Of a stretch of DNA of 64,000 nt, positions 1 through 64,000 are shown in pieces; within the stretch, counting starts at the first letter, position 1, and each line of letters begins with the position of its first letter. The stretch spans positions 64,421 through 128,420 of the forward strand of contig JBJETW010000009.1 of assembly GCA_051883515.1 (NCBI GenBank). The letters run 5' to 3'. The DNA comes from Candidatus Onthoplasma sp. GTDB lineage: Bacteria > Bacillota > Clostridia > Christensenellales > UBA1242. Made by a program: the position numbers and the translations under genes. The notes beneath the pieces are model-generated. The model had not been told where the DNA came from. It ran no database searches and saw only the letters and a list, made by a program, of their open reading frames with translations.

Positions 1-2685
1 CGAGCTTATGACACAATTGAATATTATGGAAATGAAAAGGCAAAAAATGTGGTTGTTGCAATGGGTGGCAGTGCTGATGTTTTGCGTCTTGCAAACGAAC
101 AATATAATGGCAAAGTTGGAATTGTTAAGGTTAGAATGTTAAAACCTTTTGATGAAAAGAAGTTTGTTTCACTTCTTCCAAAGGGTGTAAAAAATATTAC
201 GATATTGGAACGAAATCTTGACCCAAATGGAGTTGACACATTATCTTCTTATGTTATGACTGCGCTTCAAAGAAATGGAATTAATGCAAAGACATATTCT
301 GGTTGCTTTGGACTCGGCGGGAAAGAATTTACTCCAGACATGGCGATGTCAGTGTTTGAAAATATGGAAAAAAGGAAAAAAGAATTTTTCACTCTTGGCG
401 TTTATGATGATGTTAGTCAAACAAATTTGGAAGTTAAAGAAAGTTTTGTTGATAACATTTCAAAATTTTCAATGCGAGTGTATGGATTTGGAAGCGACGG
501 AAGCGTAAGTTCAATTAAAAACACAATAAAAATTCTTGGCGATTTGACACCAAATTACATGCAAGGTTATTTTGATTATGACAGCAAAAAATCGGGCAGT
601 TTAACCGTTTCGCATGTAAGGACGAGCGACAAACCAATTGTGGCACCATTCAATCCAAGAAGTGTCGATTTGATGATGTGCAACAATGAAAGTTTTATTG
701 CAAAATATGATATGACAGATTGCATAAAAGAGAAAGGGGTTGCAATTTTCAACACAAATTATGATGAAGAACAATTAAATCGCGTCATGCCAAACAAGAT
801 GAAAACTGATATCGTGGAAAAGAATCTTGAAGTGTGGACGATTGATGCAAACAAAATTGCTTTTGAAAACGGTTTAGGTAGAAAAATAAACACAATAATG
901 CAGACAGTTCTTTTCAAGGTGTCAAATATGGTTCCATTTGAAGATGCTGTTGAAAATATAAAAAGTACAATCGTCAAGTCATATTCAAAGAAAGGACAGA
1001 AGATTGTTGATGCCAACTTAAATGCGGTTGACCAAGCAATCAAAACATTAAAAAAAGTTGACACCAGCAAAATTGAAATTAAAGATATTCAACTCTGCAA
1101 AGTTATGCGAGATGAATATTTTGAAAATGTCATTTTGCCAACAGCAAATCAAGAAGGTGACAAAATTCCTGTCAGCAAGTTTGAACTTTCAGGAAGAATG
1201 CCAACTGACACGGCAAAATTTGAAAAGCGTGCAATTGCTGAACAACTTCCGGACTGGATAAGCGAAAGATGTATTCAATGTGGAAGATGCACAATGATGT
1301 GCCCACATGCAGCAATCAGACCGGTTATTGTAAAAGAAAAGGCAAAGCGACCAAAAGCATTTACAACAAAGAAAGCGTATATATGCGATGGGGATTATAG
1401 AATGCAAGTTGACACTTTGGACTGCACTGGTTGTGGAGTGTGTGCCTCAGTTTGTCCGGTCAAAGCGTTGATTATGACGCCAAGCGAGCAAATCAGAGAC
1501 CGTGAAATTGCAAACGAAGAATTTTTGTTGACTCTTCCAGACAACACTCCGTTCACGCCAAACACGGTGAAAGGTGTGCAATTTAAAAAACCATATTTTG
1601 AGTTTAGTGGAGCATGCGCAGGGTGTGGAGAAACCCCTTACATTCGTTTGGTCACACAACTTTTTGGGGATAGAATGTTGATTGCAAATGCCACTGGCTG
1701 TTCATCAATCTATGGTGGAACATATCCAACATGTCCATACAGCAAAGACAAAGAAGGTTTTGGTCCAAGTTGGGCAAATTCGCTGTTTGAAGACAATGCT
1801 GAATTTGGTTTTGGAATTTATAAAGCAAGAAAAAATCAGAGAGAAAATTTTATAAATACGTTAAAAAACACCAAATTTTCTGCAAAAATTCAAGAATTTG
1901 TTGATAATTTTTTAAAAAATCCTGAAAATCATCCAAATAATAAAAAGTTGATTTTAAATCTTAAGGAATATAAACGCAGACATTTAATCAAGGGAAACGA
2001 CAATTATCTCTTCAATAATTTAAGTCTCATCACAAGTCCAAGCATGTGGATAATTGGTGGAGATGGTTGGGCGTATGACATTGGGTTTGGTGGTCTTGAC
2101 CATGTTGTTGCAAGTGGGGAAAATGTTAACATTTTGATTCTCGACACAGAAGTTTATTCTAACACAGGTGGACAAACTAGCAAGTCAACACCAAGAGGGG
2201 CAACTGCAAAGTTTAATCTCACAGGGAAAACAACAAAGAAAAAAGATTTGGCAAGCATGTTGATGACTTACAAAAATGTTTATGTTGCGCAAGTTTGCAT
2301 GGGCGCGAATCCTGACCAAACAGTTCAAGCAATTGTTGAAGCGGAAAGTTATGATGGTCCAAGTGTTATAATTGCTTATTCACCATGCATTAATCACGGC
2401 TATTCTATGGACCAAGCGCAAATACACGCAATGAATTCTGTAAAGAGTGGATATAACACTTTGTTTAGATATAATCCAAAAGAAAAAAATCCAATGCATG
2501 TAGACAGTTTTGAACCAATTATGGACTATAAAGATTTTGTTCAAACTGAAAATAGATTTGCAATTCTTGAAAAATTAAATAAAAAGAATAAAAGTAAACT
2601 GCTTAAACAAAGTGAAAAGGACGCTGTTGAAAGAAGAAAGACATACAAAGAAAAACAAACAGAAGGCGACCAAGACAAACAATAA
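1..2685 (+). CDS. nifJ: pyruvate:ferredoxin/flavodoxin oxidoreductase (PFOR), C-terminal ~890 aa; 5' end outside window
   Basis: Frame open from base 1 (RAYDTIEYYGNEKAKNVVVAMGGSAD); two 4Fe-4S motifs CIQCGRCTMMCP and CTGCGVCASVCP; TPP-binding GGDGWAYDIGFGGLDH. Confidence 0.93.
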   Translation, partial: RAYDTIEYYGNEKAKNVVVAMGGSADVLRLANEQYNGKVGIVKVRMLKPFDEKKFVSLLPKGVKNITILERNLDPNGVDTLSSYVMTALQRNGINAKTYSGCFGLGGKEFTPDMAMSVFENMEKRKKEFFTLGVYDDVSQTNLEVKESFVDNISKFSMRVYGFGSDGSVSSIKNTIKILGDLTPNYMQGYFDYDSKKSGSLTVSHVRTSDKPIVAPFNPRSVDLMMCNNESFIAKYDMTDCIKEKGVAIFNTNYDEEQLNRVMPNKMKTDIVEKNLEVWTIDANKIAFENGLGRKINTIMQTVLFKVSNMVPFEDAVENIKSTIVKSYSKKGQKIVDANLNAVDQAIKTLKKVDTSKIEIKDIQLCKVMRDEYFENVILPTANQEGDKIPVSKFELSGRMPTDTAKFEKRAIAEQLPDWISERCIQCGRCTMMCPHAAIRPVIVKEKAKRPKAFTTKKAYICDGDYRMQVDTLDCTGCGVCASVCPVKALIMTPSEQIRDREIANEEFLLTLPDNTPFTPNTVKGVQFKKPYFEFSGACAGCGETPYIRLVTQLFGDRMLIANATGCSSIYGGTYPTCPYSKDKEGFGPSWANSLFEDNAEFGFGIYKARKNQRENFINTLKNTKFSAKIQEFVDNFLKNPENHPNNKKLILNLKEYKRRHLIKGNDNYLFNNLSLITSPSMWIIGGDGWAYDIGFGGLDHVVASGENVNILILDTEVYSNTGGQTSKSTPRGATAKFNLTGKTTKKKDLASMLMTYKNVYVAQVCMGANPDQTVQAIVEAESYDGPSVIIAYSPCINHGYSMDQAQIHAMNSVKSGYNTLFRYNPKEKNPMHVDSFEPIMDYKDFVQTENRFAILEKLNKKNKSKLLKQSEKDAVERRKTYKEKQTEGDQDKQ

Positions 2686-2740
2686 AGATTAAAGAAAGAA
2701 CTTGAAAATTGCCAATAAATTAAAACTCAAAGCAAGAAAA

Positions 2741-2771
2741 GGCAAGATGCGAAAAACATTTTGCTTTTTTC
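2741..2771 (+). terminator. intrinsic terminator after nifJ
   Basis: GCAAGATG/CATTTTGC stem followed by T-run. Confidence 0.7.
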
Positions 2772-2821
2772 ATTTTTTTTGATAGAATATTTATGTTTAA
2801 AAAACATTAAAAGGACAAAAT

Positions 2822-4978
2822 ATGGAATTACAAAAACAATTAGCATACGAATTTAACTTAAAAGAACAATATGCTGAAAACATCATTAATTTGATTGACG
2901 AAGGGAACACAATTCCTTTCATTGCAAGATACAGAAAAGAGATGCATGGTGCATGTGATGACCAAGTGTTGAGAGATTTTGCAGACAGATTAAATTATTT
3001 GAGAAATTTAAACAAAGAAAAAGAAAAAGTTGAGAAAGTTATAAAAGAACAAGATAAATGGACTGAAGAAATTGAAAAAGCGTTGTCAGATGCACTCACT
3101 TTGACAGAAGTTGAAGATATTTATAGACCATACAAACCAAAGAGAAAAACGCGTGCCACTGTGGCAATTGTAAAAGGACTTGAACCACTCGCTGACATTA
3201 TTATTGCTCAAACAATAACAACCCCAATTGAAGACGAAGCAAGCAAATTTATAAACGAAGAAAAAGGTGTTAAATCAGTTGAAGAAGCAATTGATGGCGC
3301 AAAAGACATAATTGCGGAAAGAATAAGCGACGACGCAAATTTAAGGAAAATTCTTCGTGAGATAATTGCAAAAAAATCACAAATCAAAGCGGTTTGGAAT
3401 GAAGAAAAAGACGAGAAAAAAACCTATGAAAACTATAAAGATTTTTCTGGCGAGGTTTCAAAAATTCCAAGTCATAGAATTCTTGCACTCAACAGGGGAG
3501 AAAAAGAAGATTGCTTAAAAGTTTCAATTGAAGTTAATCCAAAATTGACAATAACAGAAATTGAAAAGGCATATAAAAAAGAAAATCCAATCACTGACCA
3601 AATTATGTTGGATACAATTGAAGATGCATATGATAGACTTTTGTTCCCATCTCTTGAAAATGAATGCAGAAGAGATTTAACAGATAGAGCGAACGAACAA
3701 GCAATCAAGATGTTTGAATTAAATTTAAAACCACTTCTTTTGCAAGCACCTTTAAAAAATAATGTCATCATGGGTTATGACCCTGGATATTTCAATGGTT
3801 GCAAAATTGCAGTTATTGACACAAAAGGTGACGTTTTGGACACAACAGTGGTTCACCCAACTCCTCCTCAAAACAAGGTGGAAGAAGCAAAGAAAAAACT
3901 CACTGATATGATTGTGAAAAACAATGTTGATATTGTGGCAATAGGAAATGGAACAGCAAGCAAAGAAAGTGAAATTTTGGTGGCAGATTTAATTAAAACT
4001 TGTCCAAGAAAAGTTAGTTATGCAATGGTTAATGAAGCTGGTGCATCAGTATATTCTGCTTCAAAACTTGCGGCAAAAGAATTCCCAGACTACGATGTAA
4101 ATTTAAGAAGTGCGGTTTCAATTGCAAGAAGACTTCAAGACCCACTAGCAGAACTTATTAAAATTGATGTAAAATCAATTGGTGTTGGGCAATATCAACA
4201 TGACATGCCACAAAACAGACTTACAGAAGTCTTGACAAACACTGTTGAAGATTGCGTAAACTCGGTTGGGGTTGATTTGAACACCGCAAGTGTAAGTTTG
4301 CTTTCATATGTTTCAGGAATTTCATCTTCACTTGCTGAAAATATTGTGGATTATAGAAGTCAAGTAAAACATATTGGCAACAGAAATGAACTTTTAAAAG
4401 TTAAGAAAATGGGGCCAAAAGCATATGAACAATGCGCAGGTTTCTTGCGTATCACTGATGGGGACAACATTTTGGACAACACTGCAGTTCACCCAGAAAG
4501 TTATGATGCAGTGGAAAAACTTTTAAAAATTTTCAACTTTACAGATGAACAAATTAAACGTGGCGAGATTTCTATGCTTCCAAGTTTGATTGAAGAAAAG
4601 GGAGAAGCAAAAGTTGCAGAAGAAATTGGAATTGGTGTTCCAACCTTGCAAGATATTGTCAAAGAATTGCTTAAACCAGGAAGAGATATTCGTGAAGATA
4701 TGCCACTTCCAGAATTGAGAAGCGACATTTTGTCTATGGAAGATTTAAAACCTGACATGGTGCTTGATGGCGTTGTTAGAAACGTTATCGACTTTGGAGC
4801 GTTTGTTGATATTGGGGTGCATCAAGATGGTCTTGTGCATATTTCGCAAATATCAAATTCATACATTTCTCACCCAAGCGAAGTGTTAAAAGTTGGTCAA
4901 AAAGTAAAAGTCAAAGTGCTTTCTGTTGACCTTCAAAAGAAAAGAATTTCACTAACAATGAAAGGAATTGAAGAATAA
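2822..4978 (+). CDS. tex: Tex-like transcription accessory protein with C-terminal S1 domain
   Basis: IPFIARYRKE near N-terminus; C-terminal S1 domain GVVRNVIDFGAFVDIGVHQDGLVHISQ; 718 aa typical length. Confidence 0.9.
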   Translation: MELQKQLAYEFNLKEQYAENIINLIDEGNTIPFIARYRKEMHGACDDQVLRDFADRLNYLRNLNKEKEKVEKVIKEQDKWTEEIEKALSDALTLTEVEDIYRPYKPKRKTRATVAIVKGLEPLADIIIAQTITTPIEDEASKFINEEKGVKSVEEAIDGAKDIIAERISDDANLRKILREIIAKKSQIKAVWNEEKDEKKTYENYKDFSGEVSKIPSHRILALNRGEKEDCLKVSIEVNPKLTITEIEKAYKKENPITDQIMLDTIEDAYDRLLFPSLENECRRDLTDRANEQAIKMFELNLKPLLLQAPLKNNVIMGYDPGYFNGCKIAVIDTKGDVLDTTVVHPTPPQNKVEEAKKKLTDMIVKNNVDIVAIGNGTASKESEILVADLIKTCPRKVSYAMVNEAGASVYSASKLAAKEFPDYDVNLRSAVSIARRLQDPLAELIKIDVKSIGVGQYQHDMPQNRLTEVLTNTVEDCVNSVGVDLNTASVSLLSYVSGISSSLAENIVDYRSQVKHIGNRNELLKVKKMGPKAYEQCAGFLRITDGDNILDNTAVHPESYDAVEKLLKIFNFTDEQIKRGEISMLPSLIEEKGEAKVAEEIGIGVPTLQDIVKELLKPGRDIREDMPLPELRSDILSMEDLKPDMVLDGVVRNVIDFGAFVDIGVHQDGLVHISQISNSYISHPSEVLKVGQKVKVKVLSVDLQKKRISLTMKGIEE

Positions 4979-5037
4979 TTTTAAAATTTCTTAAAATTTA
5001 CTAATCAAAATTTTCACATTGTCATAAAATTTAACAC

Positions 5038-5067
5038 AAAAAGACCAAATAAAAATGGTCTTTTTTG
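5038..5067 (+). terminator. intrinsic terminator after tex
   Basis: AAGACCA/TGGTCTT stem plus T6. Confidence 0.8.
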
Positions 5068-5259
5068 TTTAATGTCACAACTTTAATCAAAAACATTTAT
5101 ATTTTTAAACATAAAACTTTTGCATAATTATTAAAACCAACGGCGTATAATTTTGTACAAAAATCATATAAATTGTACAAAAATAATTATTTTTTTAATA
5201 TTTTTGTATCAATTATGGACAAAATTTAAGAATATTGTTTAAAATTGTTAAAAAATTGT

Positions 5260-5288
5260 TTGACTTTTATTTTTTTAAATGTTATATT
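5260..5288 (+). promoter_or_regulatory. sigma-A-type promoter
   Basis: TTGACT - 17 nt - TATATT, about 22 nt upstream of the ATG at 5311. Confidence 0.6.
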
Positions 5289-5310
5289 CTGTCATGTAAG
5301 GTGGGAGAAA

Positions 5311-5676
5311 ATGTGCGCTAAAGAGACAAAGTATGGAAAATATGTTGCTGACAATTTATTTTTCAGTCGAGTGTTAGAAAATTGTGGAATTGAAAAAAAA
5401 TATATCGGATTTTATTATATTGTAGATATAATGAATTGTTTGATAAATGAGAACATGACTGTGAAGTCGTTTTCCAAACAGATGTATCCTATTATTGCCG
5501 AAAAATACAATAAAGATGTGAGCACTGTGGAAAGGAATATAAGAAATGTCATCGACAAGTGTTGGGGAGAGACGATGGTTGTCAATCTTAAAGTGTTGTG
5601 GCCATCAAACGAAAAACCAACGTGTTGCAAGTTTTTGGAGATTGTAAGGACCTACATAATAATGAAATTGATATAA
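5311..5676 (+). CDS. stand-alone Spo0A C-terminal (DNA-binding) domain-like protein, no receiver domain
   Basis: GGTGGGAG SD then ATG at 5311 (in frame with track ORF 5245); VSTVERNIRNVIDKCW resembles the Spo0A_C signature helix. Confidence 0.6.
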   Translation: MCAKETKYGKYVADNLFFSRVLENCGIEKKYIGFYYIVDIMNCLINENMTVKSFSKQMYPIIAEKYNKDVSTVERNIRNVIDKCWGETMVVNLKVLWPSNEKPTCCKFLEIVRTYIIMKLI

Positions 5677-5757
5677 TTTGCGTTATTGATTGTTTTTTTG
5701 CCTTTTTTATTTGACAATTTTATTTAATTATATAAAATTGATATTATAGGGGTAAAA

Positions 5758-6537
5758 ATGAACAAACGAAAACGTTCCAAATTAGGAATTGTTGTCAATA
5801 TACTTATAATCATACTCATTCTTGCACTGATTGGCAGTGGATTTTTGCTCTATTTTAATTTAAATAAAGACATAGGTCTTGGTTCAATAATGCTCCCAAA
5901 TTTAACGATTAAATTTGAAACATCGACGAGTGGAAAGAGTGAAATTGCGTTTGATAACACAACAAATGTCATGCCTGGAGAATCGCTCAACAATGAATCA
6001 AATTTGTCTGTCACAATGAAATCTTTCAATTCGACATATTTAATTGTCCTTTATGCACTTGAAGCGCAAAAGAATTTAGACGGACAAGTTATTGAAGATT
6101 CATTCGATAAACCAATTTTAGACATAGGATATAATTATATAAATTCCGTAAATTCAACTTATGAAAAAAATTCTATGAATAGTGACAAATGGATCGATTA
6201 TGTGTGCAGTTTAGATGAGAAAGTTGGCGACACAATCGTCACTAACAAATACAGATGTCTTGTTTCACCTTTGACATGGGAAAATGAAGATAGTCCTATA
6301 TGTGTAATACAATCTGGAGAGTTTAGATTGCATAGAGTTGGGATTGACGATAAATATCAAGATTCAACTTTAAAATTTTCTTTTCAAGCGTACGGAATAT
6401 CAAAGAATGACGAAAATTTGGCAGGAGTTAACTTTTCAAATTTAACCGTAGAAGAAAAATGTGCAAAAATTGTGAAAGCAATTCACAAATCATTTGGTGA
6501 AAAATTCAATTTTTATCAAGGAGAAACAATAATTTAG
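5758..6537 (+). CDS. hypothetical membrane-anchored/secreted protein
   Basis: Basic N-terminus plus one TM (LGIVVNILIIILILALIGSGFLL); no family recognised. Confidence 0.55.
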   Translation: MNKRKRSKLGIVVNILIIILILALIGSGFLLYFNLNKDIGLGSIMLPNLTIKFETSTSGKSEIAFDNTTNVMPGESLNNESNLSVTMKSFNSTYLIVLYALEAQKNLDGQVIEDSFDKPILDIGYNYINSVNSTYEKNSMNSDKWIDYVCSLDEKVGDTIVTNKYRCLVSPLTWENEDSPICVIQSGEFRLHRVGIDDKYQDSTLKFSFQAYGISKNDENLAGVNFSNLTVEEKCAKIVKAIHKSFGEKFNFYQGETII

Positions 6538-6609
6538 ATATCCTTTTAAAGGATGTCTTTTTTAATTTTTTATTTTCATAACTTAAAACCATTTAGCATA
6601 TTGTTTTAT

Positions 6610-7176
6610 ATGAGTAAAATTTGGTTGGTTATAATCACGGCAAGTTTAATTATGACGGCAATTTTTGCACCTTCAACCATAGTTGGAACAATGATGGAAG
6701 CGGCAAAAATGGGTGTGACAATGTCAATTGAATTTATCGGAATTTATGCTGTCTGGATGGGTTTTATGCAAGTTATGGACGATTGTAAATTGAGTGGAAA
6801 ACTCGCAAAAGGACTATACAAACCTGTTCAGTATATTTTTGGAAAAACAGATGAAGAAACGGCAAAAAATATTTGTCTAAATATTGCATCGAACATAATT
6901 GGAATTGGAAGCGCGGCAACACCATATGGGATTAAAGCCATGCAAGGATTGGACAAGGGTGACAAAAAAGCAACAAGAGCAATGATAATGTTGGTTGTTA
7001 TAAATTCAACAGGAATTCAACTTTTGCCAACAACAGTGATTGGAATGCGCTCACTTGCTGGAAGTGTGAGTCCAAGTTGTATTCTTTGGCCAACAATTTT
7101 GGCAACATTTGTTTCCACTTTTTTGGGGATAATTTTGGTGTCTTTAATATATAAAAAGGACAAGCAACATGGTTGA
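6610..7176 (+). CDS. spmA: spore maturation protein A-like (nucleoside-recognition/Gate domain membrane protein)
   Basis: MSKIWLVIITASL start typical of SpmA; pairs with spmB by 8-nt overlap; alternative upstream start at 6553. Confidence 0.75.
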   Translation: MSKIWLVIITASLIMTAIFAPSTIVGTMMEAAKMGVTMSIEFIGIYAVWMGFMQVMDDCKLSGKLAKGLYKPVQYIFGKTDEETAKNICLNIASNIIGIGSAATPYGIKAMQGLDKGDKKATRAMIMLVVINSTGIQLLPTTVIGMRSLAGSVSPSCILWPTILATFVSTFLGIILVSLIYKKDKQHG

Positions 7177-7675
7177 TTTATTTATTCCAATTTTGATTGC
7201 ATTCGTTTTGATTTACGCGTTAATAAAAAAAGTGGACGCTTATTCTGCTTTTGTTAAAGGTGCTCAGGGTTCGCTTCCGTTGATGGCGTCTCTTTTGCCT
7301 TTCATAATTGCCATGTTTGTTGCAGTTGAGTTGTTTAGGAACAGTGGACTTAGCGCGTATCTTTGCAAGTTTCTTGCCCCTGTTTTTAACTTGGTTGGAA
7401 TTCCAAGCGAAGTTTGTGAATTAACATTAATTCGTCCTTTTAGTTCAAACGCCGGATATGTGGTTTTGCGAAACATATTCACCAAATATGGACCAGATAG
7501 CTATATTGGAAAATGTGCAAGTGTGATTATGGGCAGTAGTGACACAATTTTTTACGTCAGTTCAATTTATTTCGCTTCAACAAAAGTAAAAAAGACAGGA
7601 CTTACAATTCCGATTGCATTGATTTGTAATATTTTATGTGCAATCCTAGCTTGTTTTTGTTGTAGATTTATTTAA
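7169..7675 (+). CDS. spmB: spore maturation protein B-like
   Basis: LIRPFSSNAGY...GPDSYIGKCASVIMGSSDTIFYV matches the SpmB pattern; overlaps the spmA stop. Confidence 0.75.
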   Translation: MVDLFIPILIAFVLIYALIKKVDAYSAFVKGAQGSLPLMASLLPFIIAMFVAVELFRNSGLSAYLCKFLAPVFNLVGIPSEVCELTLIRPFSSNAGYVVLRNIFTKYGPDSYIGKCASVIMGSSDTIFYVSSIYFASTKVKKTGLTIPIALICNILCAILACFCCRFI

Positions 7676-7683
7676 AAATTGTT

Positions 7684-7711
7684 TTGAAAATTTGACTGTT
7701 TGTGATATAAT
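7684..7711 (+). promoter_or_regulatory. extended -10 promoter of the transporter leader
   Basis: TTGAAA - 16 nt - TGaTATAAT. Confidence 0.55.
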
Positions 7712-7802
7712 TAATATGTGAAAGTTATAAAGTGGATTTTTTTAATAGCGATTATTGTTTTAGTTTTTTCAATAGTTGTTCAGTGTGGTGGACTTTTGAA
7801 CT

Positions 7803-7830
7803 AGATTCTTGCTTCCGCAAGAATTTTTGT
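7803..7830 (+). terminator. leader terminator/attenuator upstream of 7900 gene
   Basis: ATTCTTGC-TTCC-GCAAGAAT stem-loop plus T5, about 70 nt before the start codon. Confidence 0.65.
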
Positions 7831-7899
7831 TGTTAATTTAAGACACAAAAAATCAATAAATTCACAATCATAAATTAAGAGACAATTTTAAAGGGATAT

Positions 7900-8844
7900 A
7901 TGCAACAATTTTGGGATGTAATTTTAGACGCACTAATTGACACGGCAAAGATTTTGCCTCTTCTTTTTATTGTGTATTATTTGATTGAATTGTTTGAATA
8001 TAAGTGTGCCAAAAAATTGCAACAAAATAAAATGCTAAAAGGAAAATTAAGTCCAGTTTTCGCGTCGATGGTTGGTTGTGTCCCACAATGTGGATTTTCT
8101 GTTATTTCATCTGACCTTTTTTCAAAAAAAGCAATATCAATTGGAGCGTTGATTGCTGTTTTCATAGCGACCAGCGATGAAGCAATTCCTCTTTTAATTT
8201 CAAATCCTAAATTGCTTCCTTATTTATTGTTGTTGATTGCAATAAAATTCGTGTACGCAATCATCATTGGATATGCGTCAATGGGTTTATACAAATTGTT
8301 CTTCAAGAAAACAAAATCGGAAGAATTAAAAGAACAAGTACATGTCCATAATTCAAAAGAAGATAAGGAAAATTTAATTTTTGAAAGTGAAAAAACAGAT
8401 GATTCAGTTCAAGAAATTGAACATGGAGGGTGTTGTCACCATCATGTTGAAACAAAGACATTTGATTGGGTTCACCCATTGTTGCATTGCTTAAAAATTT
8501 GTTTGATTGTGCTTGTTGTAAACATATTGTTTGGAGTAATCACTGAAATTTGGATTGGAACGGATAATCTTATGTTGTTTTTAAACAAAAGCAAGTATAT
8601 TCAACCTTTGTTTGCAATATTGGTTGGTCTAATTCCAAATTGTGCATCAAGTTTGGTTTTGACCGAGATGTTTATGTCAGGAATGTTGGGGTTGAGTTCG
8701 CTTGTGGCGGGATTGTGCGTCAATGCAGGATTGGGACTGATTGTTCTTTTCAAACAAAATAAAAACATAAAAGAAAACATTTTTGTGATTTCGATTTTGA
8801 TAATAGCATCAATTATTATTGGATACGCTTTAATTTGGATTTAA
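7900..8844 (+). CDS. polytopic membrane protein, ArsP_2-like putative heavy-metal permease
   Basis: N-terminus WDVILDALIDTAKILPLLFIVYYLIE typical of the family; central loop HGGCCHHHVE; about 10 hydrophobic segments. Confidence 0.6.
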   Translation: MQQFWDVILDALIDTAKILPLLFIVYYLIELFEYKCAKKLQQNKMLKGKLSPVFASMVGCVPQCGFSVISSDLFSKKAISIGALIAVFIATSDEAIPLLISNPKLLPYLLLLIAIKFVYAIIIGYASMGLYKLFFKKTKSEELKEQVHVHNSKEDKENLIFESEKTDDSVQEIEHGGCCHHHVETKTFDWVHPLLHCLKICLIVLVVNILFGVITEIWIGTDNLMLFLNKSKYIQPLFAILVGLIPNCASSLVLTEMFMSGMLGLSSLVAGLCVNAGLGLIVLFKQNKNIKENIFVISILIIASIIIGYALIWI

Positions 8845-8948
8845 ATTTTAGAAAGTGACAATTTTGTTCACTTTTTTTATTTTTTCACGTCAAAACAATG
8901 TTTTTGAATATTTTTTTATTTCACACAAAAACTAACCTTGGAGGATTT

Positions 8949-9389
8949 ATGGAAAAAGAAGATTTAAAATTATTAAACAGGATTTATCAAGACGCCACAA
9001 TAGGAATGCAATCCATTGATAAGGTCATGAAAAAAATCAAATCAGAGAACTTGAATAAAGTTTTTAAAAAGCAGTATGAAGCATATGAAAAATTCGCAAA
9101 CAAGTGTGATATTTTTGCAATAGACAGCGAAATGGAAGTTAAGGAAAATGGTTTTTTTAAAAAGATGAAACAAACGACCATGATTTATTTGTCTTTGTGG
9201 ACAAACAGCAGTCCGCGACACATTGTGGAGATGATGATAAATGGAACAGTAATGGGAATTGTTGACACAATCAAGGCAGAACATGACATCAAAACGAAAA
9301 ATGAAGAACTGAAACAGATGGTTGTTGAATTTAAGACAATGCAAGACGAATTTTACGAAAAATTGAAAAAACTACTCGCAAAGGTTTAA
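8949..9389 (+). CDS. hypothetical helical protein
   Basis: GGAGG SD then ATG at 8949 (in frame with track ORF 8898); no family recognised. Confidence 0.55.
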   Translation: MEKEDLKLLNRIYQDATIGMQSIDKVMKKIKSENLNKVFKKQYEAYEKFANKCDIFAIDSEMEVKENGFFKKMKQTTMIYLSLWTNSSPRHIVEMMINGTVMGIVDTIKAEHDIKTKNEELKQMVVEFKTMQDEFYEKLKKLLAKV

Positions 9390-9409
9390 AAAAATTTTAG
9401 GAGGGAAAC

Positions 9410-9598
9410 ATGATTGAAGAAGTTCAAGCATACATTGAATATTTGGCAAAATTTAAGCAGGTCGAAAGAGTCGAAATGCCAAATTTTGATGTGGAAGCAT
9501 ATACTGACAATGAATACATTCAAGCAATTTTTGACTTGATGAAAGATTTTGACTCATTCATTGATTTAGATGTCACAATAAATAGATTAAAAGGATAA
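9410..9598 (+). CDS. small acidic protein, candidate MazF antitoxin (not RHH/AbrB-like)
   Basis: AGGAGG SD; stop 1 nt before the mazF ATG (TAA A ATG); 62 aa rich in D/E. Confidence 0.5.
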
Positions 9599-9599
9599 A

Positions 9600-9947
9600 A
9601 TGGAAGTTTGTCGCGGTGAGATATATTATGCAGATTTAAGCCCTGTTGTCGGAAGTGAACAGGGCGGTATTCGTCCTGTCTTGGTCGTGCAAAATGACGT
9701 CGGGAATAAATATAGTCCAACAGTTATCATTGCGGCAATAACGAGTCAACTTTCAAAAGCAAAATTGCCAACACATATCGAACTTGAAAAATCAAAATTT
9801 GAACTTCAAAAAGACAGTGTGGTTTTGTTGGAACAAATCAGAACATTGGACAAACGAAGATTAAAAGAAAAAATTTGTTCGCTTGACGAAGGCACCATGA
9901 GACGGGTTGATGTGGCGTTGATGATAAGTATGGGAATTGTAAAATAG
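9600..9947 (+). CDS. mazF: MazF/PemK (EndoA-type) mRNA interferase toxin
   Basis: [29 protein letters not shown]...[11 protein letters not shown] is the canonical Bacillus EndoA/MazF pattern. Confidence 0.92.
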
Positions 9948-9976
9948 CGACAAAATGATAAGAATTAACAAAACTG

Positions 9977-10008
9977 CGATATTTTTGTACAAAATATCGA
10001 TTTTTTTA
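9977..10008 (+). terminator. intrinsic terminator after mazF
   Basis: CGATATTTT/AAAATATCG stem plus T7. Confidence 0.8.
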
Positions 10009-10075
10009 TAAACTGCTTTACAAAAACTCGTTCGTATGTTAAAATGAGACAATTAAATGATAACAAAGGAATTTT

Positions 10076-11128
10076 ATGACAAGAGAACAATTAGACGAAT
10101 TGAGCATCTACACTCTTCGCGAATTGGCACGAAAAATTGGTGTTGCCTCTCCAACAAGCAAGAAAAAAGATGATTTAATAAATGGAATAATTGAAATCCA
10201 AGAAGGGAAGGTTGCTCCATATGTTGCAAAGACAAAGCAAGGAAGACCTCCAAAAGGGCTCGGATATGATTTTTCGAACGTGTTTAATAGTCCGGTTTCA
10301 GCGAGTTTTGCTTTAAAACAGAACACTGGAGACGAAAACGAAATTCTCGGTTCAGTGGTCGGATTTGTTGAGATTTTGGTTGGCAATTCTGCATTTTTGT
10401 GGGTAAATGTTGACGAAGATTATGTTTGTTATTATATTTCACCTGAAATAACAATTCAGTGCAATTTAAAAACTGGTGACAAGGTTAAAGCAAGCGTCAA
10501 AGTCGAAGATAACCAAATGTTGGTTGAAAAAATAAATTCAGTCAACGGCGGAGAATGCAAAATCGTAAATAGAAATGATTATTTTTCAATTGACCACATT
10601 TGTCCATCAAGACCAATGAAATTTTCAAAAGAAGAAAACAAAAAATTGGGAATAATGTATGGCGAAAGCGTATATTTTTATGGTTCTAACAATAACAACA
10701 ACACTCTTGCAATTGCAAGTCTAGTTGAAGATGCACAAAACGTTGAAAAAATTTATCTAAACATTTCAATTGCAGATAAAAACAAATATTTGTTGCAGAA
10801 TTTTAAAGATTCGGAAAAGTTTATCTCTCAAATAACAAATTCAGTGGATATGGCAAAGAAAATCGTCGGTTTGGCAGTTGAAAGAGCAAAACGCGCAATG
10901 GAAAGTGGAAAAGATGTTTTGCTTGTTGTTGATGACGTCAATTCAATCAGTTCACTTGTTGAAATGGACGATTCAATTTTAAAAAATCTCATGGTTGTCA
11001 CAAAAAATTCAACGCTCGGTTCAATAACACTTTTTGCAATAATTCCAAACAGACAAATTTCTTGGTATGAAAAACTTGCAGACAAAAGATTTAAAATTGA
11101 AAATGAAAAAATAGAAGAGTTAATTTAA
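10076..11128 (+). CDS. Rho-like protein lacking a Walker A motif
   Basis: Rho_N ([15 protein letters not shown]), Rho CSD-like region ([14 protein letters not shown]...[18 protein letters not shown]), RecA-like core with [10 protein letters not shown], but GSNNNNNT where Rho has PPKAGKT. Confidence 0.7.
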   Translation: [350 protein letters not shown]

Positions 11129-11455
11129 CTCTTTTTTTATTATCACCATTTTTGTTTTTTATTGTTTGAGTATAAAAAATTCGTTAAAAAATTTAATTTT
11201 TTATAAAAATAAAAGAAAATAATTAAATTTTCAAAAAAATAACGCAAATTTTTAATTTTTTTATTAAATTTTTCAATTTTTTTGTTTTAAATTAAATATG
11301 TTTGTTGAAATTTTTGTTTGTAATAATTTGTAAATTTTTAACTAAATTTAGTTTTTTTGTTTGTAAAAACAAATATTATGTGATAAAATAACAATAAATA
11401 AATTTATTGTGTTTTTAGTTTGACTTGAATAAAGAATGGTTGTAAAGGGGGATAA

Positions 11456-14400
11456 ATGACCAAAATCAAAAAGTCGATTTTAGCATTTATAAGTTTTGGT
11501 GTGTTGTTGGCAACGCTCGTTTTCTTTTTCGCTCCTGTTTCAACTTCAAAAACTGAAATCTCTTCTGCTGTTGTAAATGAAGACGCGTCAAATTTAACTC
11601 TTTCATGGGGGAACTCTTCAAACGAGAGCACAGAAGTTATTAATATTTTTAGTTCTATTGAAAAAAATGATATTAAAGACGAAAACAATAATGTTATTGG
11701 AACATGGTCAGATTCAAGTTTTGACATTTATGGCGGAGATAAAATTTATTTAACAAATGAAAACAATGGTTCAGTGTCAATCTGTTTCAATGGAACAACA
11801 AACAAAGTGACATTAACTCCTAAATATGGTTATCGTGTATCAACAATAACAATGGGTTCAACGAATAGTAAGGAAAGATTTAAACTTACTTTTTCCTACG
11901 CTGATGACTATTCAAATATCCCAACAGATTGGACTGTTTCTAATACAACATCAACATTTAATGGGACAGGCACAAACCAATATCTAACTCCTGAAGATTT
12001 GGACCCAAACTTTGACGGAACATTATGTTTCAAAGCAACGATGCAAGAACTCTCATACAAAGCATATTTGTACTATTATGCTTTGCCCGATGGAGAAACC
12101 GCGATAGAAAACGAGGATTACATTATTCAAACGATAACTAACACAAGCAGTGTGAATTTCCCAACAAGTGTGTCAAAAACATATGACGACAAAGTGTTTG
12201 GATATTGGATGATAGTAGGCGGTGTTAATAATTATAATTATACGTATTCTAATGAGAATAAGAAACTTACTGTAGAAAAAGGAACCAACAAGTGGACATT
12301 TGATGTCGACAAGACCTTAACAAACTTAGACGGGAATACGGTTTATAAAGTGACGACAATTCAGGGAAATGCTGATTTAAATGATTCAAATCTTTTGAGA
12401 GCAAAATGGTCAACTTTGTATACAATCACTTTTGATACTGGGAAAACTGCCAATACCATCAGCGATGTCTTGATAAACTCTTCAACAAATGGTGATAATC
12501 AAATTCAAATTCAAGATGGATATTATTATAACCAAAGTGCATTTCCATGTTTCAAGAATCAGGCGTTTTATGATGAGTTAGATTATTATTCAAATAATGT
12601 TTATAAAGAGTACTCAGCGTCTGTTGAGACAGTAAAAGGAACTGAGAATTATTATTTATCTTGTTATGGATATGACATCTCAGGTTGGTACATCTATATT
12701 GGTGAAGAAAACAACTACAAGTATTTTATCTATGATAAAAATAATACAGTTTGGACTTGGACTGCCACATTTACAGATGCCATAAATGATATTAAAAACC
12801 TTTATACATATGATAAAAATAACACCGATACAGGAAGAAATAGTTTAGGGGATATGGCAGGATTTGCAGAATCGCTTGATATCAGCAGTTATTCTGACGT
12901 AATAACAATGACACCTGTATGGACACCGGCAAAAATTGAGGTTCAACAGCCGGATGAAAAAGGAACTACTAGTGCAACCACAACAATCACTTACGGAACA
13001 ATCATTTACGGAAATAATTATTCTTTATCGTCGGCGGATGCGCCAGCTGGGCAATCAATTGTGGCATATAAAGCAAATAATAATGAACAACTTATTCCGT
13101 TAAGCGGAACGTGGAATTTCACATCTTCAGGGATGCCAAATGGCAATTTTAAATCAACAACCGATTATTCATTCACATACACGTTGGAAGTCACCCAAGT
13201 TTGTGTTGACAATATCTATAAGATAAGTTTGAAGGACATAAAACCAACGACAATAGGTGGAAATTTATATCAACTTGATTCCGAAAAAACCAATTTTACA
13301 TTTGTGGAAAATCAAAATTATTGGACCACAGGTTTAAAACGATTAATGGATAAAGATGGCAATTTTGTCGGTTTTACTATGCCATTATCTTCTCAATCTA
13401 ATGGTCAGTTTATTGAAGATTATGCCAGTGTGCTTAGTGACAAAATTGATGACTATAAAGATGGTTTAGAACATCAAACTTTAGATTGTTTTAAGAAAGT
13501 GTTTTCAGAATATGGAGAGTTTAACAAAACAGGATGGACGACAAATAATACATTAAATGGTGAATATTCTGGCACTGACGCCGACCCTAAATTTTATATT
13601 TATCTTTACAATGGACAAGTTATAAAAGAAGATGAGAGTTTCAAGACTCAATTGCCAGTGTTTAAAAACGACACATATCTAACAATTTTCTACAATCAAG
13701 ATGTTGATGGAACAATTAACACTTCTGGTGACTATCAATATTTGACGAAGGCGTATTCAACCGACTTGGAAGAAAAAACTTTTGACGATGACGGCAATCA
13801 AGTCGGCAGTACTCCAATATATAGTAATTTAAAAAATGAGTGGAAATATAACACAACAAATTCAACCACACTTTCTGCGTACAATTTCAGAAAATATTTA
13901 TATCTTAATCCTCAAACATTGTTTGATGATGCAATTCAAAGAGTTGGTTATATCAAAATTGATATAAATGACACAATTGAAGAAACACAAAGCACATACA
14001 TTGCAATTGCGACAGAAGATAATAGTGCAATGAATGTTTATAATGTTGACGCAGTTGAGAATATAAAAAGTGACACAACACTTTTAAAAATAATAAAGTT
14101 TAAAAATGGAAATTCTGTGATTGACTTTAAGTTGTATATTGGTTGCGATTTAACTGTCACATATTTTGACCAATCTAAGGATCCAACAAACATGGCAACT
14201 GGAAATTTTGACAGCATGATTGGTTATAGGTTGTCAAATTGGTCAATGACAACACTTGGATATACTTGGGATTCAAAGACATACAATTATAGCGGGTCGG
14301 GAACAATACCTGAAAATTTCACAACTAAAATTTTAGAAAATACAATCAAAGGAAAAAATTATAACAATGGCGACAGTATCACAATCACCGCCAACTTTGA

Positions 14401-17344
14401 AAAAATAAATTATGATTTAACAATTCAGTTGGTGAATAAAGATGGCGAAACTGGAAGCAACGTTCATTCAGGTTGGTTTACTGTTAAAGGTGCTGTTTCA
14501 GCAACTGGAAATAGTGCAAACGGATACACTGTCAATTTGATTGGACTTAAAGTTGATGACCAAATTGCAATCACTTACATGGCTTATTCAGGTTTTGAAT
14601 TTAATGGTGTCAATTCTTTCGTTTTGACTTATAAAGGCGAAAATGAAAACACAATTACAATCAATTTCGTTCCAGAAGAAGGCACACAAACATACACGTT
14701 GAATCTTGATGGAAAGTGGTTAAGAGAAAATCATTATTCGTCGCACAACACTGGAACAGAAGACAATCCAATTTATGATGGATTTACTGGCTATCCAACA
14801 ACTGATGCCACACTTGGAACAATGGCAATAAAAACAAAAGGAATCACTTTTAATGCGGTTTACAATTTTGTTGACACACAAGGAAAAGAAATTAAAATAA
14901 GCACAATTGAAGATTATAATTTAGCGTCAGGCACTCAAACAAATTCGGAAGTTAAAATTCAATTCACGATGGGAGAAAACGGAGTTTTAACTTTTGAGAG
15001 AATTCCATTAATCGAAGAAAATGGAATGTATGTGTTTAAATATGAAAACGATAGTTATGCACTTTTAAAATCATATTTCAAAAATGACATAAATGGAAAT
15101 GTTGTTAAGCAAAAAGAATACGCTTTCCCACTTGAGACTGATGTTGAATCAACAAATTTATCCGCATTGAATGACTTGGGAACTATCTTCACTTTTGAAA
15201 CAGGTAAAATTTTAAGTTTAGAACAAAGAACAATCACCATGACATGTGAAATTGCAAAAATTTTCACAATAACAGTGAATGTGAAACAAATTTCGGGCAC
15301 AGACGAAAATGGTGTTGTTTATGGTGACCCAAATGCCACCACAAGGACAATAACCTTGACAAACACAGACTCAAATTCAAGCACATTGCTTGTTGAGAAA
15401 GGCACAAATTTGTCAGATGGTTCTTATGGTTCAGTGACAATTTATACATATGACGGACTCACGACAACTTTAAATGCAATTTATGACACAATGCATTATC
15501 AAGGATTTAAATATTCAATTAATTTAAGCACTGAAGAAACAAGTTCAACAGACACTTTGACACTTTCTTCAGAAGATAATACGTCTGTTGATATTACCTT
15601 CATTCCAAAGCCAATTCATATGCAAATTTTGATTACAAAAGATGATATAGAATTAGATTTGGAGAATGACGATGTAAAAAATATTAATTCTGAAATTTTA
15701 AAAGTTATTAATAATAAAGCAAATTATTATTTTGGAACAGTTGCGATAGATAAAGATGTAAAAATTTGCGAGATGGTGAACAGCGATTATAACCTTGAAA
15801 TTTTATTAAACGACCATGAATTAGGATATAAACTTGTAGAAAACAAAGAGGGCAAGATTGTCACGGCACAAACATTAGCGGAGACTAAGGTTGAAGCGGT
15901 TGATATAACAAAAGGAGTGTTAACATTACACTTGAAGTTGATTAGAAAGCCAAATGCAGACATTGTTGTCAAATTTGGATTGAAGTCTGATGAAAATCTT
16001 GGAAACGAAGATTTTGGAACAATAACTTGGACACCAACTTCCGGAGTGGAAACAACAGGGTCAGAAGTCAATTTTAATGCAATTTTGGGTTCAAAAGTGG
16101 AAGTTAAAGTGGAATTAAATGCCGGATATGATTTTGCTTGGAATAATGACAAAGTGTTGGTTTCACAAAACTATTACACACCAACAGGTTATAATTATGA
16201 TAAAGACTCAAAAACTTTAACAATATCTGAAAATTTCTCAGAAAATGGAAAGGGAACATATATAATACAGCTCACCAAGATTGATTTAAAATTTGAACTT
16301 GACACATCTTCAAGCAAATTGACAAATCCGAGTGAATATTACAAATTGAAAACCCAATCTAATGACGAAATTAAATTTTCAACAACCTTAAAAGTGGGTC
16401 AAACGATAAAATTTGTTGCGACCGAAGCGGACGACGAAGTTATTGACTATTTCTACTATGAATATCAAGATGAAGGAAGTGAAACGGTTAGAGTTGAAAT
16501 TCCAAACGGAACAACATTAACAATCACAAACGATTTGATTGAAAAAATGGAGCAACAACAAAACGGGAATGGAAGAAAACTCACAGTAAAAATTGCTGTT
16601 ATTCCAAAATATTGTTTAAATGTTGAATATGTGGACAATTCAAATGCACTTTTATTGGGCGGAAAAGCATATGCGACAGTGAGCGGTGTAAGTTATGAAT
16701 TTGGAACAAAAATGGTCAACTCAACAACTGTTAGTGTGACTGCAGATACAATTGTGAATGGAAAGTATACAATTTCATATTTAATTAAAGACTTGAGCGG
16801 AAACGAATTGAGTTCGGGAAGTGGTGACACAATGTTAATAGATATTGCGCTGGACAAAGAAAAGACTTTATCAATTTTAGTTCAACCAAAGCAATATGGA
16901 ATTACAATTCAAGACATGATTTACAACAATCTCTCTCAATTAAGCGATGGAACGAGCGAAACATATTCAGAACCAGAAAATGTACAGAACAACGATATTG
17001 AAAGTGACTATGCTTCAACAGCGGTTGTGAAAATAATGCTAACAACTGAAACAGCTGAAAATTCTGGTTCAGATTTAAGATATGTGATTCTAAGCGGAAA
17101 CGAAAGTCAAAAAATTAGATTAGTTTTCTCTTCATCAGCGGACAGAAAAATCCAAAATGTTGCTTTGCAAGAATGGAGTGAAGATGAAAGTAAATTTGTG
17201 GACTCAACGAAAGCTATTTCAGAATTTGGATATTCAATAAATATCAATGAGACTGAAAATATGTTGGAAATCACATATGTTGTAAACAACAATATTGTTG
17301 TTAAATGTGAATACATAAAGAATTTCACAATATCGCAAATATAA
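11456..17344 (+). CDS. giant (1962 aa) N-terminally anchored surface protein built from degenerate InlB-B-repeat-like modules
   Basis: GGGGG SD; N-terminal TM/signal; recurrent GY-x-F/L-x-x-W motifs (FGYWMI, YGYDISGWYI, IGYRLSNWSM, AGYDFAWNN); N/T/Y-rich; no LPXTG. Confidence 0.8.
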   Translation: MTKIKKSILAFISFGVLLATLVFFFAPVSTSKTEISSAVVNEDASNLTLSWGNSSNESTEVINIFSSIEKNDIKDENNNVIGTWSDSSFDIYGGDKIYLTNENNGSVSICFNGTTNKVTLTPKYGYRVSTITMGSTNSKERFKLTFSYADDYSNIPTDWTVSNTTSTFNGTGTNQYLTPEDLDPNFDGTLCFKATMQELSYKAYLYYYALPDGETAIENEDYIIQTITNTSSVNFPTSVSKTYDDKVFGYWMIVGGVNNYNYTYSNENKKLTVEKGTNKWTFDVDKTLTNLDGNTVYKVTTIQGNADLNDSNLLRAKWSTLYTITFDTGKTANTISDVLINSSTNGDNQIQIQDGYYYNQSAFPCFKNQAFYDELDYYSNNVYKEYSASVETVKGTENYYLSCYGYDISGWYIYIGEENNYKYFIYDKNNTVWTWTATFTDAINDIKNLYTYDKNNTDTGRNSLGDMAGFAESLDISSYSDVITMTPVWTPAKIEVQQPDEKGTTSATTTITYGTIIYGNNYSLSSADAPAGQSIVAYKANNNEQLIPLSGTWNFTSSGMPNGNFKSTTDYSFTYTLEVTQVCVDNIYKISLKDIKPTTIGGNLYQLDSEKTNFTFVENQNYWTTGLKRLMDKDGNFVGFTMPLSSQSNGQFIEDYASVLSDKIDDYKDGLEHQTLDCFKKVFSEYGEFNKTGWTTNNTLNGEYSGTDADPKFYIYLYNGQVIKEDESFKTQLPVFKNDTYLTIFYNQDVDGTINTSGDYQYLTKAYSTDLEEKTFDDDGNQVGSTPIYSNLKNEWKYNTTNSTTLSAYNFRKYLYLNPQTLFDDAIQRVGYIKIDINDTIEETQSTYIAIATEDNSAMNVYNVDAVENIKSDTTLLKIIKFKNGNSVIDFKLYIGCDLTVTYFDQSKDPTNMATGNFDSMIGYRLSNWSMTTLGYTWDSKTYNYSGSGTIPENFTTKILENTIKGKNYNNGDSITITANFEKINYDLTIQLVNKDGETGSNVHSGWFTVKGAVSATGNSANGYTVNLIGLKVDDQIAITYMAYSGFEFNGVNSFVLTYKGENENTITINFVPEEGTQTYTLNLDGKWLRENHYSSHNTGTEDNPIYDGFTGYPTTDATLGTMAIKTKGITFNAVYNFVDTQGKEIKISTIEDYNLASGTQTNSEVKIQFTMGENGVLTFERIPLIEENGMYVFKYENDSYALLKSYFKNDINGNVVKQKEYAFPLETDVESTNLSALNDLGTIFTFETGKILSLEQRTITMTCEIAKIFTITVNVKQISGTDENGVVYGDPNATTRTITLTNTDSNSSTLLVEKGTNLSDGSYGSVTIYTYDGLTTTLNAIYDTMHYQGFKYSINLSTEETSSTDTLTLSSEDNTSVDITFIPKPIHMQILITKDDIELDLENDDVKNINSEILKVINNKANYYFGTVAIDKDVKICEMVNSDYNLEILLNDHELGYKLVENKEGKIVTAQTLAETKVEAVDITKGVLTLHLKLIRKPNADIVVKFGLKSDENLGNEDFGTITWTPTSGVETTGSEVNFNAILGSKVEVKVELNAGYDFAWNNDKVLVSQNYYTPTGYNYDKDSKTLTISENFSENGKGTYIIQLTKIDLKFELDTSSSKLTNPSEYYKLKTQSNDEIKFSTTLKVGQTIKFVATEADDEVIDYFYYEYQDEGSETVRVEIPNGTTLTITNDLIEKMEQQQNGNGRKLTVKIAVIPKYCLNVEYVDNSNALLLGGKAYATVSGVSYEFGTKMVNSTTVSVTADTIVNGKYTISYLIKDLSGNELSSGSGDTMLIDIALDKEKTLSILVQPKQYGITIQDMIYNNLSQLSDGTSETYSEPENVQNNDIESDYASTAVVKIMLTTETAENSGSDLRYVILSGNESQKIRLVFSSSADRKIQNVALQEWSEDESKFVDSTKAISEFGYSININETENMLEITYVVNNNIVVKCEYIKNFTISQI

Positions 17345-17346
17345 CG

Positions 17347-17372
17347 AAAAAGGACGTTTTGTCCTTTTTTTT
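17347..17372 (+). terminator. intrinsic terminator after giant gene
   Basis: AAAAAGGAC-GTTTT-GTCCTTTTTTTT. Confidence 0.85.
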
Positions 17373-17504
17373 GTTTCACATAAATTTTTTGATTTAAATT
17401 TTAAAAATCAAAATAAGTTTTATGTAAATTAAAAAATTATTTAATCAATTTGTTGGATATTTGAATTTATTGTGTTAAAATTAGTTTAACTCTTTGGGGG
17501 AAAT

Positions 17505-18761
17505 ATGGAAAATGCTCAAGAAAATAAATTTTTAAATTTTATCAAGAAAAATTATCTTGCAGTCAATCTTTCAATTTTGGCTGTATTGTTTTTCATAAAT
17601 TGCTTTACTCAGCATGCAATTTGGGTCGTTTTCCCAATTCTTTTGTGCTTTCTTATGTTCGGAAAACTTGAAGATTCATATTCATATTTGCTCTTTTCAA
17701 CTCCATTTTGTTTTGTGGGTGGATATACAGGATTAACAGTGTTTTTTGTTGTGTGCGGACTGTTTTTTATAAAATATTTTTGCATTCTTGTAAAACAAAA
17801 AAACAAACTAACAAAAGCTCAAACTATTGTGCTTTTAATTTTCCTTATATATATGGTGATTCCAATTGGTGGATATAACATCAATTTCTTGTATCGTTTT
17901 GTGGGAATTATGTTGGTTCTTTTCACAATTTGGGTGTTGGTTAATCAACCTGAAATTTTAAATGTAAAGAAAAATATCAGAATTTTTTCACTTGCTGTCA
18001 TAATTTCTGCTTTGTTCTCGCTTTTATATTTTGTTTCGCCATACTTGCAATCTTCAATGTTGTTAAATCAAGAAGATGGTTTCATAAGATTTCAAGCATT
18101 GATTGGTCACCCTAACACGTTCGCATTATTGTGTGTGATTGCAATGGCAATTCTTGCACATTTATTCATTCAAAAACCAAATTGGGTAGATGGAGTGTTG
18201 TTCGTTTTGCTTGCCTTGTTGGGATTTTTAACTCTTTCAAAAATGTACATTATTTTGTTTGCGGTTATCATGCTTTTTGTATTAATCTGGTTGTTTAAAA
18301 TAAACTGGAAGAAAGCATTAATTGTTGTTGCTGTCTTGTTGGCTGGAGTTGGAGTTGTGGCGATAATAAAACCTTCAATTTTCACAACAATAATTCATCG
18401 TTTTATCGGGAAAGGAACAGGTTTTGGTTCATTCAGAGATTTTATGAACGCAATTACGACTCTTAGATATGACTTGTGGATTAATTATCTTTCATTTATG
18501 GGCACACACCCATTGAGATTGATTTTTGGTTGTGGAATTGGGGCGAATGTAATTGACCCTTTGAGTCCGCACAACGCATACATATCAATGGTATATCAAC
18601 TTGGAATTGTGGGAACAGCGTTGTTTGTTGCAGTTATTGTGCTGTTGTTTAAGTCTAACAAAGCGAAAGAAAAAAAGAAATTTCAATGGTCTCTATTGAT
18701 TCCTATTATAGTTTTGGCACTTATTTGTTGCATTGATGACCTTGTTTTCCACATTATTTAA
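17505..18761 (+). CDS. O-antigen ligase/Wzy_C-like polytopic membrane protein
   Basis: About 10-12 TM segments; loop with PHNAYISMVYQLGIVG resembling the Wzy_C/O-antigen ligase signature. Confidence 0.65.
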   Translation: MENAQENKFLNFIKKNYLAVNLSILAVLFFINCFTQHAIWVVFPILLCFLMFGKLEDSYSYLLFSTPFCFVGGYTGLTVFFVVCGLFFIKYFCILVKQKNKLTKAQTIVLLIFLIYMVIPIGGYNINFLYRFVGIMLVLFTIWVLVNQPEILNVKKNIRIFSLAVIISALFSLLYFVSPYLQSSMLLNQEDGFIRFQALIGHPNTFALLCVIAMAILAHLFIQKPNWVDGVLFVLLALLGFLTLSKMYIILFAVIMLFVLIWLFKINWKKALIVVAVLLAGVGVVAIIKPSIFTTIIHRFIGKGTGFGSFRDFMNAITTLRYDLWINYLSFMGTHPLRLIFGCGIGANVIDPLSPHNAYISMVYQLGIVGTALFVAVIVLLFKSNKAKEKKKFQWSLLIPIIVLALICCIDDLVFHII

Positions 18762-18802
18762 ATTGAAAGTTTAATTAAGTAAATTTAAGCAATAATTAAT
18801 GT

Positions 18803-19486
18803 ATGGACAGCATTCTATATTTAATTTTATTATCAACAACGAGTGTGGTTGCATTGTTTATTATTGCAAAATTGTTGGGCAAAAAACAAGTTGCACAACT
18901 TGATTTCATTGACTATGTGATAGGAATTTCAATTGGCTCAATTGCGGCAGAAATGGCAACAGACGTCAATGATAAACCGCTATATTATTATTTAATTGCG
19001 ATGGCAATTTACTTTTTGTTTGACTTGTCGATAACGCTGTTAGGTAGAAAGTCTCCCGGATTAAAACATTTTCTCAAAGGAAGACCATTAACAATAATTT
19101 ACAATGGGGAAATTGATTATAAAATTCTAAAGAAAAGCAAATTGGACATCAACGATGTTTTAACTCTTGCTCGTGCGCAGGGTTATTTTGATTTGCAAGA
19201 TATTGCATATGCGGTGTTTGAAAATAATGGAGAACTAAGTATAATGCCAAAAGGAAACCAGCGACCAACTGTTGCGAAAGATTTAGGTATAAAAGTGGAC
19301 AGGGCGGAACTGCCATTATACTTGGTTATTGATGGAATTATTTCAAAATCGTCACTGAATGAAATAAAAAAAGATAAAGAGTGGTTATTTTCTCGTTTAA
19401 AAATTTCCAAACGAAGTGAACTAAAAAAAATAATATTGGCAAGTTATGACAAAGAAAAAGACAAATTAACCATAACATATAAGTAA
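18803..19486 (+). CDS. DUF421 (YetF-like) membrane protein
   Basis: LLGKKQVAQLDFIDYVIGISIGSIAAEMA plus a C-terminal soluble domain, typical of YetF/DUF421. Confidence 0.7.
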   Translation: MDSILYLILLSTTSVVALFIIAKLLGKKQVAQLDFIDYVIGISIGSIAAEMATDVNDKPLYYYLIAMAIYFLFDLSITLLGRKSPGLKHFLKGRPLTIIYNGEIDYKILKKSKLDINDVLTLARAQGYFDLQDIAYAVFENNGELSIMPKGNQRPTVAKDLGIKVDRAELPLYLVIDGIISKSSLNEIKKDKEWLFSRLKISKRSELKKIILASYDKEKDKLTITYK

Positions 19487-19517
19487 TAAATCAGCAATTT
19501 TATCTTTTTAAAAAATT

Positions 19518-21122
19518 CTATTGGTTAATAAAAATTTTAACTAAAAATATAAAGATGTTAAATAAGCATAACAAAAAAACACCTATAAAATAGATGTTTT
19601 TCGCTGGTGCAGTTTGAATGTCAAAGCACGAACTTTGAGTATTAGTTAGAGCAGAATTTATCTGCTCTAATGTTTTTAAGTTTTCTTCTAGTGTTAGTTT
19701 TGGTTTATCTGGTGGTGTTGTAAAATTAAATAGTATTGTTAGTTTATCTTCATATAGGTATATCTGTCTAACAAAGGTGTTTATAATCAGTTTCCTTATC
19801 TTAATGTTTGTAGTATCTTCAAATACTTGTTTTCTTAAAAAGTGTTCTATTTCTTCCTTACTTAATAATGAATAATCTTTTAGTTTTTCTTTGTTTATTG
19901 CAATGTCTAGTTCTGCAAGTTCCGTTTCTAATTGTTGCAATCTAGTTTTTGTCATATCTGTTATTATTCCTTGTTCAATGGCTTTAAGTAAGTTTTGACT
20001 AGATTTATATACATCTTTTCTTTGCTTTTCAAGTAGTTTAAGAGTTGTGTTATCTTTAACCATATCTTGATGACAAGTATATATCTTATCTGCAAGCATA
20101 GAGATATTTTGTTCACTTCCTAAAAGATTAGATATTGAATTTATTACCATATCTTCTAAGAGTTGTTTTTGTATAGATTTCTTATCACAAGAACATCTCT
20201 TTTTTCTTTTTGATGCACAAGAGTAATAGTAATGAATTTCTTTTGTATGACTTGTTCCACTTTCACCAAACATTTTATGATTACATTTACCACAAATTAG
20301 TTTTCCAGAAAGTATATAATCAAAGATTTCTTTTTTTCTACTTGGTGCAAGTTTATTTTCTTCGTTTATAGCATTTACTTTGTTCCATAAAACATCATCT
20401 ATAATTCTAGGAAAGATTTTATCATAAACAACTCCGTGATGTTCTACTATACCTGTATATCTTGAATTGTGTAGTATCCATAAAACATATTTTTCATCAA
20501 AGTTTTTACCATTTATTCTATGATAACCTAAGTCGTTTAATGTTTCTGCTATAACTCTTGCTCGGTATCCGTTTGAATACATATCAAAAGCTTTTAATAC
20601 AATTTCTTTTTCATATTCGTTTACAACATATTTTTTGTTTACTATATCATATCCAAATATGTGATTTCCACCAGTAGCATTTCCTTTAAGCCAACTTTCT
20701 CTAAGTCCACGATTAACTTTTTGTGTAAGTTCTTCGCTGAAATATTGGTTAAAACCATCAAGTAATGCTTCCATTAAAGTTCCTTCAGGTGTATCAGGTA
20801 TATTTTCCATACACGATACAATTCTAACACCATTGTCTTTTAATGTTTTCTTGTGAATAACACTTTCATACTTGTTTCTGCTAAATCTATCTAGTTTGTA
20901 AACTAACACTAGTGAAAATTGATGGTTGCTACTATCTTTTAACATTTTTTGAAAAGCAACACGATTATCATTTGTTCCACTCATTGCTCGGTCAATGTAT
21001 GTGTCAACAATGACAATATCATTTTTTTCTGCATAATCTTTACAAACTCTAAGTTGTCCTTCAATACTTTGCTCGGTTTGACTATCCGAAATATATCTAG
21101 CATATATTACAGCTGTTTTCAT
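19518..21122 (-). CDS. large serine recombinase (integrase)
   Basis: N-terminal resolvase domain AVIYARYISDSQ...SIEGQ, recombinase domain, Cys-rich zinc ribbon (CGKCNHKM...CSCDKK), coiled coil; last 30 codons lie in host DNA beyond attL. Confidence 0.92.
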   Translation of the reverse strand: MKTAVIYARYISDSQTEQSIEGQLRVCKDYAEKNDIVIVDTYIDRAMSGTNDNRVAFQKMLKDSSNHQFSLVLVYKLDRFSRNKYESVIHKKTLKDNGVRIVSCMENIPDTPEGTLMEALLDGFNQYFSEELTQKVNRGLRESWLKGNATGGNHIFGYDIVNKKYVVNEYEKEIVLKAFDMYSNGYRARVIAETLNDLGYHRINGKNFDEKYVLWILHNSRYTGIVEHHGVVYDKIFPRIIDDVLWNKVNAINEENKLAPSRKKEIFDYILSGKLICGKCNHKMFGESGTSHTKEIHYYYSCASKRKKRCSCDKKSIQKQLLEDMVINSISNLLGSEQNISMLADKIYTCHQDMVKDNTTLKLLEKQRKDVYKSSQNLLKAIEQGIITDMTKTRLQQLETELAELDIAINKEKLKDYSLLSKEEIEHFLRKQVFEDTTNIKIRKLIINTFVRQIYLYEDKLTILFNFTTPPDKPKLTLEENLKTLEQINSALTNTQSSCFDIQTAPAKNIYFIGVFLLCLFNIFIFLVKIFINQ

Positions 21123-21155
21123 TTTTTATTTTCTCCTTTTATATTTATTTTTTTA

Positions 21156-21309
21156 TTTGTCTTTCGGACGAAAGCGAAAAGAAACGAAAAGGGATAATTT
21201 GCTTAAATTTTTTAATATTTATTTTTATTGTCAAGGGTTGCCTTAAAGCAATACATTTTACCCTTGACAATAAAGAGTTTTCGTTTAGACTTCGCTTACG
21301 AAAGACAAT
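21156..21309. repeat. nested inverted repeats between recombinase and rep genes
   Basis: Outer ATTGTCTTTCG (21156-66)/CGAAAGACAAT (21299-309); inner 12-bp ATTGTCAAGGGT (21227-38)/ACCCTTGACAAT (21260-71). Confidence 0.75.
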
Positions 21310-22184
21310 CAATAACCCTTTGGCAATTTATTTATTAGTTCTTTATCTTTGCTTACTTGACCTAAAAATTCGCCAGTTTCAAAGTCCAAGCATTTGAAAT
21401 CATCAAACAAAAGTATTTTTCTATCTTCTTGACCGATAGTGCAAACAACATCTTCTTCTACAATGTCAGTTATGAAATATGTTTGTAAGTGTCTTGAATA
21501 AATGACTTTCTCGCCAGTTTTGTTAATGTATTTGGTTATATAACTTACTGCATCTTGAATACTATTTTCATCTAGTGGTCTAAAATCATTTCTTCCAAAT
21601 CTTTCTAAAAAATGTGTATTTTGTAATGCTATTTGCATTTGGTGTGTTTTAGTAGAATAATCTTTTGTTTCAATAATCTCGCCAACCATTTGTGGTATTA
21701 AGAATATTCCGTGAAAATGTAATCGTTTAAGGTCAGGACTTCGTTCAAAAACTCCTACATATTTCCATTTTTTCCTATATGCTAAATGATTTAAGCAATT
21801 TAATAATTTCGTTCTAAATTCTTCTTCAGTTAATTTGGTAGAGTCATAAGTAAAAGTGCAAAAGTGAGTCCATTGTTGTAATCTAATTTTTCTAATCAAT
21901 CTTGTATATCTAACAATTCTATTTCTTTTATCTTTTTCCAGTGTTTTATTTACCAATTCAGTAGATTTTTCAATATCTTTAATTTCTTCATTAACTTTGT
22001 TTATTGTGTTTTCTAATTTTTCTTTCTTCGTTCCTGTGCTTTCTTTGTATATTTCTTTTACTTTTTCTTCTCTTGTATCTTTTTCTTTAGGTTTGTTTTT
22101 TCTTTTCTTATGTGGTTGTGTTGTGTGAGGTATGCCAATGTAATGACTACCATCAAAATACACTTTAGTTTTTGGATAGTCCAT
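21309..22184 (-). CDS. HUH-superfamily rolling-circle Rep/relaxase-like protein
   Basis: Motif order FCTFTY ... RLHFHGIF (HUH) ... VSYITKYINK (YxxKY). Confidence 0.7.
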   Translation of the reverse strand: MDYPKTKVYFDGSHYIGIPHTTQPHKKRKNKPKEKDTREEKVKEIYKESTGTKKEKLENTINKVNEEIKDIEKSTELVNKTLEKDKRNRIVRYTRLIRKIRLQQWTHFCTFTYDSTKLTEEEFRTKLLNCLNHLAYRKKWKYVGVFERSPDLKRLHFHGIFLIPQMVGEIIETKDYSTKTHQMQIALQNTHFLERFGRNDFRPLDENSIQDAVSYITKYINKTGEKVIYSRHLQTYFITDIVEEDVVCTIGQEDRKILLFDDFKCLDFETGEFLGQVSKDKELINKLPKGY

Positions 22185-22299
22185 TTTGCACCTCGCTTTT
22201 CCTGTGTAGCAACATTTGATTTAACATTGCCACAAAGAACTCGTTGTCAATAACGGATAAGTCCAACTCGTTCACAAATTCGATTTTTAAGTTTTGCAT
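22165..22299 (-). CDS. possible 44-aa ORF overlapping the rep start
   Basis: GGAG 10 nt upstream of the ATG; MQNLKIEFVNELDLSVIDNEFFVAMLNQMLLHRKSEVQNGLSKN; overlaps rep by 20 nt; below the track cutoff. Confidence 0.3.
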   Translation of the reverse strand: MQNLKIEFVNELDLSVIDNEFFVAMLNQMLLHRKSEVQNGLSKN

Positions 22300-22330
22300 A
22301 AATTTTTAACTCCTTTTTTTAGATTTTTGG

Positions 22331-22371
22331 AGTCAAAAAAGACATAGAAAAAGTTTTTAGTTTTTTCTATG
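22331..22371 (-). terminator. intrinsic terminator-like hairpin upstream of small ORF/rep
   Basis: 10-bp stem CATAGAAAAA/TTTTTCTATG followed on the minus strand by TCTTTTTT. Confidence 0.6.
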
Positions 22372-22800
22372 CCTAAAATGCTAACTCTGCCTTGTATTAA
22401 CCCCAAGGACGGGTTTTGGGCTTTTTTATTCGCCACTATCTTAACTTATTACTCGTCTTTGTCAATTTAGGTTTCTTATTCGACTCAGTGTAATGTCCCA
22501 AGCTTGTGATTACACAAAAAGCATATTCCAAAGTTTTGAAAAAGTGAATGTATGGTCAAGGTAAATGTTGGTTATATACTAGTGTAATTTTTGTATTAGG
22601 TGGCATTTACATTCTTACATTAGTATAAAACTCAAAGAAATACCATTGACTCTATACTTACCATTAACTTAAACTTAATTGAGTAAATATATTTTTTGTG
22701 CTGACTTGGTAATTACATTTTGAAGGTATCATAAAGTAACATATCTTTACCATAAACTTTTCATTCGTTTATGTATCATTTGTGTATCAAAATTATAACA

Positions 22801-23120
22801 CCCTCTATATAAAAGGCACGAGAAAGGCAAAAATAAACCCCCTAAGTGTCAATTTTTTTGAAATTTGCTTAAATTTTGTGAAAATTGCACATAAAATTGA
22901 TACCATTACACTTATAAGCCACGAAGATAACAAAAGTTCGTGGTTTGAGTAAAAATTTCTTATACCTTCTATATATAAGCCACGAAATAAGTAAAAAGTT
23001 TCCATTTAGTATCAAATTTTTTGAAATGCCTTCTATATATAAACCACTAAAAGTGTGATTTGAGGGGGTATAAAAAGACAACTTTTTTTGATTATCATAC
23101 CTTCACTTAATAGCCACGAA
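22801..23120. repeat. five degenerate iteron-like direct repeats
   Basis: Core (T/C)CTTCTATATATAAGCCACGAA at about 22801, 22901, 22963, 23027 and 23098; last four spaced 62-71 bp. Confidence 0.7.
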
Positions 23121-23155
23121 AATTGCAAAAATTGACGGTCTAATATAAAATTTTA

Positions 23156-23779
23156 TTAAATACAATATGCAAGGTATCTATCTTTAAACTTTTTTCTGCG
23201 TTTATATACCTTGTCTGAACTAATATCTAAAAATTCTGCTATATATTTTGGTTCAACACCATTGTAGTAATATTCCAGTATTTGCATTTCAAGTTTTGTT
23301 GTTACTATTTTTCGTATAATCTCATTTGCTTTAGAATAATCTACTTGTTCTTCAAACTGGTCTTTTGCTGGTAAAAATTCAAGCAATTCTTCATTTTCAG
23401 TATTTCCATTTTTAAGTTCTTTTCGTATGTATGCAGATAAACTTTTAAAACAAGCATTTCGTATAGTTATTATTTGTGGTTGTTTCACTGTTGGTTTTAT
23501 GTAAGTGCAATAATCTCCAAGTCTTTTATCTAAAAACTTTAATAGGAACAAACTTGCTTCTTGAACTAAATCATAAGCATCAGAATAGCAATCCAATTCT
23601 TTATGATGAGCAATATCATATTGTAATTGCTTGTGTAATCTTTCAATTTTACTAGTATTAGAGTAAGCATAATTCTTAAAATGTTTTAAACTGCTTATAG
23701 CAATAATTTTAGATAACTTTTCTATGTTATCCATTGTGATGATTGTGTTATCATCTAAAATACCAATTCTTTTTTCCAT
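23156..23779 (-). CDS. sigma-70-family/region-4 HTH regulator
   Basis: Region-2-like DLVQEASLFLLKF and region-4-like LEMQILEYYYNGVEPKYIAEFLDISSDKVYKRRKKF. Confidence 0.6.
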   Translation of the reverse strand: MEKRIGILDDNTIITMDNIEKLSKIIAISSLKHFKNYAYSNTSKIERLHKQLQYDIAHHKELDCYSDAYDLVQEASLFLLKFLDKRLGDYCTYIKPTVKQPQIITIRNACFKSLSAYIRKELKNGNTENEELLEFLPAKDQFEEQVDYSKANEIIRKIVTTKLEMQILEYYYNGVEPKYIAEFLDISSDKVYKRRKKFKDRYLAYCI

Positions 23780-23797
23780 AACAATTTTCTCCTTATT

Positions 23798-23986
23798 CGC
23801 CTTTTGGCAAAGTGGCTTAGGAGCATAGTTTGGCTAAAAAGAAAAACCCTTGTATTATCTAATACAAGAGTCAAGGATAAAGAAAGAAATATTGTGTTTA
23901 AGGAAATTGCATTAGGTGTAACCTAAAAGCAATATTTGTTTCCCTTGACTAAGGGGAAAACTATGCTACAAAAGACACCAAAAGCG
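23798..23986. other. ~190-nt extended imperfect hairpin (5 nested helices + side hairpin)
   Basis: Pairs CGCCTTTTGG/CCAAAAGCG, GCATAGTTT/AAACTATGC, GTCAAGG/CCTTGAC, AAATATTG/CAATATTT, TTAGG/CCTAA; side hairpin CTTGTATTA/TAATACAAG. Confidence 0.65.
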
Positions 23987-24362
23987 ATAAGGAGATATGT
24001 GAAAACATAGATACAAGAATTTGGAATAAATTTAAAAACTCATAAAGTTTTAATTTGTGTATATGCAAATATGTTTTTGTAGCATAAAAATAGCCGAGTG
24101 GAATAAAAAAAGAGGTTTTGCAGAAAGCCTGCGTGCAAACCTCTTTTTCACTCGGCGTTTTGCTTTAGCAATTTGCCTTGTTTTATTTAGTTTTTTGTTT
24201 AGGCGTGTGTTTGTCTGTTCGAGCGAAGCGAGAACACTTGTATCAAGACAAGCACACGTTTAAATGCCAAAGTTTTTATAAATATCTATACAGTCTAATC
24301 AATAATGTGCTATACTAATATAAAGGATTAATTTAAATTTATATCGTGATTAGGAGGAAAAA

Positions 24363-24974
24363 ATGATTGAAATTTTATTTTCAATACCGATTTATGCTTT
24401 TAGTGAAGATGTATTACATAAAAATTATCAAAAATGTTTAAATGGGTCTATTCAACATGTAAACAATGGAGATACAGAATTACAAAAACGAATTCACTTT
24501 AATTCAAATCATAAAAACCAGTTAATCTATAAAAATTATATAATTGGTTTTTTAGATGTAGTTTATGATAAGGGTGATATAACGTTTGACAGATATTTAA
24601 TGACAACAGATAAGAGCATGTATACAAATAAAGAAAGAAAAAAGATGTTCCTTCAATTAGAATCCGAAAGTTTATCTAAAAAAGATCGCGATTTATTATG
24701 GTATAAATGGCAAGCAACAAAGAAAGTTTTATATAGAATGAGCTATGGAACCAATAAGAAACATTATATGGGAAATGAAAAAATATCTGGCTTTCATATT
24801 TATAATTTAAGCGGGAGATCAAATTCAGAGATATTATTAGAGTTGGAAGAAGATATTAATTCAATAGTGAATGATACAAAGCAAATATATGGCAATACTT
24901 TATATTTTGATTTTAGAAATTTTAACTTTATAAAGAAGTATATTGATTTTAATCATTTATTTAATAGTAACTAA
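24363..24974 (+). CDS. hypothetical protein (cargo gene 1)
   Basis: AGGAGG SD; 203 aa; no motif recognised; 62 nt upstream of cargo gene 2. Confidence 0.6.
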   Translation: MIEILFSIPIYAFSEDVLHKNYQKCLNGSIQHVNNGDTELQKRIHFNSNHKNQLIYKNYIIGFLDVVYDKGDITFDRYLMTTDKSMYTNKERKKMFLQLESESLSKKDRDLLWYKWQATKKVLYRMSYGTNKKHYMGNEKISGFHIYNLSGRSNSEILLELEEDINSIVNDTKQIYGNTLYFDFRNFNFIKKYIDFNHLFNSN

Positions 24975-25036
24975 TAAACAATGAACTTGTTTTAGTTAAA
25001 ATATTACTAATTAAACTTTGGAGTGAATATTTTGAA

Positions 25037-27607
25037 ATGAGAACACATTTTGATAAAGAACAACTATGGAATAATATAAAAAATTGCGGTATCTTTAATA
25101 GTTATGAAGAATTTTTAGATAAATCGAATGATTACCTCGGCTGTTTTGTATGGAGAAAATACCCTTCTGAACCATGGATAAAAGACAACATTTTTATCGG
25201 CTCACATGAAGAGTTACTTATTTGGTATAAAACAAATACAGAGGTTCCGTTTTTTTATAGTAAATTTAAAAACAAAAAATACAAATCATTATTAATAAAA
25301 GATTTTTATGTTAATTTTGTCGATGGTAAAAGAGTGATTTTTGCACAATGCATATGCGACTGCGGAAACAAATGTTGTAAGGCTTTTGAAGGAATACGCA
25401 AAGGAAATACTGGTACTTGTGGCTGTCGTGGTAAAAAGCAAGAACAAAGTCTAATTGAAGCATACCCCGAAATGGTTGAAAAATATTGGGACTTTAAGAA
25501 AAATTGTGCTGAACCAAATTCTATAAAATATAATTCGGATACGAAATATCTTTGGAAGGGATACAATACAAGTTTTTTGATGTCTCCAAAAGAGCTGTTA
25601 AAAAATCTTAATAATTCTACTTCTTTTCCAGAACAGTCGATTGTTTTTTTCTTAAAACAGTACTTCAATAATGTTGAAAGCAGAACAAAAATATTATATA
25701 ACAATAAAAAATACGAATTAGACATCTATATGCCAGAGTTTAAGATTGGAATAGAATATGATGGGGAAAGATGGCATAAAGACAAGTATGAACAGGAAAT
25801 TGAAAAGAATAATGCCGCAATTGCTAACGGAATATATTTGATTCGAGTTCGAGAATCTGGATTGAAAATAATTAAATCTAAGAATGTAAAAAATATTATA
25901 TGTGATATTGAAAATTATACGTATTATGAAGCTATTGCTAATTGTATTAATGAAATATTTGATTTTCTAAAAGCAAAATTGAATTTGAGCAATTTTCATA
26001 ATATAACAAAGCATAATATTATACAAAGTAAAATACAAATAATGTCGCAATATATGTTAAACTTTAAAGAGGATTCAATAGAGTTATCATGGCTTAATCA
26101 ATTTTGGTCCGACAGTAATCAAATTGAGGCATATAAGGTTTCGCAAAATTCTTCAGATCGGTTTGATTTTAAATGTCATAATGGTGAAAAAATAAATATC
26201 CCCCCATATGTTGTTAATAATGTTTTGAATAGATTAAAGGATGAACAACAAAACGAATTTAAAGAAAAATTGCTATATAAAGGGATTACGGGAGATGATT
26301 ATTGCCCTTTCGTAGATCTTCCTTATTGTCCTTGTAATCGTATTTATCATAATGAAGATTGTAAGCCTTGCCAACTTTTTGATAACTATAAAAATAATAC
26401 AATTTATGCAACTCCTTTTAAAGAAACAGAAAAAACATTTAATGTGACTTTTAAAAAAGTTGCAGAAGATATTGATTCATCAACAAACAAATATCATTTT
26501 AGAACAGCATTAATTAATTTGTTAATGTATAAAATCGGTAATAGAGATAGAGTTATAAATAAATTTTGTAAATCTGATATAATCTCTGACAATCAAAAAG
26601 TTGTTTTATTGAGTAATTGTATTTATTGGCCAGAATTTGAATATATAACAACCAAAAAGTTATTTGAAAATAGTTCATTATTGCAGTTGTTTTTCACAAA
26701 CTACGATTATAATAAAATTTCATTTATGGACGAAAATATACTTGATTTATTTCACGAATATGTTATTTATGATATTTTAAAATCGTTAGTATTAATGAAA
26801 GATTTTGATTTGTTAGAAAAAGCATTGAATATAATAAAACAAAATGTAGAAGCAAATTTTTTTATTAATATTGTCTATGCTCTAGTTTTACAGATTGTGT
26901 TAAAATCAGGTGAAAAGTTTAATAAACTATTTAATCGTAAGCAAGGATTTATATCATTTTATAACTTATTAAACAACTTATTCGAAAACGAAATACCGCA
27001 TCGCATTAAAAGTATTTTTGAAGAATTTTTATGTGGAGACGATGTGGTTGATATTCAATATAAAATACAATGTTCATATTTCGGAGATTTAATAGATAAA
27101 TTGATTATAAAAAAATCTATTGATAAAGAAATTTTAGTTAAAATAGCTTTAAAATTTGAGAAAACGACAAAATTTACCCAGTTTATCAAATCTAAAATTT
27201 TAAAATATAAAAAATCAATACCATTAGAGTTAATAAAACCATTAAATTCATTAGCGGATATACAGAATAGCTATAATGATTATTTGGCTAGATGTAATTC
27301 TATGATTCCTTGTAAAAATTGGGTTATAGACTTGACAGATATTAAAGATATTAAACTGTTGAATAGTTTGATTCGACAAAATTTGTTATTTAAATTTGAC
27401 TATGAATTAGTTATTAAGAAAAAGAAATACGATATCTTTGAAAAGTTTATTCAATTAATAAGTGCACAAGAAATTTGTGTAGATGACTTTATATGCAATA
27501 AAGAACACATTGCACAATTATTAAAAAAAACAAAAAGGCAAAATTTAGTAAAATTTGCAGATGATATAAGTAAAAATTCTATTCTCGGCAGGAAAAAATA
27601 TAATTAG
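25037..27607 (+). CDS. 856-aa zinc-ribbon-like / PD-(D/E)xK (Vsr/DUF559-type) nuclease-domain protein with large uncharacterised helical C-terminal region (cargo gene 2)
   Basis: CICDCGNKCC..TGTCGC; YWDFKKNCAEPN...LWKG and FWSDSNQIEAYKV...FKCHNG modules flanking YELDIYMPEFKIGIEYDGERWHKD. Confidence 0.6.
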   Translation: MRTHFDKEQLWNNIKNCGIFNSYEEFLDKSNDYLGCFVWRKYPSEPWIKDNIFIGSHEELLIWYKTNTEVPFFYSKFKNKKYKSLLIKDFYVNFVDGKRVIFAQCICDCGNKCCKAFEGIRKGNTGTCGCRGKKQEQSLIEAYPEMVEKYWDFKKNCAEPNSIKYNSDTKYLWKGYNTSFLMSPKELLKNLNNSTSFPEQSIVFFLKQYFNNVESRTKILYNNKKYELDIYMPEFKIGIEYDGERWHKDKYEQEIEKNNAAIANGIYLIRVRESGLKIIKSKNVKNIICDIENYTYYEAIANCINEIFDFLKAKLNLSNFHNITKHNIIQSKIQIMSQYMLNFKEDSIELSWLNQFWSDSNQIEAYKVSQNSSDRFDFKCHNGEKINIPPYVVNNVLNRLKDEQQNEFKEKLLYKGITGDDYCPFVDLPYCPCNRIYHNEDCKPCQLFDNYKNNTIYATPFKETEKTFNVTFKKVAEDIDSSTNKYHFRTALINLLMYKIGNRDRVINKFCKSDIISDNQKVVLLSNCIYWPEFEYITTKKLFENSSLLQLFFTNYDYNKISFMDENILDLFHEYVIYDILKSLVLMKDFDLLEKALNIIKQNVEANFFINIVYALVLQIVLKSGEKFNKLFNRKQGFISFYNLLNNLFENEIPHRIKSIFEEFLCGDDVVDIQYKIQCSYFGDLIDKLIIKKSIDKEILVKIALKFEKTTKFTQFIKSKILKYKKSIPLELIKPLNSLADIQNSYNDYLARCNSMIPCKNWVIDLTDIKDIKLLNSLIRQNLLFKFDYELVIKKKKYDIFEKFIQLISAQEICVDDFICNKEHIAQLLKKTKRQNLVKFADDISKNSILGRKKYN

Positions 27608-27638
27608 GTGGTATGAAATATCATCATACCCCTTTTTG
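27607..27638 (+). terminator. intrinsic terminator after cargo gene 2
   Basis: GGTATGA/TCATACC stem plus T5. Confidence 0.7.
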
Positions 27639-27838
27639 AAATGTGAAATTGATTTTTAATTTCAACATATTTAATATCATCATAATTAAATTTGAATACA
27701 TTATAATAGAATTTTAAGTATAAATCATTATTCATGATATTTGTAAGAAAACTATGTATATAAGTAAATTCCAAACCAATCTCTACTAAAAAATAACACG
27801 AACTTTGAGTTGTTTTCAAGGTTCGTGTTATTCATGTT

Positions 27839-27894
27839 TGGTGCCGGTGGACGGGGTCGAACCGTCATGATGTTGCCATCGCAAGATTTTGAGT
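27839..27894 (-). pseudogene. displaced 3' 56 nt of tRNA-Leu(CAA) (att repeat copy)
   Basis: Identical by eye to 32070-32125; ends in the anticodon loop. Confidence 0.9.
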
Positions 27895-28209
27895 TATTTT
27901 AACACTTTTTTAAATAGTATTATAGAGTGTTATTTTTGATTATATAAATCCTTACAAAACCCCTATAAATAAAGGAAATTCTTGACACTGACTGATTAGA
28001 TAATCCCTTATAGTGTTATCTTCTATTCAGCCTGTGTTTTTTAGTGTTTGCCGGAACTTTTACCATTTTTTGTTAGAAAAGTTAATAAATTCTGTCACTG
28101 TTTCTTGAATTTGAGAATTTCATATACTATAATAAATTTGTAATAATTAAAGTTGTAAGGTTGTTCATAATTGTTGTGAATAACCTTTTGTATTAATAAG
28201 GAGACAATT

Positions 28210-28635
28210 ATGGACAAGTGGGAAAAAGAAATGATTGAAAACAATAAACGAGCGTCAGCAGAGACTGAAAGAATTAATAATGAGATTTTGCAAATTCCAA
28301 GTTATTTAACAGATGAAGAAAAAGTTGCTTACGGCGAAATTGTACAAACATTAAAAGACAGCATTAAATATAGATTATCTTCCACTGATGCTGAACTTAT
28401 ATGGCAATATTGTCAAATAAAGATAATGAGAGATAGGGCTTGGCGAGAATATAATAAAAATCCAGATAGATATATTAGAATTGTTACAGGAATTTGCAGT
28501 GATGGAAAAACTCCAAAAGTTATGGTTAAAGAAAACGAGCATTATAAAACCTTAATTGACTGCAACAAACAACTTGAAAAGATATTAAAGGATTTGAGAT
28601 TGACGCCAGAAGCAAGAGCTAAAAAGAGATTTTAG
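28210..28635 (+). CDS. phage terminase small subunit, P27-family-like
   Basis: Size (141 aa) and C-terminal LRLTPEARAKKRF resemble the P27 TerS pattern (ELGLTPSSR). Confidence 0.65.
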   Translation: MDKWEKEMIENNKRASAETERINNEILQIPSYLTDEEKVAYGEIVQTLKDSIKYRLSSTDAELIWQYCQIKIMRDRAWREYNKNPDRYIRIVTGICSDGKTPKVMVKENEHYKTLIDCNKQLEKILKDLRLTPEARAKKRF

Positions 28636-28677
28636 AACACAAGCATTTTTGTTTGTGTTCTTTTAAAGGGAGAATTT

Positions 28678-29220
28678 ATGGAAGAATTAAAAATAGAATA
28701 TATAGAAATTGAAAAATTAAATCATTATGATAACAACTCAAAAATTCACACAAAAGAACAAATTGAACATATTGCTAACTCAATAAAAGAATTTGGATTT
28801 AATGACCCGTTAGGAATTGCAGGAGAAGATAATATTGTTTTAGAAGGCAATGGACGTGTAGAGGCTGCAAAGTTGTTAGGAATGAAAAAACTCCCTTGTG
28901 TTAGGCTCGACCATTTGACAAAAGAAGAACAACAAGCTTATATCATTGCACATAATTCTTTAAATTTAGAAACAGGTTTTGATGATGGGATATTATTCCA
29001 AGAATTAAAGAGATTACAAGAATTTGATTTCACAGACTTTGGCATTGATGTTGATAAATATCTAAAAACTTGCATTAGAGTTCAAAAAAGATTGTTGAAA
29101 CCCATAAAGAAGGTTCACTATTTGATTAGTATAGATATAAATAAAAATGACCAAATAGCACACCTGATTGACAGAATAAAAAGAATTGAAGGAGTAGAAA
29201 TTGAGTCCACAACCAACTAA
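28678..29220 (+). CDS. ParB/Srx-fold N-terminal domain protein (no methylase domain)
   Basis: IEIEKLNHYDNNSKIHTKEQIEHIANSIKEFGFNDPL...LEGNGRVEAAKLLG typical of ParB-like nuclease domains fused to phage DNA methylases. Confidence 0.75.
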   Translation: MEELKIEYIEIEKLNHYDNNSKIHTKEQIEHIANSIKEFGFNDPLGIAGEDNIVLEGNGRVEAAKLLGMKKLPCVRLDHLTKEEQQAYIIAHNSLNLETGFDDGILFQELKRLQEFDFTDFGIDVDKYLKTCIRVQKRLLKPIKKVHYLISIDINKNDQIAHLIDRIKRIEGVEIESTTN

Positions 29221-29749
29221 AACAGATAATAAATCTATTGCAAATAAGATATTTATCAGAAAAGAAGCAATTAAAAATTTAAAAGAAGCAAGAGTTTTAG
29301 ACTTGTTCGCTGGCAGGAATGTCCTTTGGAATAACATAAAGACAGATAAATATTTTGGAATAGATATAGCAACGAATAAAGGCAAGAACTTAAATGCAGA
29401 CACAAGACAAGTTTTTGATTCAATAGATTTAAGCGAGTTTAATGTGATAGATTGTGATAGTTATGGAATTGCTTTTGATTTATATAAAAAGATATTAACG
29501 AATCCAAATATTAAGAAAGGCACAATAATTATTTACACCTTAATCACTAACGAATTTACAAAAATTCAAAATGAAGCAAAAAAAGAGTTTAATTTTAAAC
29601 ATTTTTATGATAAAGCACCTTCTCTTTTTAATGCCAGAGCTATTGAGTTCTATTATGAAATGCTCGCATATTATGGAATTAAAGAAGTAAACTATTATGC
29701 CATAAGAGACAAATTTGACAAACATTATGGATATTTTATTATAAATTGA
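29201..29749 (+). CDS. RsmD/Trm1-like Rossmann methyltransferase-like protein with atypical motifs
   Basis: AAGGAG - 6 nt - TTG start; VLDLFAGRN (motif I-like) and VIDCDSYG (motif IV position). Confidence 0.5.
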   Translation: MSPQPTKTDNKSIANKIFIRKEAIKNLKEARVLDLFAGRNVLWNNIKTDKYFGIDIATNKGKNLNADTRQVFDSIDLSEFNVIDCDSYGIAFDLYKKILTNPNIKKGTIIIYTLITNEFTKIQNEAKKEFNFKHFYDKAPSLFNARAIEFYYEMLAYYGIKEVNYYAIRDKFDKHYGYFIIN

Positions 29750-29784
29750 TATAAAAAATTGTCAATTTATGATATAATCATTGC

Positions 29785-30606
29785 ATGAGTATAATTTACA
29801 GACCTTGTGGAATGGCGAGAGAATATAGTCCTTATGCTTTAAATATTTACATAGGTTGCAGTCATAGATGCAAATATTGCTATGCTCCACACACATTGCA
29901 ACGTTCAAGTGAAAGTTATTTTGGAAAACCTGAGCCAAGAAAAGATATTTTAAAATTACTTGAAAAAGATTTAAAAAAGAACAAATACACCGAGCAAGTT
30001 CTTTTATCTTTTGTTGGCGATTGTTATTGTGACAGTGTGGACAACGGCGAAACGGTTAGAGAGGTTTTAAAATTATTAAATTACTATAAAGTTCCGGTTG
30101 CAGTTCTTTCTAAAGGTGGCAAAAAAATGCTAAGAGATTTGGACCTGTTTAAAGAATTTGGCGATAGGATTACTGTTGGAACAACCCTAACTTTTTTAGA
30201 TGAAAAGAAATCAAAAGACTGGGAACCTTTTGCTTCCACTCCAAGTGAAAGATTGGAAACTTTAAAAGTTTTGCATGATAACGGAATAAAAACCTTTGCA
30301 AGTTTTGAGCCAACAATCGAACCCGAAGAAAGTTTAAAACTGATTAAGAAAACGCTTGAATTAGACTGCGTTGACCATTACAAAATAGGGAAAATTAACA
30401 ATTACAAGTCCGCTGATAAGTGGCAAGATTGGGAAAAATATTTGCAAGACTGCGTTAATTTGTTAAGACCTACAGGAAAGCAAGTATATTATAAATTTTG
30501 CCTAAGAAAACTTGCGCCAAATATTGAATTAACAGATGCCGAAAAAAATCCTGATGAATATATAGTAAGAACAAATTTGCCGAAACAGACAAGTTTATTT
30601 GACTAA
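29785..30606 (+). CDS. radical SAM protein, SPL/SplB (DNA photolyase-like) family
   Basis: IGCSHRCKYCYA CxxxCxxC cluster near the N-terminus; overall pattern of COG1533-type enzymes. Confidence 0.8.
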   Translation: MSIIYRPCGMAREYSPYALNIYIGCSHRCKYCYAPHTLQRSSESYFGKPEPRKDILKLLEKDLKKNKYTEQVLLSFVGDCYCDSVDNGETVREVLKLLNYYKVPVAVLSKGGKKMLRDLDLFKEFGDRITVGTTLTFLDEKKSKDWEPFASTPSERLETLKVLHDNGIKTFASFEPTIEPEESLKLIKKTLELDCVDHYKIGKINNYKSADKWQDWEKYLQDCVNLLRPTGKQVYYKFCLRKLAPNIELTDAEKNPDEYIVRTNLPKQTSLFD

Positions 30607-30703
30607 GTTTTAATGCTATAAAATGAGTAAATTTTAAAAAAATAAGAATTTTGATTTATTATTATAATAGAATAGAAAATAATTACTACTTATAGGTGAA
30701 AAT

Positions 30704-31111
30704 ATGTTTACAGGTTATTTCGGGAAACTTAAAAGTTATCCTAAGACACGTGGATATAGATTTGTATCAATTGCGAGATTTAATAAATTCTGGAAAGGCG
30801 AAGAATTTAAAAAACTTGCTCCACCTGCTGATATTATTAAAATTGAAGATGCAGAACTTTACACGAAACTTTATTGTGAAAAAGTTTTGAACAAACTAAA
30901 TCCACAGGAAGTTTATGAAGAACTCGGAGAAAATGCGGTGCTACTTTATTATGAAAATTGGGATGACATAAAAGAAGGTAAAACTTTTTGCCATAGAAGA
31001 ATTGTGGCAAAATGGTTAGAAAATAATTTAGGATTAAAAATAGAAGAATTGGATAATGAAATCAATGATAAACAAAATTTAAAAAAGACTTATAAAAAGA
31101 AATTTAATTAG
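30704..31111 (+). CDS. DUF488-like protein
   Basis: MFTGYFGKLK...SIAR...LAPP...LLYYEN...FCHRRIVAKWL pattern typical of phage-type DUF488. Confidence 0.55.
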   Translation: MFTGYFGKLKSYPKTRGYRFVSIARFNKFWKGEEFKKLAPPADIIKIEDAELYTKLYCEKVLNKLNPQEVYEELGENAVLLYYENWDDIKEGKTFCHRRIVAKWLENNLGLKIEELDNEINDKQNLKKTYKKKFN

Positions 31112-31262
31112 ATGAGCCTAAATTCTTTGTTTTATAAATAAATTATTGGATTATTTTTCTTTTAGGCATATTTAAGTGTGCAATAAGCACCACTTTTGTA
31201 TGTTTCTACTATATGACAAACGATGATATCGCTATTATCAATTATCCATTCGTTGCGTTTAA

Positions 31263-31955
31263 CTATTTTTTATTGCTGACAAAGTTAAAAGACCAAAGAT
31301 TGAAAAATTTAAAGCAAGTTTTTATTCAGCAGATGAAATTGAGAAATTGTTTGAAGCTATCAAAGAACACGAATGCAGATTATCTATAATGTTAACTGCA
31401 ATGTGTGGATTTAGATGAAGCGAAGTTTTAGGACTTAAATGGCAAGCAATAGATTTTGATAACAAATTAATCTATGTTCAACATAAAGTTATAGAAACTC
31501 AACTTGATGGCGAAAGGTTGATATACAAAGCTGACAAAATGAAAAATAAGACAAGCCATAGAGTTCTACCACTCTTACCACAATTAGAAGAATTGCTGTT
31601 AAAGAAAAAAGAAAGCATTGAGAAAAACAAAACAATGCTTGGTAAATCTTATAATGACAAATACTTCGATTATGTTTGTGTTGATAATATTGGAAGATTG
31701 ATTTTGCCTAATAGATTAACTAAAAACTTTATTAAGATATTAAGAAAGAATAACTTGCGAAAGATAAGATTTCACGATTTAAGGCACTCTTGTGCGAGTA
31801 TAATGCTTGCCAATGGTGTTCCAATGAAACAAATACAAGAATGGTTAGGTCATTCAATATTCCAAACCACCAATGATATTTACACTCACTTAGACATTAA
31901 TGTTAAAAAAGAAGATATATTAAATCTTTATAAAGATTTATATCCAAAATTTTGA
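31263..31955 (+). pseudogene. tyrosine integrase remnant (N-terminally truncated, in-frame TGA at 31416)
   Basis: ...CGFR*SEVLGLKWQAIDFDN...RFHDLRHSCASIML...LGHSIFQTTNDIYTHL; only ~230 codons; box I Arg, HxxR and the catalytic Tyr region recognisable. Confidence 0.85.
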
Positions 31956-32033
31956 CCCAACTTTTGACCCAACTTTTTTGCCTAAAACTTGATTTTTTGT
32001 CATTTTCACGCACTTTTAATTTGACCCAATAAA

Positions 32034-32063
32034 AATAAAAAAAACACCTATAAAATAGATGTT
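32034..32063 (-). terminator. terminator of tRNA-Leu
   Basis: AACATCTA-TTTTA-TAGGTGTT hairpin plus T-run on the minus strand; part of the att repeat. Confidence 0.7.
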
Positions 32064-32069
32064 TTTCGC

Positions 32070-32155
32070 TGGTGCCGGTGGACGGGGTCGAACCGTCATG
32101 ATGTTGCCATCGCAAGATTTTGAGTCTTGTGCGTCTGCCATTTCGCCACACCGGC
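32070..32155 (-). tRNA. tRNA-Leu(CAA), class II, encoded CCA
   Basis: GCCGGTG acceptor, GCG/CGC D-stem, anticodon arm CAAGA-CTCAAAA-TCTTG, long variable arm, GACGG-TTCGACC-CCGTC T-arm, CACCGGC-A-CCA. Confidence 0.93.
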
Positions 32156-32431
32156 ATATTTTGATTAAGATAATTTGTTCGTCTTGAAACTTTACAATTG
32201 CTAAGCACAAGACTTTCAGGTTCCCACAAAACACACCGTGTTGCAGTGGGGAGAGGAACAACCGACCAAAGGGCGCTGTTTGTGAGTTCACTCATCAAAC
32301 GAGCAAAAGGTCGAGTTGCGACGAGCGTCTGCCATTTCGCCACACCGGCATATTTGGATAAAGATAATTTGTTCGTCTTGAAACTTTATAATTAACAAGT
32401 ACAAGACTTTCAGGGTTCCCACAAAACACAT
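32131..32431. repeat. ~105-bp direct repeat (tRNA-Leu 5' 25 nt + ~80 nt upstream) x2, 195-bp period
   Basis: 32131-32235 vs 32326-32431, about 8 mismatches by eye; the copies enclose a G+C-rich 90-bp unique segment. Confidence 0.85.
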
Positions 32432-32630
32432 CATTTTACTATTGCCGTGTTTTTGTTGTATCAAAACATATAATAAAATTTTGATAACATGTTAAATATA
32501 ACATATATTTTTTGTTTTGGCAAGAGATTTTTAAAATTTTGTCTATTCTTTTATTATTTTAAATGGTTAAAAAATATAATCAATATAAAATTCAAGTTGG
32601 AATTCAAGACAATATCGTTGAACAATTTGA

Positions 32631-32659
32631 TTGTAAAAAGGTGAGTTTTGTGTTATAAT
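32631..32659 (+). promoter_or_regulatory. polA promoter (possibly giving a leaderless mRNA)
   Basis: TTGTAA - 17 nt - TGtTATAAT; the -10 ends 7 nt before the ATG at 32666. Confidence 0.55.
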
Positions 32660-32665
32660 ATAATT

Positions 32666-35200
32666 ATGGAAAAATTTGTTGTTATTGATGGAAACAGTTT
32701 AATTAATCGCGCGTTTTATGCTTTGCCAATGTTAAAAAGCAAAAGTGGAAGACCTTGTGGGGCGACATTTGGTTTCATTAACATGATGCTTGGTGTGTGT
32801 TTAAGCGAAAAACCAAAATATTTGGTTTGCGTTTTTGATGCCGGGAAACATACTTTCAGAACTGATATGTATGCTGAATATAAAGCAAACAGAGACCACA
32901 TGCCGGAAGATTTGTTTTTGCAACTTCAAGACCTTAAACATCTTTTAAAATCAATGGGTGTTTGTGTTATGGAACAACCCGAAATTGAGGCAGATGACAT
33001 TGTTGGGTCAATAACGAGAAAATTTGATGCTGAATTTATCTTGTTGTCTGGTGATAAAGACCTTTTTCAATTAATTAGTGATAAAACCACAGTTTGGCAC
33101 ACAAAACGTGGCATAACTGATGTTATAAAACTCAACGAAGAAATGTTGCAAAAAGAATATTCGCTAAAACCATATCAAGTTATTGAGTTGAAAGCGATTA
33201 TGGGAGATAGTTCAGACAATATTCCAGGAGTTTCTGGAATTGGAAAAGTTGGGGCGATGAAATTGATTGAAGAATATGACAACATTGACAACATTTACGC
33301 GCACATTGACGAAATTAAAGGGGCAACTCAAAAAAAATTAATAGACGGAAAAGATATGGCATATCTTTCGAAACAACTTGCCACAATCAAACTTGATGTT
33401 GATTTAAATTGTTCAATTGAAGATTGTGAATTTCACATTCCTTTCAATAAAGACACATATGATATCATGCAAGAACTGGATTTTCAATCAATTTTAAAGA
33501 AAACTGAACTTTTTAATTTAGATGGCAAAGATTTAAAAAACAAAGATGAACAATCGGAAAAAATTGATGCAAAACTTGTTGAAATTGAAAATGAAAGCCA
33601 AATTGAAGAGATGATTGAATCGACAAAGAGCAAATGTGCAATCACTTTTGATGATTTGTCAATGAGAGTTTCAAATGGTGAGACGGAGTATGTTGTCTAC
33701 ACAAGCGGAGATTGCTTTGTTAAAAACTTTGATAAAATAAAAAAAATATTTGCAAATAACACTCAAATTGTGTGTTTTGATGCAAAACAATTAATGCACA
33801 ATTTGGATAAATACGATGTTGAAATAAAAAATTATTTTGATGTTTCTTTGGCGATTTATGTTGCCAATGAAATGGACGCAGAAATCAAAATTCAAGATGC
33901 TTTGAAATTGAATAATATTGAAACAGAATTTATTGCCACAAGTCTATTTAAACTCAAAGAAATTTACGTTGAAAAATTGATTAATAATTTTCAACTTAAA
34001 CTTTTTTCTGATATCGAATTGCCACTTGTTAGAGTTTTGTTTCAAATGGAAAAGGACGGAATTTCAATTGATGTTGAGCAAATTAAGTCATTAAGTGCAA
34101 TTTATCATGAAGAATTAAAAAATTTGACACAAAAAATTTACACACTTGCTGGCTCAGAATTTAATATTAACAGTCCAAAACAACTACAATCAATTTTATT
34201 TGACAAATTAGGAATTGAATATAAGGGTAAAAACGGCACATCGGTTGAAGTGCTGAATGCAATTCAAGACAAGCATGAAATTGTGCCATATATTATTAGA
34301 TATAGAAAAATTTCCAAATTAATTAGCACTTATATCGACGGAATGTTGAATTATGTTGATGTTGACGGAAAAATTCACACAACATACATGCAAAGAACGA
34401 CGTCAACAGGAAGACTTTCAAGCAGAGAACCAAATTTACAAAATTTGCCAATACGAGATGATGAAGGAAAGGCACTCAGAAAAATGTTTTCTAGTTCGTT
34501 TGGAAATGGAACGCTTATAAGTGCTGATTACAATCAAATTGAATTGCGTTTGATTGCAAATTTCAGCGGTGACGAAAATATGATAAGTGATTATTTATCT
34601 GGCAAGGATATTCACACAGCAACGGCATCAAAAATTTTCAATGTGTCAATCAAAGATGTGACTCCGCAACAAAGGCGTGTCGCAAAATCTGTGAACTTCG
34701 GGATTGTGTATGGAATTAGTGCATACGGACTCAGTCAAAACATAAATTGTTCACCAAAAGAGGCTGGAGATTTCATAAAAAAATATATGGAGATATATCC
34801 AAAAGTCAAAGAATATGGTGACAAGTGTGTTGAAGAAGCGAGAGCAAATGGCTATGCAAAAACCATTATGGGAAGAGTCCGTCACATTCCAGACATCAAT
34901 TCGCGAAACGCGGTTATGCGAGCATTTGGTGAGCGCGTTGCAAAAAATATGCCATTGCAGGGCAGTGCAAGTGACATCATTAAAATTGCAATGATACGAG
35001 TGTTTGACGAAATGAAAAAGCAAAAATTAAAAAGTAAACTTATAATTCAAATTCATGATGAATTGGTTGTCGATTGTTTCCCTGGTGAAAGCGAAAAGGT
35101 TAAACAAATTTTAAAAAATGAAATGGAGTCGGTGGTGTCTTTAACTGTTCCACTGATTGTTGAAGTGAGCGAAGGGAAGACTTTGTTTGACGCTAAGTAG
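32666..35200 (+). CDS. polA: DNA polymerase I
   Basis: 5'-nuclease MEKFVVIDGNSLINRAFYALP; polymerase motifs ISADYNQIELRL, RRVAKSVNFGIVYG, IQIHDELV; track ORF starts at an upstream TTG (32648). Confidence 0.93.
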   Translation: MEKFVVIDGNSLINRAFYALPMLKSKSGRPCGATFGFINMMLGVCLSEKPKYLVCVFDAGKHTFRTDMYAEYKANRDHMPEDLFLQLQDLKHLLKSMGVCVMEQPEIEADDIVGSITRKFDAEFILLSGDKDLFQLISDKTTVWHTKRGITDVIKLNEEMLQKEYSLKPYQVIELKAIMGDSSDNIPGVSGIGKVGAMKLIEEYDNIDNIYAHIDEIKGATQKKLIDGKDMAYLSKQLATIKLDVDLNCSIEDCEFHIPFNKDTYDIMQELDFQSILKKTELFNLDGKDLKNKDEQSEKIDAKLVEIENESQIEEMIESTKSKCAITFDDLSMRVSNGETEYVVYTSGDCFVKNFDKIKKIFANNTQIVCFDAKQLMHNLDKYDVEIKNYFDVSLAIYVANEMDAEIKIQDALKLNNIETEFIATSLFKLKEIYVEKLINNFQLKLFSDIELPLVRVLFQMEKDGISIDVEQIKSLSAIYHEELKNLTQKIYTLAGSEFNINSPKQLQSILFDKLGIEYKGKNGTSVEVLNAIQDKHEIVPYIIRYRKISKLISTYIDGMLNYVDVDGKIHTTYMQRTTSTGRLSSREPNLQNLPIRDDEGKALRKMFSSSFGNGTLISADYNQIELRLIANFSGDENMISDYLSGKDIHTATASKIFNVSIKDVTPQQRRVAKSVNFGIVYGISAYGLSQNINCSPKEAGDFIKKYMEIYPKVKEYGDKCVEEARANGYAKTIMGRVRHIPDINSRNAVMRAFGERVAKNMPLQGSASDIIKIAMIRVFDEMKKQKLKSKLIIQIHDELVVDCFPGESEKVKQILKNEMESVVSLTVPLIVEVSEGKTLFDAK

Positions 35201-35351
35201 GTTTAAAATATTATTTTGCCGATTTAAAAACAATATATAATTTTTTATAATTCATTAAAAATAAATAAAAAATTAATAAAAACATTATAAAAAAGCACAA
35301 AATTATGAAAAAAATTTGTGTTTTTTTGTGTTTTTATATAAAATTATTAAA

Positions 35352-36659
35352 ATGGAAAATCAAAACGCAGATAAGTATCTAAATAGAAATGTAAAATTAT
35401 TCCCTTGTGTAAATGCTTTGGCGTGGGACATTTTGTTCGCGTGGACAATCTCCACAATGTTTTTCACAAATGTCAAAGGGCTGAGCAATTCGCAAGTCAT
35501 AATGTTGGATTCATTTTTGATGTTGTTTGGTTGTTTGTTTTGTATTCCAATATCGAAAATATTTGAAAAAGTGAATTCTGTGACATCGACAAGAATCGGT
35601 TTGTTGGGTTATGTCGCTTATATTTTAATTGTGATATTTTCACCAAAAGGTTGTTTTCCTTTGTTTGTTTTGGCTCAACCATTTTTGGCTTTTGGATATG
35701 CAATTGAAAGTGTTAAAACAAATCAAATTTTGGTAAACTCACTTGCCATTCAAAATCGAGATAAAGAATATCAAAAAGTTTATGGCAAGAGCATGTTCTT
35801 GTTTTATCTCATGGAAGCGATTGGTGCCATTGCGGTGACATATGCTTACTCATGGAATCCATATTCAGCATTTTGGCTTTCTCTTGGCATGATTATGATT
35901 GCGGAAATTTTATTGATATTTGTTAAAGAACCAACGAAATTTCAAGCAAGAAACATTTCCATTGAAGGAAAAACTGAAACCAAAAAAGAAAAACCTGATT
36001 CATATTTCAAAATTATTGGCTCGTTTTTCTTTTTGAGTTTGCTCATATACATGTTCTTCTTCAGGGGCATGATGTCTATAGTTGGCAGTGCATTTAAAGT
36101 ATACCTTCAACAATTGACGAGCAACAATTCAATTCCAATTTGGTCATTTGGATATATTTATGCGGTGTATAAACTAGGCACTGCAATTTCAAGCAAATTT
36201 CAATTCAAAATTGATTTAAAATTTGGAGTTAGAAGTATTTTATTGTTTTTAATTGGTGCAATTTTAACTTTTGCTTTGACTGGAGCGCTTTATTTAATAA
36301 ATCCATATTCCGTTCCAATTATTATTGCTGTTATTTTGTTAACATATCTCCAAGGGACTATTAGAATACCAAATGGAATATTTATGAACAATTATATGCA
36401 AATTTGCATTCCCAAAAAGAACATTGAGCGCGCATACGCAATACGCACAACAGTGGAATATTTAGGTTATGCAATAATAAGTGGGGTATATGCACAACTT
36501 TTGGGCGTGTTTAATGATAACTATGGATTAACCAATTTGGTTTATATTGGAATTTTGATTTTACCGCTTTGCATTTCATGCGGGTTCTTCATTAGAGCAT
36601 TAATCAAACAATACTCACGAAAACGGACAATAATAAAAAAGGAATATACAGAAGATTAG
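35352..36659 (+). CDS. MFS-type transporter
   Basis: About 12 hydrophobic segments with a central hydrophilic loop; ATG at 35352 in frame with track ORF 35316. Confidence 0.6.
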   Translation: MENQNADKYLNRNVKLFPCVNALAWDILFAWTISTMFFTNVKGLSNSQVIMLDSFLMLFGCLFCIPISKIFEKVNSVTSTRIGLLGYVAYILIVIFSPKGCFPLFVLAQPFLAFGYAIESVKTNQILVNSLAIQNRDKEYQKVYGKSMFLFYLMEAIGAIAVTYAYSWNPYSAFWLSLGMIMIAEILLIFVKEPTKFQARNISIEGKTETKKEKPDSYFKIIGSFFFLSLLIYMFFFRGMMSIVGSAFKVYLQQLTSNNSIPIWSFGYIYAVYKLGTAISSKFQFKIDLKFGVRSILLFLIGAILTFALTGALYLINPYSVPIIIAVILLTYLQGTIRIPNGIFMNNYMQICIPKKNIERAYAIRTTVEYLGYAIISGVYAQLLGVFNDNYGLTNLVYIGILILPLCISCGFFIRALIKQYSRKRTIIKKEYTED

Positions 36660-36857
36660 TTTAAATTTTATATATAAAAATGTTTAATAAGACGAGAATG
36701 TATCTCGTTTTTTTAGTAAAATTTATGTTTTTGGTTATAAATAATTGGTATTTTAAAAAAATCAAGTAGAGATAATTTTAAAGTTTTTATTGTTCAGTAG
36801 ATTATGAATCATTAATTTAGTGATGTCGCAAGAAAAAAAGAGCAAATGCTCTTTTGG

Positions 36858-37128
36858 TTGATTGCACATCTCGACTTGAAATAGGTTAATTGCTGGCATG
36901 CTAAACAGACACTCCATCAAAGCAACCTTATAGCACATATCGTATCCTTCTTAATGCTGCTACCTTCCGGTCCTGACATGATTCGTAGGGCAATATTGTA
37001 TAAGACCTTGATTTCAACATGTCAATTTATCACTCAACACAATCAATCCTAATCCGCACCGAGCATTCAATCTCGCTGTAGTGGATTGCGAGTTCAGGGC
37101 ACCACTAGCTCCCCATCTAGTGCAATCT
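36858..37128 (-). ncRNA. ffs: signal recognition particle RNA, long Bacillus-type (with Alu domain)
   Basis: Minus strand carries GTCAGGACCGGAAGGTAGCAGC (domain IV motif); 5' AGATTGCAC pairs with 3' GTGCAATC; consensus promoter upstream and hairpin+T7 terminator (36832-36854) downstream. Confidence 0.8.
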
Positions 37129-37133
37129 TTACT

Positions 37134-37162
37134 ATTATACATTAAATTTGTATGAAATTCAA
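37134..37162 (-). promoter_or_regulatory. SRP RNA promoter
   Basis: TTGAAT - 17 nt - TATAAT on the minus strand. Confidence 0.75.
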
Positions 37163-37305
37163 CACTTTTTATGATTTTGTTTTAAAATTTTTTGTCGATT
37201 GTGTGGGAGTTGGCAAGCGACATAAAACAAAAATTGTTAAAGACGTTAAAATTTGATTTGTAATTTTTTGATATTATGATATAATCATAAAAGTATGGAG
37301 TGAAT

Positions 37306-38022
37306 ATGGTTTCAAATGCGGAAAGATTTATAAAAGCGTATAACACAATAGATTATAGTTTGAGAACAATCTACGATTTCAAGCGAAGTTTATCGTTCAG
37401 TGATGTTGTTAGACGTTCGGTTGTGCTCAATGCCGTCGTTAGGAAATATGAAGAAGATTTAATTGATTTTGGACGACTTAGAAATGCAATCATTCACCAA
37501 GGCAACAGCAAATATATCATTGCAGAACCGCATGACGACATTGTGGATAAAATTGAAAAAATTGCGCAGTTGATTTCCGAACCACCGGAAGTGATTGACA
37601 CAGTCGGCAACAAGGAAGTTATCACAATTTCTCACGACATGAACTTAGGCAAGGCAATTGAGTTGATTTATAGAACAGGGTACTCAAATCTTCCAGTGTA
37701 TGATGTTGACCATTTAATTGGCATTTTAAATGGAAGAAAATTGATAAATTTAATTGGACAAACAATCAGTGAAGGAAAAAATCTTCAAGAGTTTATCGAC
37801 AACACAACGGTTGGCGAGATAATATCACAAATGGGAGATGATTATTATTTCATGATTGCAGACGAAAAATTGACTGTTGATGAAGCGATGAATTATTTTG
37901 AAAACAACAGAAAACTTTTGATTATTTTAATAACAAAAGAAGGTAAAGACACTGGCAAACCACTTAGAATTGTGTCTTCTGCTGATATAATTGACATGAA
38001 GAAAATTTTGGACGTGTATTGA
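37306..38022 (+). CDS. HEPN-like (Rx4H) N-terminal domain fused to a CBS pair
   Basis: GGAG SD + ATG at 37306; FGRLRNAIIHQG; C-terminal tandem CBS (YSNLPVYDVDHLIGILN ... LLIILITKEGKDTGKPLRIVSSADI). Confidence 0.6.
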   Translation: MVSNAERFIKAYNTIDYSLRTIYDFKRSLSFSDVVRRSVVLNAVVRKYEEDLIDFGRLRNAIIHQGNSKYIIAEPHDDIVDKIEKIAQLISEPPEVIDTVGNKEVITISHDMNLGKAIELIYRTGYSNLPVYDVDHLIGILNGRKLINLIGQTISEGKNLQEFIDNTTVGEIISQMGDDYYFMIADEKLTVDEAMNYFENNRKLLIILITKEGKDTGKPLRIVSSADIIDMKKILDVY

Positions 38023-38864
38023 TGAAAATTGCAACAGACTGGAAAGAATATAGGGTAATATCCACGGCGAACGGTGAAAAAAAAGAGTGCATTGGTGGAT
38101 ATACTTTTTTGCGTCCAGACCCACAAGTTATTTGGAACACGGACAAAAAACTATCAACAAAAGTCGACGCGTGCTACAAACGTACTGAGAACAAAACGGG
38201 GGAGTGGACACTTAATCCTAAAATGCCAAAATCATTTGTAATTGAAAGAAAAGGAACAAAATTTCACATTGAACCAATGAGTTTCAAACACATTTGTCTG
38301 TTCCCAGAACAAGCATATAATTGGGACAAAATGAAAGAGATGATAAAAAACGCGAAAAGAGAAATCAAAGTGCTAAATCTATTTGCTTACACTGGCGGAG
38401 CGAGTGTTGAATGTGCGTTGGCAGGTGCAAAGGTGACACATGTCGATGCTGCAAAAAGTATGATAGACATAGCAAAAGAAAATGCGCGTTTAAATGGAAT
38501 TAGCACAATTCGTTATATTTTGGACGATTGCACTAAATTTGTTGAAAGAGAAATCAGGCGCGGAAACAAATATGATGCAATAATCATGGACCCACCATCT
38601 TTTGGAAGAGGACCAAAAGGCGAGACTTGGAAAATTGAAGATAATATTTTTGAGTTTGTTAAATTGTGCACTAATTTATTAAGCGAAAATCCGCTTTTTG
38701 TGTTAATTAACTCTTACACAACAGGACTTCAACCAACTGTTATGTCTAACATTTTGAATGCAACTATACCTAATGGGGAAACGGAAGCATACGAAATAGG
38801 GTTGCCAACTGATGAAGAAGGAATTGTTTTACCATGCGGTTGCAGTGCTATTAAAACATTTTAA
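38019..38864 (+). CDS. class I SAM-dependent (RlmI/YwbD-like) RNA methyltransferase
   Basis: VLNLFAYTGGASVECALAGA (motif I) and YDAIIMDPPSFGRG (motif IV). Confidence 0.8.
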   Translation: MMKIATDWKEYRVISTANGEKKECIGGYTFLRPDPQVIWNTDKKLSTKVDACYKRTENKTGEWTLNPKMPKSFVIERKGTKFHIEPMSFKHICLFPEQAYNWDKMKEMIKNAKREIKVLNLFAYTGGASVECALAGAKVTHVDAAKSMIDIAKENARLNGISTIRYILDDCTKFVEREIRRGNKYDAIIMDPPSFGRGPKGETWKIEDNIFEFVKLCTNLLSENPLFVLINSYTTGLQPTVMSNILNATIPNGETEAYEIGLPTDEEGIVLPCGCSAIKTF

Positions 38865-38873
38865 AGGAAAAAT

Positions 38874-39575
38874 ATGAAAATTGAACCAAAAATTATTTAC
38901 GAAGATAATCATATCATTGTGGTGATAAAACCGCATAATATTTCTGTGCAAGAAGACGAAAGCAAAGATTTGGATATGCTAACAATTATAAAAGATTTTA
39001 TCAAAGAGAGAGATAAAAAACCAGGGAACGTATTCTTGGGACTTGTTCATAGACTGGATAGGCCAACAGGCGGTGTTATGGTGTTTGCCAAAACAAGCAA
39101 AGCAGCAAACAGACTTTGTTTGGAATTAAAAAACAAACAACTTAAAAAACATTATTTTTGCGTTGTAAATGGCAGACCGCAACTCGTAAAAAACCAACTT
39201 ATCACATATCTTAAAAAAGATGAAAAGACGAACACTGTTTCAATTGCTCCACAATCAGAAGAAGGTGCAAAAGAAGCAATACTAAATTATGGAGTGCTTG
39301 AAACGAAAAATAATTTGTCATTAATCGATGTCGATTTAATCACTGGAAGAAGTCATCAAATTAGAGTGCAAATGTCAAAACAATTGGGTCTTCCTATTTA
39401 TGGGGACTTTAAATACGGAGATAAAGAGCACGGCGGAAATCTTGCACTTTGGGCATATGAACTAAGTTTTGTTCACCCAACAACAAAACAGCAAATGAGA
39501 TTCAAAGTTGCTCCAGATTGTGAAAATTCTATTTTTAAACTTTTTAAACAAACTATTGAAAAGAAGATAAATTAA
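38874..39575 (+). CDS. RluA-family pseudouridine synthase
   Basis: LVHRLDRPTGGVMVFAKT and GRSHQIRVQM. Confidence 0.9.
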   Translation: MKIEPKIIYEDNHIIVVIKPHNISVQEDESKDLDMLTIIKDFIKERDKKPGNVFLGLVHRLDRPTGGVMVFAKTSKAANRLCLELKNKQLKKHYFCVVNGRPQLVKNQLITYLKKDEKTNTVSIAPQSEEGAKEAILNYGVLETKNNLSLIDVDLITGRSHQIRVQMSKQLGLPIYGDFKYGDKEHGGNLALWAYELSFVHPTTKQQMRFKVAPDCENSIFKLFKQTIEKKIN

Positions 39576-39856
39576 TTCTTCTTTTTTTGTTAAATACAAA
39601 ATATTTTAAAAATATTGAAAAAACACAAAAAACAAGAAAGAAAAAGAGAAATATTTCAAAAAAACAATGAAAATTTAAAATATAATATTAAAATTTTCAA
39701 TTATTTTAAAAAATTAATTTATGGTCTATAAAATAGATTAAAATTATAGATAAAAAAATTAAAAAAAATTTTAAAAAAGGTCTTGACTATAATTTTAAAT
39801 AGTGCTAAAAGATAGACAAATAAAAAACGCTAGTTATTTAAGCAAAGGAGAATTTT

Positions 39857-41362
39857 ATGAACAAATTAGCAGTATTTGAACTTGGAGTTAACAATATTAA
39901 ATTGACAATTTATAAATATACCAACACAGGGTTTTTCACCACAGAGCAACAGATAGTGGAGCCAATCAGACTCACTCAAGATATGGAGCGTGATGGATAC
40001 ATCAAACCAGCAAGAATTCAAGAGACGATTGCCGTTTTGAAAAACTTTAGAAAAATTGTAGACAGTGCAAAAATTGAAAATTTTATTTGCTACGCAAGTC
40101 CAGTGATTGCAAACGCGAGAAACCAAATCGCATTTTTAGATGAAGTTTACAAAACTGTTTCGTTGTATTTTAAGGTTTTAACAGAAGAAGAACAGGCCGC
40201 TGCGTTGCACAATGCAATTATATATTCTTTTTCAATGTCAAGAGGTTTAATTGTCCAAGTTGGCGATTATTCAACTGAATTTGTGAAATACAACAGAAGA
40301 GTGGTCACAAACAATGTTTCAATTCCATATGGAATGGTAAATCTTCTTGAAAAGTTTGATGGGAAAGACATTGGCAAAAAAATGGATAAAGTTGTGGAGA
40401 CTTTAACGGCAGAACTAAAAAAATACGATTGGTTGTTTAACCTTGATGAAGATGCTGAAATTATAGGAGTTGGTGATGCGTTTGAAGCACTTGGAAAGTT
40501 GTCTAGAAAGGCAACAAGATATCCGCTTGAACTTGCTCACAACTATGAAGTGACAACTGAAAGTTTCCAAAATGTCTATAATCTCATTCATGGTCTAGAC
40601 ATTGACAAAGCGAAAAAACTTAAAGGTATAAGCAACAAACCAGCAGATGAAATAGCAATGGGATTTGCTGTTATCAAGGTTGTTTTCAACGATATTGTCA
40701 GAAATTGCGTAAAGATTTCAACAAATGGAGAAAGACACGGTATTGTTGCAAAAAATCTTTTAGGACAAACTGGCGAAAAGCCATTGCTTGACATTCTTGG
40801 CTATTCATTGAGTGCAATCAATGAATTTTATCCAACGGGGATTAATATTGACAACAATTATTCTCTCGCTGTAATTTTGTATAAACAACTTAAAGTTTTG
40901 CATAAACTCACACGTCCTTATGTCAAAGTTTTAAGGATTGCTGCAAGCATGAGCATGGCAGGAAAGACAATTTCATTTGAAAATTATCAACGAAACAATT
41001 TCCATGTAATTTTGGGTAGCAATATTTATGGTGCATCACACAAAGATATTGTCCTTGCAGCTTTTGTCGCAAGTTGTCAAAACATTGATGATTTCAGTTT
41101 GAACGATTGGGTAAGATACAAAGACATTGTTTCAGACGAAGATGTGGAAGCAGTGAAAAAGTTGGCAATCATAATTAAAATGGCAACAATGATGAACATA
41201 ACAAATTCAAATTTAATCAAAGATATTGCTTGCGATATACTTGGCGACACTGTAATTTTAAAGACGGAAGTTGAAGCTGACGCGACACTTGAAATTAGTC
41301 AAGGAATGTCAGTTGCTGGAGATTTCAAAAAGGTATATGGCAAGAATTTGCAAATTTTATAA
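39857..41362 (+). CDS. Ppx/GppA-like actin-fold protein with degenerate phosphate motifs
   Basis: Length and layout of Ppx/GppA, but ELGVNNIKL for DxGSNS and VQVGDYSTE for DIGGGS. Confidence 0.55.
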   Translation: MNKLAVFELGVNNIKLTIYKYTNTGFFTTEQQIVEPIRLTQDMERDGYIKPARIQETIAVLKNFRKIVDSAKIENFICYASPVIANARNQIAFLDEVYKTVSLYFKVLTEEEQAAALHNAIIYSFSMSRGLIVQVGDYSTEFVKYNRRVVTNNVSIPYGMVNLLEKFDGKDIGKKMDKVVETLTAELKKYDWLFNLDEDAEIIGVGDAFEALGKLSRKATRYPLELAHNYEVTTESFQNVYNLIHGLDIDKAKKLKGISNKPADEIAMGFAVIKVVFNDIVRNCVKISTNGERHGIVAKNLLGQTGEKPLLDILGYSLSAINEFYPTGINIDNNYSLAVILYKQLKVLHKLTRPYVKVLRIAASMSMAGKTISFENYQRNNFHVILGSNIYGASHKDIVLAAFVASCQNIDDFSLNDWVRYKDIVSDEDVEAVKKLAIIIKMATMMNITNSNLIKDIACDILGDTVILKTEVEADATLEISQGMSVAGDFKKVYGKNLQIL

Positions 41363-41386
41363 CAAATTAAACATTGGGGGTTAATT

Positions 41387-42376
41387 ATGTTTCGTGTGGA
41401 TTTGGCAATTAAATTTGGCGGAAATGAAATTGGAATTTATAGAAAAGGGTTTGGTATAATTGCAAAAGAGCCGGCATTTGTTGCTGTTGTTGAAAATGGC
41501 AACAAAATGAAAATAAAGGCAACCGGAAAACAGGCACAAGTTCTTTTCTTTGGGAAAAACAGTGACGTGACAGTTTATCAACCAATTCAAGACGGCGAGG
41601 TGAAAAATGAAAAGGTTGCAACACTTTTAATTTCGCATATATTGTCAAATGCAATTCAAGACAAAATGACAATTCAAAGAGTTAATGCAATTGTTGCTGT
41701 GCCATGTGCTTTGACAGAAGAGCAACTTCTTGTTTTAAAAAGAGTTTTAAATTCAAGCGGAATTGACAAAGTGACATTTGTTCAGAATGGCGTTTGTGCG
41801 TACGAAAATTTAGAGCAAACAGGTCATGTGATGGTGATTGATATTGGCAAAACTGTAACGGATATCTCAGTTCTTAGCAAAGACAATTTTGAAGCAGGGC
41901 GAACATATTTTATTGGCGGAGCGGACATGGACGCTAGCATAACAACTTATATTATGGACAATTATAATTTGGAAGTTTCGGATTTAACCAGTGAAGCAAT
42001 AAAAAACGAAATTGCGTCCTTGTATGAGCGTGACACGTTTAGAACAAAGTTTGTTGGGATTGACTCGAACAATTCGTTAAAAAAAGAAAGCATTTCAGCA
42101 AATGAAATTAAAGTTGCAATTGTGAACACTTATAACACCATTATTGAACTAGCAAAAGAGTTTTTAAACACACTTCACAAAGAAGTTATTTCAGAAGTGA
42201 AACAAAATGGAATTGTTTTTGTTGGCGGAGCAAGTAGGGTTTCAGGATTATATGAATTTGCAAAGTCAAAACTCGATTGTCCTGTAATTGTGCCAGATTT
42301 CCCAGAAGACTTTGTTCTTAATGGTGCGGGGAAATTGTTAAATGGGAAAAACGATTTCATGAAAATTGATTTATAA
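41387..42376 (+). CDS. divergent MreB/actin-like protein
   Basis: DLAIKFGGNEIGIY...IAKEPAFVAV; VIDIGKTVTDISV; IVFVGGASRVSGL; phosphate-1 motif not canonical. Confidence 0.6.
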   Translation: MFRVDLAIKFGGNEIGIYRKGFGIIAKEPAFVAVVENGNKMKIKATGKQAQVLFFGKNSDVTVYQPIQDGEVKNEKVATLLISHILSNAIQDKMTIQRVNAIVAVPCALTEEQLLVLKRVLNSSGIDKVTFVQNGVCAYENLEQTGHVMVIDIGKTVTDISVLSKDNFEAGRTYFIGGADMDASITTYIMDNYNLEVSDLTSEAIKNEIASLYERDTFRTKFVGIDSNNSLKKESISANEIKVAIVNTYNTIIELAKEFLNTLHKEVISEVKQNGIVFVGGASRVSGLYEFAKSKLDCPVIVPDFPEDFVLNGAGKLLNGKNDFMKIDL

Positions 42377-42524
42377 CAAAAATTTTGTAAAATAAGAAAA
42401 AATTTAGAAAAAAATAATAAAAATCGTGATAAAATGGTCTAATTTTGACGAGGTGAAAAAATTTTATTAATTTCACTTCGTTTTTTTGTATCGTTTGAGT
42501 TAATGTTTTAATGGGAGAAAATTT

Positions 42525-43316
42525 ATGTCAAGAGTAATTGTTATGACTTCTGGAAAAGGCGGAGTTGGCAAAACCACTGTCACCGCAAATCTTGGAATGC
42601 ATTTAGCTGAAAAAAACTATAGAGTTTGCATGATTGATATGGATATAGGACTCAATAACTTAGATGTGGTTATGAACATGGAAGATAGGGTTATATATAC
42701 TATGATTGATGTTATAGAAAACAGATGCAGAATAAAAGAAGCGATTGTTCAAGATGACCATTATCCGCTTTTATATATGCTTTCTGGTGGGGATTTAAAC
42801 CAAAATTTAAACATTCAAATTTCTCAAATAAAGGCAGTGATAAAAGAATTGACTCAACTTTTTGATTTTGTTTTGATTGATTGCCCAGCGGGTATTGATG
42901 CTGGATTTAAGCGAGCGGTCAGTTGCGCGGACGAAGCAATTGTTGTCACAACTCCGCATTTGTCTAGTGTGCGAGATGCAGACAAGGTTGTGACAATTCT
43001 TTCAAGTTATAATATTTCGTCAAAGCGCTTTGTTATGAATCGTGCTCGCGGAGATTTAATTCAAGATAAACTTATGTTTGATGTTCACGATATTGGAAAG
43101 ACTTTGAACATCGAATTTGCAGGAGTAATTCCTGAAGATGACAAAATTATAACCAACACAAGCGACACGATAACAAATTATAAAGTAGCGGTGAATCGAG
43201 CTTTTGACATTTTGGCGTCGAATATCATAACTGGAGAAAAAAAATTGTTTGATTGTACTTTCAAATATAGAGGTCTATTTGGTTCAATAAAAAAACTTAT
43301 CAAAAGGAGTGTGTGA
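42525..43316 (+). CDS. minD: septum site-determining ATPase MinD
   Basis: Deviant Walker A SGKGGVGKTT; 263 aa; C-terminal amphipathic helix FGSIKKLIKR. Confidence 0.92.
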   Translation: MSRVIVMTSGKGGVGKTTVTANLGMHLAEKNYRVCMIDMDIGLNNLDVVMNMEDRVIYTMIDVIENRCRIKEAIVQDDHYPLLYMLSGGDLNQNLNIQISQIKAVIKELTQLFDFVLIDCPAGIDAGFKRAVSCADEAIVVTTPHLSSVRDADKVVTILSSYNISSKRFVMNRARGDLIQDKLMFDVHDIGKTLNIEFAGVIPEDDKIITNTSDTITNYKVAVNRAFDILASNIITGEKKLFDCTFKYRGLFGSIKKLIKRSV

Positions 43317-43543
43317 TGAATATTCAACAAAGATTGGACTCAATCATACAAAAAGATAAAACAAACAATCCTAAATACATAATAAACATATTAAAATCTG
43401 ATTTTTTTTATCTCATCAATAATTATTTTGAAGTGGATTTTGATGACATTAAAGTGGAAATCAATTTTGAAAACGAAAAATATAATCTTATATTTTCTGC
43501 TGTTGGAGATAGATTGAAAGCGATGAAAGTTTTACCTGAATAA
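43316..43543 (+). CDS. minE: MinE-like topological specificity factor
   Basis: AAGGAG SD; ATGA overlap with the minD stop; 75 aa; C-terminal beta-rich DIKVEINFENEKYNLIFSAVG. Confidence 0.6.
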   Translation: MNIQQRLDSIIQKDKTNNPKYIINILKSDFFYLINNYFEVDFDDIKVEINFENEKYNLIFSAVGDRLKAMKVLPE

Positions 43544-43571
43544 ATAACAAGATAATTAAATATATTTATGT

Positions 43572-44372
43572 ATGAAAAAAATTAAAATAGGGACAAGTTT
43601 TATACTTTTGGTCATCATTTGCATAGTGTTGGGTCAAATTTCTTTGTTGTTGAATTATTTGTTTGCACTTGCTTTTCACGAACTTGCCCACCTTTTTGTT
43701 GCGACAAAGTGTGGCTATAAATTAAAAATGATTAAATTTGACATGCTTGGCATAAGCGCAAATTTGGAAGAAAGAATTGACGATGTTGACAATTTTGCCA
43801 TCAATATCACTGGACCTGCAATGAATTTATTTTTATGCATTGTTTGTTTGATTTTATATTCATTTGTTCCCAATTCATATCAAGTGTTAAATTTGTTTTG
43901 TGCGTCAAATTTTGTGCTTGCAATTTTCAACTTGTTGCCAATTTATCCATTAGATGGCGGTAAAATCTTCAAAAATATGGTCAAGAACAAAAAAACTTAT
44001 AAAATATGTGACATGATTTTTCACATAGTTTTAAGTGTTTTGTTTCTTGTGTTTTTTGTTTTGTCTATTAATAGGCACACTAATTGGTTTCTTTTGATAA
44101 TGGGAATTTTCTTTTTGATTCCATATAGACAAAACGAAGTTGATTTTGGATTTATCAAATTAAACAAACAGAAAAATTTTCAAAAAATCAATCTAAAAAG
44201 AGTGAGCAAGGATAGTGACCTTATATCTATTATAAAACAAATAAATCAAACATCATACACGATTTTTTATGTTCGCGAGGGAAGGCAAAAATATGTTGAC
44301 GAAGACGACATGATTGAATTTGCTTTGCACTATCCACTCAACACAAAAATTGCTCAAATTCTTGATAGATAA
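43572..44372 (+). CDS. M50 site-2 protease (SpoIVFB-like)
   Basis: HELAHLF (HExxH) in a TM segment and NLLPIYPLDGG. Confidence 0.8.
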   Translation: MKKIKIGTSFILLVIICIVLGQISLLLNYLFALAFHELAHLFVATKCGYKLKMIKFDMLGISANLEERIDDVDNFAINITGPAMNLFLCIVCLILYSFVPNSYQVLNLFCASNFVLAIFNLLPIYPLDGGKIFKNMVKNKKTYKICDMIFHIVLSVLFLVFFVLSINRHTNWFLLIMGIFFLIPYRQNEVDFGFIKLNKQKNFQKINLKRVSKDSDLISIIKQINQTSYTIFYVREGRQKYVDEDDMIEFALHYPLNTKIAQILDR

Positions 44373-44386
44373 ATTTGTTTAACCTG

Positions 44387-44415
44387 TTGACAAAAATTCT
44401 GGTGTTTGTTATAAT
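44387..44415 (+). promoter_or_regulatory. consensus promoter of rplU operon, followed by ~100-nt structured leader
   Basis: TTGACA - 17 nt - TATAAT; leader hairpins CACATT/AATGTG and TCACT/AGTGA (possible L21-leader type). Confidence 0.7.
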
Positions 44416-44524
44416 GGCAAAGTAGTACCACATTGAAAAGGTTGAAAATGTGCTTTAAAAATTTTATTTTAACGTAAAATTTTATTCACTACCTTAAGAG
44501 TGAGTCTTTATAGGAGGTAAACTA

Positions 44525-44830
44525 ATGTACGCAATCGCAGATATTTCAGGAAAACAATATAAAGTTGAAGTTGGCGCAAATGTGACTGTTGACAGACTTA
44601 ATGCAGAAGTTGGTGAAGTTGTATCTTTCCCAGTTTTGCTTGTTGTCGATGGTGAAAAAGTTGAAGCCGGCAATCCTGTTGTAAAAGATGTTGTTGTTAA
44701 GGCAAAAGTTCTTTCTCATGTTCAAGACAAAAAAATTGTTGTGTATAAATACAAAGCAAAGAAGAACGAAAGAAAGAAACAAGGTCATAGACAACCATAC
44801 ACCAAGATTTCAATCGAAAGCATAGGTTAA
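44525..44830 (+). CDS. rplU: ribosomal protein L21
   Basis: MYAIADISGKQYKVEVG...KKNERKKQGHRQPYTKI. Confidence 0.95.
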   Translation: MYAIADISGKQYKVEVGANVTVDRLNAEVGEVVSFPVLLVVDGEKVEAGNPVVKDVVVKAKVLSHVQDKKIVVYKYKAKKNERKKQGHRQPYTKISIESIG

Positions 44831-44831
44831 T

Positions 44832-45170
44832 ATGATAGAGATTAACATTGAAAAAGAAAAAGACAAAATAGTGGCAATTGAAGCATGTGGACATTCTGGT
44901 TATGCTGAAGCAGGAAAAGACATTGTGTGTAGTGCAGTGTCGACATTGACTCAAACTTTGATTAATGGATTGATTGAGGTTGTTGGAATTAATGTTTCAT
45001 ACGAGATTGATGAAAAAAAACCTTATCTTAGCGTTCGTCTTCCAAAAAATTTGAGTGCGGACAAAATGAAGGAAAGTCAAATCTTGATGCTTTCAACATA
45101 TTTGGGATTAAAGAATGTTTTGATTGGTCACGAAAAATTTATCAAGATTAAGGAGAAGCAAAATGATTAA
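44832..45170 (+). CDS. prp: ribosomal-processing cysteine protease Prp
   Basis: Position between rplU and rpmA; [20 protein letters not shown]. Confidence 0.88.
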
Positions 45171-45444
45171 GTTTAATATTCAGTTATTTGCCCATAAAAA
45201 AGGTGGCGGAAGCACCAAAAACGGTAGAGATAGTGAATCAAAACGTCTTGGTGTTAAAGCAAGTGATGGCAAATTTGTTCATGCTGGAGCAATCATTGTT
45301 CGTCAAAGAGGAACAAAAATTCACCCATCAACAAATGTTGGCTGTGGAAAAGATTACACTTTGTTTGCATTGATTGACGGAACTGTTCGTTTCAAAAAAG
45401 ACGGCAGGGGCAGAAAAATTGCAACAGTTGAAGCAAAAATTTAA
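45163..45444 (+). CDS. rpmA: ribosomal protein L27 with cleavable N-terminal extension
   Basis: AGGAG SD + ATG at 45163; [24 protein letters not shown] (Prp cleavage-type motif). Confidence 0.93.
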
Positions 45445-45458
45445 TAATATTTAAAAAC

Positions 45459-45488
45459 AAAAAACAGACCATTGTGGTCTGTTTTTTA
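45459..45488. terminator. bidirectional intrinsic terminator
   Basis: AAAAAACAGACC-ATTGT-GGTCTGTTTTTT. Confidence 0.85.
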
Positions 45489-45522
45489 TAGTCTTAATGC
45501 TATATGCGTTTAAACACATATG

Positions 45523-46254
45523 TCATTTTAAAAATCTGTTGTCAAATTTCTTCTTACATGAAACGATTACAGAAATAATGATGTCAAGAACATATGAAAT
45601 AACAAACAAAAGTATAACCAAATAATTAACTTTTGCGTAAGCGATGCATGCGAGCAATCCCATGGTTAAAACAAGCGCAACAATTAAACATATAAGTGAA
45701 ATTCTTGAATTCCCTTTTGTTTTGCTTGAAGAATTAATTTCCTTGTCGTTTATTTTTATGTTTGTTGTTAAATTCTGATTTGTTTCAAAAAGTCTATTTC
45801 CGATGTGTGATTTTAAAAGTTCAAAGACGAAATCTTTTGGCAAAAATTGAAGTTTGTTGGAGATGAGACTGTCTTTAATTTTAAAAATTGATTTTACATA
45901 AACATTGTATATTGAGTTGCAAATTTTTTCGAAGGTGTTGTATTCTGGCATCAAACAAACTATTTTTTCTTTCGTTCCAATTGCAGAAATAAAAGAGTTT
46001 AAAAGTTCGTTTGAAAGCGCTAGAGAAGAGTATGCAATAACAATGTCATCAACTTGAGAGTTTAACAAAATTGTGTGAATAACCTTCATTAAATTATATC
46101 CATACTCTGCATGTATGGTGTGTCCAAATGTTTTAAATAATGGCACAAGGTTTGATTTCACGACATAAACAATGTTGTCGCCAAAACGATTTTGTATCAT
46201 ATTAATTTTTTTGTTGATATCTGTAATTGAGTCCACGACGTAAACAACTTTCAT
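45523..46254 (-). CDS. hypothetical protein with C-terminal TM anchors
   Basis: 243 aa; soluble N-terminal domain; two C-terminal hydrophobic helices. Confidence 0.55.
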   Translation of the reverse strand: MKVVYVVDSITDINKKINMIQNRFGDNIVYVVKSNLVPLFKTFGHTIHAEYGYNLMKVIHTILLNSQVDDIVIAYSSLALSNELLNSFISAIGTKEKIVCLMPEYNTFEKICNSIYNVYVKSIFKIKDSLISNKLQFLPKDFVFELLKSHIGNRLFETNQNLTTNIKINDKEINSSSKTKGNSRISLICLIVALVLTMGLLACIAYAKVNYLVILLFVISYVLDIIISVIVSCKKKFDNRFLK

Positions 46255-46432
46255 ATTAACTCCATTTGAATTATTATATACTATTTTGTCAAAATTTCAA
46301 ATCATTTTTATTATAATAACAAAATTGGAGAGAATAGAAGAGAATTTTGCCGGTGAGAAAAATAATTAATGGAATAAATACAACTATATTTTAAGCGACC
46401 AGTTATAATAAAAAAAGACAAATTAATTGTCT

Positions 46433-47107
46433 TTATTTTTTATTTTCGTTTTCTTGTTTTGAACTTTCAGTTTTCTCGTTTTGTTTAAGTTGTTTATAAT
46501 ATCCTTTTGGTCTTTTTACAAGTGCTGCCCACAAGATAATCAAAACTTGAAGCGGAATTCCTAAAAGATAAATAGGCCAAATGTTTGAAATTGGCAGAAT
46601 TTGGACATGAAGACATGCGAGAGTTGACCAAAGCATAACTGAGAGAACTGGGAATAAATATTTAAAATGTCCCCAAATACTATTAAACACAATCAACACA
46701 ATGCAAGTTGCTGGCACTGCCCACAAGAAAATTGTTCCAATTCCTTGCTTTGTGAATATCATTAGCATGACATAAATTACGGTTGCAATAAGCCATACAG
46801 CGCTGGCAGATAGCAGTGTAATCATAAGGTGACTTGAATATGCTTTTGGCTTTTTTTCTTTTGTTTTTATATTAAACTTTTGTTCTTGCAAATTAAAGTT
46901 TTCGTCAACCAAATCATTAAGCGAAACGCCATAAAATTTGGCTAGTTCAAACAAAACATCAACCGAAGGCAAACTTTCGCCATTTTCCCATTTTGATATA
47001 GATTTGTCAGAATAATTAAATTTTTCAGCGAGTTCCATTTGCGTCAACTTTGCTTGTTTTCTAAGGTTTAGTAAATTCTTTCCAATGATTTCATTAACAT
47101 TATTCAT
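46433..47107 (-). CDS. XRE-family HTH regulator fused to a 4-TM domain
   Basis: LRKQAKLTQMELAEKFNYSDKSISKWENG HTH followed by hydrophobic segments. Confidence 0.8.
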   Translation of the reverse strand: MNNVNEIIGKNLLNLRKQAKLTQMELAEKFNYSDKSISKWENGESLPSVDVLFELAKFYGVSLNDLVDENFNLQEQKFNIKTKEKKPKAYSSHLMITLLSASAVWLIATVIYVMLMIFTKQGIGTIFLWAVPATCIVLIVFNSIWGHFKYLFPVLSVMLWSTLACLHVQILPISNIWPIYLLGIPLQVLIILWAALVKRPKGYYKQLKQNEKTESSKQENENKK

Positions 47108-47342
47108 ACAATGCTCCTTTTCAAACAGAAGAATTTTATTAATATAATTTTATCATTTAATAAAAATAAAAGCAAACATTTTAATATATTCTACTCAAAT
47201 TAGATAAAAATTTCTTGAATTCTCCAAATTTTAGAGTGGTTAATTTTTACTCTATTTTAAGGGATTTAAGTTTAGAGAAAAAATTGGCAATTCTCTTGAA
47301 ATTTTGCATACACCAATGTAGAATGGCAACATGGAGGAGGCA

Positions 47343-48125
47343 ATGAAAGCGAATGAAGAAAAGGTGATTTATTTTACTGACGAATTGAATGAAGACTTTT
47401 CTGAAACCGAATTGAAACACAAACCTGTTGACAAGAATTATGTGTATTACAGTCGAAATCCATTTTGGAAGATTGGCCACTTCTTTTGGAATAAGATTGT
47501 TGCTTATCCAGTTTCGATTATACATGCTAAGTGTAGATTCAGTTGGAAAATTGTAAACAAAAAAGCGTTCAAATCTGTAAAAAATTCAAGCTATTTCGTT
47601 TTCGGAAACCACACACAACAATTCTTTGATGCCACAATGGCAAAAATGATTTCAAACAAAGATTGTTATGTTATTGTCAATCCGGACAACCTGAATATAA
47701 AAGGTTTGGGTTGGCTTGTGAAAAAGTTGGGTGCTTTGCCTTTGCCAAATGATGTTCACACAACAAAAAGATTTGTGAATGCGTTAAATCAACTAGTGGA
47801 AGATAAAAAGCCAGTATTGATTTATCCAGAAGCACATATTTGGCCATATTACACAAAGATAAGACCTTTCAAGGAAACATCTTTTAGATATCCAGTCAAA
47901 TATGGTGTGCCAGCATTTTGTTTTACGAATACTTACCAAAAGCAAGGAAAAAAGATACGCATAGTCACATATGTTGATGGTCCATTTTATCCTGACGAAA
48001 ACCTTCCAACAAAAGAAAGAGAGTTGGATTTGAGAAACAGAATTTATGAGACCATGGTGGAGCGCAGTCAAAACAGCAATGTCGAAGTGATAAAGTACAA
48101 AAGAAAGGAGGGCAACAGTGATTAA
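47343..48125 (+). CDS. PlsC-like lysophospholipid acyltransferase
   Basis: GGAGGAGG SD before the ATG at 47343; FGNHTQQFFD block and LIYPEAHIW block. Confidence 0.6.
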   Translation: MKANEEKVIYFTDELNEDFSETELKHKPVDKNYVYYSRNPFWKIGHFFWNKIVAYPVSIIHAKCRFSWKIVNKKAFKSVKNSSYFVFGNHTQQFFDATMAKMISNKDCYVIVNPDNLNIKGLGWLVKKLGALPLPNDVHTTKRFVNALNQLVEDKKPVLIYPEAHIWPYYTKIRPFKETSFRYPVKYGVPAFCFTNTYQKQGKKIRIVTYVDGPFYPDENLPTKERELDLRNRIYETMVERSQNSNVEVIKYKRKEGNSD

Positions 48126-48975
48126 TGTTTTATATTCCGGAAATTCCAAAGTTTTTGACGGAGTTTTAACATCTGCTTTGTCAATTTTAAAAAGGACAAA
48201 GACGACTGAACCATTCACATTTTACATTTTATCAATGAATTTAACCAGACTGAAACCTGAATACACAATTATCGATAAAAATATGATTGAGTTTTTCGAT
48301 AAGGTTATAAAAGAGTATAACCCAGAAAATAAAGTTGAATGCATTGATGTGTCTGACGATTTTAACAGAGAATTCTTAAACAGTCCAAATGAAAGTTGCT
48401 ATTGTTCACCATACACACTTCTTAGATTGCTTGCAGACTTGTTGCCAAACATTCCAGACAAATTGTTATACCTTGATGTTGACATATTGCTTAACCGCGA
48501 CATTTGCGAATTGTATAATCAAAACATTGAAGGATACGAATACGCAGCAGCGAGAGACCATTATGGCAAGTTCTTAATCAATCCAAATTATATTAATGCA
48601 GGTGTTTTGTTGTTGAACATGAAGGAAATCAAACGAACAAAAATGCTTGAAAAAGCAAGAGATTTGATAAGAAAAAAGAAATGGATGTTTGCTGACCAAG
48701 ATGCAATTTGGCATGCAACAACAAAAAAGAAAATGCTACCACAAAAATTTAATGACCAAAAATTTTGTCATAAACATACTGTTGTTAGACATTTTAGCAA
48801 AAGATTGTTTTGGTTGCCATATCCACACACAGCCAACATAAAACAATGGAAAGTTAGTGAAGTTCACAAAATTTTCCATTACTATCAATTTGATGACATT
48901 TTATACGAATACATATATTTGAAAAAATTATATGAAAAAAGTTTAGAAGAACAAAAGGAGAAAATTTATGAATAA
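48118..48975 (+). CDS. glycosyltransferase family 8
   Basis: LLYLDVDILLNRDI (DxD) and INAGVLLLNMKE typical of GT8. Confidence 0.75.
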   Translation: MINVLYSGNSKVFDGVLTSALSILKRTKTTEPFTFYILSMNLTRLKPEYTIIDKNMIEFFDKVIKEYNPENKVECIDVSDDFNREFLNSPNESCYCSPYTLLRLLADLLPNIPDKLLYLDVDILLNRDICELYNQNIEGYEYAAARDHYGKFLINPNYINAGVLLLNMKEIKRTKMLEKARDLIRKKKWMFADQDAIWHATTKKKMLPQKFNDQKFCHKHTVVRHFSKRLFWLPYPHTANIKQWKVSEVHKIFHYYQFDDILYEYIYLKKLYEKSLEEQKEKIYE

Positions 48976-50056
48976 AAACACAATAATCCCAATAGTATTT
49001 AGTTGCGACGATAAATACATTCCATTTTTGGCTGTCGCCCTTGAATCAATGGAAGAAAATGCTTCAAGAAATTATGAATATGATATCAAAGTTTTGCATG
49101 CAAAAACAATAAGCGAGGAAAATCAAAAGAAGATTATAGAAAAATACAGCAAAGACGTTTTCCGCATCTCTTTTGACGACATTTCAAGAGAAGTTGAAAC
49201 AATCGCAACAAAATTGCACACACGTGATTATTATTCAAAGTCAACATATTATAGACTTTTCATTCCAAATCTTTATAAGGAGTATGATAAAGTTTTGTAT
49301 CTTGACAGCGACATTGTTGTAAGAGGTGATATCAGTAAGCTTTTCAACACAGAATTGGGCAACAATTTGGTTGGCGCAATCCCTGACGAATTTGTTCAAA
49401 CAACTCCTATAATCTACGACTATGTTGAAAACCACATTCCACTTGGAAAAGGCAACCACGGAAAATATTTCAATGCAGGAATTTTGCTTATGAACAATAA
49501 GCGTTTGCGTGAAATTGATTTTGAAGGCAAATTTATCGACTTGATTGGAAAAGTTAAATTCCAAGTTGCGCAAGACCAAGATTATTTGAATTGTATTTGT
49601 CGCGGAAAAGTAAAATATATTTCTCCATTATGGAATAAACAACCTTTCCCAAGCAAAATTTACAAGGAGAAGGATTTAAAAATTATTCATTACAATTTGG
49701 ATTCTAAACCATGGCAAAAAGATGGCGTTTTGTATGAAGATGAATTCTGGAAATATGCAAAACAATCTGGGTTTATTGATGAAATTTTACAAGTAAAAGC
49801 AAGTTTTAACGAAGAAAAAATCGCATTTGCAGCAAAACAAACTGAAAATTTGATTAAGATGATTATCGAACAAGGGCATGATGTTGTTGACAATGCGAGA
49901 ATAAAAGCAATTGTTGATTCAATTTTTGATGAAAAAGAATCACCATTGGTAAAATCAAGCGTTGTGGTTAAAGATGCAGAAACTGAAGAAAATGATATTT
50001 TTGAAGTCATTGACAAAGTTGTTGCTGGAGAACCTAACAAACAAAGCACAAAATAA
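48968..50056 (+). CDS. glycosyltransferase family 8 (GspA-like)
   Basis: IPIVFSCDDKY, VLYLDSDIVVRGDI (DxD), FNAGILLMNNKRL. Confidence 0.78.
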   Translation: MNKNTIIPIVFSCDDKYIPFLAVALESMEENASRNYEYDIKVLHAKTISEENQKKIIEKYSKDVFRISFDDISREVETIATKLHTRDYYSKSTYYRLFIPNLYKEYDKVLYLDSDIVVRGDISKLFNTELGNNLVGAIPDEFVQTTPIIYDYVENHIPLGKGNHGKYFNAGILLMNNKRLREIDFEGKFIDLIGKVKFQVAQDQDYLNCICRGKVKYISPLWNKQPFPSKIYKEKDLKIIHYNLDSKPWQKDGVLYEDEFWKYAKQSGFIDEILQVKASFNEEKIAFAAKQTENLIKMIIEQGHDVVDNARIKAIVDSIFDEKESPLVKSSVVVKDAETEENDIFEVIDKVVAGEPNKQSTK

Positions 50057-50080
50057 ATATAACAACACACAGGAGATATT

Positions 50081-50980
50081 ATGGAAGAGATTGAGAAAGC
50101 AAAAGATAGGTTGGAAGTCCTTGAAAGAATTAAAGAAATGGAGAAAAACGGCATTTTCGATATAGATGCAGAGGACAACTTGCCAACAATTGAACTTTTG
50201 CCAAATCAAATCGATTATAAAAGAAAAAAACTCAAGAACAAAATCTTGAGATTTTTCGCTTATAAAGGAATTGTTAAATTTGTTAAAAAGATGCAGAAAA
50301 TAGGAATGTTCCAAGTTAAGGAAATCAAAGGAATTGAGAACCTAAAATCTGTGAAAACGGGCGCAATTTTAACTTGCAATCATTTTGGTGCACAAGACAG
50401 TTTTGCAATGGATTTGGCGTTTACTTCAGCCAAATTGAAACGTAAAAGAATGTTTAAAGTTATTAGAGAAGGGAATTTTACAAACCCACCAAAAGGATTT
50501 GAAGCACCAATGAAATATTGTGATACGCTTCCGCTCAGTCAAAACAAATCAACAATGAAAAAATTCATTCGTTGCACAAACGAACTGATTCAAGAAGGCA
50601 ATTTTGTTTTGATATATCCAGAAGAGGCAATGTGGTGGAATTATCGCAAACCAAGACCATTAAAGAATGGTGCATTCCGCTTTGCAACAAAAAATAATGT
50701 GCCGGTTATTCCGTGCTTTATCACCATGGAAGACAGTGATGTAATTGTACCAGATGGTTTCCCTGTTCAGGCATTGACAATCCATATTGAAAAACCAATT
50801 TATCCTGATGAAAATAAAGATTTAAAATCAAACATTGAAGAATTGAAAAACAAAAACTTTGAAATTTGGAAAGAGATATATGAATCTACATACAACACAA
50901 AATTAGAATACGACACAATTGTTAATGAAAACACAGAAGAAATTGTGAAAAGGTATGCAAAAGTTTTGGATAAAAATTAA
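50081..50980 (+). CDS. PlsC-like acyltransferase
   Basis: CNHFGAQD (Hx4D) and VLIYPEEAMWW. Confidence 0.7.
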   Translation: MEEIEKAKDRLEVLERIKEMEKNGIFDIDAEDNLPTIELLPNQIDYKRKKLKNKILRFFAYKGIVKFVKKMQKIGMFQVKEIKGIENLKSVKTGAILTCNHFGAQDSFAMDLAFTSAKLKRKRMFKVIREGNFTNPPKGFEAPMKYCDTLPLSQNKSTMKKFIRCTNELIQEGNFVLIYPEEAMWWNYRKPRPLKNGAFRFATKNNVPVIPCFITMEDSDVIVPDGFPVQALTIHIEKPIYPDENKDLKSNIEELKNKNFEIWKEIYESTYNTKLEYDTIVNENTEEIVKRYAKVLDKN

Positions 50981-51012
50981 AATAAAGGTATAATATACAT
51001 AAAAGGATAAGT

Positions 51013-51291
51013 ATGAGAAAATTTATTAAAGCATCAATAATATTTAGCATGATTGCGAATCCAATTATGATAATTCCTTCAATTTTGACCACAATTTTTT
51101 GGCATACTCCAATAGTTTTTTTGGTGATTTCTGCAATATATGCGCTGTTGTCAATCGGGGTTGGTGCTTATGCATTAAAGAGATTTGACAAAGCAGAGCA
51201 CAAATCAGAGTTAAAATCGACAGCAATATTGACATTAATTTTTAACAACCCACTTGCTGGTTTTCTAATGCTTATAATGAAAGATTTCTAA
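51013..51291 (+). CDS. small 3-TM membrane protein
   Basis: 92 aa, hydrophobic; no family recognised. Confidence 0.5.
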   Translation: MRKFIKASIIFSMIANPIMIIPSILTTIFWHTPIVFLVISAIYALLSIGVGAYALKRFDKAEHKSELKSTAILTLIFNNPLAGFLMLIMKDF

Positions 51292-51394
51292 ATTTTATAA
51301 TAATCACTTAAAAAGTGGTTATTTTTTTATTAAAATTTTTAGTTTTCTTTAAATTTTATACGATTTTATGATATAATAATCTTCGGAGATAAAC

Positions 51395-52543
51395 ATGACA
51401 TACGAAACAACATATGAAGAATTATCAAGCAAAGAAAAAGATACATATGAAATCATTGACATAAGAGAAGAAGATGCTTTTGAATATGGGCACATATTGG
51501 GTGCAAAAAATATTCCTATTAGCGTGCTTGATGACGAAATTAAAAAGTTTTCAAAAGACAAGGAGTTATATATCTATTGCAGAAGCGGAAAAGTAAGCGA
51601 AGATGTTGTCAATAAGTTAAGAGAAGATGGATATCAAGCGTTTAATTTAAAAGACGGATATTTTGGGTGGCTTAAAAATCACGTTTCAGATTTGAGAGAC
51701 AATGAGCGCGCGAACAAGGTTGAAGAAAGTTTAAGAAAAAAATTCCACAAAGAAATTTTCTCAAAATTTTGCAAAGCGATTAATGAATACGATTTAATTC
51801 AACCTAACGATAAAATTGCCGTATGCATATCAGGTGGAAAAGATTCTATGCTCATGGCAAAACTATTTCAAGAATTAAAAAAACACAACAAAATTCCTTT
51901 TGAGTTGGTGTTTTTGGTGATGGACCCAGGATATAGCAAAGAGAACAGGGAAATAATTGAAAAAAATGCTCAAATGCTCAATGTGCCAATCACAATTTTT
52001 GAATCTAATATTTTTGAAAATGTTTTCAACATTGAAAAATATCCTTGCTATATTTGCGCAAGAATGAGACGTGGTCATTTATATAGCAAAGCGAAAGAAC
52101 TTGGTTGCAACAAGATTGCGCTTGGTCATCACTATGACGATGTGATTGAAACGATACTCATGGGAATGTTATATGGAGCGCAAATTCAAACCATGATGCC
52201 AAAATTGCATAGTTCGCATTTTGAAGGAATGGAACTTATCAGACCAATGTATTTAATCCGAGAAGACGATATTAAACATTGGCGCGACTATAATGACCTT
52301 CATTTTATTCAATGCGCTTGCAAATTTACAGACAATTGTTCATCAGAAACTTGCCAGTTGAATAATACGGGTTCAAAAAGGAAAAAAGTAAAGAATCTTA
52401 TTGCGAAATTAAAAAAAGAAGACCCTCAAATTGAAGGCAACATATTCAAAAGCGTTGAAAATGTAAATTTGGCAACAGTAATTGAATATAAAGACGAAAA
52501 CAACATTCGCCATCATTTTTTGGACAAATATACAAAAAAATAA
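51395..52543 (+). CDS. rhodanese domain fused to a TtcA-like PP-loop tRNA thiolation ATPase
   Basis: Rhodanese active-site loop YCRSGKVS; PP-loop CISGGKDS; CYICARMRRG and IQCACKF Cys motifs. Confidence 0.75.
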   Translation: MTYETTYEELSSKEKDTYEIIDIREEDAFEYGHILGAKNIPISVLDDEIKKFSKDKELYIYCRSGKVSEDVVNKLREDGYQAFNLKDGYFGWLKNHVSDLRDNERANKVEESLRKKFHKEIFSKFCKAINEYDLIQPNDKIAVCISGGKDSMLMAKLFQELKKHNKIPFELVFLVMDPGYSKENREIIEKNAQMLNVPITIFESNIFENVFNIEKYPCYICARMRRGHLYSKAKELGCNKIALGHHYDDVIETILMGMLYGAQIQTMMPKLHSSHFEGMELIRPMYLIREDDIKHWRDYNDLHFIQCACKFTDNCSSETCQLNNTGSKRKKVKNLIAKLKKEDPQIEGNIFKSVENVNLATVIEYKDENNIRHHFLDKYTKK

Positions 52544-52641
52544 ATATGCGTTTATTCATTAAAAAGTATTGACATAAGAAAGGAGTATGTAAGGTTTAAT
52601 ATTAATAGATTAAAAATTTTTTGAATAATTCTACATTAATG

Positions 52642-52670
52642 TTGACATTGTTTTAAAAATAATATATGAT
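52642..52670 (+). promoter_or_regulatory. promoter of the SAM riboswitch-metK unit
   Basis: TTGACA - 17 nt - TATGAT. Confidence 0.7.
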
Positions 52671-52673
52671 AAA

Positions 52674-52806
52674 TTTATCCATAAAGAGTGTGCGAGGGAC
52701 AGCCCCGTTGACCACACAGCAACCTGCCAAATTGGAAAGGTGCTAATGGCTGACCGATGGGTAATGAATATGATTTATAATCCTGTCGGTGACGATGGGA
52801 TTTTTT
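52674..52806 (+). promoter_or_regulatory. SAM-I (S-box) riboswitch with terminator
   Basis: TTATCC..AAAGAG..GAGGGACAGCCCCGTTGA..GCAACC..GGTGCTAA core; alternative ACCGATGGG/CCTGTCGGT pairing and a T6-terminated hairpin. Confidence 0.85.
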
Positions 52807-53012
52807 GTATTCTCTTTTTGGAAAATCTTTAATAAGGAGAATAATATGAGAACTTTACAAATGTTAAAAATAACATAATATCAAAATTTTAATCGGCAAT
52901 ATTTAAGCGAGAATTGAAAACTTTATTGTATGCACATTTGCTCATAAGAAGCGACAATACAACTTTAAAGTGACTATTAAAAAAATAAAATTTATAACTT
53001 AAAGGAGAAAAT

Positions 53013-54095
53013 ATGAAAAACATAATTACAAGCGAAAGCGTCAACATTGGACATCCAGACAAAACCTGTGATGTAATTGCAGATGCATTTTTAGATGAAG
53101 CACTATCTCAAGACCCAGATTCACAAATGGCCGTTGAATGTGCGATTAAAAACGACAAACTATTTATTTATGGTGAAGCAACGACAAAAGCAAAAATCGA
53201 CTACGATGGTATTGCAAAACGAATTTTAAAAGATATTGGATATATAAACGAATTTAAAATTATAAAAGAGATAAGTGAGCAAAGTCCAGACATAAATCAA
53301 GCGGTGGTAAAAGAAGAACTCAGGGCTAATGACCAAGGTGTTGTGTTTGGATATGCAACAAACGAGACCAAAGAATATATGCCATTGCCAATTATTGTTG
53401 CGCACAAACTGATGCGCCGATACGAAGTATTTAGAAGAACAAGAAATGATTTTTTTGCAGATGCTAAATGTCAAGTGACGGTGGAGTATGAGGACAACAA
53501 ACCAAGCAGAATTCTAACAGTGTTAATTTCTGTTTCTCATGATAAAAAATTAATGTTTGAAGAAATTCAAAACATTATAAAAAGAGACATTTTAGATGTT
53601 GTTCTTAATGAATATAAAAATTTAGTTAAAGATACGACATTTATCATTAACCCAAGTGGTAAATTCACAATTTGGGGTTCATTCGGTGATTCAGGTTGTG
53701 TTGGAAGAAAAATTGTAGTGGACACTTATGGTGGAACGGCAAAAGTTGGTGGCGGTTGTTTTTCAAGTAAAAATGCAACAAAAGTGGATAGGTCTGGCGC
53801 TTATTATGCTAGGTTTGTGGCAAAGAATGTTGTTGCACATAATCTAGCGGATAAGTGTGAAATTCAGGTATCATATGGAATTGGACTAAGTAAACCGATA
53901 TCAATCAATATTGACACGTTTGGCACAGAAAAACGACCAATTGAAAAAATTTATCAATATGTTCAAGAAAACTTTGATTTTAGTCCAGCGAATATAATCA
54001 AGGAATTAGATTTATTAAAACCAATTTATAAACCAACTGCATGTTTCGGTCATTTTGGGCGAAATGAATTTAGTTGGGAGAAAATAAAAAATTAA
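53013..54095 (+). CDS. metK: S-adenosylmethionine synthetase
   Basis: TSESVNIGHPDK, GDQGVVFGYA, GGGCFSSKNATKVDRSGAY. Confidence 0.95.
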   Translation: MKNIITSESVNIGHPDKTCDVIADAFLDEALSQDPDSQMAVECAIKNDKLFIYGEATTKAKIDYDGIAKRILKDIGYINEFKIIKEISEQSPDINQAVVKEELRANDQGVVFGYATNETKEYMPLPIIVAHKLMRRYEVFRRTRNDFFADAKCQVTVEYEDNKPSRILTVLISVSHDKKLMFEEIQNIIKRDILDVVLNEYKNLVKDTTFIINPSGKFTIWGSFGDSGCVGRKIVVDTYGGTAKVGGGCFSSKNATKVDRSGAYYARFVAKNVVAHNLADKCEIQVSYGIGLSKPISINIDTFGTEKRPIEKIYQYVQENFDFSPANIIKELDLLKPIYKPTACFGHFGRNEFSWEKIKN

Positions 54096-54110
54096 ACCCA
54101 GATATTAAAT

Positions 54111-54155
54111 AAGTCAGCACTAATTATGCATAAATGCACATGTGCTGACTTTTTA
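54111..54155 (+). terminator. intrinsic terminator after metK
   Basis: AGTCAGCAC/GTGCTGACT stem plus T4. Confidence 0.75.
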
Positions 54156-54278
54156 TGATTTATTAAGGTTATGAAATACTTTTTTTAATTTTTTAATAAA
54201 TAAAATATTGAAGTGCTTATTTTCCCTTAATTACAAAACGTTTTCCAATTCTTTCTCTATTCTATTCTTTTATTTTAT

Positions 54279-54788
54279 CTATGTATTTTTTAAAACATAA
54301 TTTAGTATTTTTTGTTTTACTAAATCAAATTTTTCTTTATTAAATACATAATCATGTCTTGGTTTTACAAAATTCTCAGAGCCACGCTTTTCGTTTGCGT
54401 ATCTAGGAATTAACTGAATATGGTAGTGATTCATTGGACCATCACTCATTGTACATAGGTATACACGTTCACAAACAAACACATCTTTTATAATTATCAT
54501 TAGTTGTTTTGCAAATTTTATAATTTTAGTGTTTATTTCATCTGTCGCTTCAGTTAAGTCATGATAATGCCTCTTGGGAGCAATCATCATATGTCCATCT
54601 GCTCTTGGATTGGCAACAAACAAACATTCAATATCTTTATCTTCATATACTTTTAATAAAGAATCATCTCCAAAAACAGAATTTTTGGTTTGTTTATTAA
54701 AACATGTTGGACATATTCCAGCATCAGTTAAATCTTTCGCTGAATAACCCAAAAATTTTTTTATTTGTTCTTTATCATAAACTAACAT
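54279..54788 (-). CDS. HIT-family nucleotide hydrolase/transferase
   Basis: NHYHIQLIPR histidine triad. Confidence 0.85.
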   Translation of the reverse strand: MLVYDKEQIKKFLGYSAKDLTDAGICPTCFNKQTKNSVFGDDSLLKVYEDKDIECLFVANPRADGHMMIAPKRHYHDLTEATDEINTKIIKFAKQLMIIIKDVFVCERVYLCTMSDGPMNHYHIQLIPRYANEKRGSENFVKPRHDYVFNKEKFDLVKQKILNYVLKNT

Positions 54789-54809
54789 AAATAAACCGTC
54801 CTTTAAAAT

Positions 54810-54974
54810 AAAATTCTACTCAAATTTTACTCACATGAAAAAATGACGCGCTTTTCCCATACAACATATACAATGTGTCATTTCGCACACCGCAATATGT
54901 AGTTTTATTTGGCGGGAAGACCGTTATCCAATCCTAACACCAAAATCTATATCGGTGCTGGGTGGATTAAAGTT
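54810..54974 (+). repeat. 165-bp direct repeat, copy A
   Basis: About 90% identical by eye to 59141-59304; begins with the last 11 codons of an integrase-like ORF. Confidence 0.9.
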
Positions 54975-54983
54975 TTTATTCAA

Positions 54984-55520
54984 CTATAAGTTGTATTTAT
55001 CTTTGAAATATGATAATAAAATCTTCTGTATGTACATTAGTATAGTTCCAACATTAAATGTAGATATTGTAATTTCACAGTATTCTTTTTTGTTTCGTGT
55101 ATTACAATCTTTAAATGCTACTATTGTATTCCCATTAATTGTTGAGAAAAAGCAATTTCCGTGTGATAACGCATTCCTCATATGTTTAATGTATTTAAAG
55201 TTTGGCTCTTTTGTATATGTGGAAACCAATGAAATTTTCAATTTATCTATTTCATTATTTAAATTAGTTAATTGTAGTTTTACCTGTCCTTTTTCTTCCA
55301 ATTCTTTTGGGATTACTAATAATGCATATAAAAACATTTGTAGACATGCAGGATTTCCTATGCTAGAAAGTTTTAATATTTTCTTAAAAAATTCGTTTTC
55401 AAACTTTAAATTTTTAAAGTGTTCAGTGCTCAAATAGCCATTATTAGAAAGTTCAGCAAGTAAAGAAGTTGTTGCTAATGCTTGTAAGATAAAAGAATCG
55501 TATTCATCTTTAATAATCAT
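54984..55520 (-). CDS. small HEPN-domain protein (Rx4H)
   Basis: KHMRNALSHGN in a predicted helical protein of 178 aa; the opposite-strand ORF 54955-55437 is low-complexity. Confidence 0.6.
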   Translation of the reverse strand: MIIKDEYDSFILQALATTSLLAELSNNGYLSTEHFKNLKFENEFFKKILKLSSIGNPACLQMFLYALLVIPKELEEKGQVKLQLTNLNNEIDKLKISLVSTYTKEPNFKYIKHMRNALSHGNCFFSTINGNTIVAFKDCNTRNKKEYCEITISTFNVGTILMYIQKILLSYFKDKYNL

Positions 55521-55598
55521 AAAAACTCCTTATTTAAGATTAGTATAACATACTTTTATAAAAAAGAGAAGAAGTTTTTTCACTTTTTCTCGTGGGTT

Positions 55599-55834
55599 TT
55601 ATTGATTGGATTGCAAATGAGTGTAGACTGCATTTACTGTTAGGTTAGAAAAGTCGTCACTCAATTCGGCAAAGGTTTTAAGTCGGTGGCAAGAATAAAG
55701 GCAATTCGGTTTATTTGCTTTTAACTTAATTTTGTTTTGCCTTGCCTTAATACTTTAGTATTAAGGTTATATGTGGCTGTATTTTCTGGTGTATCTTCAC
55801 AATCAATAAAACGATTGTCAATAAGTTTTGTCAT
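55599..55834 (-). pseudogene. inactivated paralogue of the 79-aa backbone gene
   Basis: MTKLIDNRFIDCEDTPENTATYNLNTKVLRQGKTKLS* ; CAA->TAA relative to 61362-61601. Confidence 0.8.
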
Positions 55835-56136
55835 CTCATAATTTTCAAATATATGAGAATATGCTGTGCAACCTATTGACTTTAATCCAATGCTCCTTTC
55901 GGAGCAATAATATTATATCATAAAATCATTTCAAAAACTATATTTTCTACAAAAAAAAGACAAGTGATGTTCCCACTTGGTTTAAAATGTGAATAGTTTA
56001 AATTTCTTTTTTAGTCACCTGTAAAGTAAGTCAGCTAAATGCATTGAAGTTTCTTGCCTTTTGTGAGAGAACTTTGCATTTTAAGTCTGTTTCTTTGCTT
56101 GCCTATAAAATTTAAATATATATCATGAATTAAATT

Positions 56137-56541
56137 CTACTTACATTCTAATCCATCTTCATATTCGGCAGTGTCTTCATCAAATCGTTTTGCAGCAGCC
56201 TCTAAGATGTCTCTTTTTTCTTGTTCTCTAAAAGATAAAAATGCAATTTTATATGGATTTCCAAATCTCTTATACATAAAACTTAACCAACTTTTACAAT
56301 GAAATCCATTATATAAAGTTGTTGTGTAATTTGTTGTATAATCAAAATCTGTAAGTTTAAACTTTTTATCTCTTATTCTAAAAGTTATTTCACCTTCACA
56401 AACCTTAAAATCGGTTATTTCATTAAAATCATATTCCTTTCTAACATAGTCATCATATTTTGTTAAATATTTTGTTAATTCATCTTTTGTAATATAATCT
56501 ATTATTTCATCTCTAGTTAATTGTTCTACAAACATAATCAT
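56137..56541 (-). CDS. hypothetical acidic protein
   Basis: 134 aa; GGAG-type SD (AAGGAGAATG); no family recognised. Confidence 0.55.
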   Translation of the reverse strand: MIMFVEQLTRDEIIDYITKDELTKYLTKYDDYVRKEYDFNEITDFKVCEGEITFRIRDKKFKLTDFDYTTNYTTTLYNGFHCKSWLSFMYKRFGNPYKIAFLSFREQEKRDILEAAAKRFDEDTAEYEDGLECK

Positions 56542-56886
56542 TCTCCTTAACTACTTTTATATTAACACAAACAAACTAATTTTTCAATCCCAATTTTAAA
56601 ATTTATTTAATATTTGCTCTACAAATTTCTAACAAATATAATTAGACTTTCAAAAAAGTATAAATATCTATTATACATTTTGTTAGAGTTGACATGTCAG
56701 TTAAAAAAAACCATTAATGTAAATGACAGTTTTGTTTATCATTGATTTAATCAACATACTGTATTATGAAAAAATAAAAGAAAAAAGCACTATATGCAGT
56801 GCTTTTAATTTGCGAAATTGAGGTGATTGCATTCTAACAAATTTTGCGTTTTTAGAATCCTCAATATCAAGTAAACTTCAATTTTT

Positions 56887-57309
56887 TTACATTGAATATT
56901 CATTTTCATCATTTTCTATTTCTGAATATTCATTATTATCATTTTTTATTTCTGAATATTCATTTTTATCTTCTTTAACGGTTTTTTCTTTGTTTGTATC
57001 ATTTTCTTGTTTATTGTTTCTTTCTTTACATTGTTCCTCTAATTTATCAACAGTGTTGACAATTTTATTTTCTAGGGAAGTTCCAGGAGCTTTAAATTCA
57101 TAATATTTTAAATCTCCAGTTGGGATTGTGTCCATTTCATCTCCAATACTTTTTGCATGTTCTACAGATGCAACTGCACTAATTAGATAACTAACAGAAG
57201 CAATTATAGAAATAGGAATTATAGCCCCAGGGAATAAAAAACATAATCCAGTGGTGATTGCTCCCATAATGATAGCTCTTAATGAAAGGATTTTTATTAA
57301 ATGTTTCAT
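56887..57309 (-). CDS. 2-TM membrane protein with acidic repeat tail
   Basis: GAGGT SD + ATG at 57309; C-terminal NEYSEI(K/E)ND repeats encoded by a ~33-nt DNA repeat. Confidence 0.6.
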   Translation of the reverse strand: MKHLIKILSLRAIIMGAITTGLCFLFPGAIIPISIIASVSYLISAVASVEHAKSIGDEMDTIPTGDLKYYEFKAPGTSLENKIVNTVDKLEEQCKERNNKQENDTNKEKTVKEDKNEYSEIKNDNNEYSEIENDENEYSM

Positions 57310-57794
57310 AATATTTACCTCACTTTTTGGCATTATATCACAAATTTTAAAAAATGTAAAGATTTTTTTAAATAATAAGTTGATATAAATGATATTGACA
57401 AAGTTATATTTATTAAATAAAATAAAAGCATGAAAAACAATTAATATACCATAGATTAAATTGCACAGAACCAAGAGCAAATTTCAAATAAATATTTTTG
57501 CTATGAAAATGTATATTGAATTTTGAAGTTTGTTGTTTAAGAAAGCAAAGACCTGAGAATGCTAAAAAGTCTGGGTATATTGATGATAATACACAATGAC
57601 GATGTTATATTCATTTTTATTATAGTTATGTGGATGAGTTTTTTGATGGAGAACATCATTTGGCATTAAGTAAATTTTATCATCTAACTAATACTTTGCC
57701 TGTAAATGAAATTAGTGAATATTACATAAAAATATCACAAGCTTTAGAAATTGGAAAATTTGAAGAAGCAATGAATAAATTAAAGGGGATACAA

Positions 57795-58547
57795 ATGATA
57801 AGAAACGATACAATTCAAAATTATAATAAATTTTTTTGGGATTTTGTAAATCAATATGATACATCAAATAGCAATATATTGCGAAAAATTATACATTGTT
57901 ATAGTGTCGCAGAAAAATGCTATTCAATTGCGTGCACCTTTAAGTTAAACAAAGAACAAAGAAATTTTTGTTATTTAATTGGATTATTGCATGATGTTGG
58001 CAGATTTGAACAATGGAAGTTATATCAAACATACAATGATAAAAAATCTATTGATCATGGAGATTTGGGGGCAGAAATTTTAAAAAAATATGATGCAGAA
58101 ATATTTAACATAACAAATAGACAAAGAGAAGTTATGATTGAATCAATCAAGTGGCACACAAAGCCTTACTTGTATGATGATGAAGAAATTAAATTCTATA
58201 ATGAAATAATTAAAAATGCCGATGCTTTTGCTAATGTTATAACAGTGGCAAATGGTGCTCAACCAATGACAATGACACAAGATGGTGTAACAAAAGAAAT
58301 TTTAAATGATTTTTTGCAATTAAAACCATTGTGGATATATTCTCCAAACACAAAATTAGATAGAGCCCTAATGCTCACCGCTTGTGTATATTATGTGAAA
58401 TATGACCATATACGAAAAGAAATTGTTGAGAAAAATTATATTGATGCTATTTATGATTCATTTATGATATATCTCAATAAGAAAGATAATGAAATATATA
58501 AAAATGCAGTTGAAAATTTAAAATTAAAAATCGTAAAAATTGATTAA
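57795..58547 (+). CDS. HD-domain phosphohydrolase
   Basis: AAAGGGG SD + ATG at 57795 (track ORF starts at GTG 57630); LIGLLHDVGRFEQW, IDHGDLGAE, NADAFANV. Confidence 0.7.
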   Translation: MIRNDTIQNYNKFFWDFVNQYDTSNSNILRKIIHCYSVAEKCYSIACTFKLNKEQRNFCYLIGLLHDVGRFEQWKLYQTYNDKKSIDHGDLGAEILKKYDAEIFNITNRQREVMIESIKWHTKPYLYDDEEIKFYNEIIKNADAFANVITVANGAQPMTMTQDGVTKEILNDFLQLKPLWIYSPNTKLDRALMLTACVYYVKYDHIRKEIVEKNYIDAIYDSFMIYLNKKDNEIYKNAVENLKLKIVKID

Positions 58548-58948
58548 ACCTTTGCAATTATAAAATATGTTATTTCTTATTTGAATTATTTATGAAAAAT
58601 TAAAAATAAAACAACATTTTTTATCACTCAATGTATAATAGAAAGGAATATATTATCAATATAAAATGTTTTGATAATATTTTTTTTGTGATTTAAATAA
58701 TTAACAATTATCTTTGGCAGAATAAAATAGCCAGAAATTCCTACCTAACTATTCATAATAAAGTTGTATATTTAAGCAATATTTTATTCCGATGTTTTAT
58801 ACAAAAACTAAACTACGATAGACTTTGACAAAATCAAATGATATAACGAGCAATTGTAATCTTGCTTAAATTAGCACAAGCATTGTTTAATAGATTTAAT
58901 CCAATTTCCTTTGTCATCTCTATTAAGCCTTAAGTAGTTTAGTGATGG

Positions 58949-59177
58949 TTCTGGCATGACCTTTTAAGTTTCAACAACAAAGTCAGCAACACTTTATAAC
59001 AAATATGTAAATATAAATTGTTCCGAAAACATAATTCAATCATGGGTTGGACACAAAATTGGAAGTACTGTCACAGACGCAGTTTACACACGACATAATA
59101 TAGATGTAGACGATAAGTATATTAATATACTTAATGTGTCAAAATTCTACTCAAATTCTACTCACATGAAAAAATGA
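58949..59177 (+). pseudogene. tyrosine integrase C-terminal remnant (frameshifted)
   Basis: FWHDLLSF.. in one frame, then ..IIQSWVGHKIGSTVTDAVYTRHN..* in another (box II-like GH...Y). Confidence 0.55.
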
Positions 59178-59304
59178 CACACTTTTCCCATACAATATAT
59201 ATAATGTGTCATTTCGCATACCACAATATGTAGTGGTATTTGGCGGGAAGACCGTTATCCAATCCTAACACCAAAATCTATATAGGTGATAGGTGGATTA
59301 AGTT
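59141..59304 (+). repeat. 165-bp direct repeat, copy B
   Basis: See copy A. Confidence 0.9.
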
Positions 59305-59372
59305 AATTATTGTAATAAATTGATTTTTTCTGCCTTTTATGATATAGTATTCTTATATACAAAGGAGAAATT

Positions 59373-61343
59373 ATGAACGACCAATTAAAATCAATATCTA
59401 AGTTATTTTCTGAAAATTTATTTCGCATACCGGATTTTCAAAGAGGATATGCTTGGTCAAATAAAGAAATAGAAGAGTTTTGGAATGATTTAATGCGTTT
59501 AAAGCAAGGAAAAAATCATTATGTAGGAGTTCTAACCTTGGAACAAGTTAATTCTAGTAAATATAATACATGGTTAGATGACTTATGGATTATAAACTCA
59601 AAAAGATATAATCCATTTTATGTAGTTGATGGACAACAAAGGCTGACTACTAGTATTATTCTTATTTCTGCTATTATAGAAGTAATGATAAATAGAAAAG
59701 TAGATAAACTAAACTTTACAAGCCAAGATAAAATAATTGAGAGATTTCTTTATGAAGAAAAAGACGAAACATCAAATAAAACATTTTTATTTTGTTATGA
59801 AAAAGATAATCCAAGTTATTCATTTTTAATTAACAGAATATTTAATCAATCAGATATAGTGGCAACAGAAGAAAATACTATATATAATAATAATTTACTA
59901 AATGCAAAACAATTTTTCTTGTCAAAGCTACAAGATTTGAGTCTTGAAGAGTTGGAAACGGTATATACAAAGATAACACAACATTTTTTATTTAACACTT
60001 ATGAAATTTCTGAAGATATAGATGTATATGTGTCATTTGAAACAATGAATAATAGAGGTAAAAGATTGACTAGACTTGAACTTCTAAAAAATAGATTAAT
60101 ATATATTAGTAGTCTTTTTACAAATGATTCGAGTGAAATTCAAAGATTGAGAGAAAAAATAAACACATGTTGGAAAAATATTTATCACTATTTAGGATTA
60201 AATAAAGACAATCCTTTAAAAGATGATGAGTTTTTGGATGCTCATTTTCATTTGTATTTTTCAAAAGAGCTATATGAAAAGTATAAGACAAGAGAAGATA
60301 GACGATATATGTTTGAGTATTATGACTTTGAGTCTGGAAATTATTTATTGAATAGATATTTCATTCCAGAAAAGGTTGAAACTAATGAACTTCAAATAAA
60401 GACATTATTTGATTATTTAGAAGACTTCAACAAGTGTATTCAAATCTGGTCAAACATACATAATCCAATATTTGCCAATTATGGTGATGATACTAAAGAA
60501 TTACTAAGAAAAATAAACTTCTTATTAGAAAGTGAAGATAATCATTATAATTCTGATTACTATAGGACTTCATATACAAAACTTTTAATCTATGCAGTGA
60601 TAAGTAATGAAAATGCAAATGATATTAAGAAATTTTTGAAAGTGATAGAAAGATATATGTTTATTAAGAATTTCTATCCTTATGAAGTATTTTATAATGA
60701 AAAAGAAAAAATCACACTAGAAGAACTGTTCTATAAATATCAAACAAAAGATATGCAATTTGAGGATGTTATAACCAAAATAGATAGTTATATATCTTTA
60801 ATTACTTCAAACCAAACAGCTATGCAAAAGTTGCTTAATTTTTATAATCGCGGTGGATTTTATAATAAAAAGGCAACCCCTTACATTTTATGGGAATATG
60901 AAAAGAAATTACAAAAAGACAGTAAAAATAAAATACAAAAAATACCTGATTTCAACACTGCCCAAGAAGTGTTTAATTCTATAGAACACATATATCCAAA
61001 ATCACCAAGCTCAAACTATTGGAAATCTAGGTTTAATTTTGGTCGTGGTAATACAAAATATAGGAATTCTTTAGGCAATTTATTAATGTTGTCCCAATCA
61101 AAAAATGAGAAGCTTGCAAATAAACCATTTAATGAAAAGTGTTGTAATAAAGATAACAATTTAGGATATAAATTTGGAAGCTATTCTGAAATGGAAGTTT
61201 CTACTGAAAGTGAATGGTCTCCTAAAACAATATTAAACAGAGGTATTAAAATTATTCATTTTATAAATGAAAGGTGGAATTTAAATATAAAGAAAGCTGA
61301 TTATAAAAAGTTTTTAGGACTAGATAAAAAGGAAGAAGTTTAG
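59373..61343 (+). CDS. DUF262/DUF1524 (GmrSD-family) type IV restriction enzyme-like protein
   Basis: FRIPDFQRGYAW and VVDGQQRLTT (DUF262); C-terminal HIYPKS...GNLLMLSQSKNEKLANKPF (His-Me finger, DUF1524). Confidence 0.8.
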   Translation: MNDQLKSISKLFSENLFRIPDFQRGYAWSNKEIEEFWNDLMRLKQGKNHYVGVLTLEQVNSSKYNTWLDDLWIINSKRYNPFYVVDGQQRLTTSIILISAIIEVMINRKVDKLNFTSQDKIIERFLYEEKDETSNKTFLFCYEKDNPSYSFLINRIFNQSDIVATEENTIYNNNLLNAKQFFLSKLQDLSLEELETVYTKITQHFLFNTYEISEDIDVYVSFETMNNRGKRLTRLELLKNRLIYISSLFTNDSSEIQRLREKINTCWKNIYHYLGLNKDNPLKDDEFLDAHFHLYFSKELYEKYKTREDRRYMFEYYDFESGNYLLNRYFIPEKVETNELQIKTLFDYLEDFNKCIQIWSNIHNPIFANYGDDTKELLRKINFLLESEDNHYNSDYYRTSYTKLLIYAVISNENANDIKKFLKVIERYMFIKNFYPYEVFYNEKEKITLEELFYKYQTKDMQFEDVITKIDSYISLITSNQTAMQKLLNFYNRGGFYNKKATPYILWEYEKKLQKDSKNKIQKIPDFNTAQEVFNSIEHIYPKSPSSNYWKSRFNFGRGNTKYRNSLGNLLMLSQSKNEKLANKPFNEKCCNKDNNLGYKFGSYSEMEVSTESEWSPKTILNRGIKIIHFINERWNLNIKKADYKKFLGLDKKEEV

Positions 61344-61361
61344 ACTTCTTCCTTTTGTGTT

Positions 61362-61601
61362 TTATTGATTGGATTGCAAATGAGTGTAGACTGCATTTGC
61401 TGTTAGGCTAGAAAAGTTGCCGTTGGATTCGGCAAAGTTCTTTAAGTCGGTGGCAAGAATAAAAGCTATGCGCTTTATTTGCTTTTGACTTAATTTTGTT
61501 TTGCCCTGCCTTAACACTTTAGTATTAAGGTTATAAGTGGCTGTGTTTTCTGGTATATCTTCACAATCAATAAAACACTGTTTATCAATAAGTTTTGTCA
61601 T
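61362..61601 (-). CDS. 79-aa conserved island backbone protein
   Basis: Intact copy of the gene inactivated at 55599-55834; function unknown. Confidence 0.6.
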   Translation of the reverse strand: MTKLIDKQCFIDCEDIPENTATYNLNTKVLRQGKTKLSQKQIKRIAFILATDLKNFAESNGNFSSLTANAVYTHLQSNQ

Positions 61602-61883
61602 AATATCATTTTTTTATGATATCGTATGTTAGCTACTTATTGATTTCAATCCGACTTCTTGCATCAATGTTAGAAGTCATTTTAATTATAACATAGTCTT
61701 TTAAATTTTGATAAAGTTTTGACAAAAATATACAAAGTGGGTATCCCACTTGTGTAAGGTATGGGGAGTGGTTCAAAATGAATCATGGCACCTTTCAAGG
61801 TGAAACACCGAAAAAGCCTTATTTTATAAGGGTTTTAAGGTGTGAAAAGTGCATTTTGAGTCCGCTCCTTATCCTGTTCCCCA

Positions 61884-63110
61884 TTATTTTAATGATTTAT
61901 AGATATTTTCAACGATTTTTTCTCTATCTTTGGTATCAAAAATATGAGTTGCAAATTCAAAACACTTTGGCTCGTGTTCTAACATCTTTGATATATTTTC
62001 TTTTTGTTCAACTTCTAAACCCGCACCAGCTTTAATCTGACTATGACAAACTGGACATAGTTTTACTAAATTATCTTCAACATCTAATTCTGTATTTTTG
62101 CCAACAGATATGACGTGGTGGATTTCAAAATATGGTCTATTTGTTTTTCTACTAGTAAATGTTCTATCCTTTATATTATATTCTTCTTGGCAGCAAGCAC
62201 AAACATCAGGTGTGAACAATCTAACAATTTCAACAATTTCCATATTCCTTCTAAATTTGCCTTCAAACTCATCACTGAATCCAATTTCATTTCGTAGGTT
62301 TTGAATATCGAATGTAGAAAGTTCTTTTCCTAATAGCTTTTGCGAATAAATAGCAATTCTATTTTCAAATGTTGTTTTTTGTTGAGAGTTTTTATCTGGC
62401 GTAGTAAAATATATTATATCGTTTTTAATGGGTTTTGGAATAAATCCATAATAAGCATTTTTTATAAGTGCTGCTTTGTAAATATTTATTATTCCTATAT
62501 TTTTAACATACCAAGATAGAATAAATCTTAATTGTGAATTTCTTTTATTTTCGCCGGTAATATATTGATTTTGAAGTTCTCTAAAATTAAAGTTAAGATA
62601 TTCAATCGGAACACATAAAAGGTCAACTAATAATCTAACTCGTTTTAACTCAAATTCACTTTTAAAGAAATAATCTTGAGCTAAATAATCGGCGGTTCCA
62701 TCAACACTTCCACGCAATTCCATAAATCCACGAATAAACATTTTTTTGTTTTCTGTCAATCCATCTTCCAATACAAATGGATTGCTTACGATTTTAGTAT
62801 ATAATTTATTGAAAAAACTTTCTCTATTTAATTGCAAATCATTTTCTAACAAACAAGTGTATTCCGACCTGTTTATTCCTTCAATTTTATCCATTGTCCA
62901 AACATTTTGTCCTGAAAACTTATTTAGAATATCTAAATAGTATTTTTTACTCTTTAAATAAAATTCCATATCATCGCAAAATTTTGATGATTTATATGTA
63001 GATATTGAATAAATGTATTTACTATCGTCAGTTATTTCAAAACGGCCATAGAATGCACCAAGAAGAAATGGTGTAATATCATCTTTTTCTAAAAATTCAC
63101 TTACTTTCAT
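61884..63110 (-). CDS. HNH-motif restriction endonuclease candidate
   Basis: GGAG SD + ATG at 63110; C-terminal CACC..FEIHHVISV..NLVKLCPVCHSQI (HNH with CxxC pairs); divergent from an m5C methyltransferase. Confidence 0.65.
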   Translation of the reverse strand: MKVSEFLEKDDITPFLLGAFYGRFEITDDSKYIYSISTYKSSKFCDDMEFYLKSKKYYLDILNKFSGQNVWTMDKIEGINRSEYTCLLENDLQLNRESFFNKLYTKIVSNPFVLEDGLTENKKMFIRGFMELRGSVDGTADYLAQDYFFKSEFELKRVRLLVDLLCVPIEYLNFNFRELQNQYITGENKRNSQLRFILSWYVKNIGIINIYKAALIKNAYYGFIPKPIKNDIIYFTTPDKNSQQKTTFENRIAIYSQKLLGKELSTFDIQNLRNEIGFSDEFEGKFRRNMEIVEIVRLFTPDVCACCQEEYNIKDRTFTSRKTNRPYFEIHHVISVGKNTELDVEDNLVKLCPVCHSQIKAGAGLEVEQKENISKMLEHEPKCFEFATHIFDTKDREKIVENIYKSLK

Positions 63111-63235
63111 ATTATTATCTCCAAGGAAGAAAAACATCATAATTTAATTATATCAAAAATAGTTGTTTTTTCAAATAATATATGATATTATTATTTGTGA
63201 GGTAATAAAAAATCATCCCTCACAAGGAGAATTTT

Positions 63236-64000
63236 ATGAAATTTAATGTTTTAGACCTATTTTGTGGTGCTGGTGGTTTCTCTGCTGGATTAGAATTGAA
63301 TGATAATTTTTCTACTGTTGTAGGATTAGATTTTGAAAAATATGCAATTGAAACTTTTTCAAAAAACTTTCCCAAAGCAGTTGCTATTTGTGGAGATATC
63401 CTTGACCCAAACATTAAAAAACAAGTTATTGAAGAAAGCAAAAAACATAACGTTAATATGATAATAGGTGGACCACCTTGTCAGGGGTTTAGTTTAAAAG
63501 GTAAAAATTTAGGATTAGACGACCCTAGAAATTTTTTATTCAAAGAATATTTAAACATTGTAAAAGAACTTCAACCGGAAGTGTTTATAATTGAAAATGT
63601 TAAAAACATTCTTAATTCTACTAGCCATTTTTTCAGAGATGAAATACTAAAAGAAATAAAAGCCCTTGGTTATATTGTAAATTATGGAGTTGTAAATGCA
63701 AAAAACTATGGTGTTCCACAAAATAGAGAACGAGCATTGTTTATTGCTAGTAAAACAAAATTTATAAATTTTCCAAACCCACAAGATATCAAAACGACAG
63801 TTAGAGATGCTATTTCAGATTTAGCTTATCTGGAAAGTGGTCAAGGTAATGAAATATCTGAATATAGAAATGAACCACAAAGCAACTATCAAAGAATGTT
63901 GCGTGGTAAATGCTTACAATATCATAAAGCTTCAACCCACTCAAAACTTGCAATTGAAAAATTAAAGATGATACCACCAGAAAGTGGCAAAGAATACTTG
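63236..64000 (+). CDS. DNA (cytosine-5) methyltransferase, 3' end outside window
   Basis: AAGGAGA SD; motif I DLFCGAGGFS, motif IV GGPPCQGFS, ENV and QNRER motifs; open to the window end (not in the track). Confidence 0.92.
   Translation, partial: MKFNVLDLFCGAGGFSAGLELNDNFSTVVGLDFEKYAIETFSKNFPKAVAICGDILDPNIKKQVIEESKKHNVNMIIGGPPCQGFSLKGKNLGLDDPRNFLFKEYLNIVKELQPEVFIIENVKNILNSTSHFFRDEILKEIKALGYIVNYGVVNAKNYGVPQNRERALFIASKTKFINFPNPQDIKTTVRDAISDLAYLESGQGNEISEYRNEPQSNYQRMLRGKCLQYHKASTHSKLAIEKLKMIPPESGKEYL

Follow-up and report, generated by a model that had tools for sequence, protein, structure and literature searches.

The two-gene cassette at positions 24363 to 27607 of the window, the whole 64,000-nucleotide stretch of Candidatus Onthoplasma DNA analysed here, is best read as a candidate new nuclease-based defence or exclusion system acting against incoming DNA (phages, plasmids or rival elements), a reading with a somewhat better than even chance of being right. 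A more specific proposal, to which we give slightly less than an even chance, is that an orphan 203-aa protein and a homing-endonuclease-derived nuclease gated by a helical domain form a new defence family, carried on undescribed tRNA-Leu-integrating serine-recombinase/Rep elements whose origin-adjacent junction is a shuttle slot for defence systems in gut Clostridia. The defence reading is strengthened because the cassette sits exactly where sister elements carry CBASS and RM genes, Menshen or an IetA-like gene.

We propose that the nuclease would be restrained or directed by its helical domain and by the 203-aa partner in those loci that have one, and that a cue from the invader would lead it to cut the invader's DNA or, in abortive infection, that of the cell itself. 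Expression of the cassette would be independent, running from a promoter just past the conserved origin-like motif as far as the cassette's terminator. Because the nuclease family persists without it in several genomes, the 203-aa protein more probably acts as a regulator, adaptor or sensor than as an essential antitoxin.

The cassette as a unit and its host element

Both ORFs proposed by the sequence-only reading are present on the + strand (Table 1), and all the peptide strings it had quoted were found in the translation of the 856-aa protein: CICDCGNKCC and TGTCGC at aa 105-130, YWDFKKNCAEPN..LWKG at aa 150-175, YELDIYMPEFKIGIEYDGERWHKD at aa 226-249 and FWSDSNQIEAYKV..FKCHNG at aa 356-383. 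The dN/dS ratio was 0.09-0.36 across every segment of both genes (0.2-0.28 for the 203-aa gene), showing that the genes are real and under purifying selection. Both are mosaics of recombined alleles, and allele shuffling by recombination is common for conflict genes. A breakpoint falls within the nuclease gene, so that the 203-aa gene and the 5′ end of the nuclease gene travel together, and the first ~40 codons of the nuclease gene recombine along with the upstream gene.

Table 1. Features of the cassette and of the element that carries it (window coordinates)
Feature	Position	Strand	Details
Left junction attL	19573..19610	.	tRNA-Leu 3′ flank copy plus TGGTGC
Backbone/cargo junction motif	24202..24269	+	GGCGTGTGyTTGTC, small variable hairpin, CTTGTATCAAGACAAGCACACGyyTAAATGCCA
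Promoter-like site	24287..24316	+	TATACA (weak -35 at 24287), 18 nt, extended -10 TGcTATACT (24308-24316)
RBS	24352..24357	+	AGGAGG, 5 nt 5′ of the ATG of the 203-aa gene
203-aa protein gene	24363-24974	+	Predicted orphan alpha/beta protein, "partner"
856-aa nuclease gene	25037-27607	+
N-terminal region, aa 1-100	25037..25336	+	Family-specific; conserved W11, K41-Y42, P46-W47, N51, F53, G55, P71-F72
Cys cluster 1, aa 105-130	25349..25426	+	CxCxC, 18 residues, CxC; between beta-strands (AF2 model)
DUF4379-like module 1, aa 146-189	25472..25603	+	W151, K155, N156, P160, W173, K174
Nuclease core, aa 193-290	25613..25906	+	TSFPEQ; E227-x-D229; E240-Y-D242-G; H247; K250; K257; E273
DUF4379-like module 2, aa 352-395	26090..26221	+	W357, N361, F378, C380
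Cys cluster 2, aa 423-445	26303..26371	+	C423, C431, C433, C445; columns invariant or nearly so
C-terminal all-helical domain, aa 446-856	26372..27604	+	410 aa; AF2 helices; family-specific
Intrinsic terminator	27610..27638	+	7-bp stem, then T-run; end of the unit common to the window and L001
Right junction	27839..27894	-	56-nt copy of the 3′ part of tRNA-Leu(caa); perfect repeat of 32070-32125

The promoter-like TGcTATACT was located where it had been reported. Promoter matches of this kind numbered 39 against 35 expected from shuffled sequence, which is not above chance, and the promoter call is weak if the consensus match is taken alone. The 170 nt 5′ of the 203-aa gene move with the cassette, at ~90% identity, into another genome. 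The reported terminator was recovered by a scan as a stem-loop with a T-run, and the same scan gave no terminator-like site between the two genes in the window. Positions 24190-27639 are 91% identical to L001, a copy in a different genome and a different backbone; judged by its sequence, the whole unit has moved between genomes.

The element itself extends from 19611 to 27838, its ends being set by a repeat of 38 nt that copies the tRNA-Leu 3′ flank and TGGTGC, and the cassette does take up 3.2 of its 8.2 kb. Positions 19573-19610 repeat 32038-32075, with divergence beginning after TGGTGC. The ORF of the serine recombinase (19518-21122, - strand) runs across attL, and this recombinase is ~35 aa longer than its homologues. 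The right junction doubles as the left att repeat of an adjacent 4.2-kb island, which is satellite-like. The element, which is small, integrative and probably mobilizable, has inserted at the tRNA-Leu 3′ end; its backbone consists of the serine recombinase, a rolling-circle Rep (PF23343), a sigma-like gene and a conserved structured motif. The motif, which may be the Rep origin, was found in 22 fetched loci of the element family, and the sequences part directly after ...AAATGCCA. The earlier claim that the cassette is cargo of a mobile element is supported. No description of the element family was found in the literature searched, the searches not being aimed at that family.

The two proteins

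The 203-aa protein had been described as lacking any recognisable motif, and it matched nothing in Pfam, PHROG, NCBIfam or PADLOC. Its AF2 model (pLDDT 81) found no fold match in the PDB, and the protein is an orphan in family and fold. Its invariant residues include an N-terminal LFxIxxY, Y59, G62, G71, K133-H134-Y135 and Y181-x-D183.

The 856-aa protein has a Vsr-like PD-(D/E)xK core between two homologous, cysteine-poor DUF4379-type modules, together with two conserved Cys clusters. A Vsr/DUF559-type core flanked by two degenerate zinc-ribbon modules had been predicted, and the profile matches of the family agree. Among 12 family members, MTES_1575 of Pfam was matched by the core in 10 and DUF559 in 3, all under the Pfam gathering score. 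The core matched PHROG 559, 9902 and 3339, annotated as 'homing/HNH endonuclease' families, at 1e-10 to 1e-12, with 559 and 3339 at about 1e-12, and fold matches to viral predicted endonucleases in BFVD reached down to 8e-11. Against the PDB the family profile matched 3R3P (I-Bth0305I; E 5.8e-4) as its sole match below 0.2, and whole-chain Foldseek gave weak matches only, to the Vsr-like nuclease Bax1 (E 0.02) and to AF1548. In the AF2 model aa 193-290 are confidently predicted as a mixed sheet with helices. E227, D229, E240, D242, H247 and K250 are invariant in 12/12 family sequences, and the E, D, E, G, H, K and E of the core are invariant in 23 wider relatives. The 856-aa protein is predicted to have a DNA-binding endonuclease half with intact acidic, His and Lys residues, in an architecture common to phage and giant-virus homing-endonuclease-like proteins. 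The region of aa 1-100 was not found in the phage relatives of the nuclease when 2.9 million viral contigs were searched.

The two W-x4-N modules were confirmed, and hhalign aligned them as homologues (94%, E 9e-8, aa 146-189 versus 352-395). DUF4379 of Pfam (PF14311), a treble-clef zinc finger, was matched at ~aa 148-183 by 7/12 aligned family members (best E 4.9e-7), and the window protein did not reach E 0.1 with it. Module 1 has no family-wide conserved cysteine and module 2 has one, C380, which falls short of four Cys/His zinc ligands in either. Cys cluster 1 (C105, C107, C109 and C128 invariant, C130 nearly so, in the family alignment of 12 sequences) is presumed to be a zinc site, and Cys cluster 2 presumably a second one. 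Both modules have lost their zinc-binding cysteines, and the two separate Cys clusters have probably taken over zinc binding.

The C-terminal half, which the sequence-only reading could not place, gave only weak helical-repeat fold matches in Foldseek, and the AF2 confidence is good to about aa 730. A search of 1.84 billion representatives (1.84e9) retrieved the domain in 16 clusters, all of the nuclease family; the near-full-length clusters carry it behind the same N-terminal half, the others are short or partial proteins, and none has it on another effector. The domain was indeed helical, as proposed, while its 'sensor-like' label is an analogy only, since it never occurs with other effectors. 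It contains recombined variable patches at 26960-27236 and at the 3′ end, with dS varying along the mosaic from 0.07 to above 1.4.

Cargo slot, gene linkage and rival explanations

Past the junction, the sister element L189 carries a CBASS cyclase (5e-43) and a SAVED effector (9e-13) as well as a DpnII-type REase (1.5e-63) and MTase (9e-107), and L186 carries an IetA-like ATPase (5e-35). In L200, where the junction motif was not detected, the Menshen genes NsnA (3e-79) and NsnB (8e-66) lie at the corresponding position, beside the sigma-like gene. The far ends of sister elements are undelimited, since serine recombinases leave no long repeats, and cargo status is secure only for genes adjoining the junction. 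The same slot is occupied by diverged nuclease homologues in L099, L016, L020 and L104, and in L016 the homologue is the last gene before a tRNA-Leu, as in the window. Nuclease homologues of 34-43% identity were found on diverged recombinase and Rep elements in at least five cases. None of 80 metagenomic Rep loci (0/80) has the cassette, which is consequently dispensable for the basic cycle of the element; it is accessory, not core.

Known defence genes are also neighbours of cassette copies elsewhere. In L005-7 the gene directly upstream is SoFic (1e-45), and before it in L005 come further genes with weak defence-model matches only (AbiO-like 6e-5, PsyrA 4e-7); PDC-S13 (8e-120) lies directly upstream in L099, and a Tsp45I RM lies downstream of the copy in L026. 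Solo nuclease copies are flanked by housekeeping genes, and some nuclease copies are away from any Rep or recombinase. The cassette and its copies recur in a defence-type hotspot or next to known defence genes, an association that is qualitative, comparing individual loci and not genome-wide enrichment. The earlier anti-phage reading gains strong contextual support from sister-element cargo and from these neighbours, and none from PADLOC-DB v2.0.0, where neither protein matched any model at E<=1, just as the sequence-only reading had found no named system to fit. Set against the defence reading are this lack of a PADLOC match, the facultative partner, a C-terminal domain never found on other effectors, and the fact that the closest characterised relatives of the nuclease are selfish homing endonucleases, not defence proteins.

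In about eight lineages the 203-aa gene is the immediate 5′ neighbour of the nuclease gene, with identity falling as low as 30%. It is found 5′ of the nuclease gene, directly or (in L005-7) at one remove, in the window, L001-4, L099, L100, the P0003/P0102 contig, L005-7, L026 and L037. Gaps in adjacent pairs are 2-63 nt, including the pair of 30% identity in a different backbone. A 116-aa ORF lies between the two genes in L005-7, and in L037 a broken small ORF of 129 aa precedes a nuclease relative of 614 aa that matches only aa 11-150. No 203-like gene was found beside the nuclease homologues of L009, L012, L014, L016 and L104, the one in L016 being preceded by other upstream genes; conversely, L008 and L095 have a 203-like gene without the nuclease. 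A 90%-identical nuclease is paired with a partner only 42% identical, the phylogenies of partner and nuclease are discordant, and in sister clades the N-terminal nuclease module is joined to unrelated C-terminal regions. Of the proposed two-gene system, recurrence of the pair in other genomes was upheld and obligate pairing was not: the link is facultative in both directions.

These patterns bear on two rival explanations. If the cassette were an addiction module of the toxin-antitoxin kind, with the nuclease as toxin and the 203-aa protein as labile inhibitor, it would stabilise the element in the chromosome and not defend the host. The small gene immediately 5′ of the nuclease gene in one transcription unit, pairing that persists down to 30% identity, partner alleles shuffled as in toxin-antitoxin families and carriage on a mobile element would all suit such a module. 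However, the nuclease family lacks a 203-like gene in at least five lineages and is therefore not intrinsically lethal, a 90%-identical nuclease pairs with a partner of only 42% identity, 203-like genes also occur without the nuclease, and most sister elements persist without the cassette; we regard addiction as unlikely. The rule for type II systems, that the toxin is never without its cognate antitoxin, does not hold in the five loci named above. That each family occurs without the other, with discordant phylogenies and an intervening ORF in L005-7, could instead mean that two independent single-gene functions share a hotspot, the 856-aa protein being a solitary restriction enzyme (e.g. modification-dependent) and the 203-aa protein unrelated to it. 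This is very unlikely in view of the recurrent adjacency with short gaps, also at 30% identity in a different backbone, the window's intergenic gap without a terminator-like site, and the breakpoint that makes the small gene and the 5′ end of the nuclease gene move together.

The origin of the nuclease raises two further explanations. It could be a selfish, free-standing homing-endonuclease-like gene that spreads by cutting empty sites into which it is then copied, with the 203-aa gene a mere neighbour and no benefit to host or element. I-Bth0305I is the only significant solved relative of the core, in PHROG and BFVD the protein matches phage 'homing endonucleases' that share its layout of zinc module plus Vsr, solo copies sit amid housekeeping genes and the genes are mosaic. 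We nevertheless consider this quite unlikely, as the proteins are of 850-970 aa, far larger than known homing endonucleases, and carry an extra domain of 410 aa that is conserved and under purifying selection; no full-length family member was found in 2.9 million viral contigs, the linkage to the 203-aa gene is recurrent, and the cassette, with a promoter-like site and a terminator of its own, fills a defined cargo slot and does not lie in an intron or intein or between conserved phage genes. Homing endonuclease genes reside in introns or inteins or free-standing in phages, and the cassette occupies an integrative element's cargo slot; no Rfam intron was found in 19000-33000. Compact homing endonucleases have ~250-500 aa with a terminal nuclease; here a protein of 856 aa has a central nuclease and the extra helical domain. 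The nuclease could otherwise serve the life cycle of the element, for example by processing DNA in its rolling-circle replication or transfer, or by attacking a helper or competitor to the element's advantage, much like the nucleases of PLE satellites. In its favour, diverged homologues ride the same recombinase and Rep element family in at least five cases, the PLE satellite uses domesticated endonuclease relatives (PMC8096241, PMC9410903), and a satellite-like island lies next door. This is highly improbable given the absence of the cassette from all 80 Rep-found elements, the CBASS and RM or IetA-like genes in the slot of siblings, with Menshen at the corresponding position of L200, and the copies away from any Rep or recombinase.

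If, as the defence reading has it, the cassette protects against phages or plasmids, the immune repertoire of gut Clostridia, so far poorly sampled, would gain a defence family in which two parts, the 203-aa partner and the helical domain of 410 aa, are of unknown fold. The cassette would then also be a further case of a homing-endonuclease module recruited for mobile-element conflict. Whatever the function of the cassette, the element family is a simple discovery tool, in that the sequence following the conserved junction is cargo. In the cases checked this cargo was mostly known defence systems, which makes unassigned cargo at the junction a good source of new candidates.

Comparison with known systems

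The core of the cassette nuclease is homologous to that of EDxHD/Vsr-like homing endonucleases (I-Bth0305I, PDB 3R3P) and of phage and giant-virus enzymes that combine treble-clef modules with a Vsr-like nuclease. Phage homing endonucleases have small DUF4379/CapR-type DNA-binding modules around the core or ahead of it (PMC12350094, PMC3239194), and the layout of zinc module plus Vsr is known for them (PMC12350094). In contrast to these enzymes, the cassette nuclease is central and not C-terminal, its modules are without zinc cysteines, and its sequence is extended by a conserved N-terminal region of 100 aa and by a helical domain of 410 aa that is unique to the family. The cassette also differs in lying outside any intron, intein or phage genome, in its orphan partner gene and in its defence-type slot.

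Shedu SduA and the type IV restriction enzyme GmrSD are defence systems in which a single polypeptide joins a nuclease to a variable regulatory domain. By analogy, the cassette resembles them in having a nuclease without an NTPase, a PD-(D/E)xK-type nuclease fused to a large non-catalytic domain, carriage on mobile elements amid defence genes, and a nuclease module with swapped C-terminal regions. Unlike them, it matches no PADLOC model, its nuclease is Vsr-like and not of DUF4263 or DUF1524, it has an optional upstream partner, and it has no recognisable modified-base reader domain.

CapR and NixI of PLE and Odn of ICP1 are domesticated homing-endonuclease relatives in a phage-satellite conflict (PMC8096241, PMC9410903, PMC8263062). 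The cassette would be comparable as a homing-endonuclease-type protein recruited by a small integrative element against other mobile DNA, whereas those proteins are of the T5orf172/GIY-YIG lineage and much smaller, and no evidence ties the element of the window to a helper phage. Cys cluster 1 resembles the CapR zinc motif (CxxC, 24-26 residues, CxC), a likeness that is a lead only, with no match to the CapR family of Pfam. As in the hotspots of P4-like satellites and integrative mobilizable elements, a sharp backbone junction is followed by alternating, unrelated defence systems. The backbone, in contrast, is built from a large serine recombinase, a PF23343 Rep, a sigma-like gene and an origin-like motif, and the hosts are of the gut Clostridia type.

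The cassette and the element that carries it

The cassette, cargo of an 8.2-kb element, is a self-contained two-gene unit that moves horizontally. The block 24190-27639 recurs whole, at 91% identity, in the contigs of another organism (L001-L004; L numbers denote loci fetched from other genomes) with flanks that are otherwise unrelated. Purifying selection acts on both genes: every segment compared has a dN/dS of 0.09-0.36. The two open reading frames claimed in the sequence-only reading are present and 62 nt apart, every peptide motif that it quoted was found in the translation, and its terminator corresponds to a stem-loop and T-run at 27610-27638, 3′ of the second stop codon. A ribosome-binding site, AGGAGG, lies 5 nt 5′ of the ATG of the 203-aa gene. 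Of the proposed extended −10 promoter, the sequence TGcTATACT is found at 24308-24316, but promoter-like matches are no commoner here than in shuffled AT-rich sequence, and the case for a promoter is therefore mainly one of conservation.

The stated size of the element, here placed at 19611-27838, was upheld; its left end is marked by a 38-nt repeat (tRNA 3′ flank plus TGGTGC) at 19573-19610. It carries a large serine recombinase, a rolling-circle Rep (PF23343), a sigma-70-like protein and the cassette. The recombinase reading frame spans the left junction (19518-19610) and draws its last ~31 codons from flanking chromosomal DNA; its homologues, of 496-499 aa, are ~35 aa shorter. Between Rep and the sigma-like gene, where no protein is encoded, a 26-nt direct repeat of iteron-like look occurs three times within 22798-23051 (81-100% identical, spacing 164 and 64 nt).

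The 3′ part of tRNA-Leu(caa) is repeated perfectly over 56 nt at 27839-27894; this copy bounds a 4.2-kb island (27895-32069) with small-terminase-like, ParB-like, possible methyltransferase and radical SAM genes and, of a tyrosine integrase, just the C-terminal 145 aa. The island, placed in tandem with the 8.2-kb element, has the look of a degraded element of phage-satellite type. An Rfam scan of 19-33 kb returned the tRNA only. A 95-nt direct repeat (32131-32225 and 32325-32419, 91% identical) includes the tRNA-Leu 5′ half and the region upstream; a second, partial 5′ copy of the tRNA thus lies to the right of the intact gene and may point to another rearrangement or integration.

The L001 copy of the cassette adjoins another tRNA-Leu (tag); the junction is homologous, and the att repeat measures 22 nt. 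This island holds neither recombinase nor Rep: either it has decayed, or it is mobilised in trans. On its flanks (5721-5922 and 10691-10712) are the 22-nt repeat, from the tRNA-Leu(tag) 3′ end, and a duplicated flank plus TTGGTGC, and two unassigned genes (226 and 80 aa) precede the cassette. In L016 a 36-43% identical nuclease is the last gene before tRNA-Leu (cag), in an element with homologous recombinase and Rep.

Features of the window and of the 856-aa protein, loci with both cassette genes, and genes found past the cargo junction. The small gene is that of the 203-aa protein; it lies directly 5′ of the nuclease homologue in all listed loci except L005-7.
Feature	Location	Details
203-aa gene	24363-24974 (+)	
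856-aa gene	25037-27607 (+)	
Conserved structured motif	24202-24269	between sigma-like gene and cassette
tRNA-Leu(caa)	32070-32155 (-)	
Family-specific conserved region	aa 1-100	
Cys cluster	aa 105-130	CxCxC, 18 residues, CxC; C105, C107, C109, C128 invariant
Module 1	aa 146-189	W-x3-KN-x3-P ... WKG
Nuclease core	aa 193-290	TSFPEQ, E227-x-D229, E240-Y-D242-G, H247, K250, K257, E273
Helical linker	aa 296-337	
Module 2	aa 352-395	
Second Cys cluster	aa 423-445	
All-helical domain	aa 446-856	
Small gene + nuclease	window; L001-4; L099; L100	
Small gene + nuclease	contig common to protein relatives P0003 and P0102	co-location deduced from contig sizes
Small gene + nuclease	L005-7	116-aa ORF in between
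Small gene + nuclease	L026	205-aa protein (30% identity), 2 nt, then 858-aa homologue (about 32%)
Small gene + nuclease relative	L037	small ORF broken (129 aa); tblastn match 1331-1918
Past junction	window, L001-4	203 + 856 cassette
Past junction	L099	Bro-N protein (PADLOC PDC-S13, 8e-120), then 203 + 858
Past junction	L016, L020, L104	nuclease homologues
Past junction	L189	CBASS cyclase (5e-43), SAVED effector (9e-13), DpnII-type REase (1.5e-63), MTase (9e-107)
Past junction	L186	IetA-like AAA ATPase (5e-35)

The cargo slot of the element family

The motif that precedes the cassette consists of an inverted repeat, CGTGTGyTTGTC / GACAAGCACACG, around both a small variable hairpin and a palindrome, CTTGTATCAAG, and is followed by TAAATGCCA; its short form is CTTGTATCAAGACAAGCACACG..TAAATGCCA. 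The hairpin stem varies with compensatory changes. The motif was found in 22 fetched loci of the recombinase/Rep family, among them the window, L185, L186, L189, L190, L193, L194, L196, L016, L020 and L104, which diverge within a few bases past ...AAATGCCA. It marks the exact boundary between backbone and cargo, and is a candidate for the site nicked by Rep or for the double-strand origin. A strong hairpin at 24093-24156, between the sigma-like gene and the motif (-23 kcal/mol when folded as DNA, z -6.3), has a T-run after it and is conserved in part in L189; it might serve as single-strand origin or as insulating terminator.

The genes past this junction place the cassette in a position otherwise holding known defence systems. 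The motif was undetected in L200, where the corresponding position beside the sigma-like gene holds Menshen NsnA (3e-79) and NsnB (8e-66) with methyltransferases. A direct-repeat search for the far ends of sister elements, the other members of the family, did not delimit them, so the cargo claim is strongest for junction-adjacent genes. Outside the family, the copy encoding the relative P0004 comes after a SoFic gene (1e-45), and in L026 a Tsp45I restriction-modification pair lies downstream of the two genes; in L005 the genes upstream of SoFic gave weak defence-model matches only.

Diverged nuclease homologues lie near homologous Rep and/or recombinase genes in L015, L016, L024, L092 and L104, and four of these loci (L016, L024, L092 and L104) suggested that the nuclease might be a core gene of the element. 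This was rejected on examination of 80 metagenomic Rep loci (42-86% identity), in nearly all of which the recombinase adjoins Rep and in many of which the sigma-like gene is present: neither nuclease nor 203-aa gene was found in any of the 80 within at most 10 kb per side, about two dozen loci having both flanks full. The cassette is therefore accessory.

Architecture of the 856-aa protein

The layout in the table is based on an alignment of 12 full-length relatives (24-89% identity) and an AlphaFold model (pLDDT 73, confident over ~aa 80-730). As had been read from the sequence, two degenerate zinc-ribbon-like modules flank a Vsr-type core. The modules proved mutually homologous (hhalign 94%, E 9e-8). 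In 7 of the 12 aligned family members the modules match the Pfam 'treble clef zinc finger' DUF4379 (best E 4.9e-7); the window's own protein gave no such match at E 0.1, and the zinc-binding cysteines have been lost from both modules. The assignment of the core to the Vsr/DUF559 type agrees with matches to Pfam MTES_1575 (10/12) and DUF559 (3/12), all under Pfam's curated cut-offs. PHROG families with an HNH or homing endonuclease annotation match the core too (~1e-12), and a profile of it built from 23 diverse relatives found a single significant PDB structure, 3R3P (E 5.8e-4), the catalytic domain of the homing endonuclease I-Bth0305I, which is the prototype of the Vsr-like 'EDxHD' family (PMC3239194). 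Endonucleases in phage group II introns, according to a recent description, likewise join CapR/DUF4379/DUF723-like modules to an EDxHD/Vsr domain (PMC12350094). Foldseek against predicted viral structures gave 58 matches below 1e-3, each aligned to the N-terminal half only, to phage and giant-virus proteins annotated 'homing endonuclease', 'treble clef zinc finger' or 'restriction endonuclease'. Among 2.9 million viral contigs, the generic core alone was matched (aa ~120-350, 24-46% identity), and the first 100 residues and the C-terminal domain were absent. Whole-protein profiles of the 856-aa and 203-aa families found no match among PDB sequences, and the full 856-aa model, compared with PDB structures by Foldseek, had weak nuclease and helical-repeat matches only.

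The long helical region that the sequence-only reading could not place resisted placement here as well, fold searches finding helical repeat proteins as weak matches only. With a profile of aa 446-856, 16 proteins were retrieved from 1.84 billion cluster representatives; in the near-full-length carriers the domain starts at ~residue 440, after the same N-terminal half, and the others are short or partial. Sister clades have the N-terminal ~390 aa in common, with C-terminal regions of no detectable similarity. Because of this restricted distribution, the unrelated C-termini of the sister clades and the weak fold matches, the C-terminal domain is specific to this nuclease family, with no reuse with other effectors. 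A modular sensor common to other effectors was rejected, since the same profile search returned this family only. Positive selection in a variable C-terminal patch was likewise unsupported, given dN/dS of ~0.15 and the recombination pattern. The predicted features of the 856-aa product are those of a Vsr-like endonuclease that binds DNA, its active site intact and a helical domain peculiar to the family added.

The 203-aa partner and the function of the pair

The 203-aa family comprises 12 clusters among 5.8 billion proteins, profile search included. The protein has no match in Pfam, NCBIfam, PHROGs, PADLOC or PDB, and searches of the first four with 12 relatives gave nothing consistent; its confident model (pLDDT 81) found no structural match in PDB with Foldseek (best E 0.17). 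Invariant in the family are, among others, an N-terminal strand LFxIxxY, Y59, G62, G71, K133-H134-Y135 and Y181-x-D183. Contigs end at the distant relatives P0106 and P0107, leaving their neighbourhood uninformative.

The proposed pairing of the two genes was confirmed in that the small gene stands upstream of nuclease homologues in several backgrounds, but it is not obligatory, as either gene also occurs alone. Nuclease homologues lack a 203-like gene in L009, L012, L014 and L104. Upstream of the L016 nuclease are genes for a zinc ribbon of 84 aa and for a 153-aa protein that is unrelated and was rejected as a diverged partner (hhalign probability 0.2%). After the broken small frame of L037 comes a 614-aa nuclease relative whose match is confined to aa 11-150. 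Conversely, 203-like genes without nuclease are found in L008, followed by 116-, 1024- and 222-aa genes, and in L095, beside PDC-M33C and PDC-S31 genes; the 1024-aa protein was rejected as a nuclease relative on comparison. The phylogenies of the two genes are discordant, the L099 nuclease being 90% identical to that of the window and its partner 42%. A recombination breakpoint lies at ~25150, within the 5′ end of the nuclease gene, and further recombined patches at 26960-27236 and the 3′ end. The first 40 residues of the nuclease segregate with the allele of the partner.

L005-L008 come from an integrative element of another kind, which encodes a tyrosine integrase and, in L008, also a MobL relaxase. 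Their conserved block consists of the 203-aa gene, the 116-aa gene, a variable slot and a 161-aa gene; the nuclease occupies the slot in L005-7, and in L008 it is taken by a 1024-aa HTH/Flg_new-repeat protein and a 222-aa protein with a weak AbiU2-HEPN match. The 203-like protein of L095-L098, the most distant one (208 aa, 34% identity), has a PDC-M33C/DUF4391 pair on one side and a bAvd-like 96-aa gene on the other; further on come a protein with a weak HamA/DUF1837 match and a DUF2971 (PDC-S31) protein. This is another defence-island context with different large neighbours.

On balance, we somewhat favour the view that the cassette is a nuclease-based defence or exclusion system, in which the helical domain and the 203-aa partner would regulate or direct the nuclease. 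Against it stand the lack of a phenotype and of a PADLOC match, and the facultative partner. The recurrent small upstream gene could also be read as half of an addiction module, which we regard as unlikely, given that the nuclease persists without it. An indispensable antitoxin is unlikely because the nuclease persists alone in several lineages, and because near-identical nucleases tolerate very different partners.

The kinship of the core with I-Bth0305I raises the alternative of a homing endonuclease, which is rather improbable for a protein of this size with a conserved extra domain, absent from viral contigs and situated in a cargo slot with its own expression signals. That the two are independent genes, each being found alone, is very doubtful in light of their adjacency in many backgrounds, and a role in the element's own cycle, for which proximity to Rep and recombinase genes might speak, is made least plausible by the absence of the cassette from all 80 sister elements.

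The sharply defined cargo junction of the element family is a useful by-product of this work. In agreement with the sequence-only reading, PADLOC matched the cassette proteins to no named defence system, neither protein was named by any source in a 15-billion-protein collection, and no account of such a system was found in the literature searched, which covered DUF4379, EDxHD, MTES_1575, treble-clef and Vsr proteins in defence, and domesticated homing endonucleases. The fold of the nuclease is familiar, as is the principle of a mobile element with a nuclease for cargo. Three features appear to be new: the pairing of this Vsr-like module with a helical domain peculiar to the family, the orphan partner, and the absence of a match in PADLOC.
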